A stretch of DNA of 39,161 nucleotides from a virus (lineage: Duplodnaviria > Caudoviricetes). Under the pieces are notes generated by a model that saw only the letters and a list, made by a program, of their open reading frames with translations, did no database searches and was not told where the DNA came from. Numbering within the stretch: position 1 is the stretch's first letter; every line of letters begins with the position of its first letter. The DNA is taken from IMG/VR virus record IMGVR_UViG_3300007988_000038, positions 1 to 39,161 of that record. One strand, given 5' to 3'. A program made the position numbers and the translations under genes. Positions 1 to 39,161 of the stretch are shown here, piece by piece.

Positions 1-762
1 AAGCTGATCACCGGCCTCGGCCGCTTTCATGATGAACGCCTTGTAGAGTGTTCCAGCCTCTGAGCCCGGCATGGTGGTCTGCAACTGACCGAGGATCGCC
101 AGCTGTTCCTGCAGAGGAATGTTGTTGGCGGCGGCAACGGCACCGATATTTTTGATCGCATCGGCCATCTGGGTTCCATTGGTCTTGAAAGAGGCCACGG
201 TCTGAGCCATAGCTCCGGAAAAGGCGGTGGCCCATTCCATATCGGTCATATCCGACATAATGGGCTTGAAGATGCCGTAAGCCGTGGTGAAGGTCCCGAC
301 CATCTCCTGTGTGGTCGCTTTGGTGGCTTTCGCCGTGAGACCAGCCATGTTGGTAAAGACGCCGACCGCCTCGTCACTGAGATTGGACAGAGCCGATTTC
401 ACATCGTATGTGGCCGTGATAAATGCGGCCTTGTTGGCTCCAGACCACTGGTTTGTGAACGATTCGGCGGCATCTTCGATGGCTCCGAGGTCCTTGACAC
501 CAAGAGAGGCCAGCTCTCCAAGGGCTTTCTGGGTGGCAGCGGTGGATGCGACCAAGGCAACGGGTGCGGCCATGAGCGCAAGACCGGCTCCCACCATCAT
601 TGCGCCTTTCTGGATACGATCCAGATTTCTGGTCATACGTTCGCTGGCGGCCGCGACGGTTCCGTCAAGGCTTGTCATCGAACTTTCAATGCGCTGGGCG
701 TTTTGCGTGAACGCATCCTTCATCGATACGACAATGCCCAGTCCAAGGTCGTTATTCATCAT
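1..762 (-). CDS. Tail tape measure protein, N-terminal part (runs off left edge)
   Basis: Manual translation from ATG at 762: MMNNDLGLGIVVSMKDAFTQNAQRIESSM...LAILGQLQTTMPGSEAGTLYKAF, open to position 1. Ala-rich TP901-type tape-measure core, directly after the tail chaperone. Not in the ORF track because no stop is in the window. Confidence 0.85.
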   Translation of the reverse strand, partial: MMNNDLGLGIVVSMKDAFTQNAQRIESSMTSLDGTVAAASERMTRNLDRIQKGAMMVGAGLALMAAPVALVASTAATQKALGELASLGVKDLGAIEDAAESFTNQWSGANKAAFITATYDVKSALSNLSDEAVGVFTNMAGLTAKATKATTQEMVGTFTTAYGIFKPIMSDMTDMEWATAFSGAMAQTVASFKTNGTQMADAIKNIGAVAAANNIPLQEQLAILGQLQTTMPGSEAGTLYKAFIMKAAEAGDQL

Positions 763-929
763 CGCTTATCCATCTGCTCCCGTTCAAAATCAATCTGCCG
801 CTCCAAGGCGTCTACAAACTGTTGCCTGCGCCTGAGCGGCAGTGATCGGATTTCCTGATAACTCCAGTGGAGCCCGCCATAGGCGAGAAAGAAGCTGTCG
901 CTTACAAGCGAACTCCTGGAAATAAAAAA
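759..929 (-). CDS. -1 frameshift extension of tail assembly chaperone (DUF6760 / T4 gp51-like segment)
   Basis: Slippery T TTT TTA at 923-929, in frame with the upstream ORF. The -1 frame reads ISRSSLVSDSFFLAYGGLHWSYQEIRSLPLRRRQQFVDALERQIDFEREQMDKR* and its TGA overlaps the tape-measure ATG. Confidence 0.75.
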   Translation of the reverse strand, partial: FFISRSSLVSDSFFLAYGGLHWSYQEIRSLPLRRRQQFVDALERQIDFEREQMDKR

Positions 930-1579
930 GCCGGTTCGGCCTCGAGACGTGTTCTAATCCGGGTGCCGCAGCCATCGCAGTCGACTTCGACTGTCGTATC
1001 GATACCGGCATCCACCCGGGCCATTTCCTGTCGCAGGGCACTGCGGTCACGCATGGACATTTCAGCGAGGGATTTCTTGCTGGGGGCTTTTCCGTCAATA
1101 TCGATGAGCCGAATCATCATGGCCGATGAGATGTTCGGCTCACGCAATGCGGCAAGACGCTTTTCCTTATGGCCATCGAGGAATCCGAAACGAACCGCTT
1201 TCTTGGAACCTGGCAGTTTGAATTCGAACTCACGCTCATCAGCGTTAGGAGTGACTTTGAGATCCTCCAAATTGACCGTCACATAGTTGGTCATCCGGCA
1301 CGATGCATTCGGGCACATCAGCTCCAGTTCGACCTCATCTCCGAGGGAAATTTGGCGCAGCTTTACCAAAGCGAAAAGGCGGTCGCTTGACAGCAGGTCG
1401 AGAATATCGTTCACCGTCGGTTTTTCATTCTCTCCAAGCCGGACGGTACAGTTTCTGAGAACCTGATTGATCGCCTCTCCATTCCGGATCAGGCGCTGGT
1501 TGGTCAGGAGCTCTTCTTCGGCACCGGTCATTTCCTTAAGTTCGATCTCGATGCCACTGGGTAATTCGTAGGTATACAT
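902..1579 (-). CDS. Tail assembly / baseplate hub chaperone (T4 gp26-like, Cys pairs)
   Basis: Lies between tube and tape-measure genes; DRLFALVKLRQISLG, CPNASC and CDGC motifs; GGAG RBS. Confidence 0.7.
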   Translation of the reverse strand: MYTYELPSGIEIELKEMTGAEEELLTNQRLIRNGEAINQVLRNCTVRLGENEKPTVNDILDLLSSDRLFALVKLRQISLGDEVELELMCPNASCRMTNYVTVNLEDLKVTPNADEREFEFKLPGSKKAVRFGFLDGHKEKRLAALREPNISSAMMIRLIDIDGKAPSKKSLAEMSMRDRSALRQEMARVDAGIDTTVEVDCDGCGTRIRTRLEAEPAFLFPGVRL

Positions 1580-1597
1580 TGCTTCACTCCTTATTTA

Positions 1598-2059
1598 TCA
1601 GGTCCAGTACTGGTAGCAGATAGTCAGTTTCTCGATGGTGTTTTCGGTATTGCCGCCTTCGAGTTCGTCGTATTCCAAGGTCTTGATCCATGCGCCATGC
1701 AGCGTCCAGCGTCTGGTTTCATTCCCGCTGCGGTCATAGCGCACCACATCGATGTCCTTCAGATAATCAGCAGGCAGCCCGCCGGTTACCGCATTGACAT
1801 CGACCTGTTTTTTCACCCATTCCCGGGCCGCCTCATCAGAGCCATCCTGAAGGATTCCCTTTTCAAGTGTGATGTCTTCAAACTTCACGCGTCCGGCCAC
1901 TTTCTGGTCGAACATGGAACCTGCGGGCGCAAAAGCCACTTCCTCGAATTCGGTCTTCGGCTCCTGCCCCTTGTGAAACAGGGCCACATCAAAGCCGTTC
2001 ACCTCGATGGCAAACTGCCAGTTCTGGTAAAGGCTCTTTGGCATATTTCCACTTCTCAT
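1598..2059 (-). CDS. Tail tube protein (T4 gp19 / eCIS tube-like)
   Basis: KVAGRVKFEDITLEKG...YDRSGNETRRWTLHGAWIK...NTIEKLTI pattern; follows the sheath gene. Confidence 0.88.
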   Translation of the reverse strand: MRSGNMPKSLYQNWQFAIEVNGFDVALFHKGQEPKTEFEEVAFAPAGSMFDQKVAGRVKFEDITLEKGILQDGSDEAAREWVKKQVDVNAVTGGLPADYLKDIDVVRYDRSGNETRRWTLHGAWIKTLEYDELEGGNTENTIEKLTICYQYWT

Positions 2060-2074
2060 GGTTTTATCTCCTGA

Positions 2075-3604
2075 TTAAATGATTTCACTGAAGTCCGCGC
2101 CTGTGCCGGTCAGAATGAAGTTCAGTTCGATGAATTCCGCTGTCTTGGTCGGCTTGACGAACACCCGGGCAATCATTTCATTGCGATCGATGACCACCGG
2201 CGTGTTGGTTTCTTCATCACACTGGAAGGCGTAATCATAGAGTCCGCCTTTCTCCTTGATGTCCTGCAGGAAGGGATTAATCAAACGACCGAGAGCCCGC
2301 CATGTCTGCGGATTGTTCGGCTCAAACACCACAAAACGGGATGATTCGGAAATGGCTTCCTCCATATACATCATCAGCCGTCTCACGTTGATGCGGTCCA
2401 CTGCAGAGGGTTGGCTCTGGAGTGTTTTCTGGCCCCAGATATTGATTCCGGTATCCGGAAAAACAGCAATGACATTGACCCCTTCAGGGTAAAGCACATC
2501 GCGTTCGCCCCGGCTGGTCTTGTAGGCAACCGACACTGCATTGAATATGCGACCACGGTCGATTCCGGCCGGAGCCCACCAGACATAGGTCTTCTGGTCG
2601 CTTCTCGCACAGCACCCCGCTATAGCGCCACAGGGAGGGATGTATTTCTTGCGGGCGGTAATCGGGTCACTGATCTCCAACCACGGGTAATAGAGAGCCG
2701 CATAGGAAGAATTGAATGCCGCGTGGGTGTAGGTTCCCTGACCTTTTCTGAAGTCGACAACCTCCAGCGGTTCGAGCATGAAGGGCGTGTCGGCGATGAA
2801 GAGCAAATCCTTGCGGTTTTCCGCATAGGTAATCCCGGCGTTAATGACCGGAACAGTTGTCACACCAGGCACCATAAGCAGGTTCAGTGCATCGATCTCA
2901 TCGAATGCATAAAGCCCGGTATGCTGAGACGGGTCGCCGATGTAATCCGAGTCGGTCATGCCGGAGAGACCGTTGCCGCCACCAATTAGCGGGTAACTTC
3001 CAACAGCGGGTCTATCATTTGAAGTCCCTATAGACGGGGACAAATCACTGACCGTGATGTAATCAGAAACCTCATTGACCATAAGTTCCACATGGCTGGT
3101 CAAAACTTCATCCATGGAGAGGTCTTTGAACACCTCTACGATGTTGTCCTTGTATTTGACAATGAGATTGAATGCATTGACCGGGTCCAGAGAACCGTCC
3201 TCGACTGTCACGGAAATACGGTCGCCCCATGTTCCGGGATTAGCTGCGTTGACTTGCAATGTGAGTTCAGGCGTTGACTCTCGATTGGACAGAACGGCAA
3301 CCGAGTTAACAGCACTCAGGGTGCCTTTATCCGTAATGTCGGTATAGTGGGCAACACGGCAGACATAGAGAATCGAACCGCCATTGTCGAAAAAGGCTCT
3401 GGCCGCATAAGCCAGGTATCCTTCGTTGATGTAGGAGCCAAATTTATTGATGAACTGCTCCCAGCTCGTAACCAACACTGGTTTGTTAACCGGGCCTTTT
3501 TGGGTGATTCCCACCATGGCAGCCGCCGAGGTGGAGATCTGCTTTACATAAAAACTGAAGTCTGTTTCCCGTGTATAGATTCCGGGGGATAGATATGCAG
3601 GCAT
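2075..3604 (-). CDS. Contractile tail sheath protein
   Basis: N-terminal YLSPGIYTRE; YAALYYPWL, WWAPAG, IWGQKTL, INVRRL, VFEPN and PTKTAEFI sheath motifs. Confidence 0.95.
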   Translation of the reverse strand: MPAYLSPGIYTRETDFSFYVKQISTSAAAMVGITQKGPVNKPVLVTSWEQFINKFGSYINEGYLAYAARAFFDNGGSILYVCRVAHYTDITDKGTLSAVNSVAVLSNRESTPELTLQVNAANPGTWGDRISVTVEDGSLDPVNAFNLIVKYKDNIVEVFKDLSMDEVLTSHVELMVNEVSDYITVSDLSPSIGTSNDRPAVGSYPLIGGGNGLSGMTDSDYIGDPSQHTGLYAFDEIDALNLLMVPGVTTVPVINAGITYAENRKDLLFIADTPFMLEPLEVVDFRKGQGTYTHAAFNSSYAALYYPWLEISDPITARKKYIPPCGAIAGCCARSDQKTYVWWAPAGIDRGRIFNAVSVAYKTSRGERDVLYPEGVNVIAVFPDTGINIWGQKTLQSQPSAVDRINVRRLMMYMEEAISESSRFVVFEPNNPQTWRALGRLINPFLQDIKEKGGLYDYAFQCDEETNTPVVIDRNEMIARVFVKPTKTAEFIELNFILTGTGADFSEII

Positions 3605-3606
3605 AC

Positions 3607-3846
3607 TTATTTCCTCCGTTTCGTGGTTTTAGGTTCGCTGGTTTCAGCCGTCTCATCTGAAACGGAAGGCTGTTTTTCTTCCGGCTTTGAAAGGCCCACC
3701 AAGCCGCGTTTTTCAGCGAGCGTAATTTCAGGTGAGATATCCTTTTGCGGAATCGAGGTGCGCTCACGCGGGCCGAGATGCAATGTTCTGTCTCCGGCCA
3801 GATTAAAGGTGAGCGGTTGAAACTGAAGGTTTCTGATTTCAATCAC
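3607..3846 (-). CDS. Small hypothetical tail-region protein
   Basis: 79 aa; ATGA overlap with the upstream gene, 2 bp from the sheath start; RBS AAAGGAG. Confidence 0.7.
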   Translation of the reverse strand: MIEIRNLQFQPLTFNLAGDRTLHLGPRERTSIPQKDISPEITLAEKRGLVGLSKPEEKQPSVSDETAETSEPKTTKRRK

Positions 3847-4406
3847 TGTTCATCTCCTTTGGGTTCATAGGTTCGTTCTTCATTCACGCTGCCGTGAAAC
3901 TGGAAAGTTCGGTCCTTGATCAGATGGCCGTTTCTGATTTCGCCATCGTAAACAGGACAATCTTCAATGCGGATGCGTCCGGAGCTTTGCTTCAGATTGG
4001 AAAGGTTGACCCGGTTCAGACTTCCCAACGGAGCGATTTCCGCCAGGTTGAGTTGCCCCTGATCCGTAATGGTCAAAACGGGATTGCGCTGGACAAATCG
4101 GGAGACCGATTCCTGAAATTCAAGGAGTTCAACCTCACGGTCCACGGTCACGATCAAGTCAAAGTCGAGATGATAGAGTCGCGGGAAGGAACATTCCTCG
4201 AACGACAGGGTGTCCACGTTCTTTTCAATAAGGCGGCTTTGGCTGCGGCGCAGTTTGTTTTCACTTAACTTAGGCCCTTGCAGAATGACGCTTGGCGTGC
4301 GCTGAACTTCGAAAACATCATCAGGCAGGACCAGCAAGGCGTCGGGATGGATGTCGGCCTTGACCTGCCTGATCAGTGTTTCTGTAACGGTTCGTATTGT
4401 GCTCAC
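3843..4406 (-). CDS. Putative tail terminator / tail completion protein
   Basis: Position just upstream of the sheath; GTG start with GGAGG RBS; function inferred from gene order. Confidence 0.55.
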   Translation of the reverse strand: MSTIRTVTETLIRQVKADIHPDALLVLPDDVFEVQRTPSVILQGPKLSENKLRRSQSRLIEKNVDTLSFEECSFPRLYHLDFDLIVTVDREVELLEFQESVSRFVQRNPVLTITDQGQLNLAEIAPLGSLNRVNLSNLKQSSGRIRIEDCPVYDGEIRNGHLIKDRTFQFHGSVNEERTYEPKGDEQ

Positions 4407-4432
4407 GGTAGCCTCCGGTTGTTTCTGCCAGA

Positions 4433-4463
4433 TTACTTACCGGAAGCGTTGCGGATGTGTCGG
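4433..4463 (-). promoter_or_regulatory. Motif copy 1, CCGAC-N15-CCGGTAAGTAA (upstream of tail genes)
   Basis: + strand TTACTTACCGG aagcgttgcggatgt GTCGG. Confidence 0.75.
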
Positions 4464-4464
4464 G

Positions 4465-4950
4465 TCAGAGAATACCTTTCAGGGCCTGCCTGTAATTTTG
4501 CTCAATCTCTTTGCGGTATTTCTGCATGATGGGATGAAGAAACGGTCGGGGTGGGATGATTATGGTCGCCCCGTTCGGGTGGTTGATGGTGGCTCCGTAT
4601 TCCATGACAGCTCCGATATTCACCATGCTTTTCCCGTCCTTGTTGACGGTTCCACGGAGAAGACCGACAAATGCCTTGTCCGCCATAATTTTCTGGGTAA
4701 TGGAGTTGATCAGAAAGCCGGTGTCGATGAGCGCCTTACTGGAACCTTTGCGGGCAATTGTGCTGTCGGCCAGCTTGGCGAAAGCCTGTCCGCCCGGAGC
4801 CTGATTGCGGATGCCGCGTTGAATTTCACGGACAAGAAACAGGGCATTGCTGATGGTAGCCTGCTGAAGCGCCATAGCGATCCGGGGACCGAGTGTGCCA
4901 TTTAGTTTAGCTTTCGCCTTGTTCCAGTCACCGGTCCGTTTAACGCCCAT
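4465..4950 (-). CDS. Neck / virion morphogenesis protein (HK97 gp10 / Mu gpG-like)
   Basis: STIARKGSSKALIDTGFLINSI...EYGA...IPPRPFL motifs. Confidence 0.78.
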   Translation of the reverse strand: MGVKRTGDWNKAKAKLNGTLGPRIAMALQQATISNALFLVREIQRGIRNQAPGGQAFAKLADSTIARKGSSKALIDTGFLINSITQKIMADKAFVGLLRGTVNKDGKSMVNIGAVMEYGATINHPNGATIIIPPRPFLHPIMQKYRKEIEQNYRQALKGIL

Positions 4951-5299
4951 GGAACTTCACCAGTTTGATGGATTTGTGGGTGATGACTCCAAAGAAGTGT
5001 TCTTCTTCGAGTGTCTGTATTCTGTATGTGACTGTTTCTATCTGGAGTCTGTCCTCCGGGACAACGTCGGCTTCCGGCAAAACCGAAACAGTGGCATCGA
5101 TCTTTCCGGCGAGATCCTCCGGGGGTGTATGGACAATTTCAACAGGGATTGAGCCGGTCGGGGTGTATTCCTGATCATCGCTTCCGTATAGATTTTCACC
5201 GGCAACGATACGAAGGACTGTGGCGGTGATGCCGGATGAAACAATCAGCTCTTTGACGTCCTTCACTGCCTGTTCTTTTTCCTGATCTGTCAAAAGCAT
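4940..5299 (-). CDS. Putative head closure / head-tail adaptor
   Basis: About 120 aa, beta-rich (DRLQIETVTYRI); located in the neck cluster. Confidence 0.55.
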   Translation of the reverse strand: MLLTDQEKEQAVKDVKELIVSSGITATVLRIVAGENLYGSDDQEYTPTGSIPVEIVHTPPEDLAGKIDATVSVLPEADVVPEDRLQIETVTYRIQTLEEEHFFGVITHKSIKLVKFHGR

Positions 5300-5769
5300 C
5301 AGCAATCCTCTTCAAGGCAAATTCCCTGTTCATATATTACCGGTGACAGACCGACGGGGGTGATGATGTAGCCATCCTCGTTGACCTCGGTTCCGGGTTT
5401 CAAGGCGGAGAGTCTTTTCCGGTATTCATCCAGCAGGTCCACTTCGAGTTTGGCCCAGTGTTCAGGTTGCTTTGACTTATCGACCCGCTTGTCGCCGCTG
5501 GAAAAGGAAAAGGCATTGGCTGTGGCAGAGCGCATCACCTGACAGGCATGTATCTGCCCCAGCAACAGGAGCAGTTCCCTGAGTTCTCCGCTGATATCCG
5601 GCAGAATCTGCTCTCCCTCGATGGTGAGAGAAATCTCCGCATCCCGGGACAGCTTAAAAACTGCTTTCCGGACGCATCTCTCCAGTGTCGAATCCACAAA
5701 GAGAGACGCATCCGGATCGGACAGGTCGATACGCAAGTCGGCTATGAGCTCAGGAAGCGTCAACGTCAA
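5299..5769 (-). CDS. Putative head-tail connector
   Basis: LIADLRIDLSD...FSFSSGDKRVD pattern; second gene after the capsid gene. Confidence 0.55.
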   Translation of the reverse strand: MTLTLPELIADLRIDLSDPDASLFVDSTLERCVRKAVFKLSRDAEISLTIEGEQILPDISGELRELLLLLGQIHACQVMRSATANAFSFSSGDKRVDKSKQPEHWAKLEVDLLDEYRKRLSALKPGTEVNEDGYIITPVGLSPVIYEQGICLEEDC

Positions 5770-6109
5770 CCTCCGTAAGACGGCTCTTCAACGCGTCGAT
5801 CACGGTTCTGCGTTTTTCCATTTCCATATAGCCTTTGAGCTTGGCCGGGTCGGCCTCTTCATTGACCTTGGAAATGGCGTCGGTCGCGTTAAGCTTGCTC
5901 AGATCATCATCCTGATCCTGATCCTGCTTGCCCTGAGGAGAAGGCTTGTCAGCTTTCTCTTTGTCGATCTGAATCAGCACGCCAGTTTTCAGGCAGTGTT
6001 TGATCTGATCGGTCTGATCTTCAACAGGTGCGACCTCTCCGGGTAGCAATTTTAGTCCGGCATCCGGAATGATGAGAATGCCGGGGCGAACATTTTTTAT
6101 CGTCAACAT
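5750..6109 (-). CDS. Hypothetical protein after major capsid gene
   Basis: ATG at 6109 with GGAGGA RBS; helical C-terminus (EKRRTVIDALKSRL). Confidence 0.65.
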   Translation of the reverse strand: MLTIKNVRPGILIIPDAGLKLLPGEVAPVEDQTDQIKHCLKTGVLIQIDKEKADKPSPQGKQDQDQDDDLSKLNATDAISKVNEEADPAKLKGYMEMEKRRTVIDALKSRLTEVDVDAS

Positions 6110-6125
6110 GATTCCTCCTTCAGCA

Positions 6126-6995
6126 TTAAACACCAAGTTTCACTCGGGCCAGAATGTCCGGACGGGTAACACCCTGACCGATTTCGGACCAGACCAGCCA
6201 ACCGGTTTTGAAGCGGGTCTTCTGGTCGATGGATTCGGCTTTGAGCTTTTCACGGACTGGCATTTTCCCCACTTCTTCATCCGGAATGATCAGAATTTCA
6301 TCGAGGGGCATGGATGCCGTCAACAGGATGCCTCCGGTGCCGTAATTCTTAACCACACCTTTCTGCCGTAGCTCGAGCTTGGTCTGAGGATCAAGATCCC
6401 AGCCGCGCAGATCGTTGAAACGGCGACCGCGCATGACGATGTATTTCACCGACAGCTCGAGGTCCTCGATGATGGAGATGGCTTCATTGAGGGCTTCCTC
6501 GGTAAGCGTGTTTCCAGCCACTTCAATGGTATTGGCTGCAGGGACTGCCGCCGACAACACAGAGATGGATCTACGGTCCATCTCTTTTCGAATAGCATCG
6601 GATGCACTGGTCTGGATATCCATCAGCGTGCCGATGTTGCCGTTTTTGAGAACGGAAATATCCACCATCGGGTTGGAGTGAATGCGGTTGGTCGGGAATT
6701 CGACTTCATCTTTGCCGATTTCCTGCTCCTGCGCTTCACCGTCCTTACTGATCCAGTGGGCTTTGACGGTCGGCTTTTTCTGATAAAGCGGACGTTCGCC
6801 CTTGGGCAACGTGTGTTTGGTCAGCAGCAGAGAGGAGATTTCCTTGCGCCGGATTTCCTCTTCGATCGGAGCGGCAATTGCAGCAGCCAACGCCTGCATC
6901 CCTTCAGGGGACTCAAGAGCTTCACTCATGAGCCTTGCCATGGTCTCCATGTATTCCTGGCTGTGAATGTTCATTGGGTTGTTCTTCATTTGCAT
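6126..6995 (-). CDS. Major capsid protein (probable HK97 fold)
   Basis: 289 aa, downstream of protease/scaffold and decoration genes; CAGGAG RBS; capsid-like C-terminus. Confidence 0.78.
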   Translation of the reverse strand: MQMKNNPMNIHSQEYMETMARLMSEALESPEGMQALAAAIAAPIEEEIRRKEISSLLLTKHTLPKGERPLYQKKPTVKAHWISKDGEAQEQEIGKDEVEFPTNRIHSNPMVDISVLKNGNIGTLMDIQTSASDAIRKEMDRRSISVLSAAVPAANTIEVAGNTLTEEALNEAISIIEDLELSVKYIVMRGRRFNDLRGWDLDPQTKLELRQKGVVKNYGTGGILLTASMPLDEILIIPDEEVGKMPVREKLKAESIDQKTRFKTGWLVWSEIGQGVTRPDILARVKLGV

Positions 6996-7007
6996 AAGCT
7001 CCTGTGA

Positions 7008-7373
7008 TTAAATAAGCAGTTTGAATTTCAAAACGCCGCTCTGGACGGAAATGGCCTGAGCAATGACATGCTCGTCATTTCCGATGTTTCCACCGGTCAG
7101 CTTACCGGTGGCCGATACCTTCAGGTCATCCCCGGGATTGATCGTCCCTTCGAAGACATCGGTCTCGTACACACCGCCATTGCAGTAGATGCCGGGCATT
7201 TCACCGCCTGCATAATCCCTGATCAGGATGCCGATAGAACGGACCTCCGGATCGGTGTTGACTGAAAACAGATCGTTTCCGACCAGACTCACCAGAAGAC
7301 CAAGCTGGCCATCTCCCTGCATATAGCCGTCACCGTAAGCGAGGCCCCTGTGACATGGATTGATAAAAGACAT
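7008..7373 (-). CDS. Putative capsid decoration / cement protein
   Basis: Gly-rich beta protein (GVYETDVF...PGDDLKVSATGKL) between scaffold and capsid genes. Confidence 0.6.
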   Translation of the reverse strand: MSFINPCHRGLAYGDGYMQGDGQLGLLVSLVGNDLFSVNTDPEVRSIGILIRDYAGGEMPGIYCNGGVYETDVFEGTINPGDDLKVSATGKLTGGNIGNDEHVIAQAISVQSGVLKFKLLI

Positions 7374-7387
7374 AGCGCTTCTCCTTG

Positions 7388-7948
7388 TTAGTTGATTTCC
7401 ACGGTTTCGTTCGATTCGTTACCGACACGGTTGTTGTAGGCAGCCATGAAGCCGGTGCGCAGGCGATCCTCGAGGGAAAGCTTGCGGTCATCCACATCGT
7501 GAGGTCTCACCCCGGCAGAACTGCGCATGGGGGGTTCGCTTGATGCTTTGGATTTGTGTTTTTCAGGCTCTTTTTCCGTTTCCGGCTGCGGCTTGGCATC
7601 CGCCTTGTTGCTTTTGGCCATCTTTTCATAGGCAGCCTCGGTGGCGGCAAAAGCGTCGTCCGACAGTTCAGCTAGACGCGTGAGTTCGTTGTCGCGATCC
7701 TCCCCGAAGTCCATGCCTTGCTTTTCAAGTTTTGAGATCAGTTTGTGAGCACGGGCTTTCGAAGCGGCAGCCTTCTGTTCGGCCTCCAGCTCCTGAATGC
7801 GCTTCTGAAGTTCGGCCACCTGAGCTTTCAACTGGCGGTTTTCCTTTTCCAGCTCGCTCCCGGGAGCCGGATTGTCTTCCTGCCGTTCCTGTTTTTTCTT
7901 AGCGGCGTCGGCGGACGACTCATCTGGTTTCTTGGTTTTTTCGTCCAT
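7388..7948 (-). CDS. Nested in-frame scaffold protein (internal start)
   Basis: AAAGGAGATCCAATT-ATG (MDEKTKK...) in frame, at the start of the coiled-coil region; 186 aa. Confidence 0.65.
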   Translation of the reverse strand: MDEKTKKPDESSADAAKKKQERQEDNPAPGSELEKENRQLKAQVAELQKRIQELEAEQKAAASKARAHKLISKLEKQGMDFGEDRDNELTRLAELSDDAFAATEAAYEKMAKSNKADAKPQPETEKEPEKHKSKASSEPPMRSSAGVRPHDVDDRKLSLEDRLRTGFMAAYNNRVGNESNETVEIN

Positions 7949-9775
7949 AATTGGATCTCCTTTGGGTTGGTGTGGGGCAGATGGGTCCTGAACCGACGCC
8001 ACCTGCAGAATGCGGGCATTTTCATCTGCCCCTTTGCGGTCCAGCAGGCCCAGGCCCGTAAAAGTCACGCCGTGAAGAATCTCGAAGACGGATTTTCCAT
8101 CGAGTTCACGGCCCTTAAATTTTCTGAGGTGGGTGCAGTAATCGGATTTGTTCTTGAAGCGCTTTTTACAAACGGAGCATTCACCTTCCTCGTAATCACA
8201 CTCCATCGATACCTGCGTGATGATGCCTCGTTTCATGAGCTTGTAGGCCAGCTGGGCATTTGGCGTGTCCCCGGTGTAGAGTTCACCGACACATTCGACC
8301 CGACCGCCGATTTCATCTTCCAGATAGTCAGCCGCCACAACTCCACCAACAATGTCACTGAACTCTTGAGAGTGCTGAAGGTCGACTTTCTTGTTGATTG
8401 CGGTCATGTGTCTTCCGGCCAGCTCCTCGGCTGTAAAATGGTCTCCATTTCGGTTGGTGCCGGTTCTGCAAAGAACGAAGGTGAACTGGGGATCGCCCGC
8501 CATACCTCCGCTCATCGCTTCAGCGTTCAGCCCGGAATGCTCATCGAGACACAGCTCCACCGGGATGGATGTGTGGATATTGGCTGCCGCAGCCATCGGA
8601 ACAGGTTTTGCCGACAGATCGGAGTCCGCATGAGACTGGCTTCCTTTCAGACAAACGAAAAGACGTTCTTTCGCGCTGGAAGCCTCCCCATGCTTGGAGG
8701 TGATCGAATACTTATGGTCCTTGGTCTTCATCCGGCTCTGACGTCCCAGACCGCCGATGATCTTTTTCATCTGCTGTTCGTTCGGATAGGCATGATCACG
8801 GTAAGAAATGAGCCAGTGCGGGATATGTGTGGCATTGCCGAGAAATTCCTGAAAGAAGTCGGAGGCGTTGCCCTTGGTGACAGTCACATGGCTGGTTTCA
8901 TAGTTTTTGACCTTGGTATCCGTTTTGATGGTCAGACCGTCCCAATACGTCATCAGTCCTTCGACGAAATGATAGGCTTTTTCATAATTGGTGGTCGAAA
9001 ACTCGGTTGCATAAGGCGGGTCAAAGTACGCGAGGTCAGCCTTCACCTTGGGAAGGATCTCGTTAACATCCCCGCGATAGGCTTTGTTCTCTTTGTCGTT
9101 GTCGAATATCAGGGCGTTGATCCGCTCGATATTGGCCTTCAGGCGTTTTTTGAATTCATCAGGTGTGTCCTGACGCTTGCCGTAATCAGTGGAGGACGAG
9201 AAGTGGCCGAATCCGCCTTTGCCGCTCATGCAGGTTTTCCCAAGAGCAAACAGAGCAATGTCCTTTTTATAGCCGGACAAGTCGTCACAATTGGCTCTCA
9301 GGGAATCGATAAGAGAGTGGACGCCTTTGGCAAAGAAAATCCCTTTAAAATTATCCTGTACAAAGGTTTTCGCTTTTGGGTTGTCAGCCAGCAGCTTGTC
9401 AATCTCGGCTTCGGAAAGTCGTGTCGAACTGTTCTCGACGATGGCTTTGGCTGCGTGATGACTGTAGCGAAGACGGTCATTGGCAAAAACTCGCAGCCCT
9501 TTGGATTTGTACATGTAAGCAACAACGGCCGACCCGGAAAAGGCATCCAGAACAGAGGAAACTCCGTCCGGGGTGTTACGCCAGATCCAGTCGACCAGCT
9601 TCTGTTTGCTGCCGATGTAGTTGGTGATGTACTTGGGGCGTTTCTCCGGGGGCTGCTCTTCAGGAGCCTTCTGTTCGGCTGCATTGGTCCCGATCTCGTC
9701 GGGATCGATTGCGAGCGCCGCATCTGCCTCAAGGAGGAACGCCAGCCTTTCCAGGTCAGTGGCAAACATTTCCAT
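7388..9775 (-). CDS. Fusion of D12-class DNA adenine methyltransferase, prohead protease and scaffold
   Basis: ATG 9775 with GGAG RBS. MTase motifs YIGSKQKL, VLDAFSGSA and AYFDPPY; then phage prohead-protease-like NRNGDHF...DLQH...VSMEC..CSVC..CTH..GADENARI; then a charged coiled-coil scaffold. No stop between the domains. Confidence 0.85.
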   Translation of the reverse strand: MEMFATDLERLAFLLEADAALAIDPDEIGTNAAEQKAPEEQPPEKRPKYITNYIGSKQKLVDWIWRNTPDGVSSVLDAFSGSAVVAYMYKSKGLRVFANDRLRYSHHAAKAIVENSSTRLSEAEIDKLLADNPKAKTFVQDNFKGIFFAKGVHSLIDSLRANCDDLSGYKKDIALFALGKTCMSGKGGFGHFSSSTDYGKRQDTPDEFKKRLKANIERINALIFDNDKENKAYRGDVNEILPKVKADLAYFDPPYATEFSTTNYEKAYHFVEGLMTYWDGLTIKTDTKVKNYETSHVTVTKGNASDFFQEFLGNATHIPHWLISYRDHAYPNEQQMKKIIGGLGRQSRMKTKDHKYSITSKHGEASSAKERLFVCLKGSQSHADSDLSAKPVPMAAAANIHTSIPVELCLDEHSGLNAEAMSGGMAGDPQFTFVLCRTGTNRNGDHFTAEELAGRHMTAINKKVDLQHSQEFSDIVGGVVAADYLEDEIGGRVECVGELYTGDTPNAQLAYKLMKRGIITQVSMECDYEEGECSVCKKRFKNKSDYCTHLRKFKGRELDGKSVFEILHGVTFTGLGLLDRKGADENARILQVASVQDPSAPHQPKGDPIMDEKTKKPDESSADAAKKKQERQEDNPAPGSELEKENRQLKAQVAELQKRIQELEAEQKAAASKARAHKLISKLEKQGMDFGEDRDNELTRLAELSDDAFAATEAAYEKMAKSNKADAKPQPETEKEPEKHKSKASSEPPMRSSAGVRPHDVDDRKLSLEDRLRTGFMAAYNNRVGNESNETVEIN

Positions 9776-9841
9776 TAAATTCTCCGGTTCAATCACTGTT
9801 ATTTGCCCCGATCGCACCGGGCGAGCGGGAGGTTTCAGCGA

Positions 9842-9872
9842 TTACTTACCGGAAGGCTTTGAAATGTGTCGG
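9842..9872 (-). promoter_or_regulatory. Motif copy 2 (upstream of MTase-protease / capsid genes)
   Basis: + strand TTACTTACCGG aaggctttgaaatgt GTCGG. Confidence 0.75.
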
Positions 9873-9888
9873 AAAGGCGTCTGCTTTT

Positions 9889-10242
9889 TTAGGCGGGAAT
9901 CTTCAAAGACCATAAAACGGCAAGACCACAGGCGGTTATGGACGGGTATTCCTCTGTCTCGACCACTTCGGAAAAAGCGCCGTCATAAGGAGATCGGCTC
10001 TGGCGATGATACTCCAGAAAATCATCAGGGAGTGTTGTAACTCCATTCTCAACCAGACGGTTGATGACCCAATCAGCCTGTTCATGACGATCCTGAATGT
10101 CATTTCGGCTGGAGTCCGGATAGAACATCTCAATATCGATGCCCGGGCCGGGACCTTGTACCCAAACACCTACAGGCAGATATTCCGGCACCGCCGCTTT
10201 CGGATCAACAAGGATGGAATCGATCATGTATCTCAGCTTCAT
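9889..10242 (-). CDS. Hypothetical acidic protein (candidate immunity protein for MuF cargo)
   Basis: 117 aa; ATGA-coupled to the upstream gene; second gene after muF. Confidence 0.65.
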   Translation of the reverse strand: MKLRYMIDSILVDPKAAVPEYLPVGVWVQGPGPGIDIEMFYPDSSRNDIQDRHEQADWVINRLVENGVTTLPDDFLEYHRQSRSPYDGAFSEVVETEEYPSITACGLAVLWSLKIPA

Positions 10243-10748
10243 TCCCAGCCCTCCGCAATTTTGATGTGTTCAGCAAGAATCTCTGAATCCATGCGCAGGA
10301 ACATATCCCGATTGTCTTTTCTGAATGCCAGCCATGTTTCCCATTGTTTTGCATGAGCCGGTTCGGAAACGGGCTCGATCATTTCAAGATGATAAATGCG
10401 GTCCAGATCGTCGGTCAGCTCCACAATCAGCCATGCGTTGATTTCACTTCCCTCTGATTGCGCTGTCAGCGCGTCATCTACGGACACATGAACGACCTTG
10501 ATTGTGTGGCTGTAATTGAAGCCTTCCTGATAGCCGAGTTCCTTCCATAACAGCCAGAAATCTGTTCGGATGATTTTCCCAGCGGCATCAAAATGCGGTG
10601 CAATCAGTGTCACCCTGAGTTCTGCGGAAATGGTGTCGATGAAGTTCTCACCGCCATGTTCCCGGATTTGCAACCGGCAGCCACGCTCATTGAACCAATG
10701 AAGCAGTTTCTGGATTCGGGCTTTTTCCGCTGCGATTATTTTCTCCAT
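10239..10748 (-). CDS. Hypothetical protein (candidate immunity protein for MuF cargo)
   Basis: Likely start MEKIIAAE at 10748, 1 bp after the muF stop, with GAGG RBS; the longer start in the ORF track overlaps muF. Confidence 0.65.
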   Translation of the reverse strand: MEKIIAAEKARIQKLLHWFNERGCRLQIREHGGENFIDTISAELRVTLIAPHFDAAGKIIRTDFWLLWKELGYQEGFNYSHTIKVVHVSVDDALTAQSEGSEINAWLIVELTDDLDRIYHLEMIEPVSEPAHAKQWETWLAFRKDNRDMFLRMDSEILAEHIKIAEGWE

Positions 10749-10749
10749 A

Positions 10750-13700
10750 TTATTTCCTCTCATTCCATGTGCTTGACGTATGAATGATGTCTTCCACCTT
10801 ACGGCCGTCAGGAAGTTTCTTGATCCCACGGGATGTGAAGCTCTTGATAATTTTCTGCCGTTCGGAAGCCGAATTGGCCACGATATATTCAATGTTGTCC
10901 AGCAGTGTTACTGAATACTTGAAGATGGTTTCATTGCTGCTTTTGCCCGAAAACTTTTTCCAGTCATCGATATTGTTTCCACGATTCTTCCGGACGTAAT
11001 CATCCACTACTTTGCCATAGGCGTCATGGCCGTAACTGATAGCATCCATGCGCCGTAGCATGCTCTTTTTGAAATAGAGCGCCGGAGAAGCATCACGACT
11101 TGGATTTTTCTGGATACGTGTGAAGAAATAACTGGCACCACCGCTTTGCATATCCGCTACCGGTGACATACCGCCTGGAGGGATACCCATTCGCATTTTT
11201 TCTACGGTGCTGGCCATTGCGCCATTGTTTTCAAGAATGGTTTCAACAAAATCAGACATACCTTCGCTATTGGTCAAGCGATGGACCAGAGAGTAATCCT
11301 TCATTTTCTTTTCCAGATCCTCCTCAGTGATATCGAACCGGTATTGGTGTCGATACCCACCTTTCAAACCACGATCGAGAAATCCGGCCTGATACGCTCC
11401 CATGGGGTCGTAATCCGGCAGCTTGGTAAGGTCCTCGACATTCAGTTCCTTCTGCCAGAAACCACGGAGCGTCTGCACCCGCTCATTTACGGATGCATCG
11501 CGATCGTCGAGCCTTTTTTGAAGCCGCTTGTATTCAGCGGTGTGATCCACTTTTCGAATGTACGCCATTTTTTCCAGATACATCTGCTCGGCATTTTCGG
11601 GGGAAGAAACCCGCGCATCTATCCCGAGTTTCTCCAGTTTGGTCATCAGGGCTTCGACCTTCTTGCCACTGGCATCACCGTCGACCACGATCTCCAGCTC
11701 GCCCCGCTGGGCATAAAGGTTTGAATTATCCCATGGGCGGTATTTCAGACGCGTGCCGTCATCAAATTCAGCGGTGAATTGAAGGCCGTCCTGCATCCTC
11801 GAGTCACGATTGAACATGGCATAATTATCGATGTCATCCATCTCGACGGTTATCTTGCCGCTGCTGATCCGCCTCTTGGTGTGAGTGACCTTGCCTTTAG
11901 TGACCTTGAAATCAGGCTTCTTGGGCTTGGCCGTTTTCGGCAGTTCTGGGAGATACTGCTCTAAGACACCGTTGGTTGCACGGTCCCAGTCGACCGCTTC
12001 TTTGATTTCATCCAGCCATTTGATATAGCCGTCAGCCATCTTTTTGATTTCCGGATCTTTGCTTCGGGCGAGCACAAGCAGTCGGGTTCTCAGTTGTTCG
12101 GCTTTTCCCAATTTTGTCCGGTTATAGTTCCCATCGCCGACATGGAAGTTTACGTTTTTCACTGCATCCAGAATGGTCGGGAAAAAGGTGTCTTCCTCCA
12201 GGGGCTGGCCTTTTTTAATTTCAACAAGGTCCAGCTGTTCCCGAAGCAGGTCCGTGATTTTAGAATCCGTATCCGGCCGGATCTTCATTTTAACAACTGT
12301 GCGCTGCTTACCTTTGAAGGATTCTGTAAATATGAGGGCGTTCTGATCTTCGACATCACCACTGTCAAATGGCAGGGTTTTTCCCTGCCATCCAAGTTTT
12401 CCGGCATCATCGATGATTCTTTCATCCGCTTCCTGCAGCAGCTTCTTTATCCCGGGCTTGGCCTGCAGTGACGAGAACCTGAAGTCTTTCCGGCCTAAAA
12501 CCTCTCCGTAGTATCGCTCGAAATCATTCCGCAGATCATGTTTTCGTTGAAGTGTCTGCTCATAGAATTTATCCAGCCCGATTTTGTCTTTTCCAAAGCG
12601 CCCCTCGGCATATGGCCGGATGATATCGAGATAAGCCTCGTCGGATATTTTTTCGACTTCCTGAATGTATTTCAGGGAGCCCTGAGGATCGAAGTTGACC
12701 TTGCCTTCCTTGGCCGCCCTGAAGACCTTGTTGTAAAAAGGCTCCTCTTCGCCAAAGGCGCTGTTGGGATGATAATCCAGAGAAAGGCGATCTTTCCCGA
12801 GATGCTTGAAAGCCTGCCCCTTGTCAATGCCATAGACATGACCATTTCTTCCCCGGATAAACTGCTTTGAGTGTCCATCATGATTAGCGACAAGCCAGTC
12901 GATGACATGCTCACGCTGTAGCTGTTCGATCTCAACGGTGGTCAGATTCTCCGGCAGTATGTTTTTGAAATCGATTTCTGACTTCAGATCCGTTCGCCAC
13001 TTTTGGATGGAACCTGTTCTGCCGTTCAGCTGGATGGTCCTCACTTCGATTGCGTCCGGGTCAATCAGCCGACCGATCTTGTATGCGGCTTCTTCTCCTT
13101 GGGCGATAAAATTGTCCTTGGAGTTGCTGGCTGGTTTGAACAGCCATTTGTCGCCATTTTCATCGGTCCAAAACTCTTTTTCATGTGCTCCGCCGACATT
13201 CGCCTTGCCGGACTTATTGAATTTCCCGGCTGCGGATTTTTCATTCCATTTCTGATCGGCGCTTTCAAACTCAGAGCCTTTCTGGACAAAGGACGGCGGT
13301 TTGGTTTTGGGTTCAACAGGTGGCTTAGGTGGTTCTTTTTTTTCCTTTACAGGAGATGGCTTCGCCTTTTTGCCACCGTGCTTTTCAGCCCATTTCTGCC
13401 ATTTGCTCTCGATATTCGATTGCGCTTCTCCGATCTTTCCCGGATCGGTTTCGGTAAAGAGCGTGACGAGATCGTCCTTGCTTGCCCATTGCCAGTGTTT
13501 CAGCTGTGTCTCCTTGGCAATGGATTTGAGTTCCGACGATTTGAGTTTGGCAATCTGATCCTGAAAAAGCTGCTTTTTCAGAGCAATTTCCTTGGCGTGC
13601 CCGACAAGCAGTTCCTGAGGCAGATCTTTGGCCGATGCCAGAGCTTTTTCTGCATCGGAGATCTGGCTGATAAAATTGCTGTAATCCAGCGGTGATTCCG

Positions 13701-15321
13701 GAAGCTGAACTCCGGCCGCAGCCTTTTCGACCAGCTCTTTCTGTTTTTTCACCAGGAGCTGTTTTGCTTCATCCGCCGCTATCTTTTTGGCTGATTCAGC
13801 CAGATCCGTTCCGGCTTTTTTCTGCAGTGCATCAACGAGCTGTTGTTTATTCTTCAGGATGCCGATTCCGTACTGCTTTTTCTTTGCCAGCAGTTCCTTT
13901 CCTTTCAGGGATGTGTGGTCAATTCCCGGCTCGAGCTTGTCCAGCAATTTGATGGTCTCCTGTTTGGTCATATTCAGGGAAATGCCGTTGTTTTTGGCCA
14001 TTTCTTTAAGCTGGGATACCGGCATACCCTCGAGTCCTTCCACCTGTGGAAGTTTGGACATCTGCTGGGCAATGAGTTTTGCCTGTTTGAGTTCAGCCTG
14101 CTTTTGAGCCAACAGCCCGATCAGGTCTTCCTTTGTCCGGAGCAGACCGATTTTGTGTTCCTTGAGCTTTGCCTTCAGTCCGGCCCCTGAAAGCGTGCTG
14201 TGGTCAATGCCCGGTTCTGCCTGATCGAGTAGTTTGATGAAGTCGGCTTTGGTGCGGGCAATGGAAATGCCGTTCTCTTTTGAGAGGGTCTGGAGCTGCT
14301 TTACGGTGAGTGCTGTAAGGTCATCGGCGCTTCCGTTCTCAAATGCCTCCTTCAGTTTGATGCTCTCTTTTGCCTGCGCATCCGCCATTCCTTCCAACGC
14401 ATGCGGGGGCAGTATACAGGCATCGCCCTGTGAAGCCTTGGGTGCCGCCTGTGCAGACAGATCGGAACCACAAATGCTCATGGGCCACGCGACAATATTT
14501 GTACAACGGCAATGGGGATGCGCTGGCTGTTGCGGGAATTTATCGATGGGAAATGTCTTACCGTCGAGAGGACCACATACCGGACAGGTTCTCTCGTCAT
14601 TCATGGCCATCCATTCAAGCTTCTGAACGCCGACGCGCTCATGAAATTTAAGCCGCCCCATGTTGTGTGCCCGTAACACCTCAGTCCGGGCAATCATTTC
14701 CATGCGGTACTGAGCCTTGCTGAACACTCGGCTGCCAGCCTGCCTGAAGGAGTCCTTATCGATGATGACCTTGCCAAGGTCGCGGACAATATCATCCGCA
14801 CCTTTACCCGTGGCTATACCGCTCAGGATCGTTCTCTTTATCCCATCCGACAGTTCACGGTGAACATCCCCGGCAAGCGTCAGATTGTATTGCGTCATGA
14901 AGTCGAGGGCATTGGTATCGACTATGGAGAACACCTTGGTGGCCAGTTTATCGATACCTTCAGGCTTCAGGTCGGCATAGAATGGCAGTGACGCGGATGT
15001 CAGTTCGGTAATGCCCTGAGCGATGCCGCCCTTGAAGGCGTCCTTGGTGCTTTTGCGGAAAACAAGCGTCTGGTTCCGCTTTAACTGGCGCAAAACATCA
15101 TCCAGCTCGCCTTGCAGCTTTTCCAGACCTTTCAAAGCTGCCAGCTTGTTGTCCGGCAAAGAGCCGAGAGTGCGATATTTCAAAATGGCCTGCGCAACTT
15201 CCTGTTCAGCCTTGTTGAGAGACTGAGTCAGTTGCGCTGTAATGGAATCGTTGTAGCGATTTCGGGATTTCAGGCTCTTGAGTGTTGCTGCCTGAATGCG
15301 TTCTTTGAGATCAGAAGGCAT
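10750..15321 (-). CDS. MuF (SPP1 gp7-like) minor head protein with HeH repeats, HipA/PI3K-like kinase domain and C-terminal enzyme-like domain
   Basis: MuF motifs IARTEVLRAHN...W...DERTCPVC...PAHPHCRC; repeated LTVKQLQTLSKENGI..TKADFIKLL units; kinase-like GGAHEK..WLFKP..EEAAY..DWLVANHDGH..IDKG. Confidence 0.85.
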   Translation of the reverse strand: MPSDLKERIQAATLKSLKSRNRYNDSITAQLTQSLNKAEQEVAQAILKYRTLGSLPDNKLAALKGLEKLQGELDDVLRQLKRNQTLVFRKSTKDAFKGGIAQGITELTSASLPFYADLKPEGIDKLATKVFSIVDTNALDFMTQYNLTLAGDVHRELSDGIKRTILSGIATGKGADDIVRDLGKVIIDKDSFRQAGSRVFSKAQYRMEMIARTEVLRAHNMGRLKFHERVGVQKLEWMAMNDERTCPVCGPLDGKTFPIDKFPQQPAHPHCRCTNIVAWPMSICGSDLSAQAAPKASQGDACILPPHALEGMADAQAKESIKLKEAFENGSADDLTALTVKQLQTLSKENGISIARTKADFIKLLDQAEPGIDHSTLSGAGLKAKLKEHKIGLLRTKEDLIGLLAQKQAELKQAKLIAQQMSKLPQVEGLEGMPVSQLKEMAKNNGISLNMTKQETIKLLDKLEPGIDHTSLKGKELLAKKKQYGIGILKNKQQLVDALQKKAGTDLAESAKKIAADEAKQLLVKKQKELVEKAAAGVQLPESPLDYSNFISQISDAEKALASAKDLPQELLVGHAKEIALKKQLFQDQIAKLKSSELKSIAKETQLKHWQWASKDDLVTLFTETDPGKIGEAQSNIESKWQKWAEKHGGKKAKPSPVKEKKEPPKPPVEPKTKPPSFVQKGSEFESADQKWNEKSAAGKFNKSGKANVGGAHEKEFWTDENGDKWLFKPASNSKDNFIAQGEEAAYKIGRLIDPDAIEVRTIQLNGRTGSIQKWRTDLKSEIDFKNILPENLTTVEIEQLQREHVIDWLVANHDGHSKQFIRGRNGHVYGIDKGQAFKHLGKDRLSLDYHPNSAFGEEEPFYNKVFRAAKEGKVNFDPQGSLKYIQEVEKISDEAYLDIIRPYAEGRFGKDKIGLDKFYEQTLQRKHDLRNDFERYYGEVLGRKDFRFSSLQAKPGIKKLLQEADERIIDDAGKLGWQGKTLPFDSGDVEDQNALIFTESFKGKQRTVVKMKIRPDTDSKITDLLREQLDLVEIKKGQPLEEDTFFPTILDAVKNVNFHVGDGNYNRTKLGKAEQLRTRLLVLARSKDPEIKKMADGYIKWLDEIKEAVDWDRATNGVLEQYLPELPKTAKPKKPDFKVTKGKVTHTKRRISSGKITVEMDDIDNYAMFNRDSRMQDGLQFTAEFDDGTRLKYRPWDNSNLYAQRGELEIVVDGDASGKKVEALMTKLEKLGIDARVSSPENAEQMYLEKMAYIRKVDHTAEYKRLQKRLDDRDASVNERVQTLRGFWQKELNVEDLTKLPDYDPMGAYQAGFLDRGLKGGYRHQYRFDITEEDLEKKMKDYSLVHRLTNSEGMSDFVETILENNGAMASTVEKMRMGIPPGGMSPVADMQSGGASYFFTRIQKNPSRDASPALYFKKSMLRRMDAISYGHDAYGKVVDDYVRKNRGNNIDDWKKFSGKSSNETIFKYSVTLLDNIEYIVANSASERQKIIKSFTSRGIKKLPDGRKVEDIIHTSSTWNERK

Positions 15322-15323
15322 GA

Positions 15324-16829
15324 TCAGGATTCCCGGCGGTCAATAAATCGGCAGGCCGGGGAATCGAAGGTGCGCTCGGTGTTGTGTACTCGGCAGCGGT
15401 TGGAATCTGGATTGAAGTGGCTGCATTCATCGCATAAGGAGGTTGCCGCCGTTGCTTCCATTTCCTCGGAATAGTGATGGTGGGCCTCGGTATCGAGATC
15501 GTTACCGTCAGCGGGAATACCGAGCATCTTTCTGGCGCTGGGAACACTCATGATTCCCGACACCACCATATCGACGATCGGCTTCACCTGTTTTTCATCC
15601 ATCAGGTCGATGTTCTTACGCTCGGTCTCACGATTTGCGGCTTCGATGTCCGGGTCCAGATCCATCTTGAGCTGCAAGCTGGAACGGCTGATCAGTTTGC
15701 GATCATACAGCTCGATGAGCAGTTTCTTGAAATCAACGGCATCACTCGGATCAAGGTCATTGAAGATGAATTGCAGGGACTTGTCGCTGTGGCCTTTCAG
15801 TTCCATCCAGTCATCGAAGATCCAGTCGAGCAGTTTTCGTGCGGCCTGTTTGATCTCCCGGATCATGACCATCATTTTCTGCATGCTCACAGAAGCTGTG
15901 GCAAAGTTAGGACCGTCTCCGGTCACCAAGGATCGTGAGAGGCCGAGAGCCACCACAATGTCTTCTTTGACCTCCTTGACCTTGTCCTCGACGTTGAGTA
16001 CCTGGCCATCCGTTCCGTGGGTTTCCACATTCACGTAAAACGGAACCACGAGGCCGCTCTTCATGTCCATCTTGTTGACCATGTCGCGGACCTGTTCCAG
16101 CATCCGCTGGTCGGGCATCACCATCTTTTGACCGAACGCGCCGCCCACTTTGAGGAGTCGGAAGGGAGTCGCCCAGCGCTTTGCAATGGCCTGTTCGGCG
16201 CGACGGTAATCACGCAGCAGTTCAATGGACTGAAACGCGGGCAGTACCAGTGAGTTTCCTCGTGGTGAGAAACCCGGGGCGTCCCATTTCAAATGGATGA
16301 CCTGATCAACCGGAAGGTCGATCGGATCACTGGCAGACCCTGAATCCTCAGCATATTGCATGGCTTCGATAAGTTCGCCCTGAGCATATTTCACCTTCAC
16401 GGAAACCGGATTGACACATACCACTTCCTCGATGTCCTGACCGGAAGCTGCATATCGCTTGAATCCAACAGCATCTCCTTTGACCAGCAGTTGGAGGATC
16501 ATATCTTTTATGAATTCGGAGACATCGAGTCTCCATGCGGCACTGACCGCATCGTTTTTCAGCGTTTCATCATCGCTGGTCATTTTGATTTCATCTCCAA
16601 CCGCAAACGTGCGCCATGAGTTGACACAGTTCTTTACCAGCGGCTCTTCGACGTAGTATTCCCACGCCTTTCTGGCTCGCTCCTCCCATGTGGCCGGGAC
16701 GGCATCCGTCGCGTTGACCTTGCTGAAAGCTGACGCATCGAGGGCAGCGGCAGCGGCCATGGGGACAATAGCGTATCCATTGGATTCGTTTTCCGGCTGC
16801 TCGGTATCTGGCTGGGCGTTTGTATCCAC
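15324..16829 (-). CDS. Portal protein (with C-terminal Cys/His cluster)
   Basis: Between terL and muF; YYVEEPLVKNCVN, VIHLK...RGNS, IVVALG patterns; 501 aa; GTG start with GAGG RBS. Confidence 0.85.
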   Translation of the reverse strand: MDTNAQPDTEQPENESNGYAIVPMAAAAALDASAFSKVNATDAVPATWEERARKAWEYYVEEPLVKNCVNSWRTFAVGDEIKMTSDDETLKNDAVSAAWRLDVSEFIKDMILQLLVKGDAVGFKRYAASGQDIEEVVCVNPVSVKVKYAQGELIEAMQYAEDSGSASDPIDLPVDQVIHLKWDAPGFSPRGNSLVLPAFQSIELLRDYRRAEQAIAKRWATPFRLLKVGGAFGQKMVMPDQRMLEQVRDMVNKMDMKSGLVVPFYVNVETHGTDGQVLNVEDKVKEVKEDIVVALGLSRSLVTGDGPNFATASVSMQKMMVMIREIKQAARKLLDWIFDDWMELKGHSDKSLQFIFNDLDPSDAVDFKKLLIELYDRKLISRSSLQLKMDLDPDIEAANRETERKNIDLMDEKQVKPIVDMVVSGIMSVPSARKMLGIPADGNDLDTEAHHHYSEEMEATAATSLCDECSHFNPDSNRCRVHNTERTFDSPACRFIDRRES

Positions 16830-16905
16830 GTCATCCTCTCGGGGTTATTTCCGGTTTAACGGCCGCACATCTCCCCGCTGTGGGGAGAACACGGCAACAC
16901 TGGGG

Positions 16906-16936
16906 TTACTTACCGGATGGAGGGGGAAAGCGTCGG
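16906..16936 (-). promoter_or_regulatory. Motif copy 3 (upstream of portal-muF genes)
   Basis: + strand TTACTTACCGG atggagggggaaagc GTCGG. Confidence 0.75.
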
Positions 16937-16945
16937 AAAGGCGGG

Positions 16946-18472
16946 TTAAATAAAGACCGGGTTGGTCAGGACCGGTTTGAGATACACGGTCTCTTCACCG
17001 GCAAAATCGAGGTTGCCTTGCTCCCGAATAAGCATGGCACAGCGAACCGCGTCGATGATGTGGTCGTTCCCTTTGGAGTAGATAATCTTGCCGTCCCGCA
17101 GGGTGTAGGTCTGGGTGGTGAACTGGTCCTCGATTTCCAAATCGTCTGAGGGGAAGATGATCTGTTTGCGCTGAAGGGAACCGTTGATCAGGCTGGTCAT
17201 CAATTCCTTTGTACGCTTTTTGATTTCCTTGCCGTCGCGGACGGTGAGCCGGGTCATGCCGCCGAAGTCAAAGCCTTTCAATCTGCCTTCAAGTTCCAGC
17301 TCTTTGTATTTGTCGAGGGTCAGCAGTTCCTGAACCACGGCCAGACCGTTACCGCCATTGTCCACGCCAATACCAGCCGGGGTGAAATAGCGTTCAAGCA
17401 GCGCTATGGTCTGGGCAATATGCGGATACGACACATGCTCCATATGAATCCGCAGGATAAGTTTCAGGAAACTGCGATCACCCACCTCGGCTTCCTGAAA
17501 AACAACCAGCTCGGTTGGGTCATTTGTATATCCAAGATCGCCACCGATCCAGAACAGCCCGGTGCGAGGAGTGAGGTTGAGCAGCAGTTCGAGCCGGTCA
17601 TAGGCGGCTTCCTCCGTCTCACAATCGCGTAGCTCGGTATCGGTAATGGTGACCTTCTGATATTCCAGCAATTCCTGTCGGCAGAGATTGAACTGCTCGA
17701 CATTGAACGTTCCATAGGAAGGCTTCCCGTGTTCTCCGGCAACCTCATGCTGCCAGCCGGAGGTGTCTTTGCCTCCATAAAATTCCAGCAGCTCTGATTC
17801 ACGTTCGTCAGTCCAGAATGGATTGAACCAAGAGGCCCAGCGGAACACCTTGAACTGTTCCGACATGGTCAGTCGATAGTAAGTCGTGTTTCGCAGACCG
17901 TTGGGAGTGGAGTAGATTTTCAGGCGGCCACCTGTTTTCAGGCATTGCCTGAGCGCCTTCCATGCACGCTCGGAAAGCCACGCGCCTTCATCTACCCAGA
18001 CTCGGTCCACATGAAGTGAGCGGAATGCATCGCCATACGCACCGGCCGGACGGAAATAGATCACCGAGCCATTGGTAAACTCCAGCCGGAAGTATGGCTT
18101 CCGGGTAATTTTAGGTTTGCCGTATTTCGAGAGAGCAATGCTGTTCATCAAATCTTCATTGTGGTCCAGCTGGTACTCTATTTCCTCGATAACTGTATCG
18201 AGATGTCCCTGATGAGGAGCAGCAATCAAACCCCTCCCACCTCGAGTCGTGAAGGCATAGTGCAGTGCATCTGTCGAAAGCACAATCGACTTGCCAACGT
18301 CACGACCATCGAGGTGGACAATGTTTTTATGGGAACACCTGAGGTCTTCCTTCTGGTGCCCCCAGTATGACCGTACCGAACCGTCCCGGTTGTAGAGATA
18401 CGCCTGTCCCCACAAGACCGGGTCACGGAGTGTTTCAGCCAGCCTGCGCTCCTTATCAGAGACACCCATCAA
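16946..18472 (-). CDS. terL: Terminase large subunit
   Basis: Walker A-like GRDVGKS, Walker B VWVDEG, coupling motif YSTP, nuclease motifs GGDLG..DPT and NDHIIDA. Confidence 0.92.
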   Translation of the reverse strand: MMGVSDKERRLAETLRDPVLWGQAYLYNRDGSVRSYWGHQKEDLRCSHKNIVHLDGRDVGKSIVLSTDALHYAFTTRGGRGLIAAPHQGHLDTVIEEIEYQLDHNEDLMNSIALSKYGKPKITRKPYFRLEFTNGSVIYFRPAGAYGDAFRSLHVDRVWVDEGAWLSERAWKALRQCLKTGGRLKIYSTPNGLRNTTYYRLTMSEQFKVFRWASWFNPFWTDERESELLEFYGGKDTSGWQHEVAGEHGKPSYGTFNVEQFNLCRQELLEYQKVTITDTELRDCETEEAAYDRLELLLNLTPRTGLFWIGGDLGYTNDPTELVVFQEAEVGDRSFLKLILRIHMEHVSYPHIAQTIALLERYFTPAGIGVDNGGNGLAVVQELLTLDKYKELELEGRLKGFDFGGMTRLTVRDGKEIKKRTKELMTSLINGSLQRKQIIFPSDDLEIEDQFTTQTYTLRDGKIIYSKGNDHIIDAVRCAMLIREQGNLDFAGEETVYLKPVLTNPVFI

Positions 18473-18747
18473 TTCATTCCTTTGCGGATGGCAACCCCAA
18501 GAACGGATGAGACTAGCTCTGTGAGGATCTGTTGAACCGCCAATGTGTTCGTCCTGTTGGCGACAGCTTCCTCGATATCCAGTATGGCCTGATCAAGTTC
18601 CTGCCATTCAATGTATTTTTGCTGAGCGGCTTCCATACGCTCGAAAGCGTCGTCTATGCGACCGGCCGCCAGTTCAGAGCCGATGTCGACCAATGCCTGA
18701 CCTGCTTCCCGGATCGCTTCGCTGTTTTGTTCGAGTATTTCTTTCAT
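18469..18747 (-). CDS. Hypothetical helical protein
   Basis: 92 aa; ATGA overlaps on both sides; GGAGG RBS. Confidence 0.7.
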   Translation of the reverse strand: MKEILEQNSEAIREAGQALVDIGSELAAGRIDDAFERMEAAQQKYIEWQELDQAILDIEEAVANRTNTLAVQQILTELVSSVLGVAIRKGMN

Positions 18748-19016
18748 TGTTCATTGTCCTCCGGATTTGTGTTCGCCCAGTTATCCAGTGAATCAATGGC
18801 TTTCTGCAGACGCAGCCCGATTCCGACCAAACGCTCCGCATCCGGGTGGTTGTATTCAACCAGAGCCTTATTTGCTTCCCGGACATATTCCGGGGTGTAG
18901 CGGTTCAGGGTGGATGTGGCCGACTGAATCTGCTCAGGCGGTCTGTACGTGGCGCAGCCAGCAACCATACCGGCCAGCGTCAATGGGATTACCCATTCGA
19001 GTGCTTTCTTTAACAT
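18744..19016 (-). CDS. Small lipoprotein
   Basis: Signal peptide MLKKALEWVIPLTLAGMVAG-C with lipobox VAGC; AAAGGAG RBS. Confidence 0.75.
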   Translation of the reverse strand: MLKKALEWVIPLTLAGMVAGCATYRPPEQIQSATSTLNRYTPEYVREANKALVEYNHPDAERLVGIGLRLQKAIDSLDNWANTNPEDNEQ

Positions 19017-19071
19017 GTTGCGCTCCTTTGATTTAGGGTTGTTTTATTAATGCAGAAAAATCTCTGCAAAC

Positions 19072-19102
19072 ACTTGATTTCCAAGAGGATATAAGCGTCA
19101 TT
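19072..19102 (+). promoter_or_regulatory. Second motif ACTTGATT-N14-AGCGTCATT, upstream of tyrosine recombinase cassette
   Basis: Same boxes and spacing as the minus-strand copy at 35853-35883. Confidence 0.55.
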
Positions 19103-19156
19103 GGACATGACGCGGGACGGTCCCGCAGAACCATAAACCGAAGCAGGAGACGACCC

Positions 19157-19351
19157 ATGAAACAGGTAAAAAACAGTGACGACGCCAGAACCGCCTACAA
19201 AAAGCGCCAGGACAACATTGCTGAGTACATCCAGCGGATTCAGAAGAAGCTGGCCGCAGATGCCGGGCAGGCGAATATCAACTGGGCTCACGTGGGATCG
19301 CTCGGGCACGTCGAAGAGCTGCTCCAGCAGATCGATGAGTTTCTGGGTTAA
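19157..19351 (+). CDS. Small hypothetical protein (INWAHVGSL motif)
   Basis: 64 aa; CAGGAG RBS; first gene of the + strand cassette. Confidence 0.7.
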   Translation: MKQVKNSDDARTAYKKRQDNIAEYIQRIQKKLAADAGQANINWAHVGSLGHVEELLQQIDEFLG

Positions 19352-19384
19352 GGAACCGGCTTCACAAACAAAGGAGTTAATGCC

Positions 19385-19756
19385 ATGACAGAGATGACCA
19401 TTCATGAAACCACTGCCGCCTTCATCAACCATCTTCGGGACAACGGCAAAAAGGAGCGCACGCTCTACACCTACCGGAAGGACCTCGACCTCATCGAGGG
19501 ATACTTCGGCAAGAACAAGATGCTTCAGGAGTTGAGAATCACTCAGGTTGGGAAGTTCCTCAAATGCGATACGCTTCTGAAACTCGGAAATGGTAATGCC
19601 CGGGCCGAGAGAACCGTTGCCAAGACCATCCGGGTCTTTCGGATGATGCTTGTCTGGGCCAAGGAGTCCGGTTTTATCGATGAGCTCCCGCTGCCCAAAA
19701 GCACCCCGATGGGACACAGCAAGCAGACGGAGGTGACCGATGCCGAACAGCAGTGA
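19385..19756 (+). CDS. Stand-alone integrase core-binding (SAM-like) domain protein
   Basis: FINHLRDNGKKERTLYTYRKDL...ERTVAKTIRVFRMMLVWA; no catalytic domain. Confidence 0.75.
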   Translation: MTEMTIHETTAAFINHLRDNGKKERTLYTYRKDLDLIEGYFGKNKMLQELRITQVGKFLKCDTLLKLGNGNARAERTVAKTIRVFRMMLVWAKESGFIDELPLPKSTPMGHSKQTEVTDAEQQ

Positions 19757-20648
19757 TCGACTGGAAGCGGCCATAGAGCGATTCTGTGCCCACTTGTCGG
19801 CCGAAAACAAAGCAGCAGGGACAGTGACCGCATACCGGCGGGATCTGCGACTGGTGGCCTGTGTGGCCGAATCCTTCCAGCTCGGACTCTGCTGCCAAGA
19901 TGTGACACCCGGTCTGCTGGATCGGGCTCTATCCTCACCGCAGCTTTTGACCACGAACTCGGGAACAAGGTCACCGGCATCGATCCACCGTTTGAAAGCG
20001 GCGGTCCGTTCATTCTTTGCATGGACAACGGATGCCGGGCTTACATTTGAAAACCCGGCCCGATCCGTTCGCATGAAAAGGCTGGCGCAGAAGCCGCCGG
20101 TATTCCTGACGGCTTCTGAAAAGAAGGTACTGCTGAAAGAGGTGAAAAGTCGCGTGGGGTTTTCAGACATGAGGGATCGGGTAATGATCGAAGTCCTGCT
20201 CGGAACCGGCATCCGTATCGGTGAGCTGGAATCTCTGGACACGGATGATATTGACCTCGATGCCAAGCATCTGAGAGTCAGAGCCAAGGGGAATGTGGTG
20301 CAGGTCAAGTTCATAAAAACCGACCTCCGCATATTACTGAAAAGGTATCTGAAAGAACGATCCCGGCAAAGCACAGTACAATGCAGCCCACTGTTTCTTT
20401 CCAATAGAGGAACACGTCTTTGCCAGCGGCAGATTGCCAACCGGATAGCCTTGTGGCTGAAGAAGGCTGGTATTGAAAAGAACCTGACTCCGCATGGCCT
20501 GCGGCATACCTTTGCAACCCACCTTTACGGGGCCACCAGTGACCTGCTTGTCGTGCAGAGGGCGCTGGGGCACCGGGATATTTCAACGACTCAAATCTAC
20601 ACCCACCTTGTTGATGGGCAACTCGAGGATGCCCTTGAAAGGCTGTAA
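19740..20648 (+). CDS. XerC/D-family tyrosine recombinase
   Basis: Full catalytic set: GIRIGE (R), AKGN (K), HGLRH, LGH, TTQIY (Y). Confidence 0.93.
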   Translation: MPNSSDRLEAAIERFCAHLSAENKAAGTVTAYRRDLRLVACVAESFQLGLCCQDVTPGLLDRALSSPQLLTTNSGTRSPASIHRLKAAVRSFFAWTTDAGLTFENPARSVRMKRLAQKPPVFLTASEKKVLLKEVKSRVGFSDMRDRVMIEVLLGTGIRIGELESLDTDDIDLDAKHLRVRAKGNVVQVKFIKTDLRILLKRYLKERSRQSTVQCSPLFLSNRGTRLCQRQIANRIALWLKKAGIEKNLTPHGLRHTFATHLYGATSDLLVVQRALGHRDISTTQIYTHLVDGQLEDALERL

Positions 20649-20671
20649 CATCAGTGTTCACCCGAACATCC

Positions 20672-20696
20672 GGAGCGGCTCCTGCTGCTCCTTTTT
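20672..20696 (+). terminator. Intrinsic terminator after tyrosine recombinase
   Basis: GGAGCGGC-TCCT-GCTGCTCC-TTTTT. Confidence 0.65.
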
Positions 20697-20723
20697 CATT
20701 CTCGGGGCGCGTATTCGAATTGC

Positions 20724-20840
20724 TGTATATGGCGTTATGCGCACACAAGGCCATACAGTCCACTTTGGGATTTATTGCGTTATGTGCGCATAAGCCAATA
20801 AAGTTGATTTTCTTGTGTATGGTTTTATGCACACAGGATT
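20724..20840. repeat. Three imperfect palindromic repeats at 45-bp period
   Basis: TTATG cores at 20735, 20780 and 20825; the best copy is TTTATTGCGTTATG-TGCG-CATAAGCCAATAAA. Confidence 0.7.
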
Positions 20841-20903
20841 GGAGGAAGCTGATGCTGAACCGATGGTTCATACCCGCCGTTCGAGAAATTTTATTTAACT
20901 GAA

Positions 20904-20931
20904 ATTTCCGGGAACATGCCTTATCTGAAAT
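20904..20931. other. dif/lox-like recombination core site (11-6-11)
   Basis: ATTTCCGGGAA-CATGCC-TTATCTGAAAT; arms are 8/11 inverted; right arm resembles the XerD arm TTATGTTAAAT. Confidence 0.5.
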
Positions 20932-20959
20932 TCCTGTCATCGAGAGCCTCCATAACTGC

Positions 20960-21496
20960 CTAATCCTTCGCACTCTTTCTTTTTGAGGCTCCGGTGTTAT
21001 TTGAACTTTTTTTCGGCTTTTTCACGGAAGCGGTCCTCTGTGCGGCGGCCTCGCTCACTTTTTCGAGAAGAGCGGAGGCCCATTCAGCCGGTGAAGTCTG
21101 CGGACCTTTCGGCTCTTCACCCTCGCGGGAAATCTTGGTGGTCTTAAGATCCTTCATGTGGCAGCGGATCATCCGGTCGAGACTCTCGGCCGCCTGTGTG
21201 TTGCCTTCGACCTGTGCCCGGACCAGCTTCACCGAGTAGATGCCCACCAGCTCGACCTGCAGGAAGTCACTTGATTTGTTGAACTGGAAGTCCTCGTGCA
21301 GCTTTTCAATGATGCTGTCGAACATGACCTTTTCTTCCGGAGTCAGGCAGCGGTCGGCAAAGATTCCGTGTTTGAGGGTTTGAAGGTTGCCCTGCATGGA
21401 TTCAGCTTTGTTTTTCATGGCCTCGGAGTGTTCGGTTTTACCCTCATTCCGATGCCATCGGTCCAAGCTGCTTTTGTCTGTTTTAGATACCGCCAA
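20960..21496 (-). CDS. terS: Putative terminase small subunit
   Basis: GNLQTLKHGIF motif, helical, upstream of terL; TTG start with GGAG RBS. Confidence 0.6.
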   Translation of the reverse strand: MAVSKTDKSSLDRWHRNEGKTEHSEAMKNKAESMQGNLQTLKHGIFADRCLTPEEKVMFDSIIEKLHEDFQFNKSSDFLQVELVGIYSVKLVRAQVEGNTQAAESLDRMIRCHMKDLKTTKISREGEEPKGPQTSPAEWASALLEKVSEAAAQRTASVKKPKKSSNNTGASKRKSAKD

Positions 21497-21584
21497 GGCT
21501 TATCTCCGGTTCTTCATTTTCGTTTTGCTAAGTCGGGGTTCGGGGCGGAAGGCAGATTTAGCCCGTTTTCCCGAACCACAAACC

Positions 21585-21615
21585 TTACATACCGGAAGAG
21601 TCCTCAACCTGTCGG
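21585..21615 (-). promoter_or_regulatory. Motif copy 4 (upstream of terS; overlaps end of upstream gene)
   Basis: + strand TTACATACCGG aagagtcctcaacct GTCGG. Confidence 0.7.
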
Positions 21616-21860
21616 GCGTCGGTTTCCTTTCTGTGGTCCGCGAGAATCTGATTGACCCTACGACGTGTGATACCGGCAAGGCTGGCAATTTCATCGGTTT
21701 CGATTCTCTGACTTTTAAGAGCAATGACCAGTTGTCTGCGTTCTTTGTAAAAGCTGCCCGGTGCGGGAATCCAAAGGATGCCGGAATGATGTTTCTGCAC
21801 TTCCTTGAGAAGCTCTCTCGGGAGGATGTGTTCGGCATTGGCGTATTTCTTAATGCTCAT
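21585..21860 (-). CDS. Mor / CD3324-like HTH transcription regulator
   Basis: YANAEHILPRELLKEVQKH..GILWIP followed by HTH TDEIASLAGITRRRVNQIL. Confidence 0.65.
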   Translation of the reverse strand: MSIKKYANAEHILPRELLKEVQKHHSGILWIPAPGSFYKERRQLVIALKSQRIETDEIASLAGITRRRVNQILADHRKETDARQVEDSSGM

Positions 21861-22638
21861 GATTGTTCTCCACTTTCTTCAGCCACGGCTGCGGAACATC
21901 CGGGTTATGAAACCTGAGCGTGCTGGGACGCGGAGTTTCCGGGCTGTGGATAATTTCGATATTCTTTTCTGTTACGGCACCAATCTTTCGATCACCGCCG
22001 ACAAAGCAGACCAGTCCGTAATCCTGACCGCAGGGGAACCGATATCGTCCCTGATTCTGGTAAAGCCTGGCTTCAGACCATTTCTTGGACATGGCTTCCT
22101 CCTTGATTGCATCAACTTTGGCCAATGCTTCCGCACTGACTTGCTCTATACAATTCCAAGCTTCTTCTGGCGGATAAATCCAGTTGTTCTTGGGAGGTTC
22201 TGCAGGTTTCTCAGGTTTTGCCGGAACATGGCGGGGAGCTGGGTAATTCTGCGGGCTAAGCTGGCGGGATGCCTGCTGAAGAGCTTCTTTGCCGAATTGT
22301 TGAACCGCGTATTCCTGAAGAGGATTGAACCTGCTTTTCAGGCCTTCCCATGTTGATTCGGGAAGTTTTCCGGCTTTGAAGGCGGACTGGGCTGCCAGCA
22401 TGCGGGATCGGAGCCATGCGAAATACTCCGGCTCGAGACGTCGATAGATTTTGCCGTTGTATTCCACATCGCTGGCGGACGTAACAGCCCACTCGAATCG
22501 TGCGGTCTCCAGATCGGTGGATACGAAAAGATCGGGCTCCGGTGCGCTGCTGTCATTTTCAGTTGGCTGCGGAGCTTGTTGGGAAGGCTCACTCTCTGGG
22601 GAATCGAGATGCGTGAGCATGGTTTGTAAAAGGCTCAT
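21850..22638 (-). CDS. Hypothetical protein
   Basis: 262 aa; GGAGG RBS; overlaps the next gene. Confidence 0.7.
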   Translation of the reverse strand: MSLLQTMLTHLDSPESEPSQQAPQPTENDSSAPEPDLFVSTDLETARFEWAVTSASDVEYNGKIYRRLEPEYFAWLRSRMLAAQSAFKAGKLPESTWEGLKSRFNPLQEYAVQQFGKEALQQASRQLSPQNYPAPRHVPAKPEKPAEPPKNNWIYPPEEAWNCIEQVSAEALAKVDAIKEEAMSKKWSEARLYQNQGRYRFPCGQDYGLVCFVGGDRKIGAVTEKNIEIIHSPETPRPSTLRFHNPDVPQPWLKKVENNHEH

Positions 22639-22676
22639 GGGTGACCTCCGGAATTTCGGGTTTATTTTTCTTCCCG

Positions 22677-22707
22677 TTACTTACCGGAGCCGGACCATGT
22701 GTGTCGG
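22677..22707 (-). promoter_or_regulatory. Motif copy 5
   Basis: + strand TTACTTACCGG agccggaccatgtgt GTCGG. Confidence 0.75.
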
Positions 22708-22710
22708 ATG

Positions 22711-23031
22711 GTAGAAAGCGTAGAAAGTGGTTTCTACGTTCAGGGACCTTTCTACACCCCCTTTCTACATCTCTTAACAGTAGTAATAGCAGTTAGTTAT
22801 ATATGTTTTTGTAGAAAGTGTAGAAAGGTATAGGAATATTACTCACGCATAGCCCGATTTTTTTATGCATGCCATTCATCCAATAAATTGAAAAAATGAA
22901 CAGTAAGGGGGAGTGACCTCTGAAATCTTTCTACACTTTCTACGCCCGCCACGTAACGCCATAAATAACAGTGAGTTGCGCTGTAGAAAGGTGCTCTCTG
23001 GACATTCTACATTGTAGAAAGGTCTTTCTAC
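22711..23031. repeat. Putative replication origin with about 13 GTAGAAAG/CTTTCTAC iterons and AT-rich spacers
   Basis: Copies at about 22711, 22720, 22731, 22748, 22761, 22811, 22820, 22927, 22936, 22983, 23004, 23014 and 23024, in both orientations; non-coding region downstream of the primase-helicase. Confidence 0.75.
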
Positions 23032-23127
23032 ACCGGCGGCCTTTGTAACGATTTTACCAGCCAGTGGCTAATTTCTAATCGTATTACCGACTGGATAACT
23101 GTTTCGCCAGAATCTGCCGGGGATATA

Positions 23128-23159
23128 AACAAAAAGCCCGCAGAGATGAATCCACGGGC
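23128..23159 (-). terminator. Intrinsic terminator after primase-helicase
   Basis: Minus strand GCCCGTGGA-TTCATC-TCTGCGGGC-TTTTTGTT. Confidence 0.6.
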
Positions 23160-23186
23160 CTGACTGGGAATGATATGGAGGGTAGT

Positions 23187-26100
23187 CTATTCGACTGATT
23201 GAATGGTATAGAGCTTGGTTCCGTAGCGTTTCTGGCTGATGACGACATCAAATCCGGCTCCACGGATGGTTTCGAGGTCGTTGGCAAAACGCTGGGCAAA
23301 CTGTCTTGATGAATCCATTTCAAAGCGCAGACCGAAATCTCTGGCCACACGCTTGAGCGCCACGAACAGCTCCCGGGACAAGACCTCCTTGAGGCAGCCG
23401 TCTTCTTCAGGCTGCACCTGATAGCGGGCAACGAACTCCTGAATGTGATCCACCCGGCGATCGTTGTACATATCTTTCCGGTCGGCCTCCACGGCTGTTC
23501 GCCATGCCTTGAACAATGTCGAGAGCGCCGTTGCGGTGTGATTGGAATCCCGTGCCGTTTCACGACTGGTCTGGTTGATGGTCTGGATCTGCTGTTTGAA
23601 GGCTGGAGCCAGAGTCGACATTCCCTGTTCGATCTGATCCTGAGATGATCCGGCCAGCAGCATCAGATACATCAGGCTGAGATATTCGTTGCAGCGCCGT
23701 TTGTCATGGTTGCCAAGGGCCTCATGCAGCAGCTTCATGGCCTGTGTTCGCATCCCGTCTTTCATCATGGCCAGCACCTCGCTGGTTCGTTTCATCAGAG
23801 CGGAAATGATCAGATCCCGGTTGCGCTGTATGGCGGCAATAACATCCGATTCAATGAAACAGTCGTTGCCCTGATTATCGATATCGAAATTGACAACAAA
23901 ACTCCGGGACTGAATTTCGGAAAGCTCACCACATAAAGGCTCGATGCCGGTTGTGTTGAGCAGACACTTGGTCCGCTCGGTCACGGTTTCACTGTCCGTT
24001 CCGCTCTTGCGCTTCTCCTTAGCAATCCCGGTGATGCTGGTGAGCATGAAGGTCGTTAGCTCCTCGCTCATTTGCCGGACCTCGATGTTGTCGAGGACAA
24101 TAAGCGGGTTCTGGGAACCGTCGGTGTAGTTGGCAGCATCGGTGGCTTTCTTATGCTGAGGTTCTCCGTACAACAAAGCAGAAATGATTTTACTGGCCGT
24201 GGTCTTACCCGATCCGGCCGAACCTTCAAAACGGGTCATGGGTCTGGTTCCGGAGAAATCGATCAATAGGAAACATGTCAACCATGACAAAATAAGAAAC
24301 CGGTCTCCCTGTGAGCAGGTCATATTATTAATCAAAAAATCAACCAGTAGTTTGTCAGCTTCCTCCGGAGAGGCATCTTTCAGGAATTTGAGTGGCTTCA
24401 TCTTGCGGGAACCATCCAGAATGATCCCGTCAGCGTTTCCACCGTTCTTCAGAATCTCGATGCCGTCGGGTGTGATCCGGGCAATTTCATGGTCCTGATT
24501 GTTCAGGTTGAAGTAAACGGTGTAATTGGAAATATCTGTGTGCAGCCACGAGAAATGGTCACGGACCTGTCCGCGAATCATAGCCAGACTGGGTAACACC
24601 TCAAAAAAAGTGCGACCACCATTGGAAGTGGGAACCATGCCTGTATGCTTGTAGAGCATGGCTGCATACTGCCTTTTGCGCCCCCGATCGGGTGAATCCA
24701 TCCAGTAAATGGAGTTGTCGAAATACATGAATGGCTCGCCGGTCTGGGTGTAAAAAAACTGGGCTCCGTTGGCCGAAAACCAGTCATAGGCAGCTTCGGC
24801 TGCAGCGGTGTAATCCGGTGCGCCATTTTCAATTTCTGTATCGATCAATACTTCATCGACGCGCCCACGGCATGAGCCCGGCGGTGATCCGCTGAGACGC
24901 TTGGCCTTCTTCTTTTCCTTTTTGGCATTGTCTCTTCGGTTCTGTTGAACAGAACGAACCTGTTCTTTCAGCGTCGCCATTGGAACTGATTTACCAAGGC
25001 GTTCCTGAACCAGTTTCAGCAGGCGACTTTGCTCCAGTGGTGAGTGGGCTGAAATTTCGGCCAGAACCGGCTCAAGCTGGCGATTTCTCTCTTCCTCTGG
25101 GGCATCCTCAGGCAGACTTTGAATGCCGAACTCCACCGGCGTAAAGGCCGCTGACAGCAGCTCCTGAAATTCGGCTTTGCCATTGCCCGATGCAAAGAAG
25201 TCGTTTACATCAATCTTGGCGTTGGCCAACAGCGTTTCGGCATCCCGGATTTCCTCGGCAGAATGGCCTTCGAGCAATTTGGCCAGCTCCCGGGGACCAA
25301 CTGCCGCAGTCAGATTAAACCGTTCCTGAAGTTCATGACGTGCCTGCTGTTGGGGTTCATTCAGAGGAATGGTAACCAGTTTCGTATCAATCTTGTGTTC
25401 GGCCAGTGTTCGTGCAGTCTGTAAAGCTCCCTTGAGCCCGGCCTCCGAAATTTCATTGTCCTGACAGATGTAGACGGTTTTGAGGCCGCGCATCTTCGGG
25501 ACCAGACGCTCCCAGTCTGCCGCTCTGATTCTTACCGTCACAGGTGAGAGCGCAGTAAAGTCCTGCTGCATCAGAGCGATGCAATCGGTCACGCCTTCGG
25601 TAATGATGATTTGATCGGGCTTACCCAGCAGGCAGTCCTCATTGAAGAGAACCGCATTGTTTATGAACCGGGCAATATAAGGACGCTGATGTTCATCGTG
25701 AACCGGAAGCTTTTTATACTTTCCCTGTTCCCAGTTTGCATCTGGTGTCCACGGTGTCTTTCGGCCGATCATGAACACAACACGCCCACGGCTCCAGTAT
25801 GGAAAGATGATGCGCTTTTCAAAAAACGGATTCAATCCATCCTGACTGGTCGGGCGAAAGGCTCCCGTTGCTGAAAGTTCCCGTTTGCTGAATCCGTTAT
25901 TTCCTGAGCGCAGGGCAGCAATGACACCGGACTCATTGTCGGCAAAACCAATCAACAGGTCGTCGATGGTCTCATCACTGATGGCGTACTTTTCTTTCAG
26001 CCAAGTCAGCGCTTCCTGATTTGCCTTGAGCCGCTGGTGATAGTAGCGGGCCAGCTCGGTCAGGGCATCTTTAACCCGGATCTCAAAGGAACGATCATTT

Positions 26101-26489
26101 TCCGTCTGCTCCAAGCGCTCCTGCGTGAGGCCATAACGCGACAACGGCGGCATCCCGGCTTTTCCAGCAAGGAAGTCACGGGCCTGTCGATGGCTGTCGG
26201 GCATGGGACCGGATTGCCCGGCGGTAACCGTGCCCGATTGAACAAACTCGACCAGCTGCAGGACATCTCCGCCCACACCGCAGCCGAAGCAATACCAGCC
26301 CTGTTTGTCGAGCATCACATGAAGTGAGCGATGGGACTGACTCTGATGGTGCGGGCAATCACATTGGAGCCGCTGCCGGGATTCCTGCGTGATTCTTCCG
26401 GCCAGAAGATCCCTTGCCACATCACCGATATCGAGCTCGGTTATCAGGCGGTAGTATTCTCTGACATTATCTGAACCGCCCATACTCAT
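23187..26489 (-). CDS. DnaG-type primase (CHC2 zinc finger, TOPRIM) fused to P-loop helicase-like domain
   Basis: CPHH...WYCFGC; ITEGVTD and CQDNE TOPRIM motifs; GSAGSGKTT and IVLDNIE; ATGA overlap with recD2. Confidence 0.88.
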   Translation of the reverse strand: MSMGGSDNVREYYRLITELDIGDVARDLLAGRITQESRQRLQCDCPHHQSQSHRSLHVMLDKQGWYCFGCGVGGDVLQLVEFVQSGTVTAGQSGPMPDSHRQARDFLAGKAGMPPLSRYGLTQERLEQTENDRSFEIRVKDALTELARYYHQRLKANQEALTWLKEKYAISDETIDDLLIGFADNESGVIAALRSGNNGFSKRELSATGAFRPTSQDGLNPFFEKRIIFPYWSRGRVVFMIGRKTPWTPDANWEQGKYKKLPVHDEHQRPYIARFINNAVLFNEDCLLGKPDQIIITEGVTDCIALMQQDFTALSPVTVRIRAADWERLVPKMRGLKTVYICQDNEISEAGLKGALQTARTLAEHKIDTKLVTIPLNEPQQQARHELQERFNLTAAVGPRELAKLLEGHSAEEIRDAETLLANAKIDVNDFFASGNGKAEFQELLSAAFTPVEFGIQSLPEDAPEEERNRQLEPVLAEISAHSPLEQSRLLKLVQERLGKSVPMATLKEQVRSVQQNRRDNAKKEKKKAKRLSGSPPGSCRGRVDEVLIDTEIENGAPDYTAAAEAAYDWFSANGAQFFYTQTGEPFMYFDNSIYWMDSPDRGRKRQYAAMLYKHTGMVPTSNGGRTFFEVLPSLAMIRGQVRDHFSWLHTDISNYTVYFNLNNQDHEIARITPDGIEILKNGGNADGIILDGSRKMKPLKFLKDASPEEADKLLVDFLINNMTCSQGDRFLILSWLTCFLLIDFSGTRPMTRFEGSAGSGKTTASKIISALLYGEPQHKKATDAANYTDGSQNPLIVLDNIEVRQMSEELTTFMLTSITGIAKEKRKSGTDSETVTERTKCLLNTTGIEPLCGELSEIQSRSFVVNFDIDNQGNDCFIESDVIAAIQRNRDLIISALMKRTSEVLAMMKDGMRTQAMKLLHEALGNHDKRRCNEYLSLMYLMLLAGSSQDQIEQGMSTLAPAFKQQIQTINQTSRETARDSNHTATALSTLFKAWRTAVEADRKDMYNDRRVDHIQEFVARYQVQPEEDGCLKEVLSRELFVALKRVARDFGLRFEMDSSRQFAQRFANDLETIRGAGFDVVISQKRYGTKLYTIQSVE

Positions 26490-28708
26490 TGTGCCCCCGC
26501 GCAAGCTGACTGCTCTTCAGGACAATTCACATTGTTCAATAAAATGGAGAGGAACGTCTTGCGATCATCCACCTGACATTTCTTGGCGCAATTGCGGATA
26601 CCCCATCGGTCGCCCAGCACAATCGCTGTCTTGCGGGCACGGGTCACGCCGGTGTACAGCAGATTACGATGATGCATAAAGGAATGAGCCTTATGGACCA
26701 CCACAACAGCGCAGGGAAATTCCGATCCCTGCGTTTTGTGGATCGTCAGCGCATAGGCCAGCTGGATATCCTGAAGGTTCGGCGAACCTTTTTCAATCTC
26801 AACCGCCACACCCTCAAAATCAATCAGAAGCGTGCCGTTGGGCAGCACATCGACCACATGACCGATGCCACCGTTCATGACGTTCAGGTCATAGTTGTTG
26901 CGGGTCTGAATGACCTTGTCGTGTTTCAAAAATGGCGACCGACGGCCGGGTTGTGTTTCCGGAACACTCACATTCCAGAGACGCTTTTGGATAAGCCGCT
27001 GCAAATCTTCATTGAGTGATTTAGTTCCCAGCGACCCTTTGTGCGTCGGGGTCAACACCTGCACATCTTTGATCAGATCAAATCCAAGGGCATCGAGCCG
27101 CTTGTCAAAGAGGTCCAGCAGGAAGTTGCGGGCGGCACCCGGATCGGTGAACTGATCCGCCAGATACCAGTCCCGGCATCCCTGTGTGCTGGCCTCGCTG
27201 GTCTTTCTGACTTCTCCTTTGAGGATGGCGGTGCTGTTTTCCTTCAGCACACCAGCCTGCCTGACCACCTTGTCCAGAATGACAGTGGGAATGGCGTTCG
27301 AGTGAATCAGATCTCGAAGGATGTTTCCCGGTCCGACCGGCGGCAGCTGGTTGTGATCACCCACAATGACAATAGCCGTTCTGGCAAAGTCGACCGCATT
27401 GAAAAGGTGCCAAGCCAAGGGGACATCCACCATGGAAAATTCATCGATAATCAGAAAGTCGGCATCGATGGGATTATTGCTGTCACGTGAAAAGGACTTG
27501 CCATCATAGCCAAGCAAACGATGAATCGTGGTTCCGGTCCGACCGCTCACTTCCTCGAGTCGCTTGGCCGCTTTACCTGTCGGTGCGGATAGAACCACCT
27601 CCAGATCACATTCTTCACATACGGCATTGATGACCGATACGGTGTAACTCTTACCTGATCCGGCTCCACCAGATATCAGGCTGATGGAGTGCTGCAAAGA
27701 GCAGTGAACCGCTTCCAGCTGCTTTTCATTCAGGGTCTCCGCCTGGCGCAGAATCAGTTTCTGCAGGTTGTGGGCTGATTTGAAATGCGGATTCGGGGCA
27801 TCTGCCTTGGTGAAAATGGCTGCGATGTCCTGTTCCATTTTCAGGATATCGGAAAGCGCCACCAGAAAGCGTCCTCCATGTGATTCACAGGAGAGCAGTC
27901 TTTCGCTGATCAGATTGTCCAGCGACGATTCGATACGAATGCGGCTGTCCAGATTATCCATCACCAGCAGCAGGTTGGCCTGATCTACAAGATCCTCGTA
28001 TTCGACCCAGCAGTTTCCCTGATCCAGCGCCTCATGCATGCAATACTGAATACCGGCACGGATTCTTGGCGTGTGGTCTTTGGGCGTGCCCAGCTTGCGG
28101 GCAATCTTGTCGACTTTCTTGAAACCGAATCCCCGCAGTTCCCGAATGAGGATGTAGGGATCGGCTTTAAGAATCTCCAGGCAGCTCCCACCCAGTTTGT
28201 CGACCAGTGTGGTCACCTGATGATGGGTCAAACCAAAAGCGGAAAGCCAAGCCAGAACGGCATTGACACTGCGATTTTTGCACCATTCATCCTTCAAGCG
28301 TTTGGCGGCATCGAGGGAAATTCTGGCTTTTGATGCGATGAGCTCCGGTGATTCAATCAGAGTCTCCTCAAATGAATCACCGAACTCTTCGACTATAAGG
28401 CGGGCTTTGGCTGGACCAATCCCTTTGATGTCCGGGTGATTGGCCAGATAATGAATCAATCCTTCCGGGTTCAGATCAAGATCGTGCTCCATAGCATTGA
28501 CCTTGAACTGACGACCGTATTTCGGATGGGTGGCCCACGTCCCCACAAGGACCACGGGCTGGTTTTCGCGGGCAAACAGGTTTCCGGCAAACTGTATCTC
28601 ATCACCGGTGGAGGTGAGTAAACGGCCTGCGGAAAACTTTGGCCCGGCATAATAAACTTTCTCTATTCTTCCCCGGAGTTTTGCCGGGGAGTTTGATTTT
28701 CTTGGCAT
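26486..28708 (-). CDS. recD2: RecD2-like SF1B helicase
   Basis: HhH IKGIGPAKA; GGAGSGKS, APTGKAA, IIDEFSM, GDHNQLPPVG, YALTIHKTQGSEF, LLYTGVTRA. Confidence 0.93.
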   Translation of the reverse strand: MPRKSNSPAKLRGRIEKVYYAGPKFSAGRLLTSTGDEIQFAGNLFARENQPVVLVGTWATHPKYGRQFKVNAMEHDLDLNPEGLIHYLANHPDIKGIGPAKARLIVEEFGDSFEETLIESPELIASKARISLDAAKRLKDEWCKNRSVNAVLAWLSAFGLTHHQVTTLVDKLGGSCLEILKADPYILIRELRGFGFKKVDKIARKLGTPKDHTPRIRAGIQYCMHEALDQGNCWVEYEDLVDQANLLLVMDNLDSRIRIESSLDNLISERLLSCESHGGRFLVALSDILKMEQDIAAIFTKADAPNPHFKSAHNLQKLILRQAETLNEKQLEAVHCSLQHSISLISGGAGSGKSYTVSVINAVCEECDLEVVLSAPTGKAAKRLEEVSGRTGTTIHRLLGYDGKSFSRDSNNPIDADFLIIDEFSMVDVPLAWHLFNAVDFARTAIVIVGDHNQLPPVGPGNILRDLIHSNAIPTVILDKVVRQAGVLKENSTAILKGEVRKTSEASTQGCRDWYLADQFTDPGAARNFLLDLFDKRLDALGFDLIKDVQVLTPTHKGSLGTKSLNEDLQRLIQKRLWNVSVPETQPGRRSPFLKHDKVIQTRNNYDLNVMNGGIGHVVDVLPNGTLLIDFEGVAVEIEKGSPNLQDIQLAYALTIHKTQGSEFPCAVVVVHKAHSFMHHRNLLYTGVTRARKTAIVLGDRWGIRNCAKKCQVDDRKTFLSILLNNVNCPEEQSACAGAQ

Positions 28709-29145
28709 TGAGCGAACCTCCGGTGAAAGCGCATTAAAAACTCTTCAACAAACCGGCAGGCTGCCTGACGGTCTGAACAGAAATAAACGGGCACACCGAA
28801 GTCAATGATGATGGAGGCAATGGTTCCTATGAGGGCGTTTGGATGGGCGTCGCTTTGGTAGCAAGCACCGAGAACATCCCGGTAATTGGCTTCAACAACG
28901 ACACAGGCCGCGTCATAATGCCGGAGCTTTTCCAGCTCCTTGTGAAAACGCTTTCGGCCTCGGATGACAGTGGAGACAAAATCCGCCATGGACTTCCTTT
29001 CCACCGCCACCCGGGTCTCGAATCCCTCGATGGAGTAATCTCCTGCCGGGAGGGCCTTACGGATTGATGCGACAGCTTCCGAGTCAAATCCGTAAGGCTC
29101 CTGTTCCCGGGTATCAACGACAACGGTAACCATGCCCATCCTCAA
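28663..29145 (-). CDS. ERCC4/XPF-domain nuclease
   Basis: VVDTREQ...LPAGDYS...VERKS motif. Confidence 0.88.
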   Translation of the reverse strand: MRMGMVTVVVDTREQEPYGFDSEAVASIRKALPAGDYSIEGFETRVAVERKSMADFVSTVIRGRKRFHKELEKLRHYDAACVVVEANYRDVLGACYQSDAHPNALIGTIASIIIDFGVPVYFCSDRQAACRFVEEFLMRFHRRFAQCQENQTPRQNSGEE

Positions 29146-29615
29146 AACGGAATCATGTCGTCTACATCGTGACCGGCCGACGGTGCTGCGGCATCTTCAT
29201 CCGAAAGCACAATCCGGCGGTTGAAGTAGATGTTCTCGAATTCGTTTTTCGTGCGCTTGGTCACCTCGAGCCCGACATCCAGAAGGGTTTCCAGTTTGCC
29301 CGGGAGGTCAGAAAGTTTGTCCATCTGAAGGCCGCAGGTATAGAGATCCTGCTTGAGCCATTTCACATTGTCCTTGCTGGCAATGACGTTGTTGCGCCAA
29401 AGCAGCCGACCTTTGTGTGTGGGTCCCAGAATCTTCAGCGCCCACTTGAGCATGGGGTTGCCGGAAGTTTCCGAGCGGGTCAGCTCCACGCGATCGACCT
29501 TGACCTGATACTTCCCGTCGGGAACAGCCTCAAAGTCCTTTTCTTCAACATCTGCAGTGACAAAATCATCGTCGAACTGCGCCAGATCCATGGTGTCGTC
29601 GTTATTCCAACTCAT
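29142..29615 (-). CDS. DUF669-like ssDNA-binding protein
   Basis: FEAVPDGKYQVKV...SGNPML; acidic tail DDMIPF. Confidence 0.8.
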   Translation of the reverse strand: MSWNNDDTMDLAQFDDDFVTADVEEKDFEAVPDGKYQVKVDRVELTRSETSGNPMLKWALKILGPTHKGRLLWRNNVIASKDNVKWLKQDLYTCGLQMDKLSDLPGKLETLLDVGLEVTKRTKNEFENIYFNRRIVLSDEDAAAPSAGHDVDDMIPF

Positions 29616-29620
29616 AGTTA

Positions 29621-30391
29621 TTACTCCTTGTTTTGTGGTTTAGCCGTTGTGGCAGGCTCCGACTTTGTCCGGGCGGCACTCACCGCAGAACCGGTAGCCG
29701 TTTGATTGAAAGCTTTCAGAAAGGTCGGGAAATCCAGAGGGATCATCTCCGGAAGTCGGCCGGTTCGGTCTCCGGCGTCATAATTGGGGCTGGGCTTGGT
29801 GCGCATAACCCGCTGATACGTGGGCTTGCCGTCATCACCTGTTTTCATGTCCAGATCGCAGAACAGAATCAGGTCCACCAGACCTGTGACCAGCTTGCGT
29901 GCCTTATCCGGCAGAGTCGGCACGATGCGCGTGTGTTTTCCGGTACGTGTTTCGATGTCACGTTCGTGGGAATGGGAAATGAGGATCAGTCCGTAAGGCA
30001 GAAACGCCAGTTTGTTGAGAACACGCTGAAACTCATTGTTGATGAGGGCATAGCCTTTGCCGTAGCCAAGGTCGGACTCATGCTCAATCTTGAACTTCTT
30101 GCAGACATAATCCGCACACATGCGATAGGCGTTATCCACCGTATCGATGACAATGGTCTTGAAGTCGTGTTTGCCATCCGCAATCTCGGCGCACGCCTGC
30201 AGAAGGTCGTCCCAGCAGGTAATGGGCGCTTCGAACACTTCGAGGGCGTTCAGGCCCGGTTCCGTGGCGAGAAACAGGGCGTTCTCCGCATGGGAGCACC
30301 AAGTGCTTTTGCCAATTTTGCTCGGACCGTAAACCAGTGCGGTCAGGTCGTTCAGGGTTGCTTTCGGTTTGGTTTTGCTTTTTGGAAGCAT
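29621..30391 (-). CDS. AAA_24 (Sak4-like) ATPase / recombination protein
   Basis: VYGPSKIGKST, TIVIDTVD, GYGKGY, LISHS. Confidence 0.85.
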   Translation of the reverse strand: MLPKSKTKPKATLNDLTALVYGPSKIGKSTWCSHAENALFLATEPGLNALEVFEAPITCWDDLLQACAEIADGKHDFKTIVIDTVDNAYRMCADYVCKKFKIEHESDLGYGKGYALINNEFQRVLNKLAFLPYGLILISHSHERDIETRTGKHTRIVPTLPDKARKLVTGLVDLILFCDLDMKTGDDGKPTYQRVMRTKPSPNYDAGDRTGRLPEMIPLDFPTFLKAFNQTATGSAVSAARTKSEPATTAKPQNKE

Positions 30392-30416
30392 GATTTATCT
30401 CCTTGTATGGTTTGGG

Positions 30417-31433
30417 TTAAAAAACAGGGGCAGCGTCTTCACTTGCTCCATCCCGCAGCTCTTCGTGCGGTAGCACCCGTTGGTAATGGTTTTCAATGAC
30501 GTTGGGGTTCTCACCGCTTCGGCACAGCGGAAAGTAGGGACAGGCGCGTCCATACTGAAAACAGAAGGCCGTATTGCGGTAGAAAATGTTGCGGCGACGG
30601 GCATCCAGCATTGCTTTGGAAAGCTCCCAAAGCTCACTGCGGAGCTCGTCGAACTGGTCGCGGGAGATGTAGAGCAGTTCCCGGTGAAACATGCCCGGCT
30701 CGAGATATTTCTCTTTAAGGCGTTGCTGAAAGGATTCATCCGTCTCAGGCATCTTGCGCTTGGCACTGCTCTTGCCGGTTTTGGATTTTGCAATCAACTC
30801 GGCACGGCGGGTTTCAAATTCAGCTTCAGTTTCACCTTTGCTCTGGCGCAGTTTGGCCTTGACCAGCACGTTGTAGATGATGCCGGAGATACGGATGCCG
30901 AGGGTCTGTTCCAGATACCACGCATAAATGATGATCTGAAAATCAGTCCAAAGGCGCTCCAGATAACCGGCATCGATTTGTGAGGCGGTCTTATGTTCCA
31001 GAAGGAAATACTGCCCATCCTTCTTGACCAGGCCGTCCACCTTGCCAGCCAGCACGAAGCTTCTGGAAGCCGCATTGGTATCCGGGTTGATGATGGGGCC
31101 TTCAAAGGTCTTCTCCAGAGCGACCACATCAAAGTCCTCGACCGGATAATGCTCCACGTATGAACTCATCATTGCGGTGGCGAGATGCCAGTCGGCAAGC
31201 TGGTGATCATCCTGTGCCCGGTTGGCATAGACCTGATCGATGTGTTCGAGAACTTTTTCGAGGTCCCGCTGGCCATGCCAGATTTCAAGGCAGTCGTGAA
31301 TGACCGATCCGAAAGCCAGGTTGTGATCCCGCTCCAGAGGAGCAAGGTCCCTCAGGTAGCGGTATTCACAAGCCTTGCGGCAGTTGCGGAAGAGCCGCCA
31401 CATGGAATAAGTGGTGGTCATCATTTCGCTCAT
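30417..31433 (-). CDS. PD-(D/E)XK exonuclease (RecB/Cas4-like family)
   Basis: FGSVIHDCLE, GKVDGL..LLEHKT, Q..IY; one N-terminal plus three C-terminal Cys. Confidence 0.85.
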   Translation of the reverse strand: MSEMMTTTYSMWRLFRNCRKACEYRYLRDLAPLERDHNLAFGSVIHDCLEIWHGQRDLEKVLEHIDQVYANRAQDDHQLADWHLATAMMSSYVEHYPVEDFDVVALEKTFEGPIINPDTNAASRSFVLAGKVDGLVKKDGQYFLLEHKTASQIDAGYLERLWTDFQIIIYAWYLEQTLGIRISGIIYNVLVKAKLRQSKGETEAEFETRRAELIAKSKTGKSSAKRKMPETDESFQQRLKEKYLEPGMFHRELLYISRDQFDELRSELWELSKAMLDARRRNIFYRNTAFCFQYGRACPYFPLCRSGENPNVIENHYQRVLPHEELRDGASEDAAPVF

Positions 31434-31750
31434 ACCGTCACCTCCATTGCTGAAGGCGCTTTTGCATTACAGGCACATCCGCCACCGGCAGGTTCACGGT
31501 CGATCATTACTGCACGCTCGCCGTATTCCTTGGTGGCGAAGCCGGTAAAAATGCTCGCCAGATCACAGCCGACCTTGGTCGCTGCATCGATAAAGCAGGT
31601 GCGATTCTGTTTATCCAGATTGAAGCGGGATTCCATCCTCACTCTGGAGTGTCCATAGATGCTTTCCACAGCCAGCAACGCCAGCATGAAAGTGTCTTCC
31701 AAGTCCTGAGCCGGGACCGACTGATCAAAGCGATACTTGTAAGTTTCCAT
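31430..31750 (-). CDS. Hypothetical protein
   Basis: 106 aa; CAGGAG RBS; first gene of the replication block. Confidence 0.7.
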   Translation of the reverse strand: METYKYRFDQSVPAQDLEDTFMLALLAVESIYGHSRVRMESRFNLDKQNRTCFIDAATKVGCDLASIFTGFATKEYGERAVMIDREPAGGGCACNAKAPSAMEVTV

Positions 31751-31823
31751 TATTAATCTCCTGTTGTTTCTCAGGTTTTCTGTTTACAGAGGCCCCGGTT
31801 GTCCGCTTCATGCGGCACGATGC

Positions 31824-31854
31824 TTACTTACCGGAACCCCGGGCGATGCGTCGG
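31824..31854 (-). promoter_or_regulatory. Motif copy 6 (upstream of replication genes, right after the sigma gene)
   Basis: + strand TTACTTACCGG aaccccgggcgatgc GTCGG. Confidence 0.75.
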
Positions 31855-31858
31855 TCGA

Positions 31859-32443
31859 TCAGAGGTATTCTTCCAATCCGCCGTCCCGGAATGCGTCCCT
31901 CAGCTTGGTCAATTGTCCGTAGAGGGTGCTGCGCGGAACGCCCATCTCCCTTGCGATTTCAGCCATGTTGCTCGATTGCAGTTTTTCGCAGAGCTCCTGC
32001 AGATCTACAGGTAGTGCGGCAATGACCCGCTCGACATCGAAGCGGATATCGTTTTGCCGTTGCTCGATGGTTTCCTTGCCGTGGTGTCCCATCTGTCCCT
32101 CACTGGAAACCTGCTCGATGCGCTCTGCCGAATCATTGTCACCGCCCGGAATGGGGTCGTTGAGAGTGTTGAAGCATTTGCGCCAGTCTCTGCATTGAGC
32201 GAAGCGAGCTTCAAGAATGGTTGAAATCCGCCGCTCCACGATGCGAGTCATGAAGGTTGTTTTCTTCCCCTTGGCAGGGTTGAAGTGCTTCATTCTGCCC
32301 AACAGGTCGACCATCAGTTCCTGCTCAAGATCCTGCCGATCGTCTTCTGTCAGTCCGGCTTTACCCACCAGTTGTCTTGCCTTGTGCCGAATAAGGTCTG
32401 CGGCATAACCATCGATGCCATCATAGGAATTTCGATAAAACAT
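31859..32443 (-). CDS. Phage-encoded sigma-70 family (ECF-like) factor
   Basis: Region 2-like DRQDLEQEL...FNPAKGKKTTF; region 4 HTH LP...MAEIAREMGVPRSTLY. Confidence 0.82.
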   Translation of the reverse strand: MFYRNSYDGIDGYAADLIRHKARQLVGKAGLTEDDRQDLEQELMVDLLGRMKHFNPAKGKKTTFMTRIVERRISTILEARFAQCRDWRKCFNTLNDPIPGGDNDSAERIEQVSSEGQMGHHGKETIEQRQNDIRFDVERVIAALPVDLQELCEKLQSSNMAEIAREMGVPRSTLYGQLTKLRDAFRDGGLEEYL

Positions 32444-32658
32444 TTGGTCCTCCTCGGAGCGAGGAGGAGCACCGCGTGGGTGTCGGCACGGGCCAGAAAC
32501 AGAGGACGGAGCTGATTCAACAAGCGGAGTGTCGCAGGTTCGCCTTTTCTGCCACCTGCCGTGCTGTTAAACACACGGTCAGGTTTGGCTCGGCGACACC
32601 CACAACAGCCTCCGCCTTGCGTCCAGCTTGTTGTCGAAGTGTCTAAAATTTCAGTTTG

Positions 32659-32985
32659 TTATGCTGCCCGTTCCTCGATGCGGATCAGAAATGGCAGCCC
32701 ATGCTTGATTTCAAGATGACGGATGATTCCATCGCCCATGCCGGTAAGGTGTTCGAGTAGAGCGAGCACCTCCTGCTTCAGGGTGAAGTCATCCTTTTCC
32801 AGCTCCGGGCGGGTACCGTTCTGGCCGCCCAGTTTGATTTCACGCTCGATAATTGTGTCTGCGGTGAGTTCGGGATTGCCGCCAACAACTGGAATGTTGG
32901 AAATGCGCCCGAAGTTGATTTGCTGCATCAGCTCGATGAGCTTTTGCTGCTGTCCGTTTAGTGATGTCTTCTTTATCTGGTTCAT
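32659..32985 (-). CDS. Hypothetical protein
   Basis: 108 aa; AAGGAGG RBS. Confidence 0.72.
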   Translation of the reverse strand: MNQIKKTSLNGQQQKLIELMQQINFGRISNIPVVGGNPELTADTIIEREIKLGGQNGTRPELEKDDFTLKQEVLALLEHLTGMGDGIIRHLEIKHGLPFLIRIEERAA

Positions 32986-33093
32986 GCCGAACCTCCTTTG
33001 CTAAGGACCTCCCGGAAGACAGGTCCGGCATGCTTTATCCGGGTGAGGTCGTGAACGTTTTTGTGTTCACCAGACCTGTCACCCTTCTTTGGC

Positions 33094-33238
33094 GAAATTT
33101 CGTTGGACCACTGAAATTTCACTCGATATAGATGCGCTTGGATTGGCTAATGCGTTGAGTTTGAGGGGGATTTAATTGGATGAGACGGGAAATATTTTTT
33201 AACTTTTTTTGCCACCCCTCAGTGAAATTTCGTTGGAC
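33094..33238. repeat. Direct repeat GAAATTTCGTTGGAC (2 copies) plus a third GAAATTTC palindrome
   Basis: Copies at 33094-33108 and 33224-33238, GAAATTTC at 33113; intergenic, upstream of the sigma block. Confidence 0.55.
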
Positions 33239-33254
33239 TCACTCGTCAGGGCAT

Positions 33255-33280
33255 AAAAAAAGCCGACACGAAGGTCGGCT
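33255..33280 (-). terminator. Intrinsic terminator after serine recombinase operon
   Basis: Minus strand AGCCGAC-CTTCGT-GTCGGCT-TTTTTT. Confidence 0.75.
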
Positions 33281-33309
33281 GTTTGGGATGGTAGTTTATG
33301 GGATAGCGA

Positions 33310-33729
33310 TCAGCAGAATCCAAAGAACGTTCGCTGCTCACTCCAGTCGAGCGGGAATGTTTTCACCAGCTTTGACAGTGAGAGTCCGCTGGGCTCTTCA
33401 CCGTTAATGATGGCTTCGACAATGTCCGGGGCGAGAGTGGTCAGCTTCAGGGTTCTGGCCACGTAGGATGAATCCACATCGAGATCCCTTGCCAGTTCGC
33501 TGATAGACTTTATCTCGCCGCTCTCAAGGATGTCCGCCCATGAATAGGCTCTGGCCAGTGACTGAACGATGGCTGTTTGAACCGTTTCCGGCATCCCTTC
33601 ATTTTCACCGTCCAGCGTATCTGGAGTGAACACCATTTTCCGGCCGCGCATTCTTCGTATGAACATGGGGATATGGATGTGCAGATTCCCGCTGTCAGAG
33701 AGTTTGATAGTTGGTTTAATTTTTTTCAT
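33310..33729 (-). CDS. Serine-recombinase-associated HTH protein
   Basis: SISELARDLDVDSSYVARTLKLTTLAPDIVEAI..G...PLDWSEQ; coupled to the recombinase stop. Confidence 0.75.
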   Translation of the reverse strand: MKKIKPTIKLSDSGNLHIHIPMFIRRMRGRKMVFTPDTLDGENEGMPETVQTAIVQSLARAYSWADILESGEIKSISELARDLDVDSSYVARTLKLTTLAPDIVEAIINGEEPSGLSLSKLVKTFPLDWSEQRTFFGFC

Positions 33730-35312
33730 CAGCTGTTACCCCTTTCCCTGACTTCACAGGCCAGACCGGCCAGCTCGGTGACAAGATTTGTGAGGCCGTT
33801 TGTTTTCAGCTCCATATCGATTCCCGTTTCTCTGATCTCGATGGTTTCAACCAAAAGTTGGATCAGCCGGTTGCGCTCGAGCGGGAACAGGTCCTCCCAG
33901 AAGGTTTCCACGCTCTGGAATGCCTCGGATACATCACCCTCTGATATCAGCTCTGTATCGATGACCTTCAATCGGGCTGATACATTGGTGAGCTGCTTGG
34001 TCAAATCAACCGCCTGCTGATTGACCAAGGGCAGTCGACTGTTCCGGCCAGGATCATCATTGTCAGGCGACATAAGTTTCAATGCCTCCTGTCTCACATT
34101 CTGAAGCGACTGTTCGAGTTCTTTTTTCTGGGCCTGCAGGCGCTGCCGCTCTTCAGCCTCTATCTCTCTGGCGGCAAAGTAGGTTTTAGCCACCAAGGTC
34201 GGTGTTCTGAACACGGCACCGAGTTGCTCGAGCACCACGGACTCGATGTCTCCGGCTGGAACTCGCTTCAATGGACATCGGCTGACAGCACGTTTGGTGT
34301 CCTTTTCACATATATAATAGGAGTAGCGCCGGTCGCCTTTGTTGGTATAGGTGATGCCCATGGCGCTATCGCAGTGTCCGCATCGGATTACACCACTCAA
34401 AGGGGAGACCATTTTCACCCGGGCCTTGCTCATCTTGGTTCGATTGTTTTCAGATAGAAGGGCCTGAACCTTGTCCCATGTATTTTGGTCAACCAGCGCT
34501 TCATGTTCAGCCGGGTAGTTGTTCTCTTTGTAAGCAATCTCCCCGATATAGAGCCTGTTGTTGAGAAGGCGGTACACCTGAGCCGTATTCCATTCGGTTC
34601 CGACCCGTTCTTTTTTCTTCTTGGTGGTCCATGATTTGGTTTTGTATCCTTGCTCGTTGAGTTCCTGCGCCACCTTCTTGGCCGATCCCACCTGCGTGTA
34701 TCGCCTGAATATGAGTTTCACCAGCGGGGCCTCGCTCTGGTTGATCAGCAGTTTCTTGTTTTCACGGTCCACGTCATAACCGAGAACAGCAGGTCCGCCA
34801 CAATATTTTCCACGGCGTTTTGCGGCGGCAACCTTGTCCCGGATACGTTCACCGATGACCTCCCGTTCGTACTGGGCAAAGGTGATCAGGATTCCCAGAA
34901 ACATTCGGCCCGTCGAGTCTGTGGTACCGAAATGCTGGGTAACTGATACGAAGCTCACTTCCTTTTCGTTAAAGAGCTCGATCATCTTCATGAAATCCAG
35001 CAGTGAGCGGGACAGTCGATCGACTTTGTAAACGACGATGACATCGATCTTACCGTCATCGATATCAACCAACAGCCTTTGAAGTGCCGGACGTTCCATG
35101 CTCCCGCCGGAAAATCCGCCGTCATCGTATCGGTAAGGGATGGCTCTCCAGCCCCGAAGCTTCTGACTTTCAATGTAGGCTTCGGCCGCCTCTCTCTGTG
35201 CGTCGAGTGAATTGAATTCCTGCTCCAAGCCTTCCTCGTGACTTTTTCTGGTATAGATGGCGCACCGAAGCGTCTTGCATTGGCCATTCTGGGTATTGTT
35301 GTTATTAAGCAT
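33729..35312 (-). CDS. Large serine recombinase
   Basis: CAIYTRKS, SLDAQRE, DDGGFSGG..ERPALQ, YKVDRLSRS; recombinase domain; zinc ribbon CGHC...YYIC. Confidence 0.93.
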   Translation of the reverse strand: MLNNNNTQNGQCKTLRCAIYTRKSHEEGLEQEFNSLDAQREAAEAYIESQKLRGWRAIPYRYDDGGFSGGSMERPALQRLLVDIDDGKIDVIVVYKVDRLSRSLLDFMKMIELFNEKEVSFVSVTQHFGTTDSTGRMFLGILITFAQYEREVIGERIRDKVAAAKRRGKYCGGPAVLGYDVDRENKKLLINQSEAPLVKLIFRRYTQVGSAKKVAQELNEQGYKTKSWTTKKKKERVGTEWNTAQVYRLLNNRLYIGEIAYKENNYPAEHEALVDQNTWDKVQALLSENNRTKMSKARVKMVSPLSGVIRCGHCDSAMGITYTNKGDRRYSYYICEKDTKRAVSRCPLKRVPAGDIESVVLEQLGAVFRTPTLVAKTYFAAREIEAEERQRLQAQKKELEQSLQNVRQEALKLMSPDNDDPGRNSRLPLVNQQAVDLTKQLTNVSARLKVIDTELISEGDVSEAFQSVETFWEDLFPLERNRLIQLLVETIEIRETGIDMELKTNGLTNLVTELAGLACEVRERGNS

Positions 35313-35817
35313 TCGGACCACCTTCCTTTTTTCTATGACTGCTCTTCAGACCGAAAAAGATCTTTCCATTCCAACGGGTGCCGGTAATTTCCCTTGCTAT
35401 GGCGCTTAAGGATCTGAAAATGCGGCCGTCATACTCGAAGCCGTTTTCCCGGGCGATCACTTCATAGCGATGGTCGTTCCAGATCCGGACAAAGCGAGTG
35501 CCCGACAGGATAGCCTCCTGTGATTTCCGTTCCTCCGGGATCTTGCGGATTACGGTTGCAACCGGATCGGTTTCGGAAATTTTCTTTAGGTGTTTTTTTG
35601 CCTGCTCCGACAGACCTCCATAAAAGAGTTCCTGAATACGGTGCGCCAGCCGTTTCACCAGAAACTGCTTCTTGTACTGGGGTGGTTCGGTTCCATAAAG
35701 ATCCAGCCATTTCTCTTTGAGCTGATCAAGGCTCATACTCTGGAGCGTGGCCAATTGCCTCAACACCGAGGTCTTGGTCGGCTCCATGTTTTTGTTTTTC
35801 AAGTCATTCATTTTCAA
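35305..35817 (-). CDS. DUF2924 family protein
   Basis: LAHRIQELFYGGLS...GTRFVRIW...SLSAIAREITGTRWNG..FFGL. Confidence 0.88.
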   Translation of the reverse strand: MKMNDLKNKNMEPTKTSVLRQLATLQSMSLDQLKEKWLDLYGTEPPQYKKQFLVKRLAHRIQELFYGGLSEQAKKHLKKISETDPVATVIRKIPEERKSQEAILSGTRFVRIWNDHRYEVIARENGFEYDGRIFRSLSAIAREITGTRWNGKIFFGLKSSHRKKEGGPNA

Positions 35818-36095
35818 CTCCTTATATTCGAATACAGGACTCGGTTGTCATGAATGACGCTCTTTCTCGCAGAAGAATCAAGTCCTTCTCTGAAGGTTCC
35901 GGAAAAATCTGCAATATTCTTTAAGTTATTGGCATTATTGCCCTTACGATACCGACTTCTGAGGGCGGCAATGGCCAGAATCGCTGCAATGGCATCCAGC
36001 CGCTGCTCCGGTGTAATACGCTCAGCATCCGGCAATTGGGCATCGGTTAACTGGTCTGAGTAAGGGTTTTCGGGTGCTAATTCCACATCAAGCAT
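35814..36095 (-). CDS. Small hypothetical protein
   Basis: Likely ATG at 36095 (GGAGG RBS); ITPEQRLDAIAAILA; stop overlaps the DUF2924 ATG. Confidence 0.5.
   Translation of the reverse strand: MLDVELAPENPYSDQLTDAQLPDAERITPEQRLDAIAAILAIAALRSRYRKGNNANNLKNIADFSGTFREGLDSSARKSVIHDNRVLYSNIRS
35853..35883 (-). promoter_or_regulatory. Second motif ACTTGATT-N14-AGCGTCATT, upstream of DUF2924 / serine recombinase
   Basis: Matches the copy at 19072-19102. Confidence 0.55.
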
Positions 36096-36141
36096 AAGGG
36101 CCTCCGCTGGGCCGGTGCCGACGAATAAAGCTGCGGGTGCC

Positions 36142-36191
36142 AAAAACAAAAGGCGGTTGGGATGCGCGTTTTTCAGCACCCACAACCGCCT
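36142..36191 (-). terminator. Leader hairpin with U-tract (possible attenuator)
   Basis: Minus strand AGGCGGTTG...CAACCGCCT-TTTGTTTTT, between motif copy 7 and the first gene. Confidence 0.5.
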
Positions 36192-36261
36192 CTGCCTGGC
36201 ATCCGGCTAATTGTCTGGTTTTCAACTCATGTCCGAAGCGAGCCTTCGGAACTTTCGGAGG

Positions 36262-36292
36262 TTACTTACCGGGAGGGAGTTCAGTCCGTCGG
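36262..36292 (-). promoter_or_regulatory. Motif copy 7 (upstream of recombinase operon, divergent from repressor)
   Basis: + strand TTACTTACCGG gagggagttcagtcc GTCGG. Confidence 0.75.
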
Positions 36293-36313
36293 AAATTTTA
36301 TTTATAAGATTTC

Positions 36314-36342
36314 TTGACCTTATGGACGTAAGGTCGTATATT
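36314..36342 (+). promoter_or_regulatory. Sigma-70 promoter of the repressor with an overlapping palindromic operator
   Basis: TTGACC-17bp-TATATT containing GACCTTA-tggacg-TAAGGTC (36316-36335). Confidence 0.7.
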
Positions 36343-36400
36343 TGCATGTTATTCGGCCCAAACTGGGGCTCTCTGTCTTTTTATAAGGAAGGAGTACGCT

Positions 36401-37024
36401 ATGGGCAGAAACAGAGAAAACGACATTACGCCGTTGCAGCAGGAAACACTTGATGAAATATGCCGGTACGTTTCAGCCAAAGGGTATCCGCCAACGGTTA
36501 AGGATTTGAGCGAATCTTTTGGAATCAGTCATGCCAGCGTGCATGACCGGATCAACCAGCTGGTTCGCAAGGGTTATTTGAAAAGAGAGGAAGGCAAAGC
36601 TCGCGGTCTAAGCGTAGCCAAACCTCCCCAGACAAACGCGGTCGCTCTTGTGGCTGTCCCGATAGTCGGTACAGTTGCAGCCGGTCATCCGATCTTTGCT
36701 CAGGAGAACATCACGGGCGAGGTTCTGGTGGAAGCATCTGTGGTTGGATCAGGCAAGTGCTTTGCCTTGTACGCACGAGGTGACAGCATGATCAACGCCG
36801 GGATAAATGACGGCGACCTGATCATTGTGAGGCGTCAGCCGATTGCAGAAGATGGTGATATCGTTATTGCTCTGCTTGACGATGAAGCCACGGTCAAAAG
36901 GCTGAAAATTGAAAATGAGCTCATCGAGCTGGTCCCGGAGAATCCGAGACTGAAACCAATCAGGGTCAAACCTGAGGATGAATTGAGGATTCTCGGCAAA
37001 GTGGTGGGCCGTAAACGAATTTGA
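36401..37024 (+). CDS. lexA: LexA-like self-cleaving repressor
   Basis: wHTH GYPPTVKDL; cleavage site VAAG; catalytic GDSM and ATVKRL. Confidence 0.9.
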   Translation: MGRNRENDITPLQQETLDEICRYVSAKGYPPTVKDLSESFGISHASVHDRINQLVRKGYLKREEGKARGLSVAKPPQTNAVALVAVPIVGTVAAGHPIFAQENITGEVLVEASVVGSGKCFALYARGDSMINAGINDGDLIIVRRQPIAEDGDIVIALLDDEATVKRLKIENELIELVPENPRLKPIRVKPEDELRILGKVVGRKRI

Positions 37025-37073
37025 GAGAACACTATGTAAGGACAGCTATAAGCTAAAAAAACAGGAGAAATTA

Positions 37074-38239
37074 ATGGCAACTTTAAACCTTCGCCGCTTT
37101 TCAAAGCCGGAAATGCTCCGGAAGATCGACCGGAGCCATCTGATCACATTTTTTGAGCCCTACACCGAATATCTATCCGGGCGAGGGATAGAGTTGCCAT
37201 CGGCAGCTGACAAGAACGGACTGGACTATTCACTAATGAGCAACGTGCTGCTGAATCCGAACACCAGCACACCGCCTGAGATGTCGGAAGCTCTCTATTA
37301 CATCAACGAGAGTCGACGCAGGAAGGGTTCGACCTGATACAGGATGCCATAGCGGATACCGAGATCGATGTCAGTATCGCTGAAGAGACGGCATACGGTG
37401 ACATGGCTCTGCAGGTCTGGATTCAGGATCGTGACATTATCGAGCGTCTTCATGCCGAACAGTTCCTTTTCCGCCCGCGCTCTTTCGAGTATTTCAAATG
37501 CACCCGAGCAACCATCCCGGATTTTGAGGAGCCAACTGAAGAAACCATTACCGCCCTTGAAGCTGATATGGACGAATGGTTCGCCAAGAAGCGCCGTGGC
37601 CGGGCTTCCAAGGTATTCGTCTATGTGAAAGAGGATTTTGTCTGGTTCCTCGTTCGTCATGGAGAGCCTTTTACTCGGGAGTCCATTATTAAGGATGGTG
37701 AATCCGCCAGCCTGTTCTATCGGCCGGAAAAATATGACGTGATTGTTTACAACCCTGAAAACGGTGAGATCCGGATGAATGCACGCTCCAAAGGTGAAAA
37801 GGAGCTGTACCGTACCAAATTTGGCTTCCACCTTTTTGGTGATGCCGAGTTTTTCGATGGGAAGAGCAAATTTACGTTGGAGCCGCTGAGGGAATCCGGA
37901 GCCGCATCCATTCTGTGTGATGATATTGACGGGATCGATTGGGTGCGCCTTAAGGAGTTCCAGATATTCCGTGGCGGAACACATAAAGAAATAGAGATCC
38001 GGAAAGCCGAGGATATCTTTGCCTCACTGGCAGAGCGTGACCGGAGCATTCCCAACGGCGGACGACTGAGCAAGGCCAGCTTCCAGATCAGATTTTCCGA
38101 TTCCAAAACTCCAAGAACCGTTACCCTCAGCTCCGGAAACCGGGCTCAATTCAAACGGGATGATGATGCGGAAGTTCTCGAAAAATGGTTGATTCGCCGT
38201 GGGTTTGTTATTTCCGACTCGGAGGCCAATGGTGAGTGA
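37074..38239 (+). pseudogene. Hypothetical gene split by a 1-bp deletion near 37311
   Basis: ORFs 37074-37337 and 37403-38239 join if one base is restored (AAC GAG A[T]G TCG ACG CAG GAA GGG TTC...GAC ATG GCT). Confidence 0.65.
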
Positions 38240-39056
38240 AACCCGGCTGTGGCAATTCTTGGAAGAGCACCCGAAGCAGAATGCGCCGTGGTGTGAATGG
38301 CAGAATGCGTTTAGTGCTTGGAGCAGCTTCAATGGATTCGAGACAAAATTCCTGCAGCTGACCAAGCAGCGTGCCTCCGCTGTCAATTGCCGAACGGACT
38401 GTGGATTGGGTTGCCCCAGAAAAATTGTCGAGCATGCAGCCGATGATATCGTTGCCGTTTGCCCTGAGCGGGAAGAGAAGCCTTACGGCCTAAATAAGAA
38501 GGATGTGCTGGTCTACACACTGAACCGGTCAGCTTTCCACAAAAGCATCTGTTCCGGGCTGGGAATCACACTCAACGAAAATACGCTCGACGGCATTTCC
38601 GGCGTTTGCCGTGTGGGTGACTACACGCCGACCGCCGGTTACAGCTTTCCGGTTTATCTGACCTTCAAAAATGACCCGGACGAACTTCTTGAAAGCGTCA
38701 GGAATATCAGTCTGCTTGGGCAGGACTCTTATGCGCTGATCATTCCGACCCGAAAACAGCTGACGCCCCGGATCGAAGACCTGCTTAAACGGAGCGGTTC
38801 AATATGCATCGTGCTCAGCGAGGAATTTTCCATTCAAGCCAATGGCAGCTTGAAGGGCGTCAGGTCGGCCACCGAAGTCTTTAGTGTGTTTCAAGCTGAG
38901 ATTCCAAAGCCGGATTCTGGAGGTATGGTTCATTTCGACACGCCTGCCGGTATCAGCTGGAGCGGTATCACCATCAAATTTATTGACGGGCATACCGTTT
39001 CCATCCGTACCACCAAAGCGCACGGCCAATACAATTACATGTTGCATCCCGTGTGA
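38229..39056 (+). CDS. Hypothetical protein with Cys cluster (possibly C-terminally truncated)
   Basis: GGAGG RBS before ATG 38229; overlaps the upstream stop; CRTDCGLGC...VC. Confidence 0.65.
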   Translation: MVSETRLWQFLEEHPKQNAPWCEWQNAFSAWSSFNGFETKFLQLTKQRASAVNCRTDCGLGCPRKIVEHAADDIVAVCPEREEKPYGLNKKDVLVYTLNRSAFHKSICSGLGITLNENTLDGISGVCRVGDYTPTAGYSFPVYLTFKNDPDELLESVRNISLLGQDSYALIIPTRKQLTPRIEDLLKRSGSICIVLSEEFSIQANGSLKGVRSATEVFSVFQAEIPKPDSGGMVHFDTPAGISWSGITIKFIDGHTVSIRTTKAHGQYNYMLHPV

Positions 39057-39161
39057 TTATGTCCCCGTTCGTAGCTGGCCCTTGTTTCGTGCCCGCGAAC
39101 TGATGCAACATCTGATTGAATCGTTTACACCCTGCGGGGAGGCAACAAGCGCCAGCCCCAT

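Follow-up and report, generated by a model that had tools for sequence, protein, structure and literature searches.

One open reading frame in the head operon of this tailed phage joins a D12-class adenine DNA methyltransferase (MTase) in frame to a prohead protease and a scaffold. On balance, we favour the explanation that the resulting polyprotein co-assembles in the prohead, cuts itself and frees an MTase that would methylate the packaged DNA in cis. The frame lies in a window of 39,161 nucleotides (the whole stretch of DNA that was analysed), and its domains follow the order leader, MTase, protease and scaffold:

7388..9775, minus strand: whole fusion ORF, 795 aa, 88.5 kDa, matched by phrog_27806 over residues 1-795
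9680..9775, minus strand: leader, aa 1-32, with a conserved helix (aa 7-19); A19 and A32 each end a candidate cut site
8645..9637, minus strand: D12-class N6-adenine DNA MTase, aa 47-377, with Pfam, PADLOC and Dam-fold matches
8492..8644, minus strand: linker of variable sequence plus the protease propeptide, aa 378-428; A398 (8596-8582) and A420 (8530-8516) each end a candidate cut site
7997..8491, minus strand: prohead protease, aa 429-593, of assemblin/T4 gp21 fold and phage G gp19-like
7388..7963, minus strand: nested scaffold gene, with SD AAAGGAG at 7963-7957, ATG at 7948 (M610), 186 aa, pI 5.5

An intact fusion gene in the head operon

The single 795-residue frame described in the initial annotation is borne out by the translation, which runs unbroken from 9775 to 7388, and by the end-to-end phrog_27806 match. 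GGAG at 9785-9782 precedes the ATG, and an SD-like sequence lies ahead of the full-length start in all 135 parsed loci. The gene was also correctly placed in the protease slot of the head operon, being flanked by the MuF gene on one side and by a 121-aa gene and the major capsid gene on the other. This order of fusion, 121-aa gene and capsid gene is kept in 135 of the 137 loci that hold all three, and no protease gene other than the fusion ORF lies in the window. The neighbouring head genes are:

6126..6995, minus strand: HK97-fold major capsid protein, 289 aa (NF042927, E 1e-89; phrog_2522)
7008..7373, minus strand: 121-aa gene in the slot of a capsid decoration or cement protein, a putative function based on position only
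10750..15321, minus strand: minor head protein of MuF type, with a long extension at the C-terminus (PF04233, E 2.4e-17)
15324..16829, minus strand: portal (phrog_2739)
16946..18472, minus strand: terminase large subunit (Pfam/PHROG-type profile matches)

The 121-aa product has no family match in profile searches. An assembly artefact or a chance read-through of two genes, for which only a few frameshifted relatives speak, has next to no probability and is ruled out by conservation. Both domains share one frame without a stop in 74 of the 75 viral loci holding both, and isolate genomes also carry the fusion. One assembly contig (X1, record 4) covers 6207-12000 with zero differences, and four runs list neither an indel nor a joint, although the window may itself derive from the DNA runs. 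A promoter scan found 9 promoters against 12.3 expected, and RNA run X15 was rejected as expression evidence because it covers scattered pieces, as contigs only.

The adenine methyltransferase domain

The MTase is complete, as first annotated, with motif I (VLDAFSGSA, 9553-9527, aa 75-83) ahead of DPPY (9022-9011, aa 252-255) in the order of the alpha group. It matches PF02086 (D12) with an E value of 7.5e-24 (85 bits against a cut-off of 22) and PADLOC MTase_II with 4.6e-56, and a Foldseek search with the whole model returned Dam-fold matches, to the MTase part only. The Dam family proper (TIGR00571, GATC) scores 22.5 bits, below its cut-off of 114.85. The closest cellular relatives are site-specific restriction-modification methylases. 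An AlwI-family endonuclease (type IIS) has a tandem MTase next to it whose C-terminal half is 33% identical to the domain; both MTases of tandem phage forms also resemble this half. No endonuclease lies near the phage gene, and 33% identity is too low for the AlwI recognition site to be transferred to the phage enzyme. Analysis of k-mer bias in the genome yielded no MTase target site. GCCGGC and GGATCC are both absent from the genome (18.8 and 11.3 expected, respectively), and this outright avoidance of restriction sites indicates that the MTase falls short of an all-round shield.

Some anti-restriction proteins carried in phage heads work by binding (PMC5512222), and the domain could by analogy be a non-catalytic DNA-binding protein or restriction-enzyme decoy in the head. 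This is very unlikely, given that, of 143 ORFs, 139 keep motif I and 142 keep DPPY and that the dN/dS of 0.069 over the whole domain places it under purifying selection.

The protease and the nested scaffold

The middle domain was initially described as prohead-protease-like, and its model (pLDDT 87) agrees, adopting an assemblin/gp21 fold. It aligns with T4 gp21 (Z 11.2, rmsd 2.9 over 129 residues) and with the proteases of VZV (Z 10.8) and HCMV (Z 8.2). Foldseek with the protease alone also returned assemblins and gp21, none at E<=0.001, while PDB sequence searches gave zinc-finger and coiled-coil look-alikes only. The candidate catalytic residues H468 (8374-8372) and S523 (8209-8207) are invariant in 32 of 32 sequences and present in at least 90% of 62; they fall within the stretch matching TIGR01543, the HK97-family prohead protease, which stays below cut-off (18.7 bits against 59 for the domain). 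PF04586 has no match in the fusion protein. Phage G gp19, named a head maturation protease (PMC12484599), matches with an E value of 2.6e-17, and phrog_18299, a head maturation protease, is matched by 27 of the 62 relatives aligned. The domain belongs to the phage G gp19-like branch. It holds a CxxC...CxH zinc-finger insert (residues 533, 536, 547 and 549), has a dN/dS of 0.047 and ends at a candidate release site after A593. The linker ahead of it (379-426, pLDDT <50 in the model) has a dN/dS of 0.22, within a range of 0.22-0.39 across linkers.

No conserved start would make the protease without the MTase. An SD with a start codon in the linker occurs in 5 of 26 diverse loci, against 21 of 104 control windows, which is background. 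A third product, protease plus scaffold from M394, was likewise rejected: an SD-like stretch is present in a single cluster that was sampled too heavily (45 of 143 loci), but it is at background in diverse loci, and the residue often has a non-start codon.

The nested scaffold start, by contrast, has an SD in 144 of the 145 loci parsed, and GTG or TTG stands there when the residue is not Met. Its SD is longer than that of the full-length start, and the nested start likely yields a separate scaffold more abundant than the polyprotein. Nested protease-scaffold genes are also represented by lambda C/Nu3 and Mu I/Z. The scaffold contains a coiled coil (aa 639-724), a candidate maturation site after A754 (7528-7514) and a conserved C-terminal helix (aa 768-784; tail dN/dS 0.056), which is predicted to bind the capsid protein. 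The scaffold is acidic (pI 5.5) and the MTase, if cut at A32/378, is a basic protein of 39 kDa (pI 9.2). The initial annotation lacked the nested start (7948), the leader at the N-terminus and the motif repeated at the domain boundaries.

A candidate cut motif at the domain borders

A hydrophobic-x-x-x-Ala motif is conserved within the variable linkers at every domain border of the fusion and recurs in the portal, in MuF and in phage G gp19, where it lies directly before and directly after the protease domain. It is predicted from sequence to be the site at which the protease cuts, after the Ala. The motif is short and rich in Ala, and the sites were originally chosen by eye. Among 12 dereplicated sequences, the A398 and A420 motifs are conserved in 92% and 83%, respectively. 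In low-conservation flanks of single forms, spacing 4 gives five conserved columns, and spacings 2, 3, 5, 6 and 7 give 0-1 apiece; tandem forms give five against none. Compared with shuffles, the motif is enriched ahead of the protease in 28 proteins (69 vs 39, z 5.4), in the leaders of 17 (z 5.0, with spacing 5 equally enriched at z 4.8) and in the scaffold linkers of 28 (z 3.5). Gly and Ser endings are equally enriched in distant propeptides. Each added cargo module, whether a second MTase or a 90-aa module, comes with its own motif site, and conserved instances are few in the variable stretches inside the MTase.

In a held-out test over 3787 columns, portal A28, at the end of the variable N-terminal tail, ranks 1 and MuF A292, between the MuF domain and its extension, ranks 4; columns of the capsid protein, probably helical, rank 2, 3 and 5, and the spacing control in portal and MuF is not specific. 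These two candidate sites are present in 92% of 13 portal sequences and in 89% of 19 long MuF forms. When left out, A754 ranks 6 and A593 217 of 795. The predicted Ala at P1 would match that of herpesvirus assemblins.

Comparison with known head proteases and virion-borne enzymes

The fusion resembles herpesvirus UL26/UL26.5 (PMC4498786) in having an assemblin-fold protease followed by an in-frame scaffold with its own internal start, a release site after the protease and a maturation site before the C-terminal helix (candidates here). It differs in the enzyme of ~380 residues ahead of the protease, the further candidate cut sites and the zinc-finger insert. UL26 is carried into capsids by its scaffold portion and becomes active inside them (PMC4498786). 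T4 gp21 shares the protease fold, and the T4 internal proteins that it processes are ejected (PMC9026906). Like these, Alt and the phiKZ/SPN3US ejection proteins (PMC9026906, PMC10052503), the MTase would be a head cargo that loses a propeptide at a short motif. Those proteases cut after Glu (L/I-X-E, A-X-E), whereas the motif here ends in Ala and the cargo is covalently joined to the protease. The closest named relative in sequence and structure, Bacillus phage G gp19, has the same zinc-finger insert and motif positions but is a stand-alone 300-aa protein without an MTase (PMC12484599).

The fusion also resembles the phage polyvalent proteins (Iyer 2017, PMC5512222), which carry conflict-related enzyme domains N-terminal to an assemblin-like peptidase and for which processing during virion assembly was proposed. 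It has such an enzyme domain, such a peptidase C-terminal to it and a portal-terminase phage as its setting. The MTases described in the text of that paper are gamma-class NPP(Y/F) enzymes with a SWI2/SNF2 helicase, and a nested scaffold after the peptidase sets the present protein apart from what is described there. P1 DarB (PMC9024508, PMC5512222) is a methylase-domain protein that is packaged in the head, has an N-terminal targeting stretch of <30 residues and protects DNA in cis. It is a separate 250-kDa methylase-helicase of another MTase class that needs other Dar proteins and is not fused to a protease or scaffold. The DarB-like make-up (gamma-class NPP(Y/F) MTase fused to a SWI2/SNF2 helicase with LPD36) does not fit the phage protein, which is an alpha-class DPPY enzyme without a helicase. 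Virion-borne methylases and effectors ahead of assemblin peptidases are known already. The architecture of D12 MTase, protease and scaffold was not found in openly searchable literature beyond Iyer 2017, of which Fig. 4A or the FTP list may hold it.

A proposed route from capsid entry to methylation

Prohead entry and cutting are proposed from the established head assembly of herpesvirus UL26/UL26.5 and T4 gp21. The polyprotein would enter via its scaffold end, very probably so given its anatomy, and the protease would cut after the Ala at the domain borders, releasing the MTase inside the head, which is nearly as probable. Loading of the MTase, which the initial annotation had proposed, is supported by three features: the sole protease gene carries it, no start omits it and predicted cut sites flank it. 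That the freed enzyme is retained alongside the packaged genome and modifies it in cis as protection from host restriction is slightly favoured, and its ejection in a form active in the next cell is possible but doubtful. Action during packaging and action after ejection are about evenly balanced and do not exclude each other. Retention, timing, target sequence and anti-restriction purpose are the least certain parts of the explanation.

If this explanation is true, the fusion provides a simple and obligatory route for one enzyme into every capsid. It also predicts the cutting rule of phage G gp19-type proteases, with Ala at P1, unlike the Glu of T4. The long-open question of whether a head-borne methylase acts at packaging or after injection, which the cited papers do not settle for P1 DarB, would become testable.

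Distribution of the fusion and alternative roles

The whole first MTase is in frame in 140 of 145 5'-complete related ORFs and broken in 5; two MTases are present in 27, the second being 39% identical in tandem forms. Cultured lysogens (Desulfosarcina alkanivorans, Desulfatitalea alkaliphila and Syntrophus buswellii) carry intact-looking copies. Among the 43 closest clusters at 50% identity, a D12 domain precedes the protease in 19, down to 46% protease identity, 10 have no N-terminal cargo, 6 have only the 90-aa module, 1 has another module and 7 are fragments. The 90-aa module has no Pfam family, and its Atlas matches are viral proteins without names at 0.89-0.90. A regex screen for other MTases in the loci, an insensitive one, found none. 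By the initial annotation, separate encoding in all homologs would speak against it; most relatives do not encode the domains apart, but one, L231, does. In L231, a member of this phage lineage (terminase 47%, capsid 44%), the same MTase (47.6%) is encoded on its own ahead of the terminase genes and the protease-scaffold stands alone, so the fusion is not needed.

This free gene, heading the packaging genes, suits a minority explanation with a real but limited chance of being right, in which the fusion merely couples MTase synthesis to the late head operon and methylation of replicating or concatemeric DNA takes place in the cytoplasm. The MTase would act fused or after early self-cleavage, and prohead copies would leave or be degraded with the scaffold. 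Cargo-less relatives are interspersed on a quick, poorly resolved tree (14 changes of the MTase label needed, at least 4 forced), cut sites would be equally useful for disposal, and late progeny could be methylated without packaging the enzyme. A separate gene would, however, suffice for late expression without a tie to a low-copy protein, and the in-frame state persists down to that 46% identity. The slot's acceptance of extra modules with their own sites and the concentration of the motif at the MTase borders also argue for packaging and release. As a lead, D12 MTases may also be fused to proteases of an unrelated, XkdF-type family; a search of 301 genomes gave one XkdF match, a ligase-like fusion, and no D12-XkdF fusion among them.

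The leader may serve as a targeting stretch or inhibitory propeptide. Residues 1-20 are the most conserved part of the fusion (dN/dS 0.027), followed by candidate cut sites, and assemblins are activated inside capsids (PMC4498786). A propeptide could keep a loaded dense or promiscuous MTase off host and replicating DNA, which would confine modification to DNA on its way into the head and make ejection unnecessary; the gain of a second MTase in tandem forms would fit. We consider this improbable: the model has the leader helix at low pLDDT (about 30 for aa 1-40; shallow alignment) and no confident leader-MTase contact, L231 tolerates the enzyme unfused, and the nearest cellular methylases are site-specific.

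The preferred reading of release in the head can be extended, tentatively and with less than even confidence in the whole, to a programmable slot at the N-terminus of an essential protease-scaffold. Modules (one or two adenine MTases, the 90-aa module and others), each with an Ala-ending cut site, would be packed in constant number into every head and freed at maturation. The MTase would then be injected and modify the incoming genome and the earliest copies made of it, helping one lineage past the restriction systems of hosts from several bacterial phyla. If the parallel XkdF-type fusions are true, the slot would be a convergent, general strategy, and it could double as a protein-delivery tool. 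The enzyme part ahead of the protease reaches about 1000 residues in relatives.

Genomic setting and integrity of the fusion gene

The 39-kb viral record carries an integrase-type recombinase, a repressor and replication genes, and its contractile-tail late region lies on the minus strand. The head genes follow the order terminase, portal, MuF, two small genes, the fusion ORF, a 121-aa gene and the major capsid gene.

10750-15321 (-), MuF, whose 1230-aa extension has weak Rho-N/SAP and kinase-like matches
10239-10751 (-), small gene downstream of MuF
9889-10242 (-), second small gene downstream of MuF
9775-7388 (-), fusion ORF

The fusion of an adenine methyltransferase (MTase) to the prohead protease and scaffold is real and conserved. 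As the initial annotation had proposed, both parts share one frame of 795 uninterrupted codons; a single contig of run X1 spans 6207-12000 with zero differences, and the four runs compared list no indels, although the DNA runs among them may themselves be the source of the window. The expectation of homologous fusions was borne out in part: the first MTase is whole in 140 of 145 5'-complete related ORFs (broken in 5), whereas in locus L231 an unfused gene for the same MTase precedes the terminase, the protease-scaffold stands alone and the portal is fused to MuF (L231:2280-3404 and 5768-8005). A 677-codon antisense frame across the gene (7745-9778 (+)) is probably a shadow of codon use. The primase-terminase interval (19010-22638 (-)) holds five genes without family matches, one a 476-aa ORF.

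Domains of the fusion protein

Both domain assignments are upheld by sequence and structure comparisons. The MTase matches Pfam D12 (E 7.5e-24), is assigned to type II MTases by PADLOC, and finds Dam folds in structure searches. The fusion family as a whole is labelled plainly as DNA methyltransferase in PHROGs. Identity as Dam proper was rejected (22.5 bits vs a cut-off of 114.85). The nearest cellular relatives in a plasmid search are about 33% identical; the one examined makes up the C-terminal half of a tandem MTase adjoining an AlwI-family endonuclease. Motif I is conserved in 139 and DPPY in 142 of 143 5'-complete MTase-bearing ORFs, and dN/dS is 0.069 in the MTase, compared with 0.047 in the protease and 0.22-0.39 across the linkers (1539 related, non-independent pairs drawn from 87 sequences).

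Residues 439-633 match phage G gp19 (E 3e-11), termed a head maturation protease in a source that is inconsistent over whether gp19 was found in particles (PMC12484599). A protease model built from 62 sequences (pLDDT 87) matches T4 gp21 (Z 11.2; 129 residues at rmsd 2.9) and the assemblins of herpesviruses (Z 10.8 and 8.2), well above other folds (Z <=5.4, KSHV 6.2 excepted). Among predicted viral structures gp19 was the top match, followed by many annotated prohead proteases. Residues H468 and S523 are conserved, as is a CxxC...CxH insert, and this is the sole protease domain of its type in the window. Some distant family members (P0269, P0287, P0302 and P0306) contain inteins or LAGLIDADG inserts.

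A nested scaffold gene begins 3' of the protease with a strong Shine-Dalgarno (SD) sequence and an ATG at 7948, defining an acidic product of 186 aa that carries a coiled coil plus a conserved helix at its C-terminus. This SD occurs in 144 of 145 parsed loci (two further loci were unparsable), under a pattern that demanded an upstream Gly or Pro and so was biased toward SD-like bases; relatives with Val or Leu at the start residue use GTG or TTG. Among 26 diverse loci, the nested SD has 5-6 bases in 24 of 25 parsed and the full-length SD 4 bases in 23 of 25, in keeping with a scaffold made in excess. A start with an SD ahead of the protease was found at background frequency (5/26 diverse loci vs 21/104 control windows); therefore, the protease is likely made solely as part of the fusion.

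Distribution and relatives

The fusion was matched by 493 proteins of like length, 120 of them listed. The locus set was drawn from the best 80 of 136 matches and the best 80 of 123; it includes 156 family loci that contain the protease domain, 76 of viral and 80 of genomic origin, and is biased toward close relatives. Their 145 5'-complete ORFs comprise 112 with a single MTase, 25 MTase-module-MTase, 3 MTase-module, 2 with two MTases and 3 others, the module being a 90-aa segment that opens W-x-E-T-x-N-E-I-R and occurs once or twice before the protease, with or without an MTase (for example P0005 398-490; P0229, P0226, P0232). It matches no Pfam family, and its Atlas neighbours are unnamed viral proteins. 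By eye, a similar small module precedes XkdF proteases in L164 and L167. Other unnamed modules lie between MTase and protease in P0209-P0211, P0225 and P0238.

The 43 50%-identity clusters at E<=1e-30 include 19 with D12 in front, 6 with the module alone, 1 with another module, 10 without cargo and 7 fragments; the MTase was absent from every weaker listed match with a whole protease domain (128 proteins typed). In a quick tree, MTase forms were confined to one 51-row branch, interspersed with cargo-less rows and requiring 14 changes, a pattern that may still accommodate a single origin of the fusion followed by losses. Unfused relatives often start at the propeptide strand directly after the A398 site.

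Record titles name Desulfo- taxa, Kiritimatiellales/Pontiella, Phycisphaerae, Nitrospiraceae, Armatimonadota, Acidobacteriota, Hydrogenedentota and others, many being MAGs that are possibly mis-binned. Copies labelled, for example, Mangrovibacter, Pasteurella multocida or Rhodospirillaceae (P0074, P0103, L116) are 76% identical to the query, about as close as sulfate-reducer copies, reflecting either a very broad host range or contamination/mis-binning.

Placing cargo in front of the head protease has probably recurred as a design: D12 and an XkdF-type protease occur together in an Atlas cluster of 65 proteins (score 0.78, no more than a lead), and other enzymes also precede XkdF proteases. 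In L165:1208-4375 (1055 aa) and L163, class I methyltransferase and ATP-dependent ligase-like domains precede such a protease. Polyvalent proteins of phages have been described as ending in assemblin-like peptidases, which likely process them in assembly (Iyer et al. 2017, PMC5512222); the MTases described in the text of that paper differ in class from the D12 enzyme. Among the texts covered by our literature search, none describes a D12 MTase-protease-scaffold gene.

Predicted cleavage sites

Herpesvirus assemblins cut after Ala. In the fusion family, a hydrophobic-x-x-x-Ala motif, a predicted cut site first picked by eye, precedes each MTase, module, propeptide, protease and scaffold tail, and also follows the protease. 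Conserved columns in variable flanks showed the motif spacing five times in single and five times in tandem forms (other spacings 0-1). Compared with shuffles of 28 proteins bearing cargo (25 of which belong to separate 50% clusters), the motif was enriched ahead of the protease (z 5.4), in the scaffold linker (z 3.5) and in 17 leaders (z 5.0), but neighbouring patterns were likewise enriched. When a matrix trained on the polyprotein was applied to the 3787 columns of 11 other late proteins (terminase, with too few sequences, was left out), portal A28 came first and MuF A292 fourth, and 6 of 7 polyprotein sites ranked 6-8 when left out; however, A593 failed this test, capsid-protein columns scored equally high, and spacing controls were unspecific in portal and MuF. 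Matching sites flank the phage G gp19 protease on both sides. The portal has a small Cys-rich end domain (15324-15500 (-)), and the variable linker before it often holds the motif.

Proposed fate of the methyltransferase

Because UL26 reaches capsids via its scaffold part and is activated inside (PMC4498786), the fusion would be expected to enter proheads. In T4, gp21 trims propeptides, and internal proteins and Alt remain in the head and are later ejected (PMC9026906, PMC10052503); by this analogy the freed, basic 39-kDa MTase could remain with the DNA. P1 DarB offers a precedent for a head-borne methylase-domain protein working in cis (PMC9024508, PMC5512222). We consider it somewhat probable that the whole chain operates, the fusion entering the prohead and its MTase being freed, staying with the DNA and acting in cis. 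The leading alternative, that the MTase instead methylates late in the cytoplasm, with loading into the head incidental, seems rather unlikely; the main reason to entertain it is the free MTase gene of L231.

Restriction sites and MuF neighbours

Restriction sites are strongly avoided across the whole window (GCCGGC 0 vs 18.8 expected, GGATCC 0 vs 11.3, GGCGCC 0 vs 8.1; O/E 0.19 for CCWGG and 0.12 for CTAG), and TCGA is over-represented (O/E 1.5). The pair of small genes downstream of MuF is kept in 66/66 long-MuF loci and found in 0/23 short-MuF loci, the pattern that immunity or partner genes serving a putative MuF-borne effector would be expected to show.

Follow-up and report, generated by a model that had tools for sequence, protein, structure and literature searches.

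A short alanine-ended motif at the domain joints of phage head proteins: a candidate cut site for the release of fused cargo

Herpesvirus assemblins cut after alanine, and nested protease-scaffold genes are found in lambda (C/Nu3) and Mu (I/Z). According to excerpts of a herpesvirus account (PMC12474303), the scaffold gene is nested and its product bears R and M sites. For T4, the excerpted sources describe gp21 as removing a blocking N-terminal peptide (PMC9958956) and Alt as being cut at both ends (PMC5694885), and in the excerpted account of SPN3US, gp245 cuts the portal and internal proteins at one motif (PMC10052503). A single protease that matures portal, scaffold, and cargo is already known from T4 and SPN3US; the scheme is textbook, which limits the surprise of the one proposed here, where the proposed specificity and the fused cargo are new.

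Enzyme cargos attached to head proteins have also been described. The MuF polymorphic toxins of temperate phages (Jamet 2017, PMC5576092; Zhang 2012, PMC3482391) join a MuF domain to C-terminal enzyme domains, ADP-ribosyltransferase-like ones included, and small linked genes lie downstream. PMC3482391 suggests that their processing might fall to a papain-like domain; a word search of PMC5576092 gave no “cleav”, “released”, or “processed”. Polyvalent proteins are likewise multi-enzyme phage proteins, with an assemblin-like peptidase on the C-terminal side that has been proposed to process them, and the excerpted description (Iyer 2017, PMC5512222) gives no cleavage motif, methyltransferase-protease-scaffold arrangement, or portal site.

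The window, the whole stretch of 39,161 nucleotides analyzed here, has features of each of these systems. It encodes a serine recombinase and a LexA-like repressor. Judged by sequence, the phage is temperate with a C-terminally extended MuF protein, and unlike T4, phiKZ, and SPN3US it is small and carries an integrase and a repressor. The relevant features are as follows.

15324–16829, minus strand: portal protein of 501 aa whose N-terminal extension is variable and whose C-terminus holds a Cys-rich module (PHROG 2739, E 7.7e-76)
16746–16760, minus strand: portal N-terminal motif MAAAA (aa 24–28), predicted cut after A28
15447–15497, minus strand: portal C-linker motifs LDTEA (aa 445–449) and MEATA (aa 457–461), before the Cys module
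10750–15321, minus strand: MuF minor head protein of 1523 aa, with a long cargo at its C-terminus (PF04233)
14446–14460, minus strand: MuF-cargo joint motif LSAQA (aa 288–292)
12487–13284, minus strand: cargo domain predicted to adopt a kinase fold of PI4KII/CtkA/HipA type (about aa 680–945; VIA-align)
10753–11334, minus strand: C-terminal domain of the cargo, predicted to adopt a DarT-like ADP-ribosyltransferase fold (about aa 1330–1523)
9889–10748, minus strand: two small genes of about 169 and 117 aa, candidates for an immunity or chaperone role
7388–9775, minus strand: fusion of methyltransferase, protease, and scaffold, 795 aa when counted from the ATG at 9775 (family profile matches)
9680–9733, minus strand: leader motifs LEADA (aa 15–19) and the looser IGTNA (aa 28–32), before the methyltransferase
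8651–9619, minus strand: D12-class N6-adenine DNA methyltransferase with FxGxG-like and DPPY motifs (PF02086)
8582–8596, minus strand: fusion-point motif MAAAA (aa 394–398)
8516–8530, minus strand: LNAEA (aa 416–420), directly before the protease core, predicted propeptide site
7997–8500, minus strand: prohead protease core of assemblin fold, into which a zinc-binding-like segment with four Cys/His ligands is inserted (fold match and conservation)
7994–8011, minus strand: ILQVA-S ending the last protease strand, possible release-type site; position 3 misfits the motif
7388–7961, minus strand: nested scaffold (aa 610–795), with AGGAG at 7957–7961 and an in-frame ATG at 7946–7948
7514–7528, minus strand: MRSSA (aa 750–754), 41 aa before the scaffold C-terminus, maturation-site-like
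7008–7373, minus strand: probable decoration protein, by position
6126–6995, minus strand: major capsid protein, phage G gp27-related (PHROG 2522; 6WKK, E 6.7e-36)

The motif at the domain joints is proposed to be the site at which the phage's own protease cuts after alanine, with the freed cargos likely kept for delivery; we give this reading a probability of about 0.6. That the protease is of the assemblin maturation type, as an earlier sequence-only reading had held, is borne out by its fold. The AlphaFold model of the core (pLDDT >90) matches T4 gp21 (5jbl; Z 11.3, rmsd 2.4, 128 residues aligned), the VZV protease (1vzv; Z 10.9), and 8j3s (Z 8.2), the next unrelated structure scoring Z 5.6, and the best Foldseek matches are herpes proteases (E 5e-3 at best). 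H468 and S523 are invariant among 64 protease sequences and D584 is present in at least 90%. The domain is, by prediction, an assemblin-fold head-maturation protease, as in T4, phiKZ, and SPN3US. Assignment to Pfam Peptidase_S78 (HK97-type) was rejected at 16.7 bits against a cut-off of 21 (E 0.0085), and a PDB sequence search with the protease gave zinc-finger matches only.

Because T4 gp21 cuts after glutamate, the assemblin fold does not fix P1. Glutamate as P1 was ruled out for the window, since the candidate position varies while the alanine is fixed; the residue before the motif alanine may be E, Q, D, A, R, V, S, and others. The likeness to T4, phiKZ, and SPN3US, as far as the excerpted sources describe them, lies in one short motif repeated in portal (SPN3US), scaffold, protease, and cargo, here by sequence, and for T4 also in an N-terminal propeptide on the protease and in a cargo with the motif on both sides, as in Alt. 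However, those phages cut after Glu (A-x-E in SPN3US), whereas the window has an invariant Ala with L/M four residues upstream, and their cargos are separate proteins with N-terminal targeting peptides, whereas those of the window are fused to the protease-scaffold and to MuF. Herpes UL26/UL26.5 resembles the window in fold, in the nested in-frame scaffold gene, and in a maturation-type motif shortly before the scaffold C-terminus (excerpts of PMC12474303). Unlike the window, where the methyltransferase stands, the herpes protease has no enzyme cargo fused ahead; the window's equivalent of the R site fits the motif poorly, and its motif adds an L/M requirement at P5. At that R-site-like position, where the last protease strand ends, I-x-x-V-A is conserved among relatives with Q, K, S, or T at position 3, and the motif is absent from the 40 aa that follow.

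The motif was originally noticed as [LM]-x-A-x-A, with the heptapeptide VPMAAAA both near the portal N-terminus and in the methyltransferase-protease linker. Both copies are present on the minus strand, at 16746–16766 (portal aa 22–28; the start had been put at about 16744) and at 8582–8602, and they do use different codons, six of seven being unlike and the Met codon alone shared. The other minus-strand sites named at that time were also found: LNAEA (8516–8530), LSAQAA (14443–14460), MEATAA (15444–15461), and IGTNAA (9677–9694), the last appearing in homologs as L-G-[TAS]-x-A. The list was incomplete, as it overlooked the best-conserved extra site, that near the scaffold C-terminus. VPMAAAA is the sole 7-mer common to more than one of the 37 window proteins (11,299 aa). 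As proof it was ruled out, and alone it is weak evidence, because local shuffles of all 37 proteins yield some shared 7-mer in 148 of 1000 cases (8 of 1000 for the three head proteins, which were picked after the fact). In portal homologs V-P-M is not fixed (Pro 102/116, Leu 78/116, Met 35/116). Support for the motif comes instead from comparison with homologs.

The signal carried by head proteins of the window and its relatives is broader, [LM]-x-[ATS]-x-[A/G], and Pro often stands directly ahead of it; position 3 is A, T, or S rather than A only, and the last position is sometimes G. This widening is post hoc, made once homologs had been viewed, and by sequence the motif is degenerate. Its leading residue is not a start-codon effect, since the Leu codons CTT, CTA, and TTA stand in for Met. 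It occurs at background level in RecD2, terminase, integrase, and primase, the last with 7 matches over 1105 aa.

The motif is kept in otherwise variable linkers, so the loss among homologs that would have counted against the proposal was not what was found. Within a set of 80 genome loci it is present before the protease in 75/79, near the scaffold C-terminus in 70/72, after MuF in 47/49 long-MuF loci, and at the portal N-terminus in 45/45. The methyltransferase leader linker carries it in 64/66 loci and the fusion point in 38/49, where the logo is weaker (P5 L/M 14/23); the portal C-linker is patchy (27/49). For enrichment, linkers were dereplicated at 50% identity and the expected counts taken from composition-preserving shuffles. 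The strict form is enriched in four linker sets, namely pre-protease (19/33 vs 3.7 expected), portal C (6/27 vs 1.7), MuF (4/5 vs 0.6), and methyltransferase N (3/5 vs 0.3), but not in the portal N-extension (0/28) or the scaffold linker (3/14 vs 1.4). With the wider form, every one of these six sets is enriched: portal N-extension 8/28 vs 1.4, portal C-linker 16/27 vs 4.6, pre-protease 27/33 vs 9.0, scaffold 13/14 vs 2.6, and the two five-member sets (MuF and methyltransferase N-linkers) 5/5 vs 1.3 and 4/5 vs 0.6. It is not enriched in the post-protease control linker (2/36 vs 4.4).

Matches of this kind could arise by chance from Ala-rich linkers and shared descent, as the shared 7-mers among shuffled proteomes illustrate. 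Shuffle counts are inflated by kinship, and 4/13 tape-measure segments came out falsely enriched as well. Even so, the sequence comparisons largely refute this explanation, and it is very improbable. The shuffles preserve composition, and the same pattern ranks 6th, 13th, 11th, and 10th in four unrelated linker sets among 4,860–11,216 class patterns, as against 7,718th of 8,032 in the post-protease control. Control linkers equally rich in Ala and Lys lack the motif. Enrichment is absent from 22 variable segments of neck, tail, and accessory proteins (0/22) and from 12 segments within the MuF cargo (0/12); the portal C-site gave 2/9 vs 1.0 expected in the variable-segment test. The motif also appears at newly made joints. 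In relatives with two methyltransferases, the first joint has A at P1 in 19/19, A/S/T at P3 in 19/19, and L/M at P5 in 15/19, while P4 takes seven residues and P2 four. In distant proteins it precedes 8/9 shuffled small-module starts against a 2.6% background. By sequence, newly made module joints acquire the motif.

Several signals were set aside. Whole-protein motif counts (MuF 0.97-fold, terminase 1.96-fold, capsid protein 4.6-fold) were not used, being dominated by conserved positions. In the variable-segment test, the enrichment at aa 191, 299, and 302 of the fusion apparently reflects second-methyltransferase sequence in mis-trimmed double forms, and a MuF N-terminal signal (9/12) is part mis-trimming and part helix match. 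Frameshifted loci L085, L100, L123, and L152 were dropped before the whole-protein counts and the variable-segment test, and L088 and L145 additionally from the locus table of small-gene co-occurrence.

Staphylococcal Prp is a precedent for the processing of phage head proteins by a host protease. That a host enzyme reads the motif here is nevertheless highly improbable. Prophages whose hosts, by record title, include Desulfobacterota, Armatimonadota, Acidobacteriota, and Planctomycetota all keep the same motif, its variation follows the lineage of the phage protease, and that protease retains its predicted catalytic residues. The closest cultured homologs of the protease (26–33% identity) and of the capsid protein belong to phage G (gp19/gp27), Rhodococcus phage E3 (gp77), mycobacteriophage Myrna (gp97), and Salmonella phage Arash (gp222), which share repeated x-x-Ala motifs in head proteins; they differ in being large phages and in having Lys/Arg at position 3, and the accessible papers on them gave no measured cut. 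K-x-A is the top gapped pair in the head proteins of the distant relatives phage G, Myrna, and Arash, Lys occupying the same motif position. Among 56 protease homologs, 34 of which could not be classed as small- or basic-type, all 10 small-type fall within the window's branch and 10 of 12 basic-type outside it. By sequence, position 3 changes with the protease lineage, but this is essentially one deep split and therefore not independent co-evolution.

The portal N-terminal motif is nearly invariant in 116 homologs (P5 L/M 113, P3 T/A/S 115, P1 A 116), and the surrounding block carries further invariant residues, which suggest a structural role. The motif also matches inside domains. Matches in the capsid N-arm are probably structural and were not accepted as cut sites, as the corresponding residues are retained in the 6WKK chain of phage G; in double-methyltransferase relatives a match lies in a loop of the second enzyme, which a cut would nick. 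The strongly conserved portal and capsid N-arm matches, and the one in the loop, would suit a docking peptide, which would bring proteins to the prohead by attaching to the capsid interior, the scaffold, or an exosite of the protease and would itself stay uncut. Such a role is improbable as the general explanation. The fusion already has a scaffold and would not need three to five extra targeting peptides, the sites sit exactly between modules and before the protease core in the manner of known propeptide and maturation sites, and the last residue is small and nearly invariant, as expected of P1.

The methyltransferase is, by sequence, a D12-class N6-adenine DNA methyltransferase (PF02086, 85.2 bits vs a cut-off of 22; PADLOC type II MTase, E 4.6e-56), with a SAM-binding FxGxG-like motif at aa 77 and DPPY at aa 252; a PDB sequence search with it gave no matches. 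Cuts at the fusion point and leader would free a 366-aa, 41-kDa enzyme. Both sites upstream of the protease core lie in unstructured coil of the AlphaFold model, of low confidence at LNAEA. The gene very probably also yields a scaffold-only protein, from an internal start that the earlier picture of the fusion had left out: GGAG with ATG, GTG, or TTG is found in 37/37 distinct relatives' contexts, the start codons interchanging.

The pre-protease site also occurs in relatives without a methyltransferase and is probably, for that reason, an older propeptide site. This fits a reading in which the motif serves ordinary maturation (protease activation, scaffold release, portal trimming) and the methyltransferase leaves the prohead or acts during packaging, with no delivery to the next host; in herpesviruses, scaffold cores leave before or during packaging (excerpts of PMC12474303). 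That reading is unlikely. The methyltransferase has sites on either side (64/66; 38/49 or 75/79), the fusion persists to about 40% protease identity (D12 domain in 17/36 scanned representatives), a late free gene would methylate progeny DNA without a fusion, and the MuF cargo has predicted folds typical of delivered effectors (excerpts of PMC5576092).

Release of cargo by the phage protease, the preferred reading, would proceed as follows. By sequence, the gene makes the long fusion and very probably also the scaffold-only protein. A few fusion copies would co-assemble with scaffold, and MuF would bind the portal, so that both cargos are loaded into the prohead. It is quite likely that the protease then removes its own N-terminal propeptide, trims the portal at either end, and cuts both the cargo joints and the scaffold, the latter 41 aa from its end. 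There is about an even chance that the head retains the 41-kDa methyltransferase and the 139-kDa cargo and passes them to the next cell; incoming DNA would there be shielded from restriction by the methyltransferase. The earlier one-protease scheme stands in that, within variable linkers, the motif marks both ends of the portal, the joint of MuF with its cargo, and either flank of the methyltransferase; cargo loading, which it had tied to the motif, is better explained by the fusions to scaffold and to MuF, the motif serving release.

A broader and more tentative possibility is a plug-in polyprotein system, in which motif-flanked modules are freed by one Ala-specific protease. Modules ahead of the protease-scaffold or behind MuF would be loaded and cut free, and the virion would inject its own anti-restriction methyltransferase or methyltransferases and a kinase/DNA-ADP-ribosyltransferase effector. 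Within the protease superfamily a single position of the code would have changed between Lys/Arg and a small residue, the conserved match within the second methyltransferase would be a maturation-timed switch on that enzyme, and the system would belong to a temperate-phage family widespread across many bacterial phyla. Family members occur in cultured hosts, and Oleidesulfovibrio alaskensis G20 is among the database names for both portal and fusion homologs.

Searches of the open-licence literature gave no report of this motif or of a cut in this phage family, and no virion proteome or activity data for it. The predicted fragment ends and masses would give a specific answer to how MuF toxins and fused cargos leave their structural anchors. 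They would also add an Ala-specific five-residue code to the phage head proteases, among which the best-mapped ones are glutamate-specific, and would connect this code with the K/R-x-A version of phage G-like phages. A co-injected methyltransferase, if true, would be a simple anti-restriction device and could help explain the spread across phyla.

The MuF domain (aa 160–275, E 2.4e-17) is followed by the joint motif, and a cut there would free a 1231-aa, 139-kDa cargo, released in one piece with DNA-binding-type repeats and kinase-like and DarT-like domains. Compared with MuF polymorphic toxins as excerpted, the window has two predicted enzyme domains, two linked genes, and a conserved protease-type motif at the joint. 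The cargo fold matches come from an 850-aa model of mean pLDDT 74, for which Foldseek gave no match at E ≤0.001. The kinase-like domain matches 4pla (VIA-align; Z 12.9, rmsd 4.0, 231 aligned) and 3akj (Z 10.6), its HipA_C match (E 4.6e-4) being below the cut-off. The DarT-like domain matches 8baq (Z 9.6, rmsd 4.8, 160 aligned) and 7omv (Z 8.9), with H1347 and E1464 invariant in 24/24. Neither the C-terminus of the cargo nor the 170-aa small gene matched a named family in ESM Atlas, and searches that included Pfam, PHROG, PADLOC, and ESM Atlas gave no family match for the small genes. Short and long MuF forms alternate among relatives; both small genes are present in 47/47 full-cargo loci and absent from 6/7 short-MuF loci.

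The minus strand of the 39-kb phage contig encodes terminase, neck proteins, sheath, and tube together with the head features listed below, and the opposite end of the window carries a serine recombinase and a LexA-like repressor. Genomes that contain relatives are spread over many phyla (159 confirmed matches, of which the best 80 were kept). The closest cultured homologs, all of them distant, are phage G gp19 and gp27, E3 gp77, Myrna gp97, and Arash gp222. Five genes lying between primase and terminase (window 19010-22638; 476, 220, 178, 112, and 262 aa) had no Pfam or PHROG match.

Head features of the window
15324-16829, minus strand: portal
10750-15321, minus strand: MuF protein, a minor head protein with a long C-terminal cargo, 1523 aa
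9889-10748, minus strand: two small genes between the MuF and fusion genes, no family match
7388-9775, minus strand: methyltransferase (MTase)-protease-scaffold fusion, 795 aa
7946-7961, minus strand: conserved internal ribosome-binding site and start codon for a probable scaffold-only protein
Minus strand: probable decoration protein, then major capsid protein

The sequence-only reading had proposed that [LM]-x-A-x-A sites at domain junctions of the portal, MuF, and fusion proteins are cut by one protease. All six of its motifs are present in the window where it had placed them: VPMAAAA (in the portal and in the MTase-protease linker), LNAEA, LSAQAA, MEATAA, and IGTNAA. The two copies of VPMAAAA differ in codon usage, and this is the sole 7-mer common to any of the 37 window proteins. 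Since shuffles also yield shared 7-mers, in 148/1000 runs with all 37 proteins and in 8/1000 with the three head proteins (chosen post hoc), the shared 7-mer on its own is only suggestive.

Conservation in variable linkers, the check that had been called for, was found among 120 homologs of the portal, protease homologs (120 close, 150 distant), and genome loci, in a wider form: [LM]-x-[ATS]-x-[AG], often with Pro just before. The strict form is enriched in four of six linker sets but not in the portal N-extension or the scaffold linker. Because the wider motif was defined post hoc from the homolog data, several tests were applied. The first compared sequences dereplicated at 50% identity with shuffle expectation.

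Wider motif in linkers (dereplicated sequences, observed vs shuffle-expected; then per-locus counts without dereplication)
Portal N-extension, conserved block left out: 8/28 vs 1.4; portal N, 45/45 loci
Portal C-linker: 16/27 vs 4.6; portal C, 27/49 loci
MTase N-linker: 4/5 vs 0.6; MTase leader, 64/66 loci
60 aa upstream of protease: 27/33 vs 9.0; pre-protease, 75/79 loci
Fusion point: 38/49 loci
Scaffold C-linker: 13/14 vs 2.6; scaffold, 70/72 loci
MuF linker: 5/5 vs 1.3; MuF, 47/49 loci
40 aa downstream of protease, control: 2/36 vs 4.4, no enrichment

In an unbiased ranking, with thousands of three-class gapped patterns scored per linker set, the motif placed 6th/6296, 13th/11216, 11th/5475, and 10th/4860 in four unrelated sets and 7718th/8032 in the control set. 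Enrichment was seen in 0/22 variable segments from neck, tail, and accessory proteins and in 0/12 segments within the MuF cargo, among them a long Lys/Pro linker (motif in 0/17 sequences). In the same 9-sequence control test, however, 4/13 tape-measure segments came out enriched and the two portal segments did not (2/9 each), so shuffle values are not true probabilities. Primase, helicase, terminase, and integrase contain the motif at background level. The nine tail, neck, and head-completion genes of window 902-6136 (~1,700 aa) have zero matches, and most of these families in relatives fall below shuffle expectation; avoidance of the motif in such proteins is possible.

Newly made and shuffled joints carry the motif too, and this argues most strongly for selection on the motif itself rather than accidental inheritance. 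Many relatives have two MTases, together with small Trp-containing modules, and the order of these parts is shuffled. Behind the first MTase, 19 distinct sequences have Ala at the motif's last position (P1) in 19/19, A/S/T at P3 in 19/19, and L/M at P5 in 15/19, while P4 and P2 vary freely. Among proteins of <50% mutual identity, the motif precedes 8/9 shuffled module starts (the nine caught by the search pattern used) against a 2.6% background. One or several copies of the Trp-containing module, ~100 aa and matching no known family, stand between the MTases and the protease, nearly always behind a motif:

Locus L117 of a relative, 8510-8830, and distant homologs P0247, P0249, P0252, P0258, P0261, P0262, P0264, P0271: Trp-containing module

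Some matches lie inside domains. The double-MTase forms have one in a variable loop of the second MTase, away from any joint; at L117, L121, L124, L148, and other such loci it is conserved and followed by Ser. Cleavage there would nick the second MTase. The capsid N-arm has three matches; the phage G 6WKK chain includes residues homologous to that stretch. The portal N-block has additional invariant residues beside its motif and may also be structural. At the portal C-terminus (window 15327-15434), a conserved four-Cys module, possibly metal-binding, would be removed by the predicted cut.

The conserved feature is real. Most likely it serves as the cleavage code for a protease of a known kind. 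In an AlphaFold model of fusion residues 366-612 the core is confident and both upstream motif sites are low-confidence coil. Structural comparison of the modeled core ranks T4 gp21 (Z 11.3, rmsd 2.4 over 128 aligned residues) and the proteases of herpesviruses (Z 10.9, 8.2, and 6.1) above unrelated folds; Foldseek agrees with weak E-values. Across 64 sequences, His468 and Ser523 never vary, and Asp584 does so only rarely. Herpes assemblins cut after Ala, and because the motif Ala is invariant, cleavage would be expected after it.

Recognition by this protease was also viewed through motif position 3. Cultured phages that have related proteases and repeated K/R-x-A in head proteins are phage G (L081), E3 (L237), Arash (L238), and Myrna (L239). 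Among gapped pairs, K-x-A comes first in phage G (24 vs 12.4 expected), in Myrna (27 vs 14.8), and in Arash (37 vs 17.0; L-x-K follows), and R-x-A ranks third in E3. Of 56 scorable proteases, 10 are of the small type (A/T/S at position 3), 12 of the basic type (Lys/Arg), and 34 are unclassed; the window's branch holds all 10 of the small type, and 10/12 of the basic type lie outside it. This pattern fits recognition by the protease but amounts to one deep split, not repeated co-evolution. The probability that the motif is the cut site of the phage's own protease is put at roughly three in four.

A ribosome-binding site and start codon just behind the protease are conserved in 37/37 distinct contexts, which indicates a nested start for a scaffold-only protein. 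The MTase is D12-class with intact motifs and, at 41 kDa, would be freed by cuts in its leader and at aa 398. The MuF extension has weak SAP/Rho_N-type repeats. A model of mean pLDDT 74, for which Foldseek returned nothing at E 0.001, adds two predicted domains, one kinase-like (PI4KII Z 12.9, CtkA Z 10.6) and the other DarT-like (Z 9.6 and 8.9) with invariant His and Glu. Since no internal site is enriched, the MuF cargo would be released as a single 139-kDa piece. With cuts after each motif Ala, the predicted products are portal 29-449 or 29-461 (47-49 kDa), MTase 33-398, a protease that begins at residue 421, MuF cargo 293-1523, and a scaffold whose last residue is 754. The two small genes accompany the full MuF cargo in 47/47 loci and are both missing in 6/7 short-MuF loci, a co-occurrence expected of immunity genes that makes them a candidate immunity pair.

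What is seen directly is where the motif lies and how it is conserved, the fold, the signals of a nested start, and the domain content. From these, cargo would be loaded by fusion to scaffold and to MuF, and the motif would serve its release. The main rival to head delivery is that the freed MTase acts in the producer cell; retention of the freed enzymes within the head, followed by delivery, is given even odds. The pre-protease site is present also in relatives without an MTase; the cargo thus probably makes use of a propeptide site that predates it.

Excerpts of published work describe polyvalent proteins probably processed by assemblin-like peptidases (PMC5512222), A-x-E cuts in the SPN3US portal and internal proteins and cutting of T4 Alt at both ends (PMC10052503, PMC5694885), the propeptide of T4 gp21 and a targeting sequence (PMC9958956), and the herpes nested scaffold with R and M sites (PMC12474303, PMC11565193); MuF toxins are treated in PMC5576092 and PMC3482391. 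Phage G gp19 is detected in PMC12484599 and PMC8570332, and no phage G cut sites were found in the excerpts of these two. No report of the motif or of an MTase-protease-scaffold fusion was found in the literature searched, and the protease specificity and cargo arrangement, not found described there, are apparently new.

Protease-scaffold regions of five relatives (L082-L086) are 87-93% identical to the window's, with record labels of Phycisphaerae, Desulfatitalea, Gammaproteobacteria, and Geopsychrobacteraceae, reflecting either a very broad host range or mis-binning. A 677-aa antisense ORF (window 7745-9778, plus strand) lies across the fusion gene. Of 70 relatives, 28 have antisense frames of at least 500 aa, and because the lengths vary greatly the ORF is probably a shadow frame.

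What the first reader, a model, noticed from the sequence alone, without database searches (positions are those of the whole stretch)
10750..15321. 1523-aa multi-domain MuF: head-targeting domain, HeH repeats, kinase-like domain and possible ART-like domain
Seen: MuF motifs end near aa 275 and are followed by about 1250 extra aa. These include a HipA/PI3-4K-like kinase signature (GGAHEK, WLFKP, EEAAY, DWLVANHDGH, IDKG; about 13200-12800), an unassigned middle region, and a C-terminal domain (LVH...ILENNGAMAST...D..SGGASYFFTR; about 11290-10760) whose pattern suggests an ADP-ribosyltransferase fold (low confidence). Known: MuF proteins can carry C-terminal polymorphic toxin domains and are virion components. 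Inference: a multi-enzyme effector injected to modify host or defence proteins.
Basis: partly seen in the sequence, partly recalled or inferred. Interest (0 to 1): 0.85.

Follow-up and report, generated by a model that had tools for sequence, protein, structure and literature searches.

The report
Capsid-borne kinase plus DarT-like toxin
A temperate phage's head-assembly gene carries two predicted enzymes, a kinase and a DarT-like ADP-ribosyltransferase, followed by two small genes, one of them predicted to plug the kinase; the protein likely rides in the virion and would be injected to modify host proteins and DNA, and the same cassette recurs in many unstudied phages.

Summary
Confirmed and sharpened. 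ORF 10750-15321(-) encodes 1523 aa between portal and prohead-protease genes of a temperate myovirus: MuF (aa 160-275), about five HeH-like repeats, a kinase (aa 684-945; PI4KII/CtkA/HipA-like fold, Z 15.3/13.5, catalytic K729, D815, D833 in 110/110 homologues), an unassigned beta domain, and a C-terminal ADP-ribosyltransferase fold whose best solved alpha/beta matches in two models are DarT DNA-modifying toxins (Z 7.2-8.4; E1464 in 131/131). It is not a Pfam DarT member and seems to lack DarT's catalytic Arg and Met. Kinase-beta-ART is a fixed cassette (121 of 123 long relatives; 1010 clusters at 50% identity match its last 563 aa), while cargo nearer the N-terminus varies. Two small genes follow in 157 of 159 loci; the 117-aa product is predicted to cover the kinase active site (ipSAE 0.86, best control 0.00), i.e. 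a likely immunity protein. Best reading: a virion-delivered two-enzyme effector/toxin with two immunity proteins, the ART likely acting on nucleic acid. Packaging, activity and substrates are untested. New variant of the known MuF toxin/polyvalent-effector kind; I found no description of this cassette in my literature searches.

The parts
15324..16829 (-). portal protein gene, immediately upstream
   Evidence: PHROG portal E 7.7e-76
10750..15321 (-). MuF-kinase-beta-ART polyprotein gene, 1523 aa
14497..14844 (-). MuF domain, aa 160-275, with C246/C249/H268/C271/C273
   Evidence: PF04233 E 2.4e-17; these residues in 108-110 of 110 homologues
13807..14319 (-). four HeH/Rho_N/SAP-like repeats, aa ~335-505, predicted nucleic-acid binding
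   Evidence: weak Pfam and PHROG hits; repeat units visible
13447..13554 (-). fifth HeH-like unit, aa ~590-625
   Evidence: HeH PF12949 E 0.013, below cut-off
13282..13371 (-). Pro/Lys-rich variable linker, aa 651-680
   Evidence: median identity 0.23 against 0.65 for the kinase
12487..13272 (-). kinase domain, aa ~684-945, PI4KII/CtkA/Fam20/HipA-like; K729, N813-H814-D815, H817, D833
   Evidence: VIA Z 15.3 (4hnd, rmsd 3.7, 232 aligned), 13.5 (CtkA 3akj, rmsd 3.5, 202), 10.0 (HipA 4pu3); K729, H814, D815, H817, D833 in 110 of 110
11617..12429 (-). unassigned beta-sheet domain, aa ~965-1235, with a three-helix insert (aa ~1040-1114); conserved G980, E991, D992, K1013
   Evidence: model pLDDT 94; only weak matches, SycN/YscB-type chaperone Z 5.9, phosphoglucomutase Z 5.8; conservation
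11332..11604 (-). helical linker and hairpin leading into the ART, aa ~1240-1330
10753..11337 (-). DarT-like ADP-ribosyltransferase fold, aa 1329-1523; H1347, T1401, D1433, E1464
   Evidence: VIA Z 8.4 DarT1 8baq (rmsd 4.0, 164 aligned), 7.9, 7.7, 7.2 for three more DarTs; Foldseek prob 0.95-0.96, E 0.07-0.1; conservation
10239..10748 (-). ds1, 169 aa, no family; inferred ART immunity protein (by elimination only)
   Evidence: linked in 157 of 159 loci; no Pfam family shared by more than 2 of 42 members
9889..10242 (-). ds2, 117 aa, no family; predicted kinase-blocking immunity protein
   Evidence: ipSAE 0.86, best control 0.00, interface on Gly loop, D815, H817, D833; linked in 157 of 159 loci
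7388..9817 (-). adenine methyltransferase fused to prohead protease/scaffold, next gene of the head module
   Evidence: MethyltransfD12 E 7.7e-24; Peptidase_S78 E 0.016, below cut-off

Best explanation
The gene encodes a MuF head protein fused to a predicted kinase and a predicted DarT-like ADP-ribosyltransferase, and it likely works as a virion-delivered two-enzyme effector held in check by the two small genes behind it. Steps: (1) made with the head genes (gene order shown; expression inferred); (2) MuF loads a few copies into the capsid and the HeH-like repeats likely hold it on DNA (inferred from MuF literature); (3) on infection it would enter with the genome; (4) the kinase would phosphorylate host proteins, likely DNA-bound ones reached through the HeH tether (by analogy to T7 kinase), and the ART would use NAD+ to ADP-ribosylate a base of single-stranded DNA, stalling the recipient's replication and defences (inferred from fold); (5) cells that carry the prophage are likely protected: ds2 is predicted to cap the kinase active site, ds1 is inferred to block the ART. 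Net effect: a head start in, or killing of, non-immune hosts.
For: Position between portal and protease genes of a contractile-tailed temperate phage. Intact catalytic residues in both domains across 110 and 131 relatives. DarT structures are the top alpha/beta matches in two models and two programs; BFVD matches are uncharacterised giant-virus, iridovirus and betabaculovirus proteins, the virus groups in which PMC9503650 (section 3.7.1 read) places a DarT-related ART family. ds1+ds2 follow in 157 of 159 loci with room and ds1 diverges faster than the big protein (about 57% against 72%). ds2-kinase complex: score 0.86, best of 3 controls 0.00, mark reached by 116 of 157 solved and 2 of 215 mismatched pairs, runs agree in at least 94% of contacts, partner pLDDT at least 89. 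Characterised MuF toxins Bxa and Apk2 each have two adjacent immunity genes (PMC11699363, passages). T7 kinase is steered to nucleic-acid-binding defence proteins by a DNA-binding domain (PMC13645617, passages).
Against: Z 7-8.4 is middling and Foldseek E is only 0.07-0.1; no sequence-level match to DarT (PF14487 did not hit the cassette in 30 genomes that carry it; hhalign E 0.04-0.07 on the last strand only). By eye alignment to 8baq, DarT's essential R52 is replaced by an invariant Asp (D1390) and the M71 helix is missing, so substrate and chemistry may differ. No NADAR or macrodomain eraser lies next door. An injected DNA-modifying enzyme could damage the phage's own replication, and ds1/ds2 sit in a late-gene block with no promoter signal above chance (2 found, 2.4 expected). 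The kinase's closest structures include lipid kinases (PI4KII, MavQ), so a non-protein substrate is open. The gene is not broken more often per kb than portal or terminase in prophages (10 of 71 over 4.6 kb against 3 of 69 over 1.4 kb and 5 of 61 over 1.5 kb). Nothing shows it in virions.
Confidence: 0.5

Rival explanations
1. Same delivery and immunity, but the ART domain modifies proteins or RNA, or simply destroys NAD+ or makes a small ADP-ribose product, rather than modifying DNA.
For: DarT's R52 and M71 seem absent and other residues are invariant instead (S1386, D1390, D1426, R1402). In mycobacterial (pro)phages the same kinase family is fused to a VIP2/Alt-type ART in place of this one (McProf gp54, Onyinye gp16), which suggests the slot tolerates a protein-modifying ART. 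Bxa modifies proteins (PMC11699363, passages).
Against: Among 48,161 representative chains the only ART-fold entries in the top 50 are four DarTs. The invariant D1433 falls, by motif alignment, on DarT1 N104, the base-reading residue.
Confidence: 0.25
2. The enzymes act in the producing or lysogenic cell, not in the next host: a toxin-immunity module parked on a head gene that aborts superinfection or shuts the host down late in the lytic cycle; the prohead protease may cut the extension off before packaging.
For: DarT is a known anti-phage toxin (PMC11543638, passages); the kinase has weak hits to PADLOC PDC-M03A (E 3e-4); a 170-kDa cargo is large; L063 carries the cassette without a detected MuF.
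Against: MuF is present in 28 of 30 distant relatives scanned and the fusion is kept across many host phyla; a late gene is unlikely to be expressed in lysogens (own knowledge).
Confidence: 0.15
3. The ART marks the phage's own DNA at packaging or entry to shield it from restriction, working with the methyltransferase fused to the prohead protease two genes on.
For: A methyltransferase-protease-scaffold fusion follows in the same module; HeH-like repeats would hold the enzyme on phage DNA.
Against: DarTs act on single-stranded DNA and block replication (PMC11543638, passages); a self-protective enzyme would not obviously need two linked small genes; the cassette also occurs in loci with other neighbours.
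Confidence: 0.08

Closest known systems
MuF polymorphic toxins (Zhang 2012 PMC3482391; Jamet 2017 PMC5576092; Bxa and Apk2, PMC11699363)
   Same: MuF N-terminus, head-module position in a temperate phage, enzymatic C-terminal extension, two small downstream genes.
   Different: Two enzyme domains in tandem; the C-terminal cassette is the constant part and the variable cargo sits between MuF and kinase; 'kinase' has 0 occurrences in the main text of PMC5576092; the ART is DarT-like, whereas PMC9503650 names Alt/VIP2 and N4 families as the MuF-fused ARTs.
DarT1/DarT2 DNA ADP-ribosyltransferases (DarTG toxin-antitoxin systems)
   Same: Fold (Z 7.2-8.4); beta-1 His, beta-2 Ser/Thr position, catalytic Glu and a polar residue at the base-reading position, by motif alignment.
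   Different: No PF14487 match; catalytic Arg and Met apparently absent; Asp instead of Asn/His at the base-reading site; no NADAR or DarG neighbour; carried by a phage head protein instead of a host defence operon.
CtkA / HipA-HipT / PI4K type II atypical kinases; HipS inhibition of HipT (PMC10627512)
   Same: Fold and catalytic Lys, Asp, Asp; a small partner predicted to sit over the Gly-rich loop and active site.
   Different: ds2 shows no profile similarity to HipA N-terminal/HipS domains or DUF3037; no HipB; domain of a virion protein.
Polyvalent proteins and T4 Alt; T7 kinase (PMC5512222, PMC13645617)
   Same: Multi-enzyme phage proteins proposed or shown to modify the host early; kinase coupled to a DNA-binding part.
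   Different: The polyvalent-protein kinase lacks the C-terminal subdomain, this one keeps it; T7K is an expressed early protein of another family; Alt is an R-S-E protein ART.
Mycobacterial prophage McProf gp54 and Pseudanabaena phage Pan1 gp15
   Same: McProf gp54 has MuF plus the same kinase family (35% identity); Pan1 gp15 has MuF plus the same ART module (30%).
   Different: McProf ends in a VIP2-type ART; Pan1 lacks the kinase; neither is characterised for these domains in what I read.

Membership tests
MuF polymorphic toxin | N-terminal MuF domain | tested here: met
   PF04233 E 2.4e-17
MuF polymorphic toxin | gene in the packaging/head module of a temperate phage | tested here: met
   terminase-portal-MuF-protease-capsid order, serine recombinase and LexA-like repressor in the window; copies in bacterial chromosomes
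MuF polymorphic toxin | small downstream immunity gene(s) | tested here: met
   157 of 159 loci; ds2 predicted on the kinase active site; protection itself not measured
MuF polymorphic toxin | C-terminal domain exchanged among close relatives | tested here: not met
   the 120 listed homologues down to 46% identity keep the cassette; exchange of the ART class is seen only in distant kinase-bearing proteins
MuF polymorphic toxin | toxicity of the extension; presence in virions | not testable with these tools
   needs expression assay and virion proteomics
DarT (PF14487) | ART fold of DarT type | tested here: met
   Z 8.4/7.9/7.7/7.2, 148-164 aligned, rmsd 3.8-4.5; Foldseek prob 0.95-0.96
DarT (PF14487) | sequence match to the family profile | tested here: not met
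   no hit; PF14487 found 5 true DarTs but not the cassette in 30 carrier genomes
DarT (PF14487) | catalytic glutamate (E152/E160) | tested here: met
   E1464 in 131 of 131, aligned to the QAE glutamate by hhalign, weakly
DarT (PF14487) | catalytic R52, D54, M71 | tested here: inconclusive
   not found by eye alignment to the 8baq sequence; no coordinate superposition was available
DarT (PF14487) | adjacent NADAR or macrodomain antitoxin | tested here: not met
   ds1 and ds2 alignments match no such Pfam family
DarT (PF14487) | ADP-ribosylation of ssDNA bases | not testable with these tools
   needs biochemistry
HipA/CtkA/PI3-4K-like kinase superfamily | fold and catalytic Lys, catalytic Asp, metal-binding Asp | tested here: met
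   HipA_C E 3.4e-4, under cut-off
HipBA/HipBST toxin-antitoxin system | HipB or HipS-type antitoxin | tested here: inconclusive
   ds2 against 10 Couple_hipA domains: probability 0.2%; shallow profiles, ds2 fold not searched
Polyvalent-protein kinase of Iyer 2017 | loss of the C-terminal kinase subdomain | tested here: not met
   helical C-lobe present and aligned over 200-232 residues; definition from PMC5512222 passage

The most novel reading that the evidence does not exclude
Phages have turned the DarT anti-phage chemistry around: a large, unrecognised family of virion proteins injects a DNA ADP-ribosyltransferase of new base specificity (Asp at the base-reading site, no catalytic Arg) together with a DNA-tethered kinase, so that host DNA and DNA-bound defence proteins are modified at the moment of entry, each enzyme with its own new immunity protein.
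Probability: 0.3. Interest if true: 0.9.

Novelty: new variant of a known kind. Interest (0 to 1): 0.72.

Why it matters
What MuF-fused enzymes do in infection is still open (PMC11699363 says so), and DNA ADP-ribosylation by DarT is known as a host weapon against phages. A phage-delivered DarT-like enzyme, conserved in hundreds of protein clusters and annotated only as 'minor capsid protein', would be a new use of that chemistry and perhaps a new DNA modification. The predicted kinase-immunity pair gives a ready handle for cloning and testing in laboratory E. coli, and a cultured lysogen (Desulfatitalea alkaliphila, 92% identical) and a cultured phage (Pan1) make packaging testable.

Tried and rejected
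Sequence and profile searches of the PDB gave nothing relevant for the cassette. ESM Atlas gave only unnamed clusters for the ART, plus DUF5846 in 25% of one viral cluster, and nothing usable for ds2. Resemblances I saw by eye were not upheld: ds2 with DUF3037, with HipS/Couple_hipA, with McProf gp55; ds1 with Pan1 gp16; 30 shuffle tests of ds1/ds2 profiles against 10 downstream genes of distant loci gave at best 11, 21, 21 and 23 of 500 shuffles reaching the real score, not significant after 30 tests. The idea that the middle slot holds swapped cargo instead of the kinase (first HMM found it in 59 of 124) fell once the profile was iterated: 121 of 123. The middle beta domain was not folded alone, so its lack of a match is weak. 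No excess of broken copies. RNA runs held 5-17% of words; contigs were sparse and cannot rank genes. No promoter signal before ds1. No stand-alone ART family emerged: 93 short hits, mostly on short contigs or marked partial; an ART-region profile hit 1 of 401 genomes in G001's phylum (the centre itself) and 8 of 401 in G003's. Whether Pan1 gp15 was seen by virion mass spectrometry is shown only in a figure I cannot read; the supplement lists it without that mark. The metagenome scan failed for lack of a conserved pattern. ds1 was neither folded nor docked.
Full report
Setting. The window is a 39,161-base linear virus record, estimated 66% complete. It holds a contractile-tail and head module, replication genes, a serine recombinase and a LexA-like repressor: a temperate myovirus. 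The ORF in question (10750-15321, minus strand, 1523 aa) lies between the portal gene and, after two small genes, a methyltransferase-prohead protease fusion and the major capsid gene. Pfam names only MuF (aa 160-275); PHROG 6577, of unknown function, covers aa 38-1365.

Anatomy. Aa 335-505 and 590-625 hold about five short helical repeats with weak Rho_N, SAP and HeH scores (2 of 5 pieces scored, both under cut-off); 13 of 120 listed homologues carry Rho_N or SAP annotations. This part was not folded. An AlphaFold model of aa 680-1523 (116 sequences, pLDDT 90) gave three parts. The first is an atypical kinase: PI4K II alpha Z 15.3 (rmsd 3.7, 232 aligned), CtkA 13.5, Fam20 13.1, MavQ 12.2, HipA 10.0. 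K729, H814, D815, H817 and D833 are present in 110 of 110 near-full-length homologues. The last part matched E. coli DarT1 bound to NAD+ (Z 8.1). A second model of aa 961-1523 from a deeper alignment (78 sequences, pLDDT 94) repeated this: DarT1 Z 8.4 (164 aligned, rmsd 4.0), Thermus DarT 7.9, Thermosipho DarTG 7.7, M. tuberculosis DarT 7.2; most other top rows were generic helical bundles matching a three-helix insert. Foldseek ranked Thermus DarT with probability 0.95-0.96 but E only 0.07-0.1. In BFVD the best matches were uncharacterised proteins of giant viruses, an iridovirus and betabaculoviruses; PMC9503650 (section 3.7.1 read) describes a DarT-related ART family in such arthropod viruses, which I take as consistent but did not test by name. 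The tool warns that Z of 7-8 can be a common arrangement; the case rests on four separate DarT entries heading the alpha/beta list over most of the domain. The middle beta domain (aa 965-1235) has only weak matches (Z 5.9 or less) and stays unassigned.

ART active site. In 131 sequences down to 28% identity, S1386, D1390, G1394, D1426, D1433, E1464 and G1506 are invariant; H1347 is in 126, R1377 in 129, T1401 in 123, R1402 in 130. With the 8baq sequence printed and the mutagenesis in PMC11543638 (passages), my alignment by eye puts H1347 on H17, T1401 on S63, D1433 on the base-reading N104 and E1464 on the catalytic E152; hhalign supports only the last, weakly (E 0.04-0.07). DarT's essential R52 falls on D1390 and the M71 helix has no counterpart. 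PF14487 does not recognise the domain. So it likely works like a DarT-type NAD+-using transferase, but it is not a member of the Pfam family, and its substrate is inferred.

Family. 271 proteins of 837-2666 aa match aa 680-1523 (120 listed, 46-94% identical). The last 563 aa match 1010 clusters at 50% identity with E up to 1e-3, 360 at 1e-30 (only the best 150 were seen). Among these, 123 proteins of 1000 aa or more had the ART; an iterated profile found the kinase upstream in 121, mostly 360-460 aa before it. The part in front varies: of 30 distant members scanned, 28 have MuF, 8 a NUDIX domain, 1 a zeta toxin, 1 an HNH. Chromosomal copies occur, by record titles, in Desulfobacterota, Gamma- and Alphaproteobacteria, Verrucomicrobiota, Acidobacteriota, Armatimonadota, Nitrospirota, Hydrogenedentota, Chloroflexota and Planctomycetota (80 of 129 matches shown). 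Among 50,697 GenBank phages 13 records match in part: Pan1 gp15 has MuF and the ART module without kinase; mycobacterial (pro)phage proteins have the kinase with a VIP2-type ART instead. Kinase plus ART on a head protein is thus a recurring design with an exchangeable ART class.

Immunity genes. Two genes follow with 1-base gap and 4-base overlap: ds1 (169 aa) and ds2 (117 aa). Both are present in 157 of 159 loci with at least 1.1 kb downstream; the two exceptions have interrupted MuF genes; many of these loci are near-duplicates. Neither has a Pfam family. One complex prediction, kinase (aa 694-959) with ds2, scored 0.86 against 0.00 for the best of three controls; that mark was reached by 116 of 157 solved and 2 of 215 mismatched pairs; runs agreed in at least 94% of contacts, partner pLDDT at least 89. 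The interface covers the Gly-rich loop (aa 707-715), D815, H817, D833 and aa 853-859, and uses ds2's conserved W58, R62, L63, F75, Y78, H79, S84, Y86. This supports, and does not show, an active-site-blocking immunity protein, similar in effect to HipS on HipT (PMC10627512, passages) though without detectable homology. ds1 as ART immunity is by elimination only.

Mechanism. Shown: gene order, domains by fold prediction, intact catalytic residues, linkage. Predicted: ds2 caps the kinase. Inferred: packaging through MuF and ejection with DNA (PMC5512222, PMC5576092, PMC9503650, passages), DNA tethering by the repeats, phosphorylation of DNA-bound host proteins by analogy to T7 kinase (PMC13645617, passages), ADP-ribosylation of ssDNA by analogy to DarT. 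I put this whole chain at 0.5. Main rivals: ART acts on protein, RNA or NAD+ alone (0.25); the enzymes act in the producing cell (0.15); self-marking of phage DNA (0.08). Against the chain: middling fold scores, missing DarT residues, lipid kinases among the closest kinase structures, no promoter signal for ds1/ds2, no excess of broken copies, no usable expression data, and the risk that a DNA-modifying enzyme harms the phage itself.

Prior description. Ten literature searches (open-access library only) found MuF toxins, MuF-fused Alt/VIP2 and N4 ARTs, MuF-fused NUDIX and zeta domains, and a truncated polyvalent-protein kinase, but no MuF protein with a CtkA/PI4K-like kinase and a DarT-like ART. 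I read passages of PMC5512222, PMC3482391, PMC5576092, PMC11543638, PMC11699363, PMC13645617, PMC10627512, PMC9837993 (plus its supplement search), passages and one section of PMC9503650, and the abstract of PMC12945103. Supplements of PMC9503650 and PMC5512222, which list architectures, were not read and may contain this family. Earlier findings of this scan held nothing on the cassette and one note on the neighbouring methyltransferase-protease fusion.

Verdict. Real feature; new variant of the MuF toxin/polyvalent effector kind, with an undescribed DarT-like ART family and a predicted new kinase-immunity pair. Interest 0.72.

Noticed in passing
window 7388-9817 (-): Adenine methyltransferase fused in frame to prohead protease and scaffold; conserved beside the MuF gene; in L059 the fusion has two methyltransferase-like units (1227 aa). 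A second likely capsid-loaded DNA enzyme in the same head module.
   Followed up: partly
L119, L120, L121: Copies 92-93% identical to the window sit in a Gammaproteobacteria MAG, a Geopsychrobacteraceae MAG and Desulfatitalea alkaliphila; 70-73% identical copies in Ectothiorhodospira, Pontiellaceae and many Desulfobacterota: a prophage lineage that seems to cross phyla (MAG binning not checked).
   Followed up: no
L156, L169, L170, L186: Four related prophage copies of the gene in one Bryobacterales chromosome (OZ252029.1).
   Followed up: no
L013 4610-6270: An insertion of about 1.65 kb that looks like an IS3-family element splits the kinase just after its catalytic loop; ds1 and ds2 remain intact.
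   Followed up: partly
L063 4227-10475; L234 3097-8895; L238/L239: Very long proteins (1932-2745 aa) with the same kinase and a divergent ART-like end but other N-termini; L063 has Asn for H1347; L238/L239 seem to lack the catalytic Glu (by eye).
   Followed up: partly
L233/L237 5875-6654: Stand-alone 259-aa member of the kinase family in 130-180 kb viral contigs.
   Followed up: no
L211 1056-11991 (Mycobacterium phage Phrappuccino): A 2030-aa protein starts with this kinase, next to an annotated virion structural protein and a glycohydrolase.
   Followed up: no
window 19740-20648 (+) and 33729-35321 (-): Both a tyrosine recombinase on the opposite strand inside the late region and a large serine recombinase beside DUF2924 and a LexA-like repressor.
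   Followed up: no
L028 13437-17600; L059 3235-4002: Extra DNA inserted between ds2 and the methyltransferase gene (about 4 kb, L028) and between portal and MuF (L059).
   Followed up: no

What the first reader, a model, noticed from the sequence alone, without database searches (positions are those of the whole stretch)
19072..20931. Self-contained Xer-like module: recombinase, non-catalytic core-binding protein, accessory repeats and dif-like core
Seen: a + strand cassette placed between terS and terL, encoding a 64-aa protein, a SAM-like-only integrase domain and an intact XerC/D-like enzyme, followed by a terminator, three palindromes at 45-bp period and an 11-6-11 site. Known: cer/psi use a core plus accessory sites bound by accessory proteins, and P1 Cre/lox resolves dimers. 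Inference: a phage-encoded dimer-resolution or circularisation system using its own non-catalytic paralog as accessory factor, separate from the serine recombinase.
Basis: partly seen in the sequence, partly recalled or inferred. Interest (0 to 1): 0.72.

Follow-up and report, generated by a model that had tools for sequence, protein, structure and literature searches.

The report
Phage recombinase, truncated paralog, distant half-site
A widespread family of prophages keeps, beside its packaging genes, an intact Xer-like recombinase gene, a gene for only the DNA-clamp domain of such an enzyme, a conserved 28-base dif-like site and a copy of one arm 76 bases away, which together likely cut multimeric phage DNA into unit-length circles; the showy 45-base repeats are a lineage-specific extra.

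Summary
The cassette is real and conserved. A stand-alone core-binding (CB) domain gene lies directly before an intact Xer-like recombinase in 152 of 158 distinct loci. The 11-6-11 core (20904-20931) recurs in 26 of 34 recombinase clusters against 0 of 34 in each control. The 45-bp repeats are not its conserved accessory sites: they are clade-specific, absent from 3 of 22 close loci, and the third is not a palindrome. The scan had reached these points twice on other DNA. Not in those note summaries: (i) a copy of the right arm 75-76 bp further on (20993-21007, inside terS) in 25 of 26 clusters, kept whichever way terS reads it, co-varying with the right arm; (ii) the same promoter-like word precedes this cassette and the serine-integrase operon. 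The site is single-copy and internal in integrated prophages, so integration and inversion are unlikely. Best reading: a TnpI/IRS-like, directional self-recombination system that makes unit circles from dimeric or terminally redundant phage DNA. Activity, the CB protein's role and pac position are untested. New variant of a known kind; interest 0.5.

The parts
19072..19102 (+). Promoter-like word (ACTTGATT-N14-AGCGTCATT) ahead of the cassette; function inferred
   Evidence: Conserved in related loci; exactly two copies in the window against 0.01 expected
19157..19351 (+). 64-aa protein, unknown function (phrog_14596); optional passenger
   Evidence: dN/dS 0.09 within the clade; seen ahead of CB in 13 of 36 clusters
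19385..19756 (+). Stand-alone core-binding (SAM-like) domain protein, paralog of the recombinase's N-terminal domain, no catalytic domain
   Evidence: Fold Z 15.1; profile match 97.96%, E 3e-13; invariant basic residues K22 R25 R73 K80 R83 R86 in 54 of 54; 554 family clusters, best 150 are 68-295 aa
19740..20648 (+). Intact simple (CB + catalytic) XerC/D-like tyrosine recombinase
   Evidence: below XerC and XerD equivalog cut-offs; six catalytic residues invariant in 29 of 29
20672..20697 (+). Terminator-like hairpin and T run
   Evidence: similar hairpins in relatives
20724..20835 (.). Three copies at 45-bp period; palindromes at 20726-20757 and 20771-20802; clade-specific; carry arm-like words
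   Evidence: 19 of 22 loci of the window's cluster, none in the 23 distant clusters tabulated; arm-like score 9.3 bits
20885..20909 (.). A/T-rich dyad overlapping the core's left arm; in some clades 50-350 bp upstream; role unknown
   Evidence: Found in 15 of 32 loci by a loose pattern
20904..20931 (+). 11-6-11 dif-like core, likely crossover site
   Evidence: 26 of 34 clusters at 12 bits or more, leave-one-out; 0 of 34 in each control; mirrored near-invariant positions 5/24, 10/19, 11/18
20993..21007 (+). Directly repeated copy of the right arm with GGTG in front, 76 bp from the right arm, inside the 3' end of terS; likely accessory site; T-tracts follow
   Evidence: 25 of 26 clusters at 75-76 bp, one at 64; null 5 of 5200; read by terS in three ways; co-varies with right arm
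20960..21496 (-). Likely terminase small subunit (context)
   Evidence: 33 of 46 family members hit phrog_1889, best E 5e-8; the window's own protein does not
35853..35883 (-). Second copy of the promoter-like word, ahead of the DUF2924 / serine integrase genes
   Evidence: kept in G003 and G004
33729..35321 (-). Large serine recombinase, likely the integrase (context)

Best explanation
The phage's intact Xer-like enzyme likely recombines two directly repeated copies of the 28-bp core on one phage DNA molecule and so would release a unit-length circle, with the conserved half-site 76 bp away and the catalytic-domain-less paralog predicted to make the reaction directional. Shown: the genes, their linkage, intact catalytic residues, purifying selection, the core, the half-site and its fixed spacing, one copy per prophage, internal position. 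Inferred: that the enzyme binds and cuts this site; that the half-site is accessory as DR1/DR2 are for TnpI; that the CB-only protein binds there or bridges the synapse; that the substrate is a replication dimer or the redundant ends of a first headful started in or near terS; that the step precedes integration by the serine integrase, with which the cassette shares a promoter-like word.
For: CB gene followed at once by the recombinase in 152 of 158 distinct loci; the other 6 end within 210 bp. Catalytic residues invariant in 29 of 29. Core in 26 of 34 clusters, all on one strand, controls 0 of 34 twice; of the 8 misses, 2 have a 7-bp spacer, 1 a degenerate core, 2 a weak core 1.6-2.5 kb away. 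Spacer sequence varies between clades, as self-by-self recombination allows. Half-site at 75-76 bp in 25 of 26 and at 64, one helical turn less, in the last; right arm and half-site share changes (168 against 147.9 +/- 4.3 identities, 0 of 20,000 permutations, 19 loci). A blind scan for core plus half-site gave 81 viral loci, 69 with both genes; 2 unrelated prophages carry the same arm word directly upstream of another tyrosine recombinase, with no hit to this terS. One exact copy per genome, in the prophage, in 5 of 5; at least 20 and 44 kb from the ends of the stretch shared by G003 and G004. TnpI uses directly repeated recombinase-type motifs as a resolution filter (PMC2847244, passages).
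Against: No activity, binding or junction was seen: no joint at the site in contigs of 4 runs. The site follows terS, not the recombinase: inserts of up to 2.5 kb lie between gene and core, and 2 loci keep the site without the genes (a deletion derivative and a truncated locus). Left and right arms do not co-vary significantly (p 0.09). Only one accessory-like copy exists, where TnpI has two. The phage encodes a Sak4-like annealing protein and an exonuclease that could circularise DNA without a site. The co-variation test is not corrected for kinship and the half-site was picked with the right-arm matrix.
Confidence: 0.55

Rival explanations
1. The core is the recombinase's site and resolution or circularisation is its job, but the CB-only protein is a damper or a general DNA-architectural protein: it competes at core or half-site to keep the enzyme quiet in the integrated prophage, rather than promoting synapsis.
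For: A CB domain without a catalytic domain could occupy arms without cutting (inference). Distant family members carry long Lys/Ala/Pro-rich tails. Two prophages with cores can share one genome or contig (L009/L018; L162/L166), where unchecked recombination would rearrange the host.
Against: The two genes overlap by 17 nt and sit behind one promoter-like word, so they are probably made together, which fits a partner better than a timed inhibitor.
Confidence: 0.2
2. The two direct repeats 76 bp apart are packaging signals (TerS binding or pac elements) at the terS end, and the neighbouring recombinase acts elsewhere or uses them secondarily.
For: The repeats stay at the terS 3' end while the recombinase drifts up to 2.5 kb away; right arm and half-site co-vary but the left arm does not; T-tracts follow.
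Against: Mirrored near-invariant positions across a 6-7-bp spacer fit a tyrosine-recombinase core; the same word and spacing occur beside an unrelated tyrosine recombinase with no hit to this terS. I found no terS relative from a lineage that never had the module, so the clean control is missing.
Confidence: 0.12
3. The recombinase and its paralog act mainly as repressors at these sites, as MrpR does in SPbeta, controlling read-through from terS into the late genes.
For: MrpR has a tyrosine-recombinase fold and represses (PMC10516654, abstract); it and SroF appear among fold matches. The cassette interrupts the late genes.
Against: MrpR has lost recombinase function; here all six catalytic residues are invariant in 29 of 29.
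Confidence: 0.07
4. The core is an attachment or gene-capture site: a second integration route, an inversion end, or a pdif-like cassette boundary.
For: Toxin-antitoxin and other inserts sit just left of the core, and some change the outer left arm.
Against: Phage genes flank it on both sides in the loci with enough DNA; one strong copy in the window and one exact copy per host genome; spacers differ between clades; no second full core was found beside the inserts.
Confidence: 0.06

Closest known systems
TnpI/IRS of Tn4430
   Same: One simple tyrosine recombinase; inverted core plus directly repeated accessory motifs that share the core's word, within about 110 bp (IRS 116 bp; PMC2847244 passages).
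   Different: Prophage, not a Tn3-family transposon; one accessory-like copy, not two; an extra CB-only gene that TnpI lacks; filter activity untested.
XerS/difSL and XerH/difH; XerCD/dif
   Same: Xer-like enzyme; 11-bp arms around a 6-bp centre as in E. coli dif; gene next to its site as in XerS/difSL (PMC5357621 passages).
   Different: Below the XerC, XerD, XerS and XerA cut-offs; inside a prophage; half-site and paralog have no counterpart in what I read.
cer/psi with PepA and ArgR/ArcA
   Same: Core plus accessory DNA giving resolution selectivity is the inferred logic.
   Different: cer/psi use host XerCD, about 180 bp of accessory DNA and unrelated host proteins; here the element encodes its own enzyme and the DNA between core and half-site keeps length, not sequence.
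Cre/loxP of phage P1
   Same: Phage-encoded multimer resolution (PMC10999674 passage; PMC8138268 passage). Closeness of lox to pac and Cre-driven circularisation of injected DNA are recalled, not read.
   Different: P1 is a plasmid prophage; these are integrated and carry a serine integrase; loxP has no accessory half-site and longer arms (recalled).
Tyrovirus gp50 and its 11-6-11 site
   Same: Xer-like recombinase inside a phage structural region with an 11-6-11 site right after it, function unknown (PMC9703825 passages).
   Different: Perfect repeats, read there as a putative attP; no CB-only partner or distant half-site in the passages seen.
RitA (two sequential CB domains)
   Same: An extra CB domain ahead of CB plus catalytic domain (PMC8138268 section 3 part 2).
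   Different: Here the extra CB is a separate protein; no RitB/RitC trio.

Membership tests
Simple tyrosine recombinases (Xer-like) | CB plus catalytic domain, R-K-H-R-H and Y, no arm-binding domain | tested here: met
XerC / XerD / XerS / XerA proper | Score above the curated family cut-off | tested here: not met
   211 vs 335, 194 vs 330, 107 vs 267, 184 vs 220 bits
Xer/dif modules | Two 11-bp partly symmetric arms around a 6-8-bp centre | tested here: met
   geometry from PMC5357621
Xer/dif modules | Host chromosome site outside mobile DNA | tested here: not met
   Exact matches only in the prophage in 5 of 5 genomes; internal
Xer/dif modules | FtsK-dependent activation | not testable with these tools
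   Needs biochemistry
TnpI/IRS | Directly repeated accessory motif sharing the core word | tested here: met
   One copy at 75-76 bp
TnpI/IRS | Two accessory motifs (DR1, DR2) | tested here: not met
   Only one conserved copy within 140 bp downstream; none conserved upstream
TnpI/IRS | Part of a Tn3-family transposon | tested here: not met
   Phage terminase, portal, primase genes flank it
TnpI/IRS | Two-noded catenane products, topological filter | not testable with these tools
   Needs in vitro assay
cer/psi | No own recombinase; host XerCD acts | tested here: not met
   Own recombinase in 152 of 158 loci; extra action of host XerCD not excluded
cer/psi | PepA and ArgR/ArcA dependence | not testable with these tools
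   Needs genetics
Cre/loxP | Plasmid prophage with site near pac | tested here: inconclusive
   Relatives sit in chromosomes; pac not mapped; contigs show no ends
RitA / RIT | Tandem CB domains in one polypeptide, three recombinases | tested here: not met
   Separate ORFs; 3 longer forms among 7995 candidates, none CB-CB-catalytic by Pfam
MrpR-type repressors | Loss of recombinase function | tested here: inconclusive
   Catalytic residues are intact, which argues against; activity itself not measured
Integrase CB (SAM-like) domain | CB-domain helical fold | tested here: met

The most novel reading that the evidence does not exclude
The CB-only protein is a dedicated accessory subunit that, with one recombinase protomer, builds a non-cleaving half-core on the repeat 76 bp from the crossover site. 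This would be a tyrosine-recombinase system steered by its own truncated paralog, tied to the packaging start so that injected DNA is circularised without host help, co-expressed with the serine integrase, and one reason this prophage family turns up in hosts of several phyla.
Probability: 0.22. Interest if true: 0.75.

Novelty: new variant of a known kind. Interest (0 to 1): 0.5.

Why it matters
Accessory control of tyrosine recombinases is known through host proteins (cer/psi) or extra copies of the enzyme itself (TnpI). A separately encoded CB-only paralog with a fixed-distance half-site would be a third solution, small enough (two genes, about 110 bp) to test in one plasmid assay and perhaps to use as a directional recombinase. 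It also gives a testable job to a large unnamed family (322 clusters at E up to 1e-10) and to second recombinases in phages that already have an integrase. Four full-text searches found no description of such a module; the library lacks most subscription papers.

Tried and rejected
Complex prediction of recombinase with CB protein: score 0.00, no verdict, no evidence either way. Rfam at gathering threshold: no RNA family in the window. Sigma-70 scan: 0 promoter-like sites in 18700-21600. Contigs of 4 runs laid on 17500-23500: no joint or end at the site; two runs may be the window's source, the two RNA runs cover 12 and 9 of 30 bins and show nothing on expression. No match of the CB protein in phage or plasmid records, nor of TerS in phage records; best recombinase matches there are about 30-35% identical. 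Sequence search of the CB alignment against solved structures gave nothing relevant; Foldseek had no match at E 0.001 though integrase CB domains ranked first. Contig ends do not pile up at the site. A first palindrome test was mis-centred and redone. Attempts to fetch DNA around the distant, long-tailed CB proteins found nothing, so their context is unknown. No terS lineage lacking the module from the start was found among 80 loci. The A/T-rich dyad has a weak look-alike near the repressor gene (36291; 3 matches, two of them the same dyad, against 0.34 expected; not found in G003/G004): not used. Rejected: 45-bp repeats as essential accessory sites; a frameshifted single gene; attP; inversion. 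A passage on P1 circularisation near pac was not found. No supplements were read.

Full report
Setting. The window is a whole 39,161-base virus record of a contractile-tailed temperate phage: tail, head, portal and terminase genes, a replication block, a large serine recombinase (33729-35321) and a LexA-like repressor. The cassette lies on the opposite strand to the late genes.

Observation. The three ORFs, the hairpin, the 45-bp array and the 11-6-11 site are at the stated places. Three points need correction. The third repeat is not a palindrome (10/32 against 24/32 and 26/32). The core's symmetry alone is not above chance. Two small genes separate the cassette from terL. The 178-aa gene is likely terS: 33 of 46 family members hit phrog_1889, though the window's own protein does not.

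Proteins. The 302-aa enzyme is Xer-like, closest to XerD among solved structures (E 1e-31), below the curated cut-offs of all 13 NCBIfam families it hit. Its six catalytic residues are invariant in 29 of 29 intact ORFs; 7 of 36 cluster representatives were left out as broken, cut or without a start in range. The 123-aa protein folds as an integrase CB domain and matches the enzyme's own CB domain. It heads a family of 554 clusters whose best 150 members are 68-295 aa long. Of 30 mostly longer relatives scanned, one has a recombinase catalytic domain, and it reads as a CB/recombinase chimera. All three genes show dN/dS near 0.09 against 20-24 close relatives, pairs not independent.

Synteny. 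Searches gave 32 genome, 68 and 79 viral, and 80 metagenome loci. After removing duplicates, 152 of 158 have the recombinase right behind the CB gene; the other 6 end within 210 bp. Record titles span Desulfobacterota, Gammaproteobacteria, Phycisphaerae, Lentisphaeria, Kiritimatiellales and others, including cultured isolates. The 64-aa gene is seen in 13 of 36 clusters at 90% recombinase identity and is replaced or absent elsewhere.

Repeats. The window's palindromes occur in 19 of 22 loci of its cluster and in two clusters split from it, in none of the 23 others tabulated. A second clade has a different repeat in 0-4 copies by my pattern, and core distances shift in 45-bp steps. Three loci at 90-93% recombinase identity lack them and carry instead short ACAGT repeats seen also in distant clades. 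They are real but optional.

Core. A matrix seeded with the window's site alone found, leave-one-out, a match of 12 bits or more in 26 of 34 clusters with enough DNA, always on the same strand; 0 of 34 in the preceding gene DNA and 0 of 34 in shuffles. A few clusters are frameshift or truncation duplicates; 19 loci remain when near-identical DNA is merged. Of the 8 misses, two have 7-bp spacers, one a degenerate core, two a weak core 1.6-2.5 kb away beside terS, one is a deleted remnant, and two are too short for their clade. Near-invariant positions mirror each other across the spacer, but arm-to-arm co-variation is not significant (p 0.09). That the arms resemble XerC-type arms is recalled, not tested.

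Half-site. A copy of the right arm preceded by GGTG lies 75-76 bp on in 25 of 26 clusters and 64 bp on in the last; random positions reach the lowest observed score 5 times in 5200. It lies at the terS 3' end, but terS reads through it in 15 loci, stops on it in 7 and stops before it in 9 of 31, so the constraint is on the DNA. It changes together with the right arm, not the left (kinship not corrected). The DNA between keeps its length but little sequence. A blind scan of viral contigs for core plus half-site gave 81 loci: 66 with both genes and terS, 3 with both genes and cut before terS, 5 cut on the gene side, 2 with terS and no genes (a deletion into terL, and a locus with a toxin-antitoxin insert that ends 1.9 kb on), 2 beside an unrelated tyrosine recombinase, and 3 identical A/T-rich matches with no hit, not followed up.

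Position and copy number. The window has one strong core. Five host genomes each have one exact match, in the prophage, plus two weaker matches elsewhere in two genomes. In G004 the site lies 44 and 20 kb inside the stretch shared with G003. Integration and inversion are therefore unlikely. Inserts accumulate between recombinase and core, never between core and half-site in the loci seen.

Regulation. The word ahead of the cassette occurs exactly twice in the window (0.01 expected), the second copy ahead of the DUF2924 and serine-integrase genes, and is kept there in G003 and G004. Shared early expression is an inference from this.

Mechanism. I commit to directional self-recombination that yields unit circles (0.55). 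The layout matches TnpI/IRS, where directly repeated recombinase-type motifs impose resolution (PMC2847244, passages). Whether the substrate is a replication dimer or terminally redundant incoming DNA cannot be told here; the tie to terS favours the second only if pac lies there, which is unmapped. The CB protein may promote or restrain the reaction. No activity was observed.

Comparison and novelty. It works like TnpI/IRS and Cre/lox but fails membership of each, and of Xer/dif, cer/psi and RIT (membership table). A Xer-like gene with an 11-6-11 site inside a phage structural region is in print for Tyroviruses (PMC9703825, passages). Papers seen: PMC8138268 abstract, passages and one part of section 3; PMC2847244, PMC9703825, PMC5357621, PMC10999674, PMC11769102 passages; PMC10516654 abstract and outline; others as search listings only. 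Searches found no CB-only accessory module. The scan itself noted this module twice before, with the same verdict on the repeats; I tested those claims here. The half-site and the shared promoter-like word are not in the short summaries I could see. Verdict: new variant of a known kind, interest 0.5.

Noticed in passing
window 35853-35883 (-) and 19072-19102 (+): The same promoter-like word precedes the tyrosine-recombinase cassette and the DUF2924 / serine integrase genes; 2 copies against 0.01 expected.
   Followed up: partly
window about 22690-23050: Many TAGAAAG / CTTTCTAC words in an A/T-rich gap next to the primase gene, origin-like; assemblies of two runs break near 23030.
   Followed up: no
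L373 and L381, about 3079-4100: Unrelated prophages carry a different tyrosine recombinase with a near-perfect 11-6-11 site, further arm copies and the same 76-bp half-site directly upstream of the gene, 1.6-2 kb from an HNH-like gene.
   Followed up: partly
L001-L032: Prophages with 90-97% protein identity to the window occur in records titled as Gammaproteobacteria, Desulfobacterota, Phycisphaerae and Lentisphaeria; a sister clade occurs in isolates of two phyla. A very broad host range or binning errors.
   Followed up: no
L031, L211, L215, L225, L318, L047, L210, L248: The gap between recombinase and core collects inserts: AbrB-like plus Doc-like pairs and a nuclease-like gene; some junctions alter the core's outer left arm. 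Gene names are my reading of the sequences.
   Followed up: partly
L001:7262-7509; L007:7268-7696; L207: A second optional element after the terminator: two to four ACAGT words about 11-12 bp apart followed by GAACACA, in many clades but not in the window.
   Followed up: partly
P0243 and L032: Chimeras that join the CB gene to the recombinase at their matching helix, likely deletions between the paralogs.
   Followed up: no
L162 and L166 (one 83-kb contig); L009 and L018 (one strain): Two related prophages, each with the module, in one contig or genome; L162 and L166 share the same spacer.
   Followed up: no
G004:C1 near 3601737; G003:C1 near 30822: The shared prophage stretch ends at an inverted repeat; in G003 two 21-bp words recur about 81 kb away, one resembling a tRNA/tmRNA end (identity recalled).
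   Followed up: partly
window 10750-15321 and 7388-9817 (-): A 1523-aa MuF-domain protein with a long unannotated extension, and an 809-aa D12-type methyltransferase inside the head genes.
   Followed up: no
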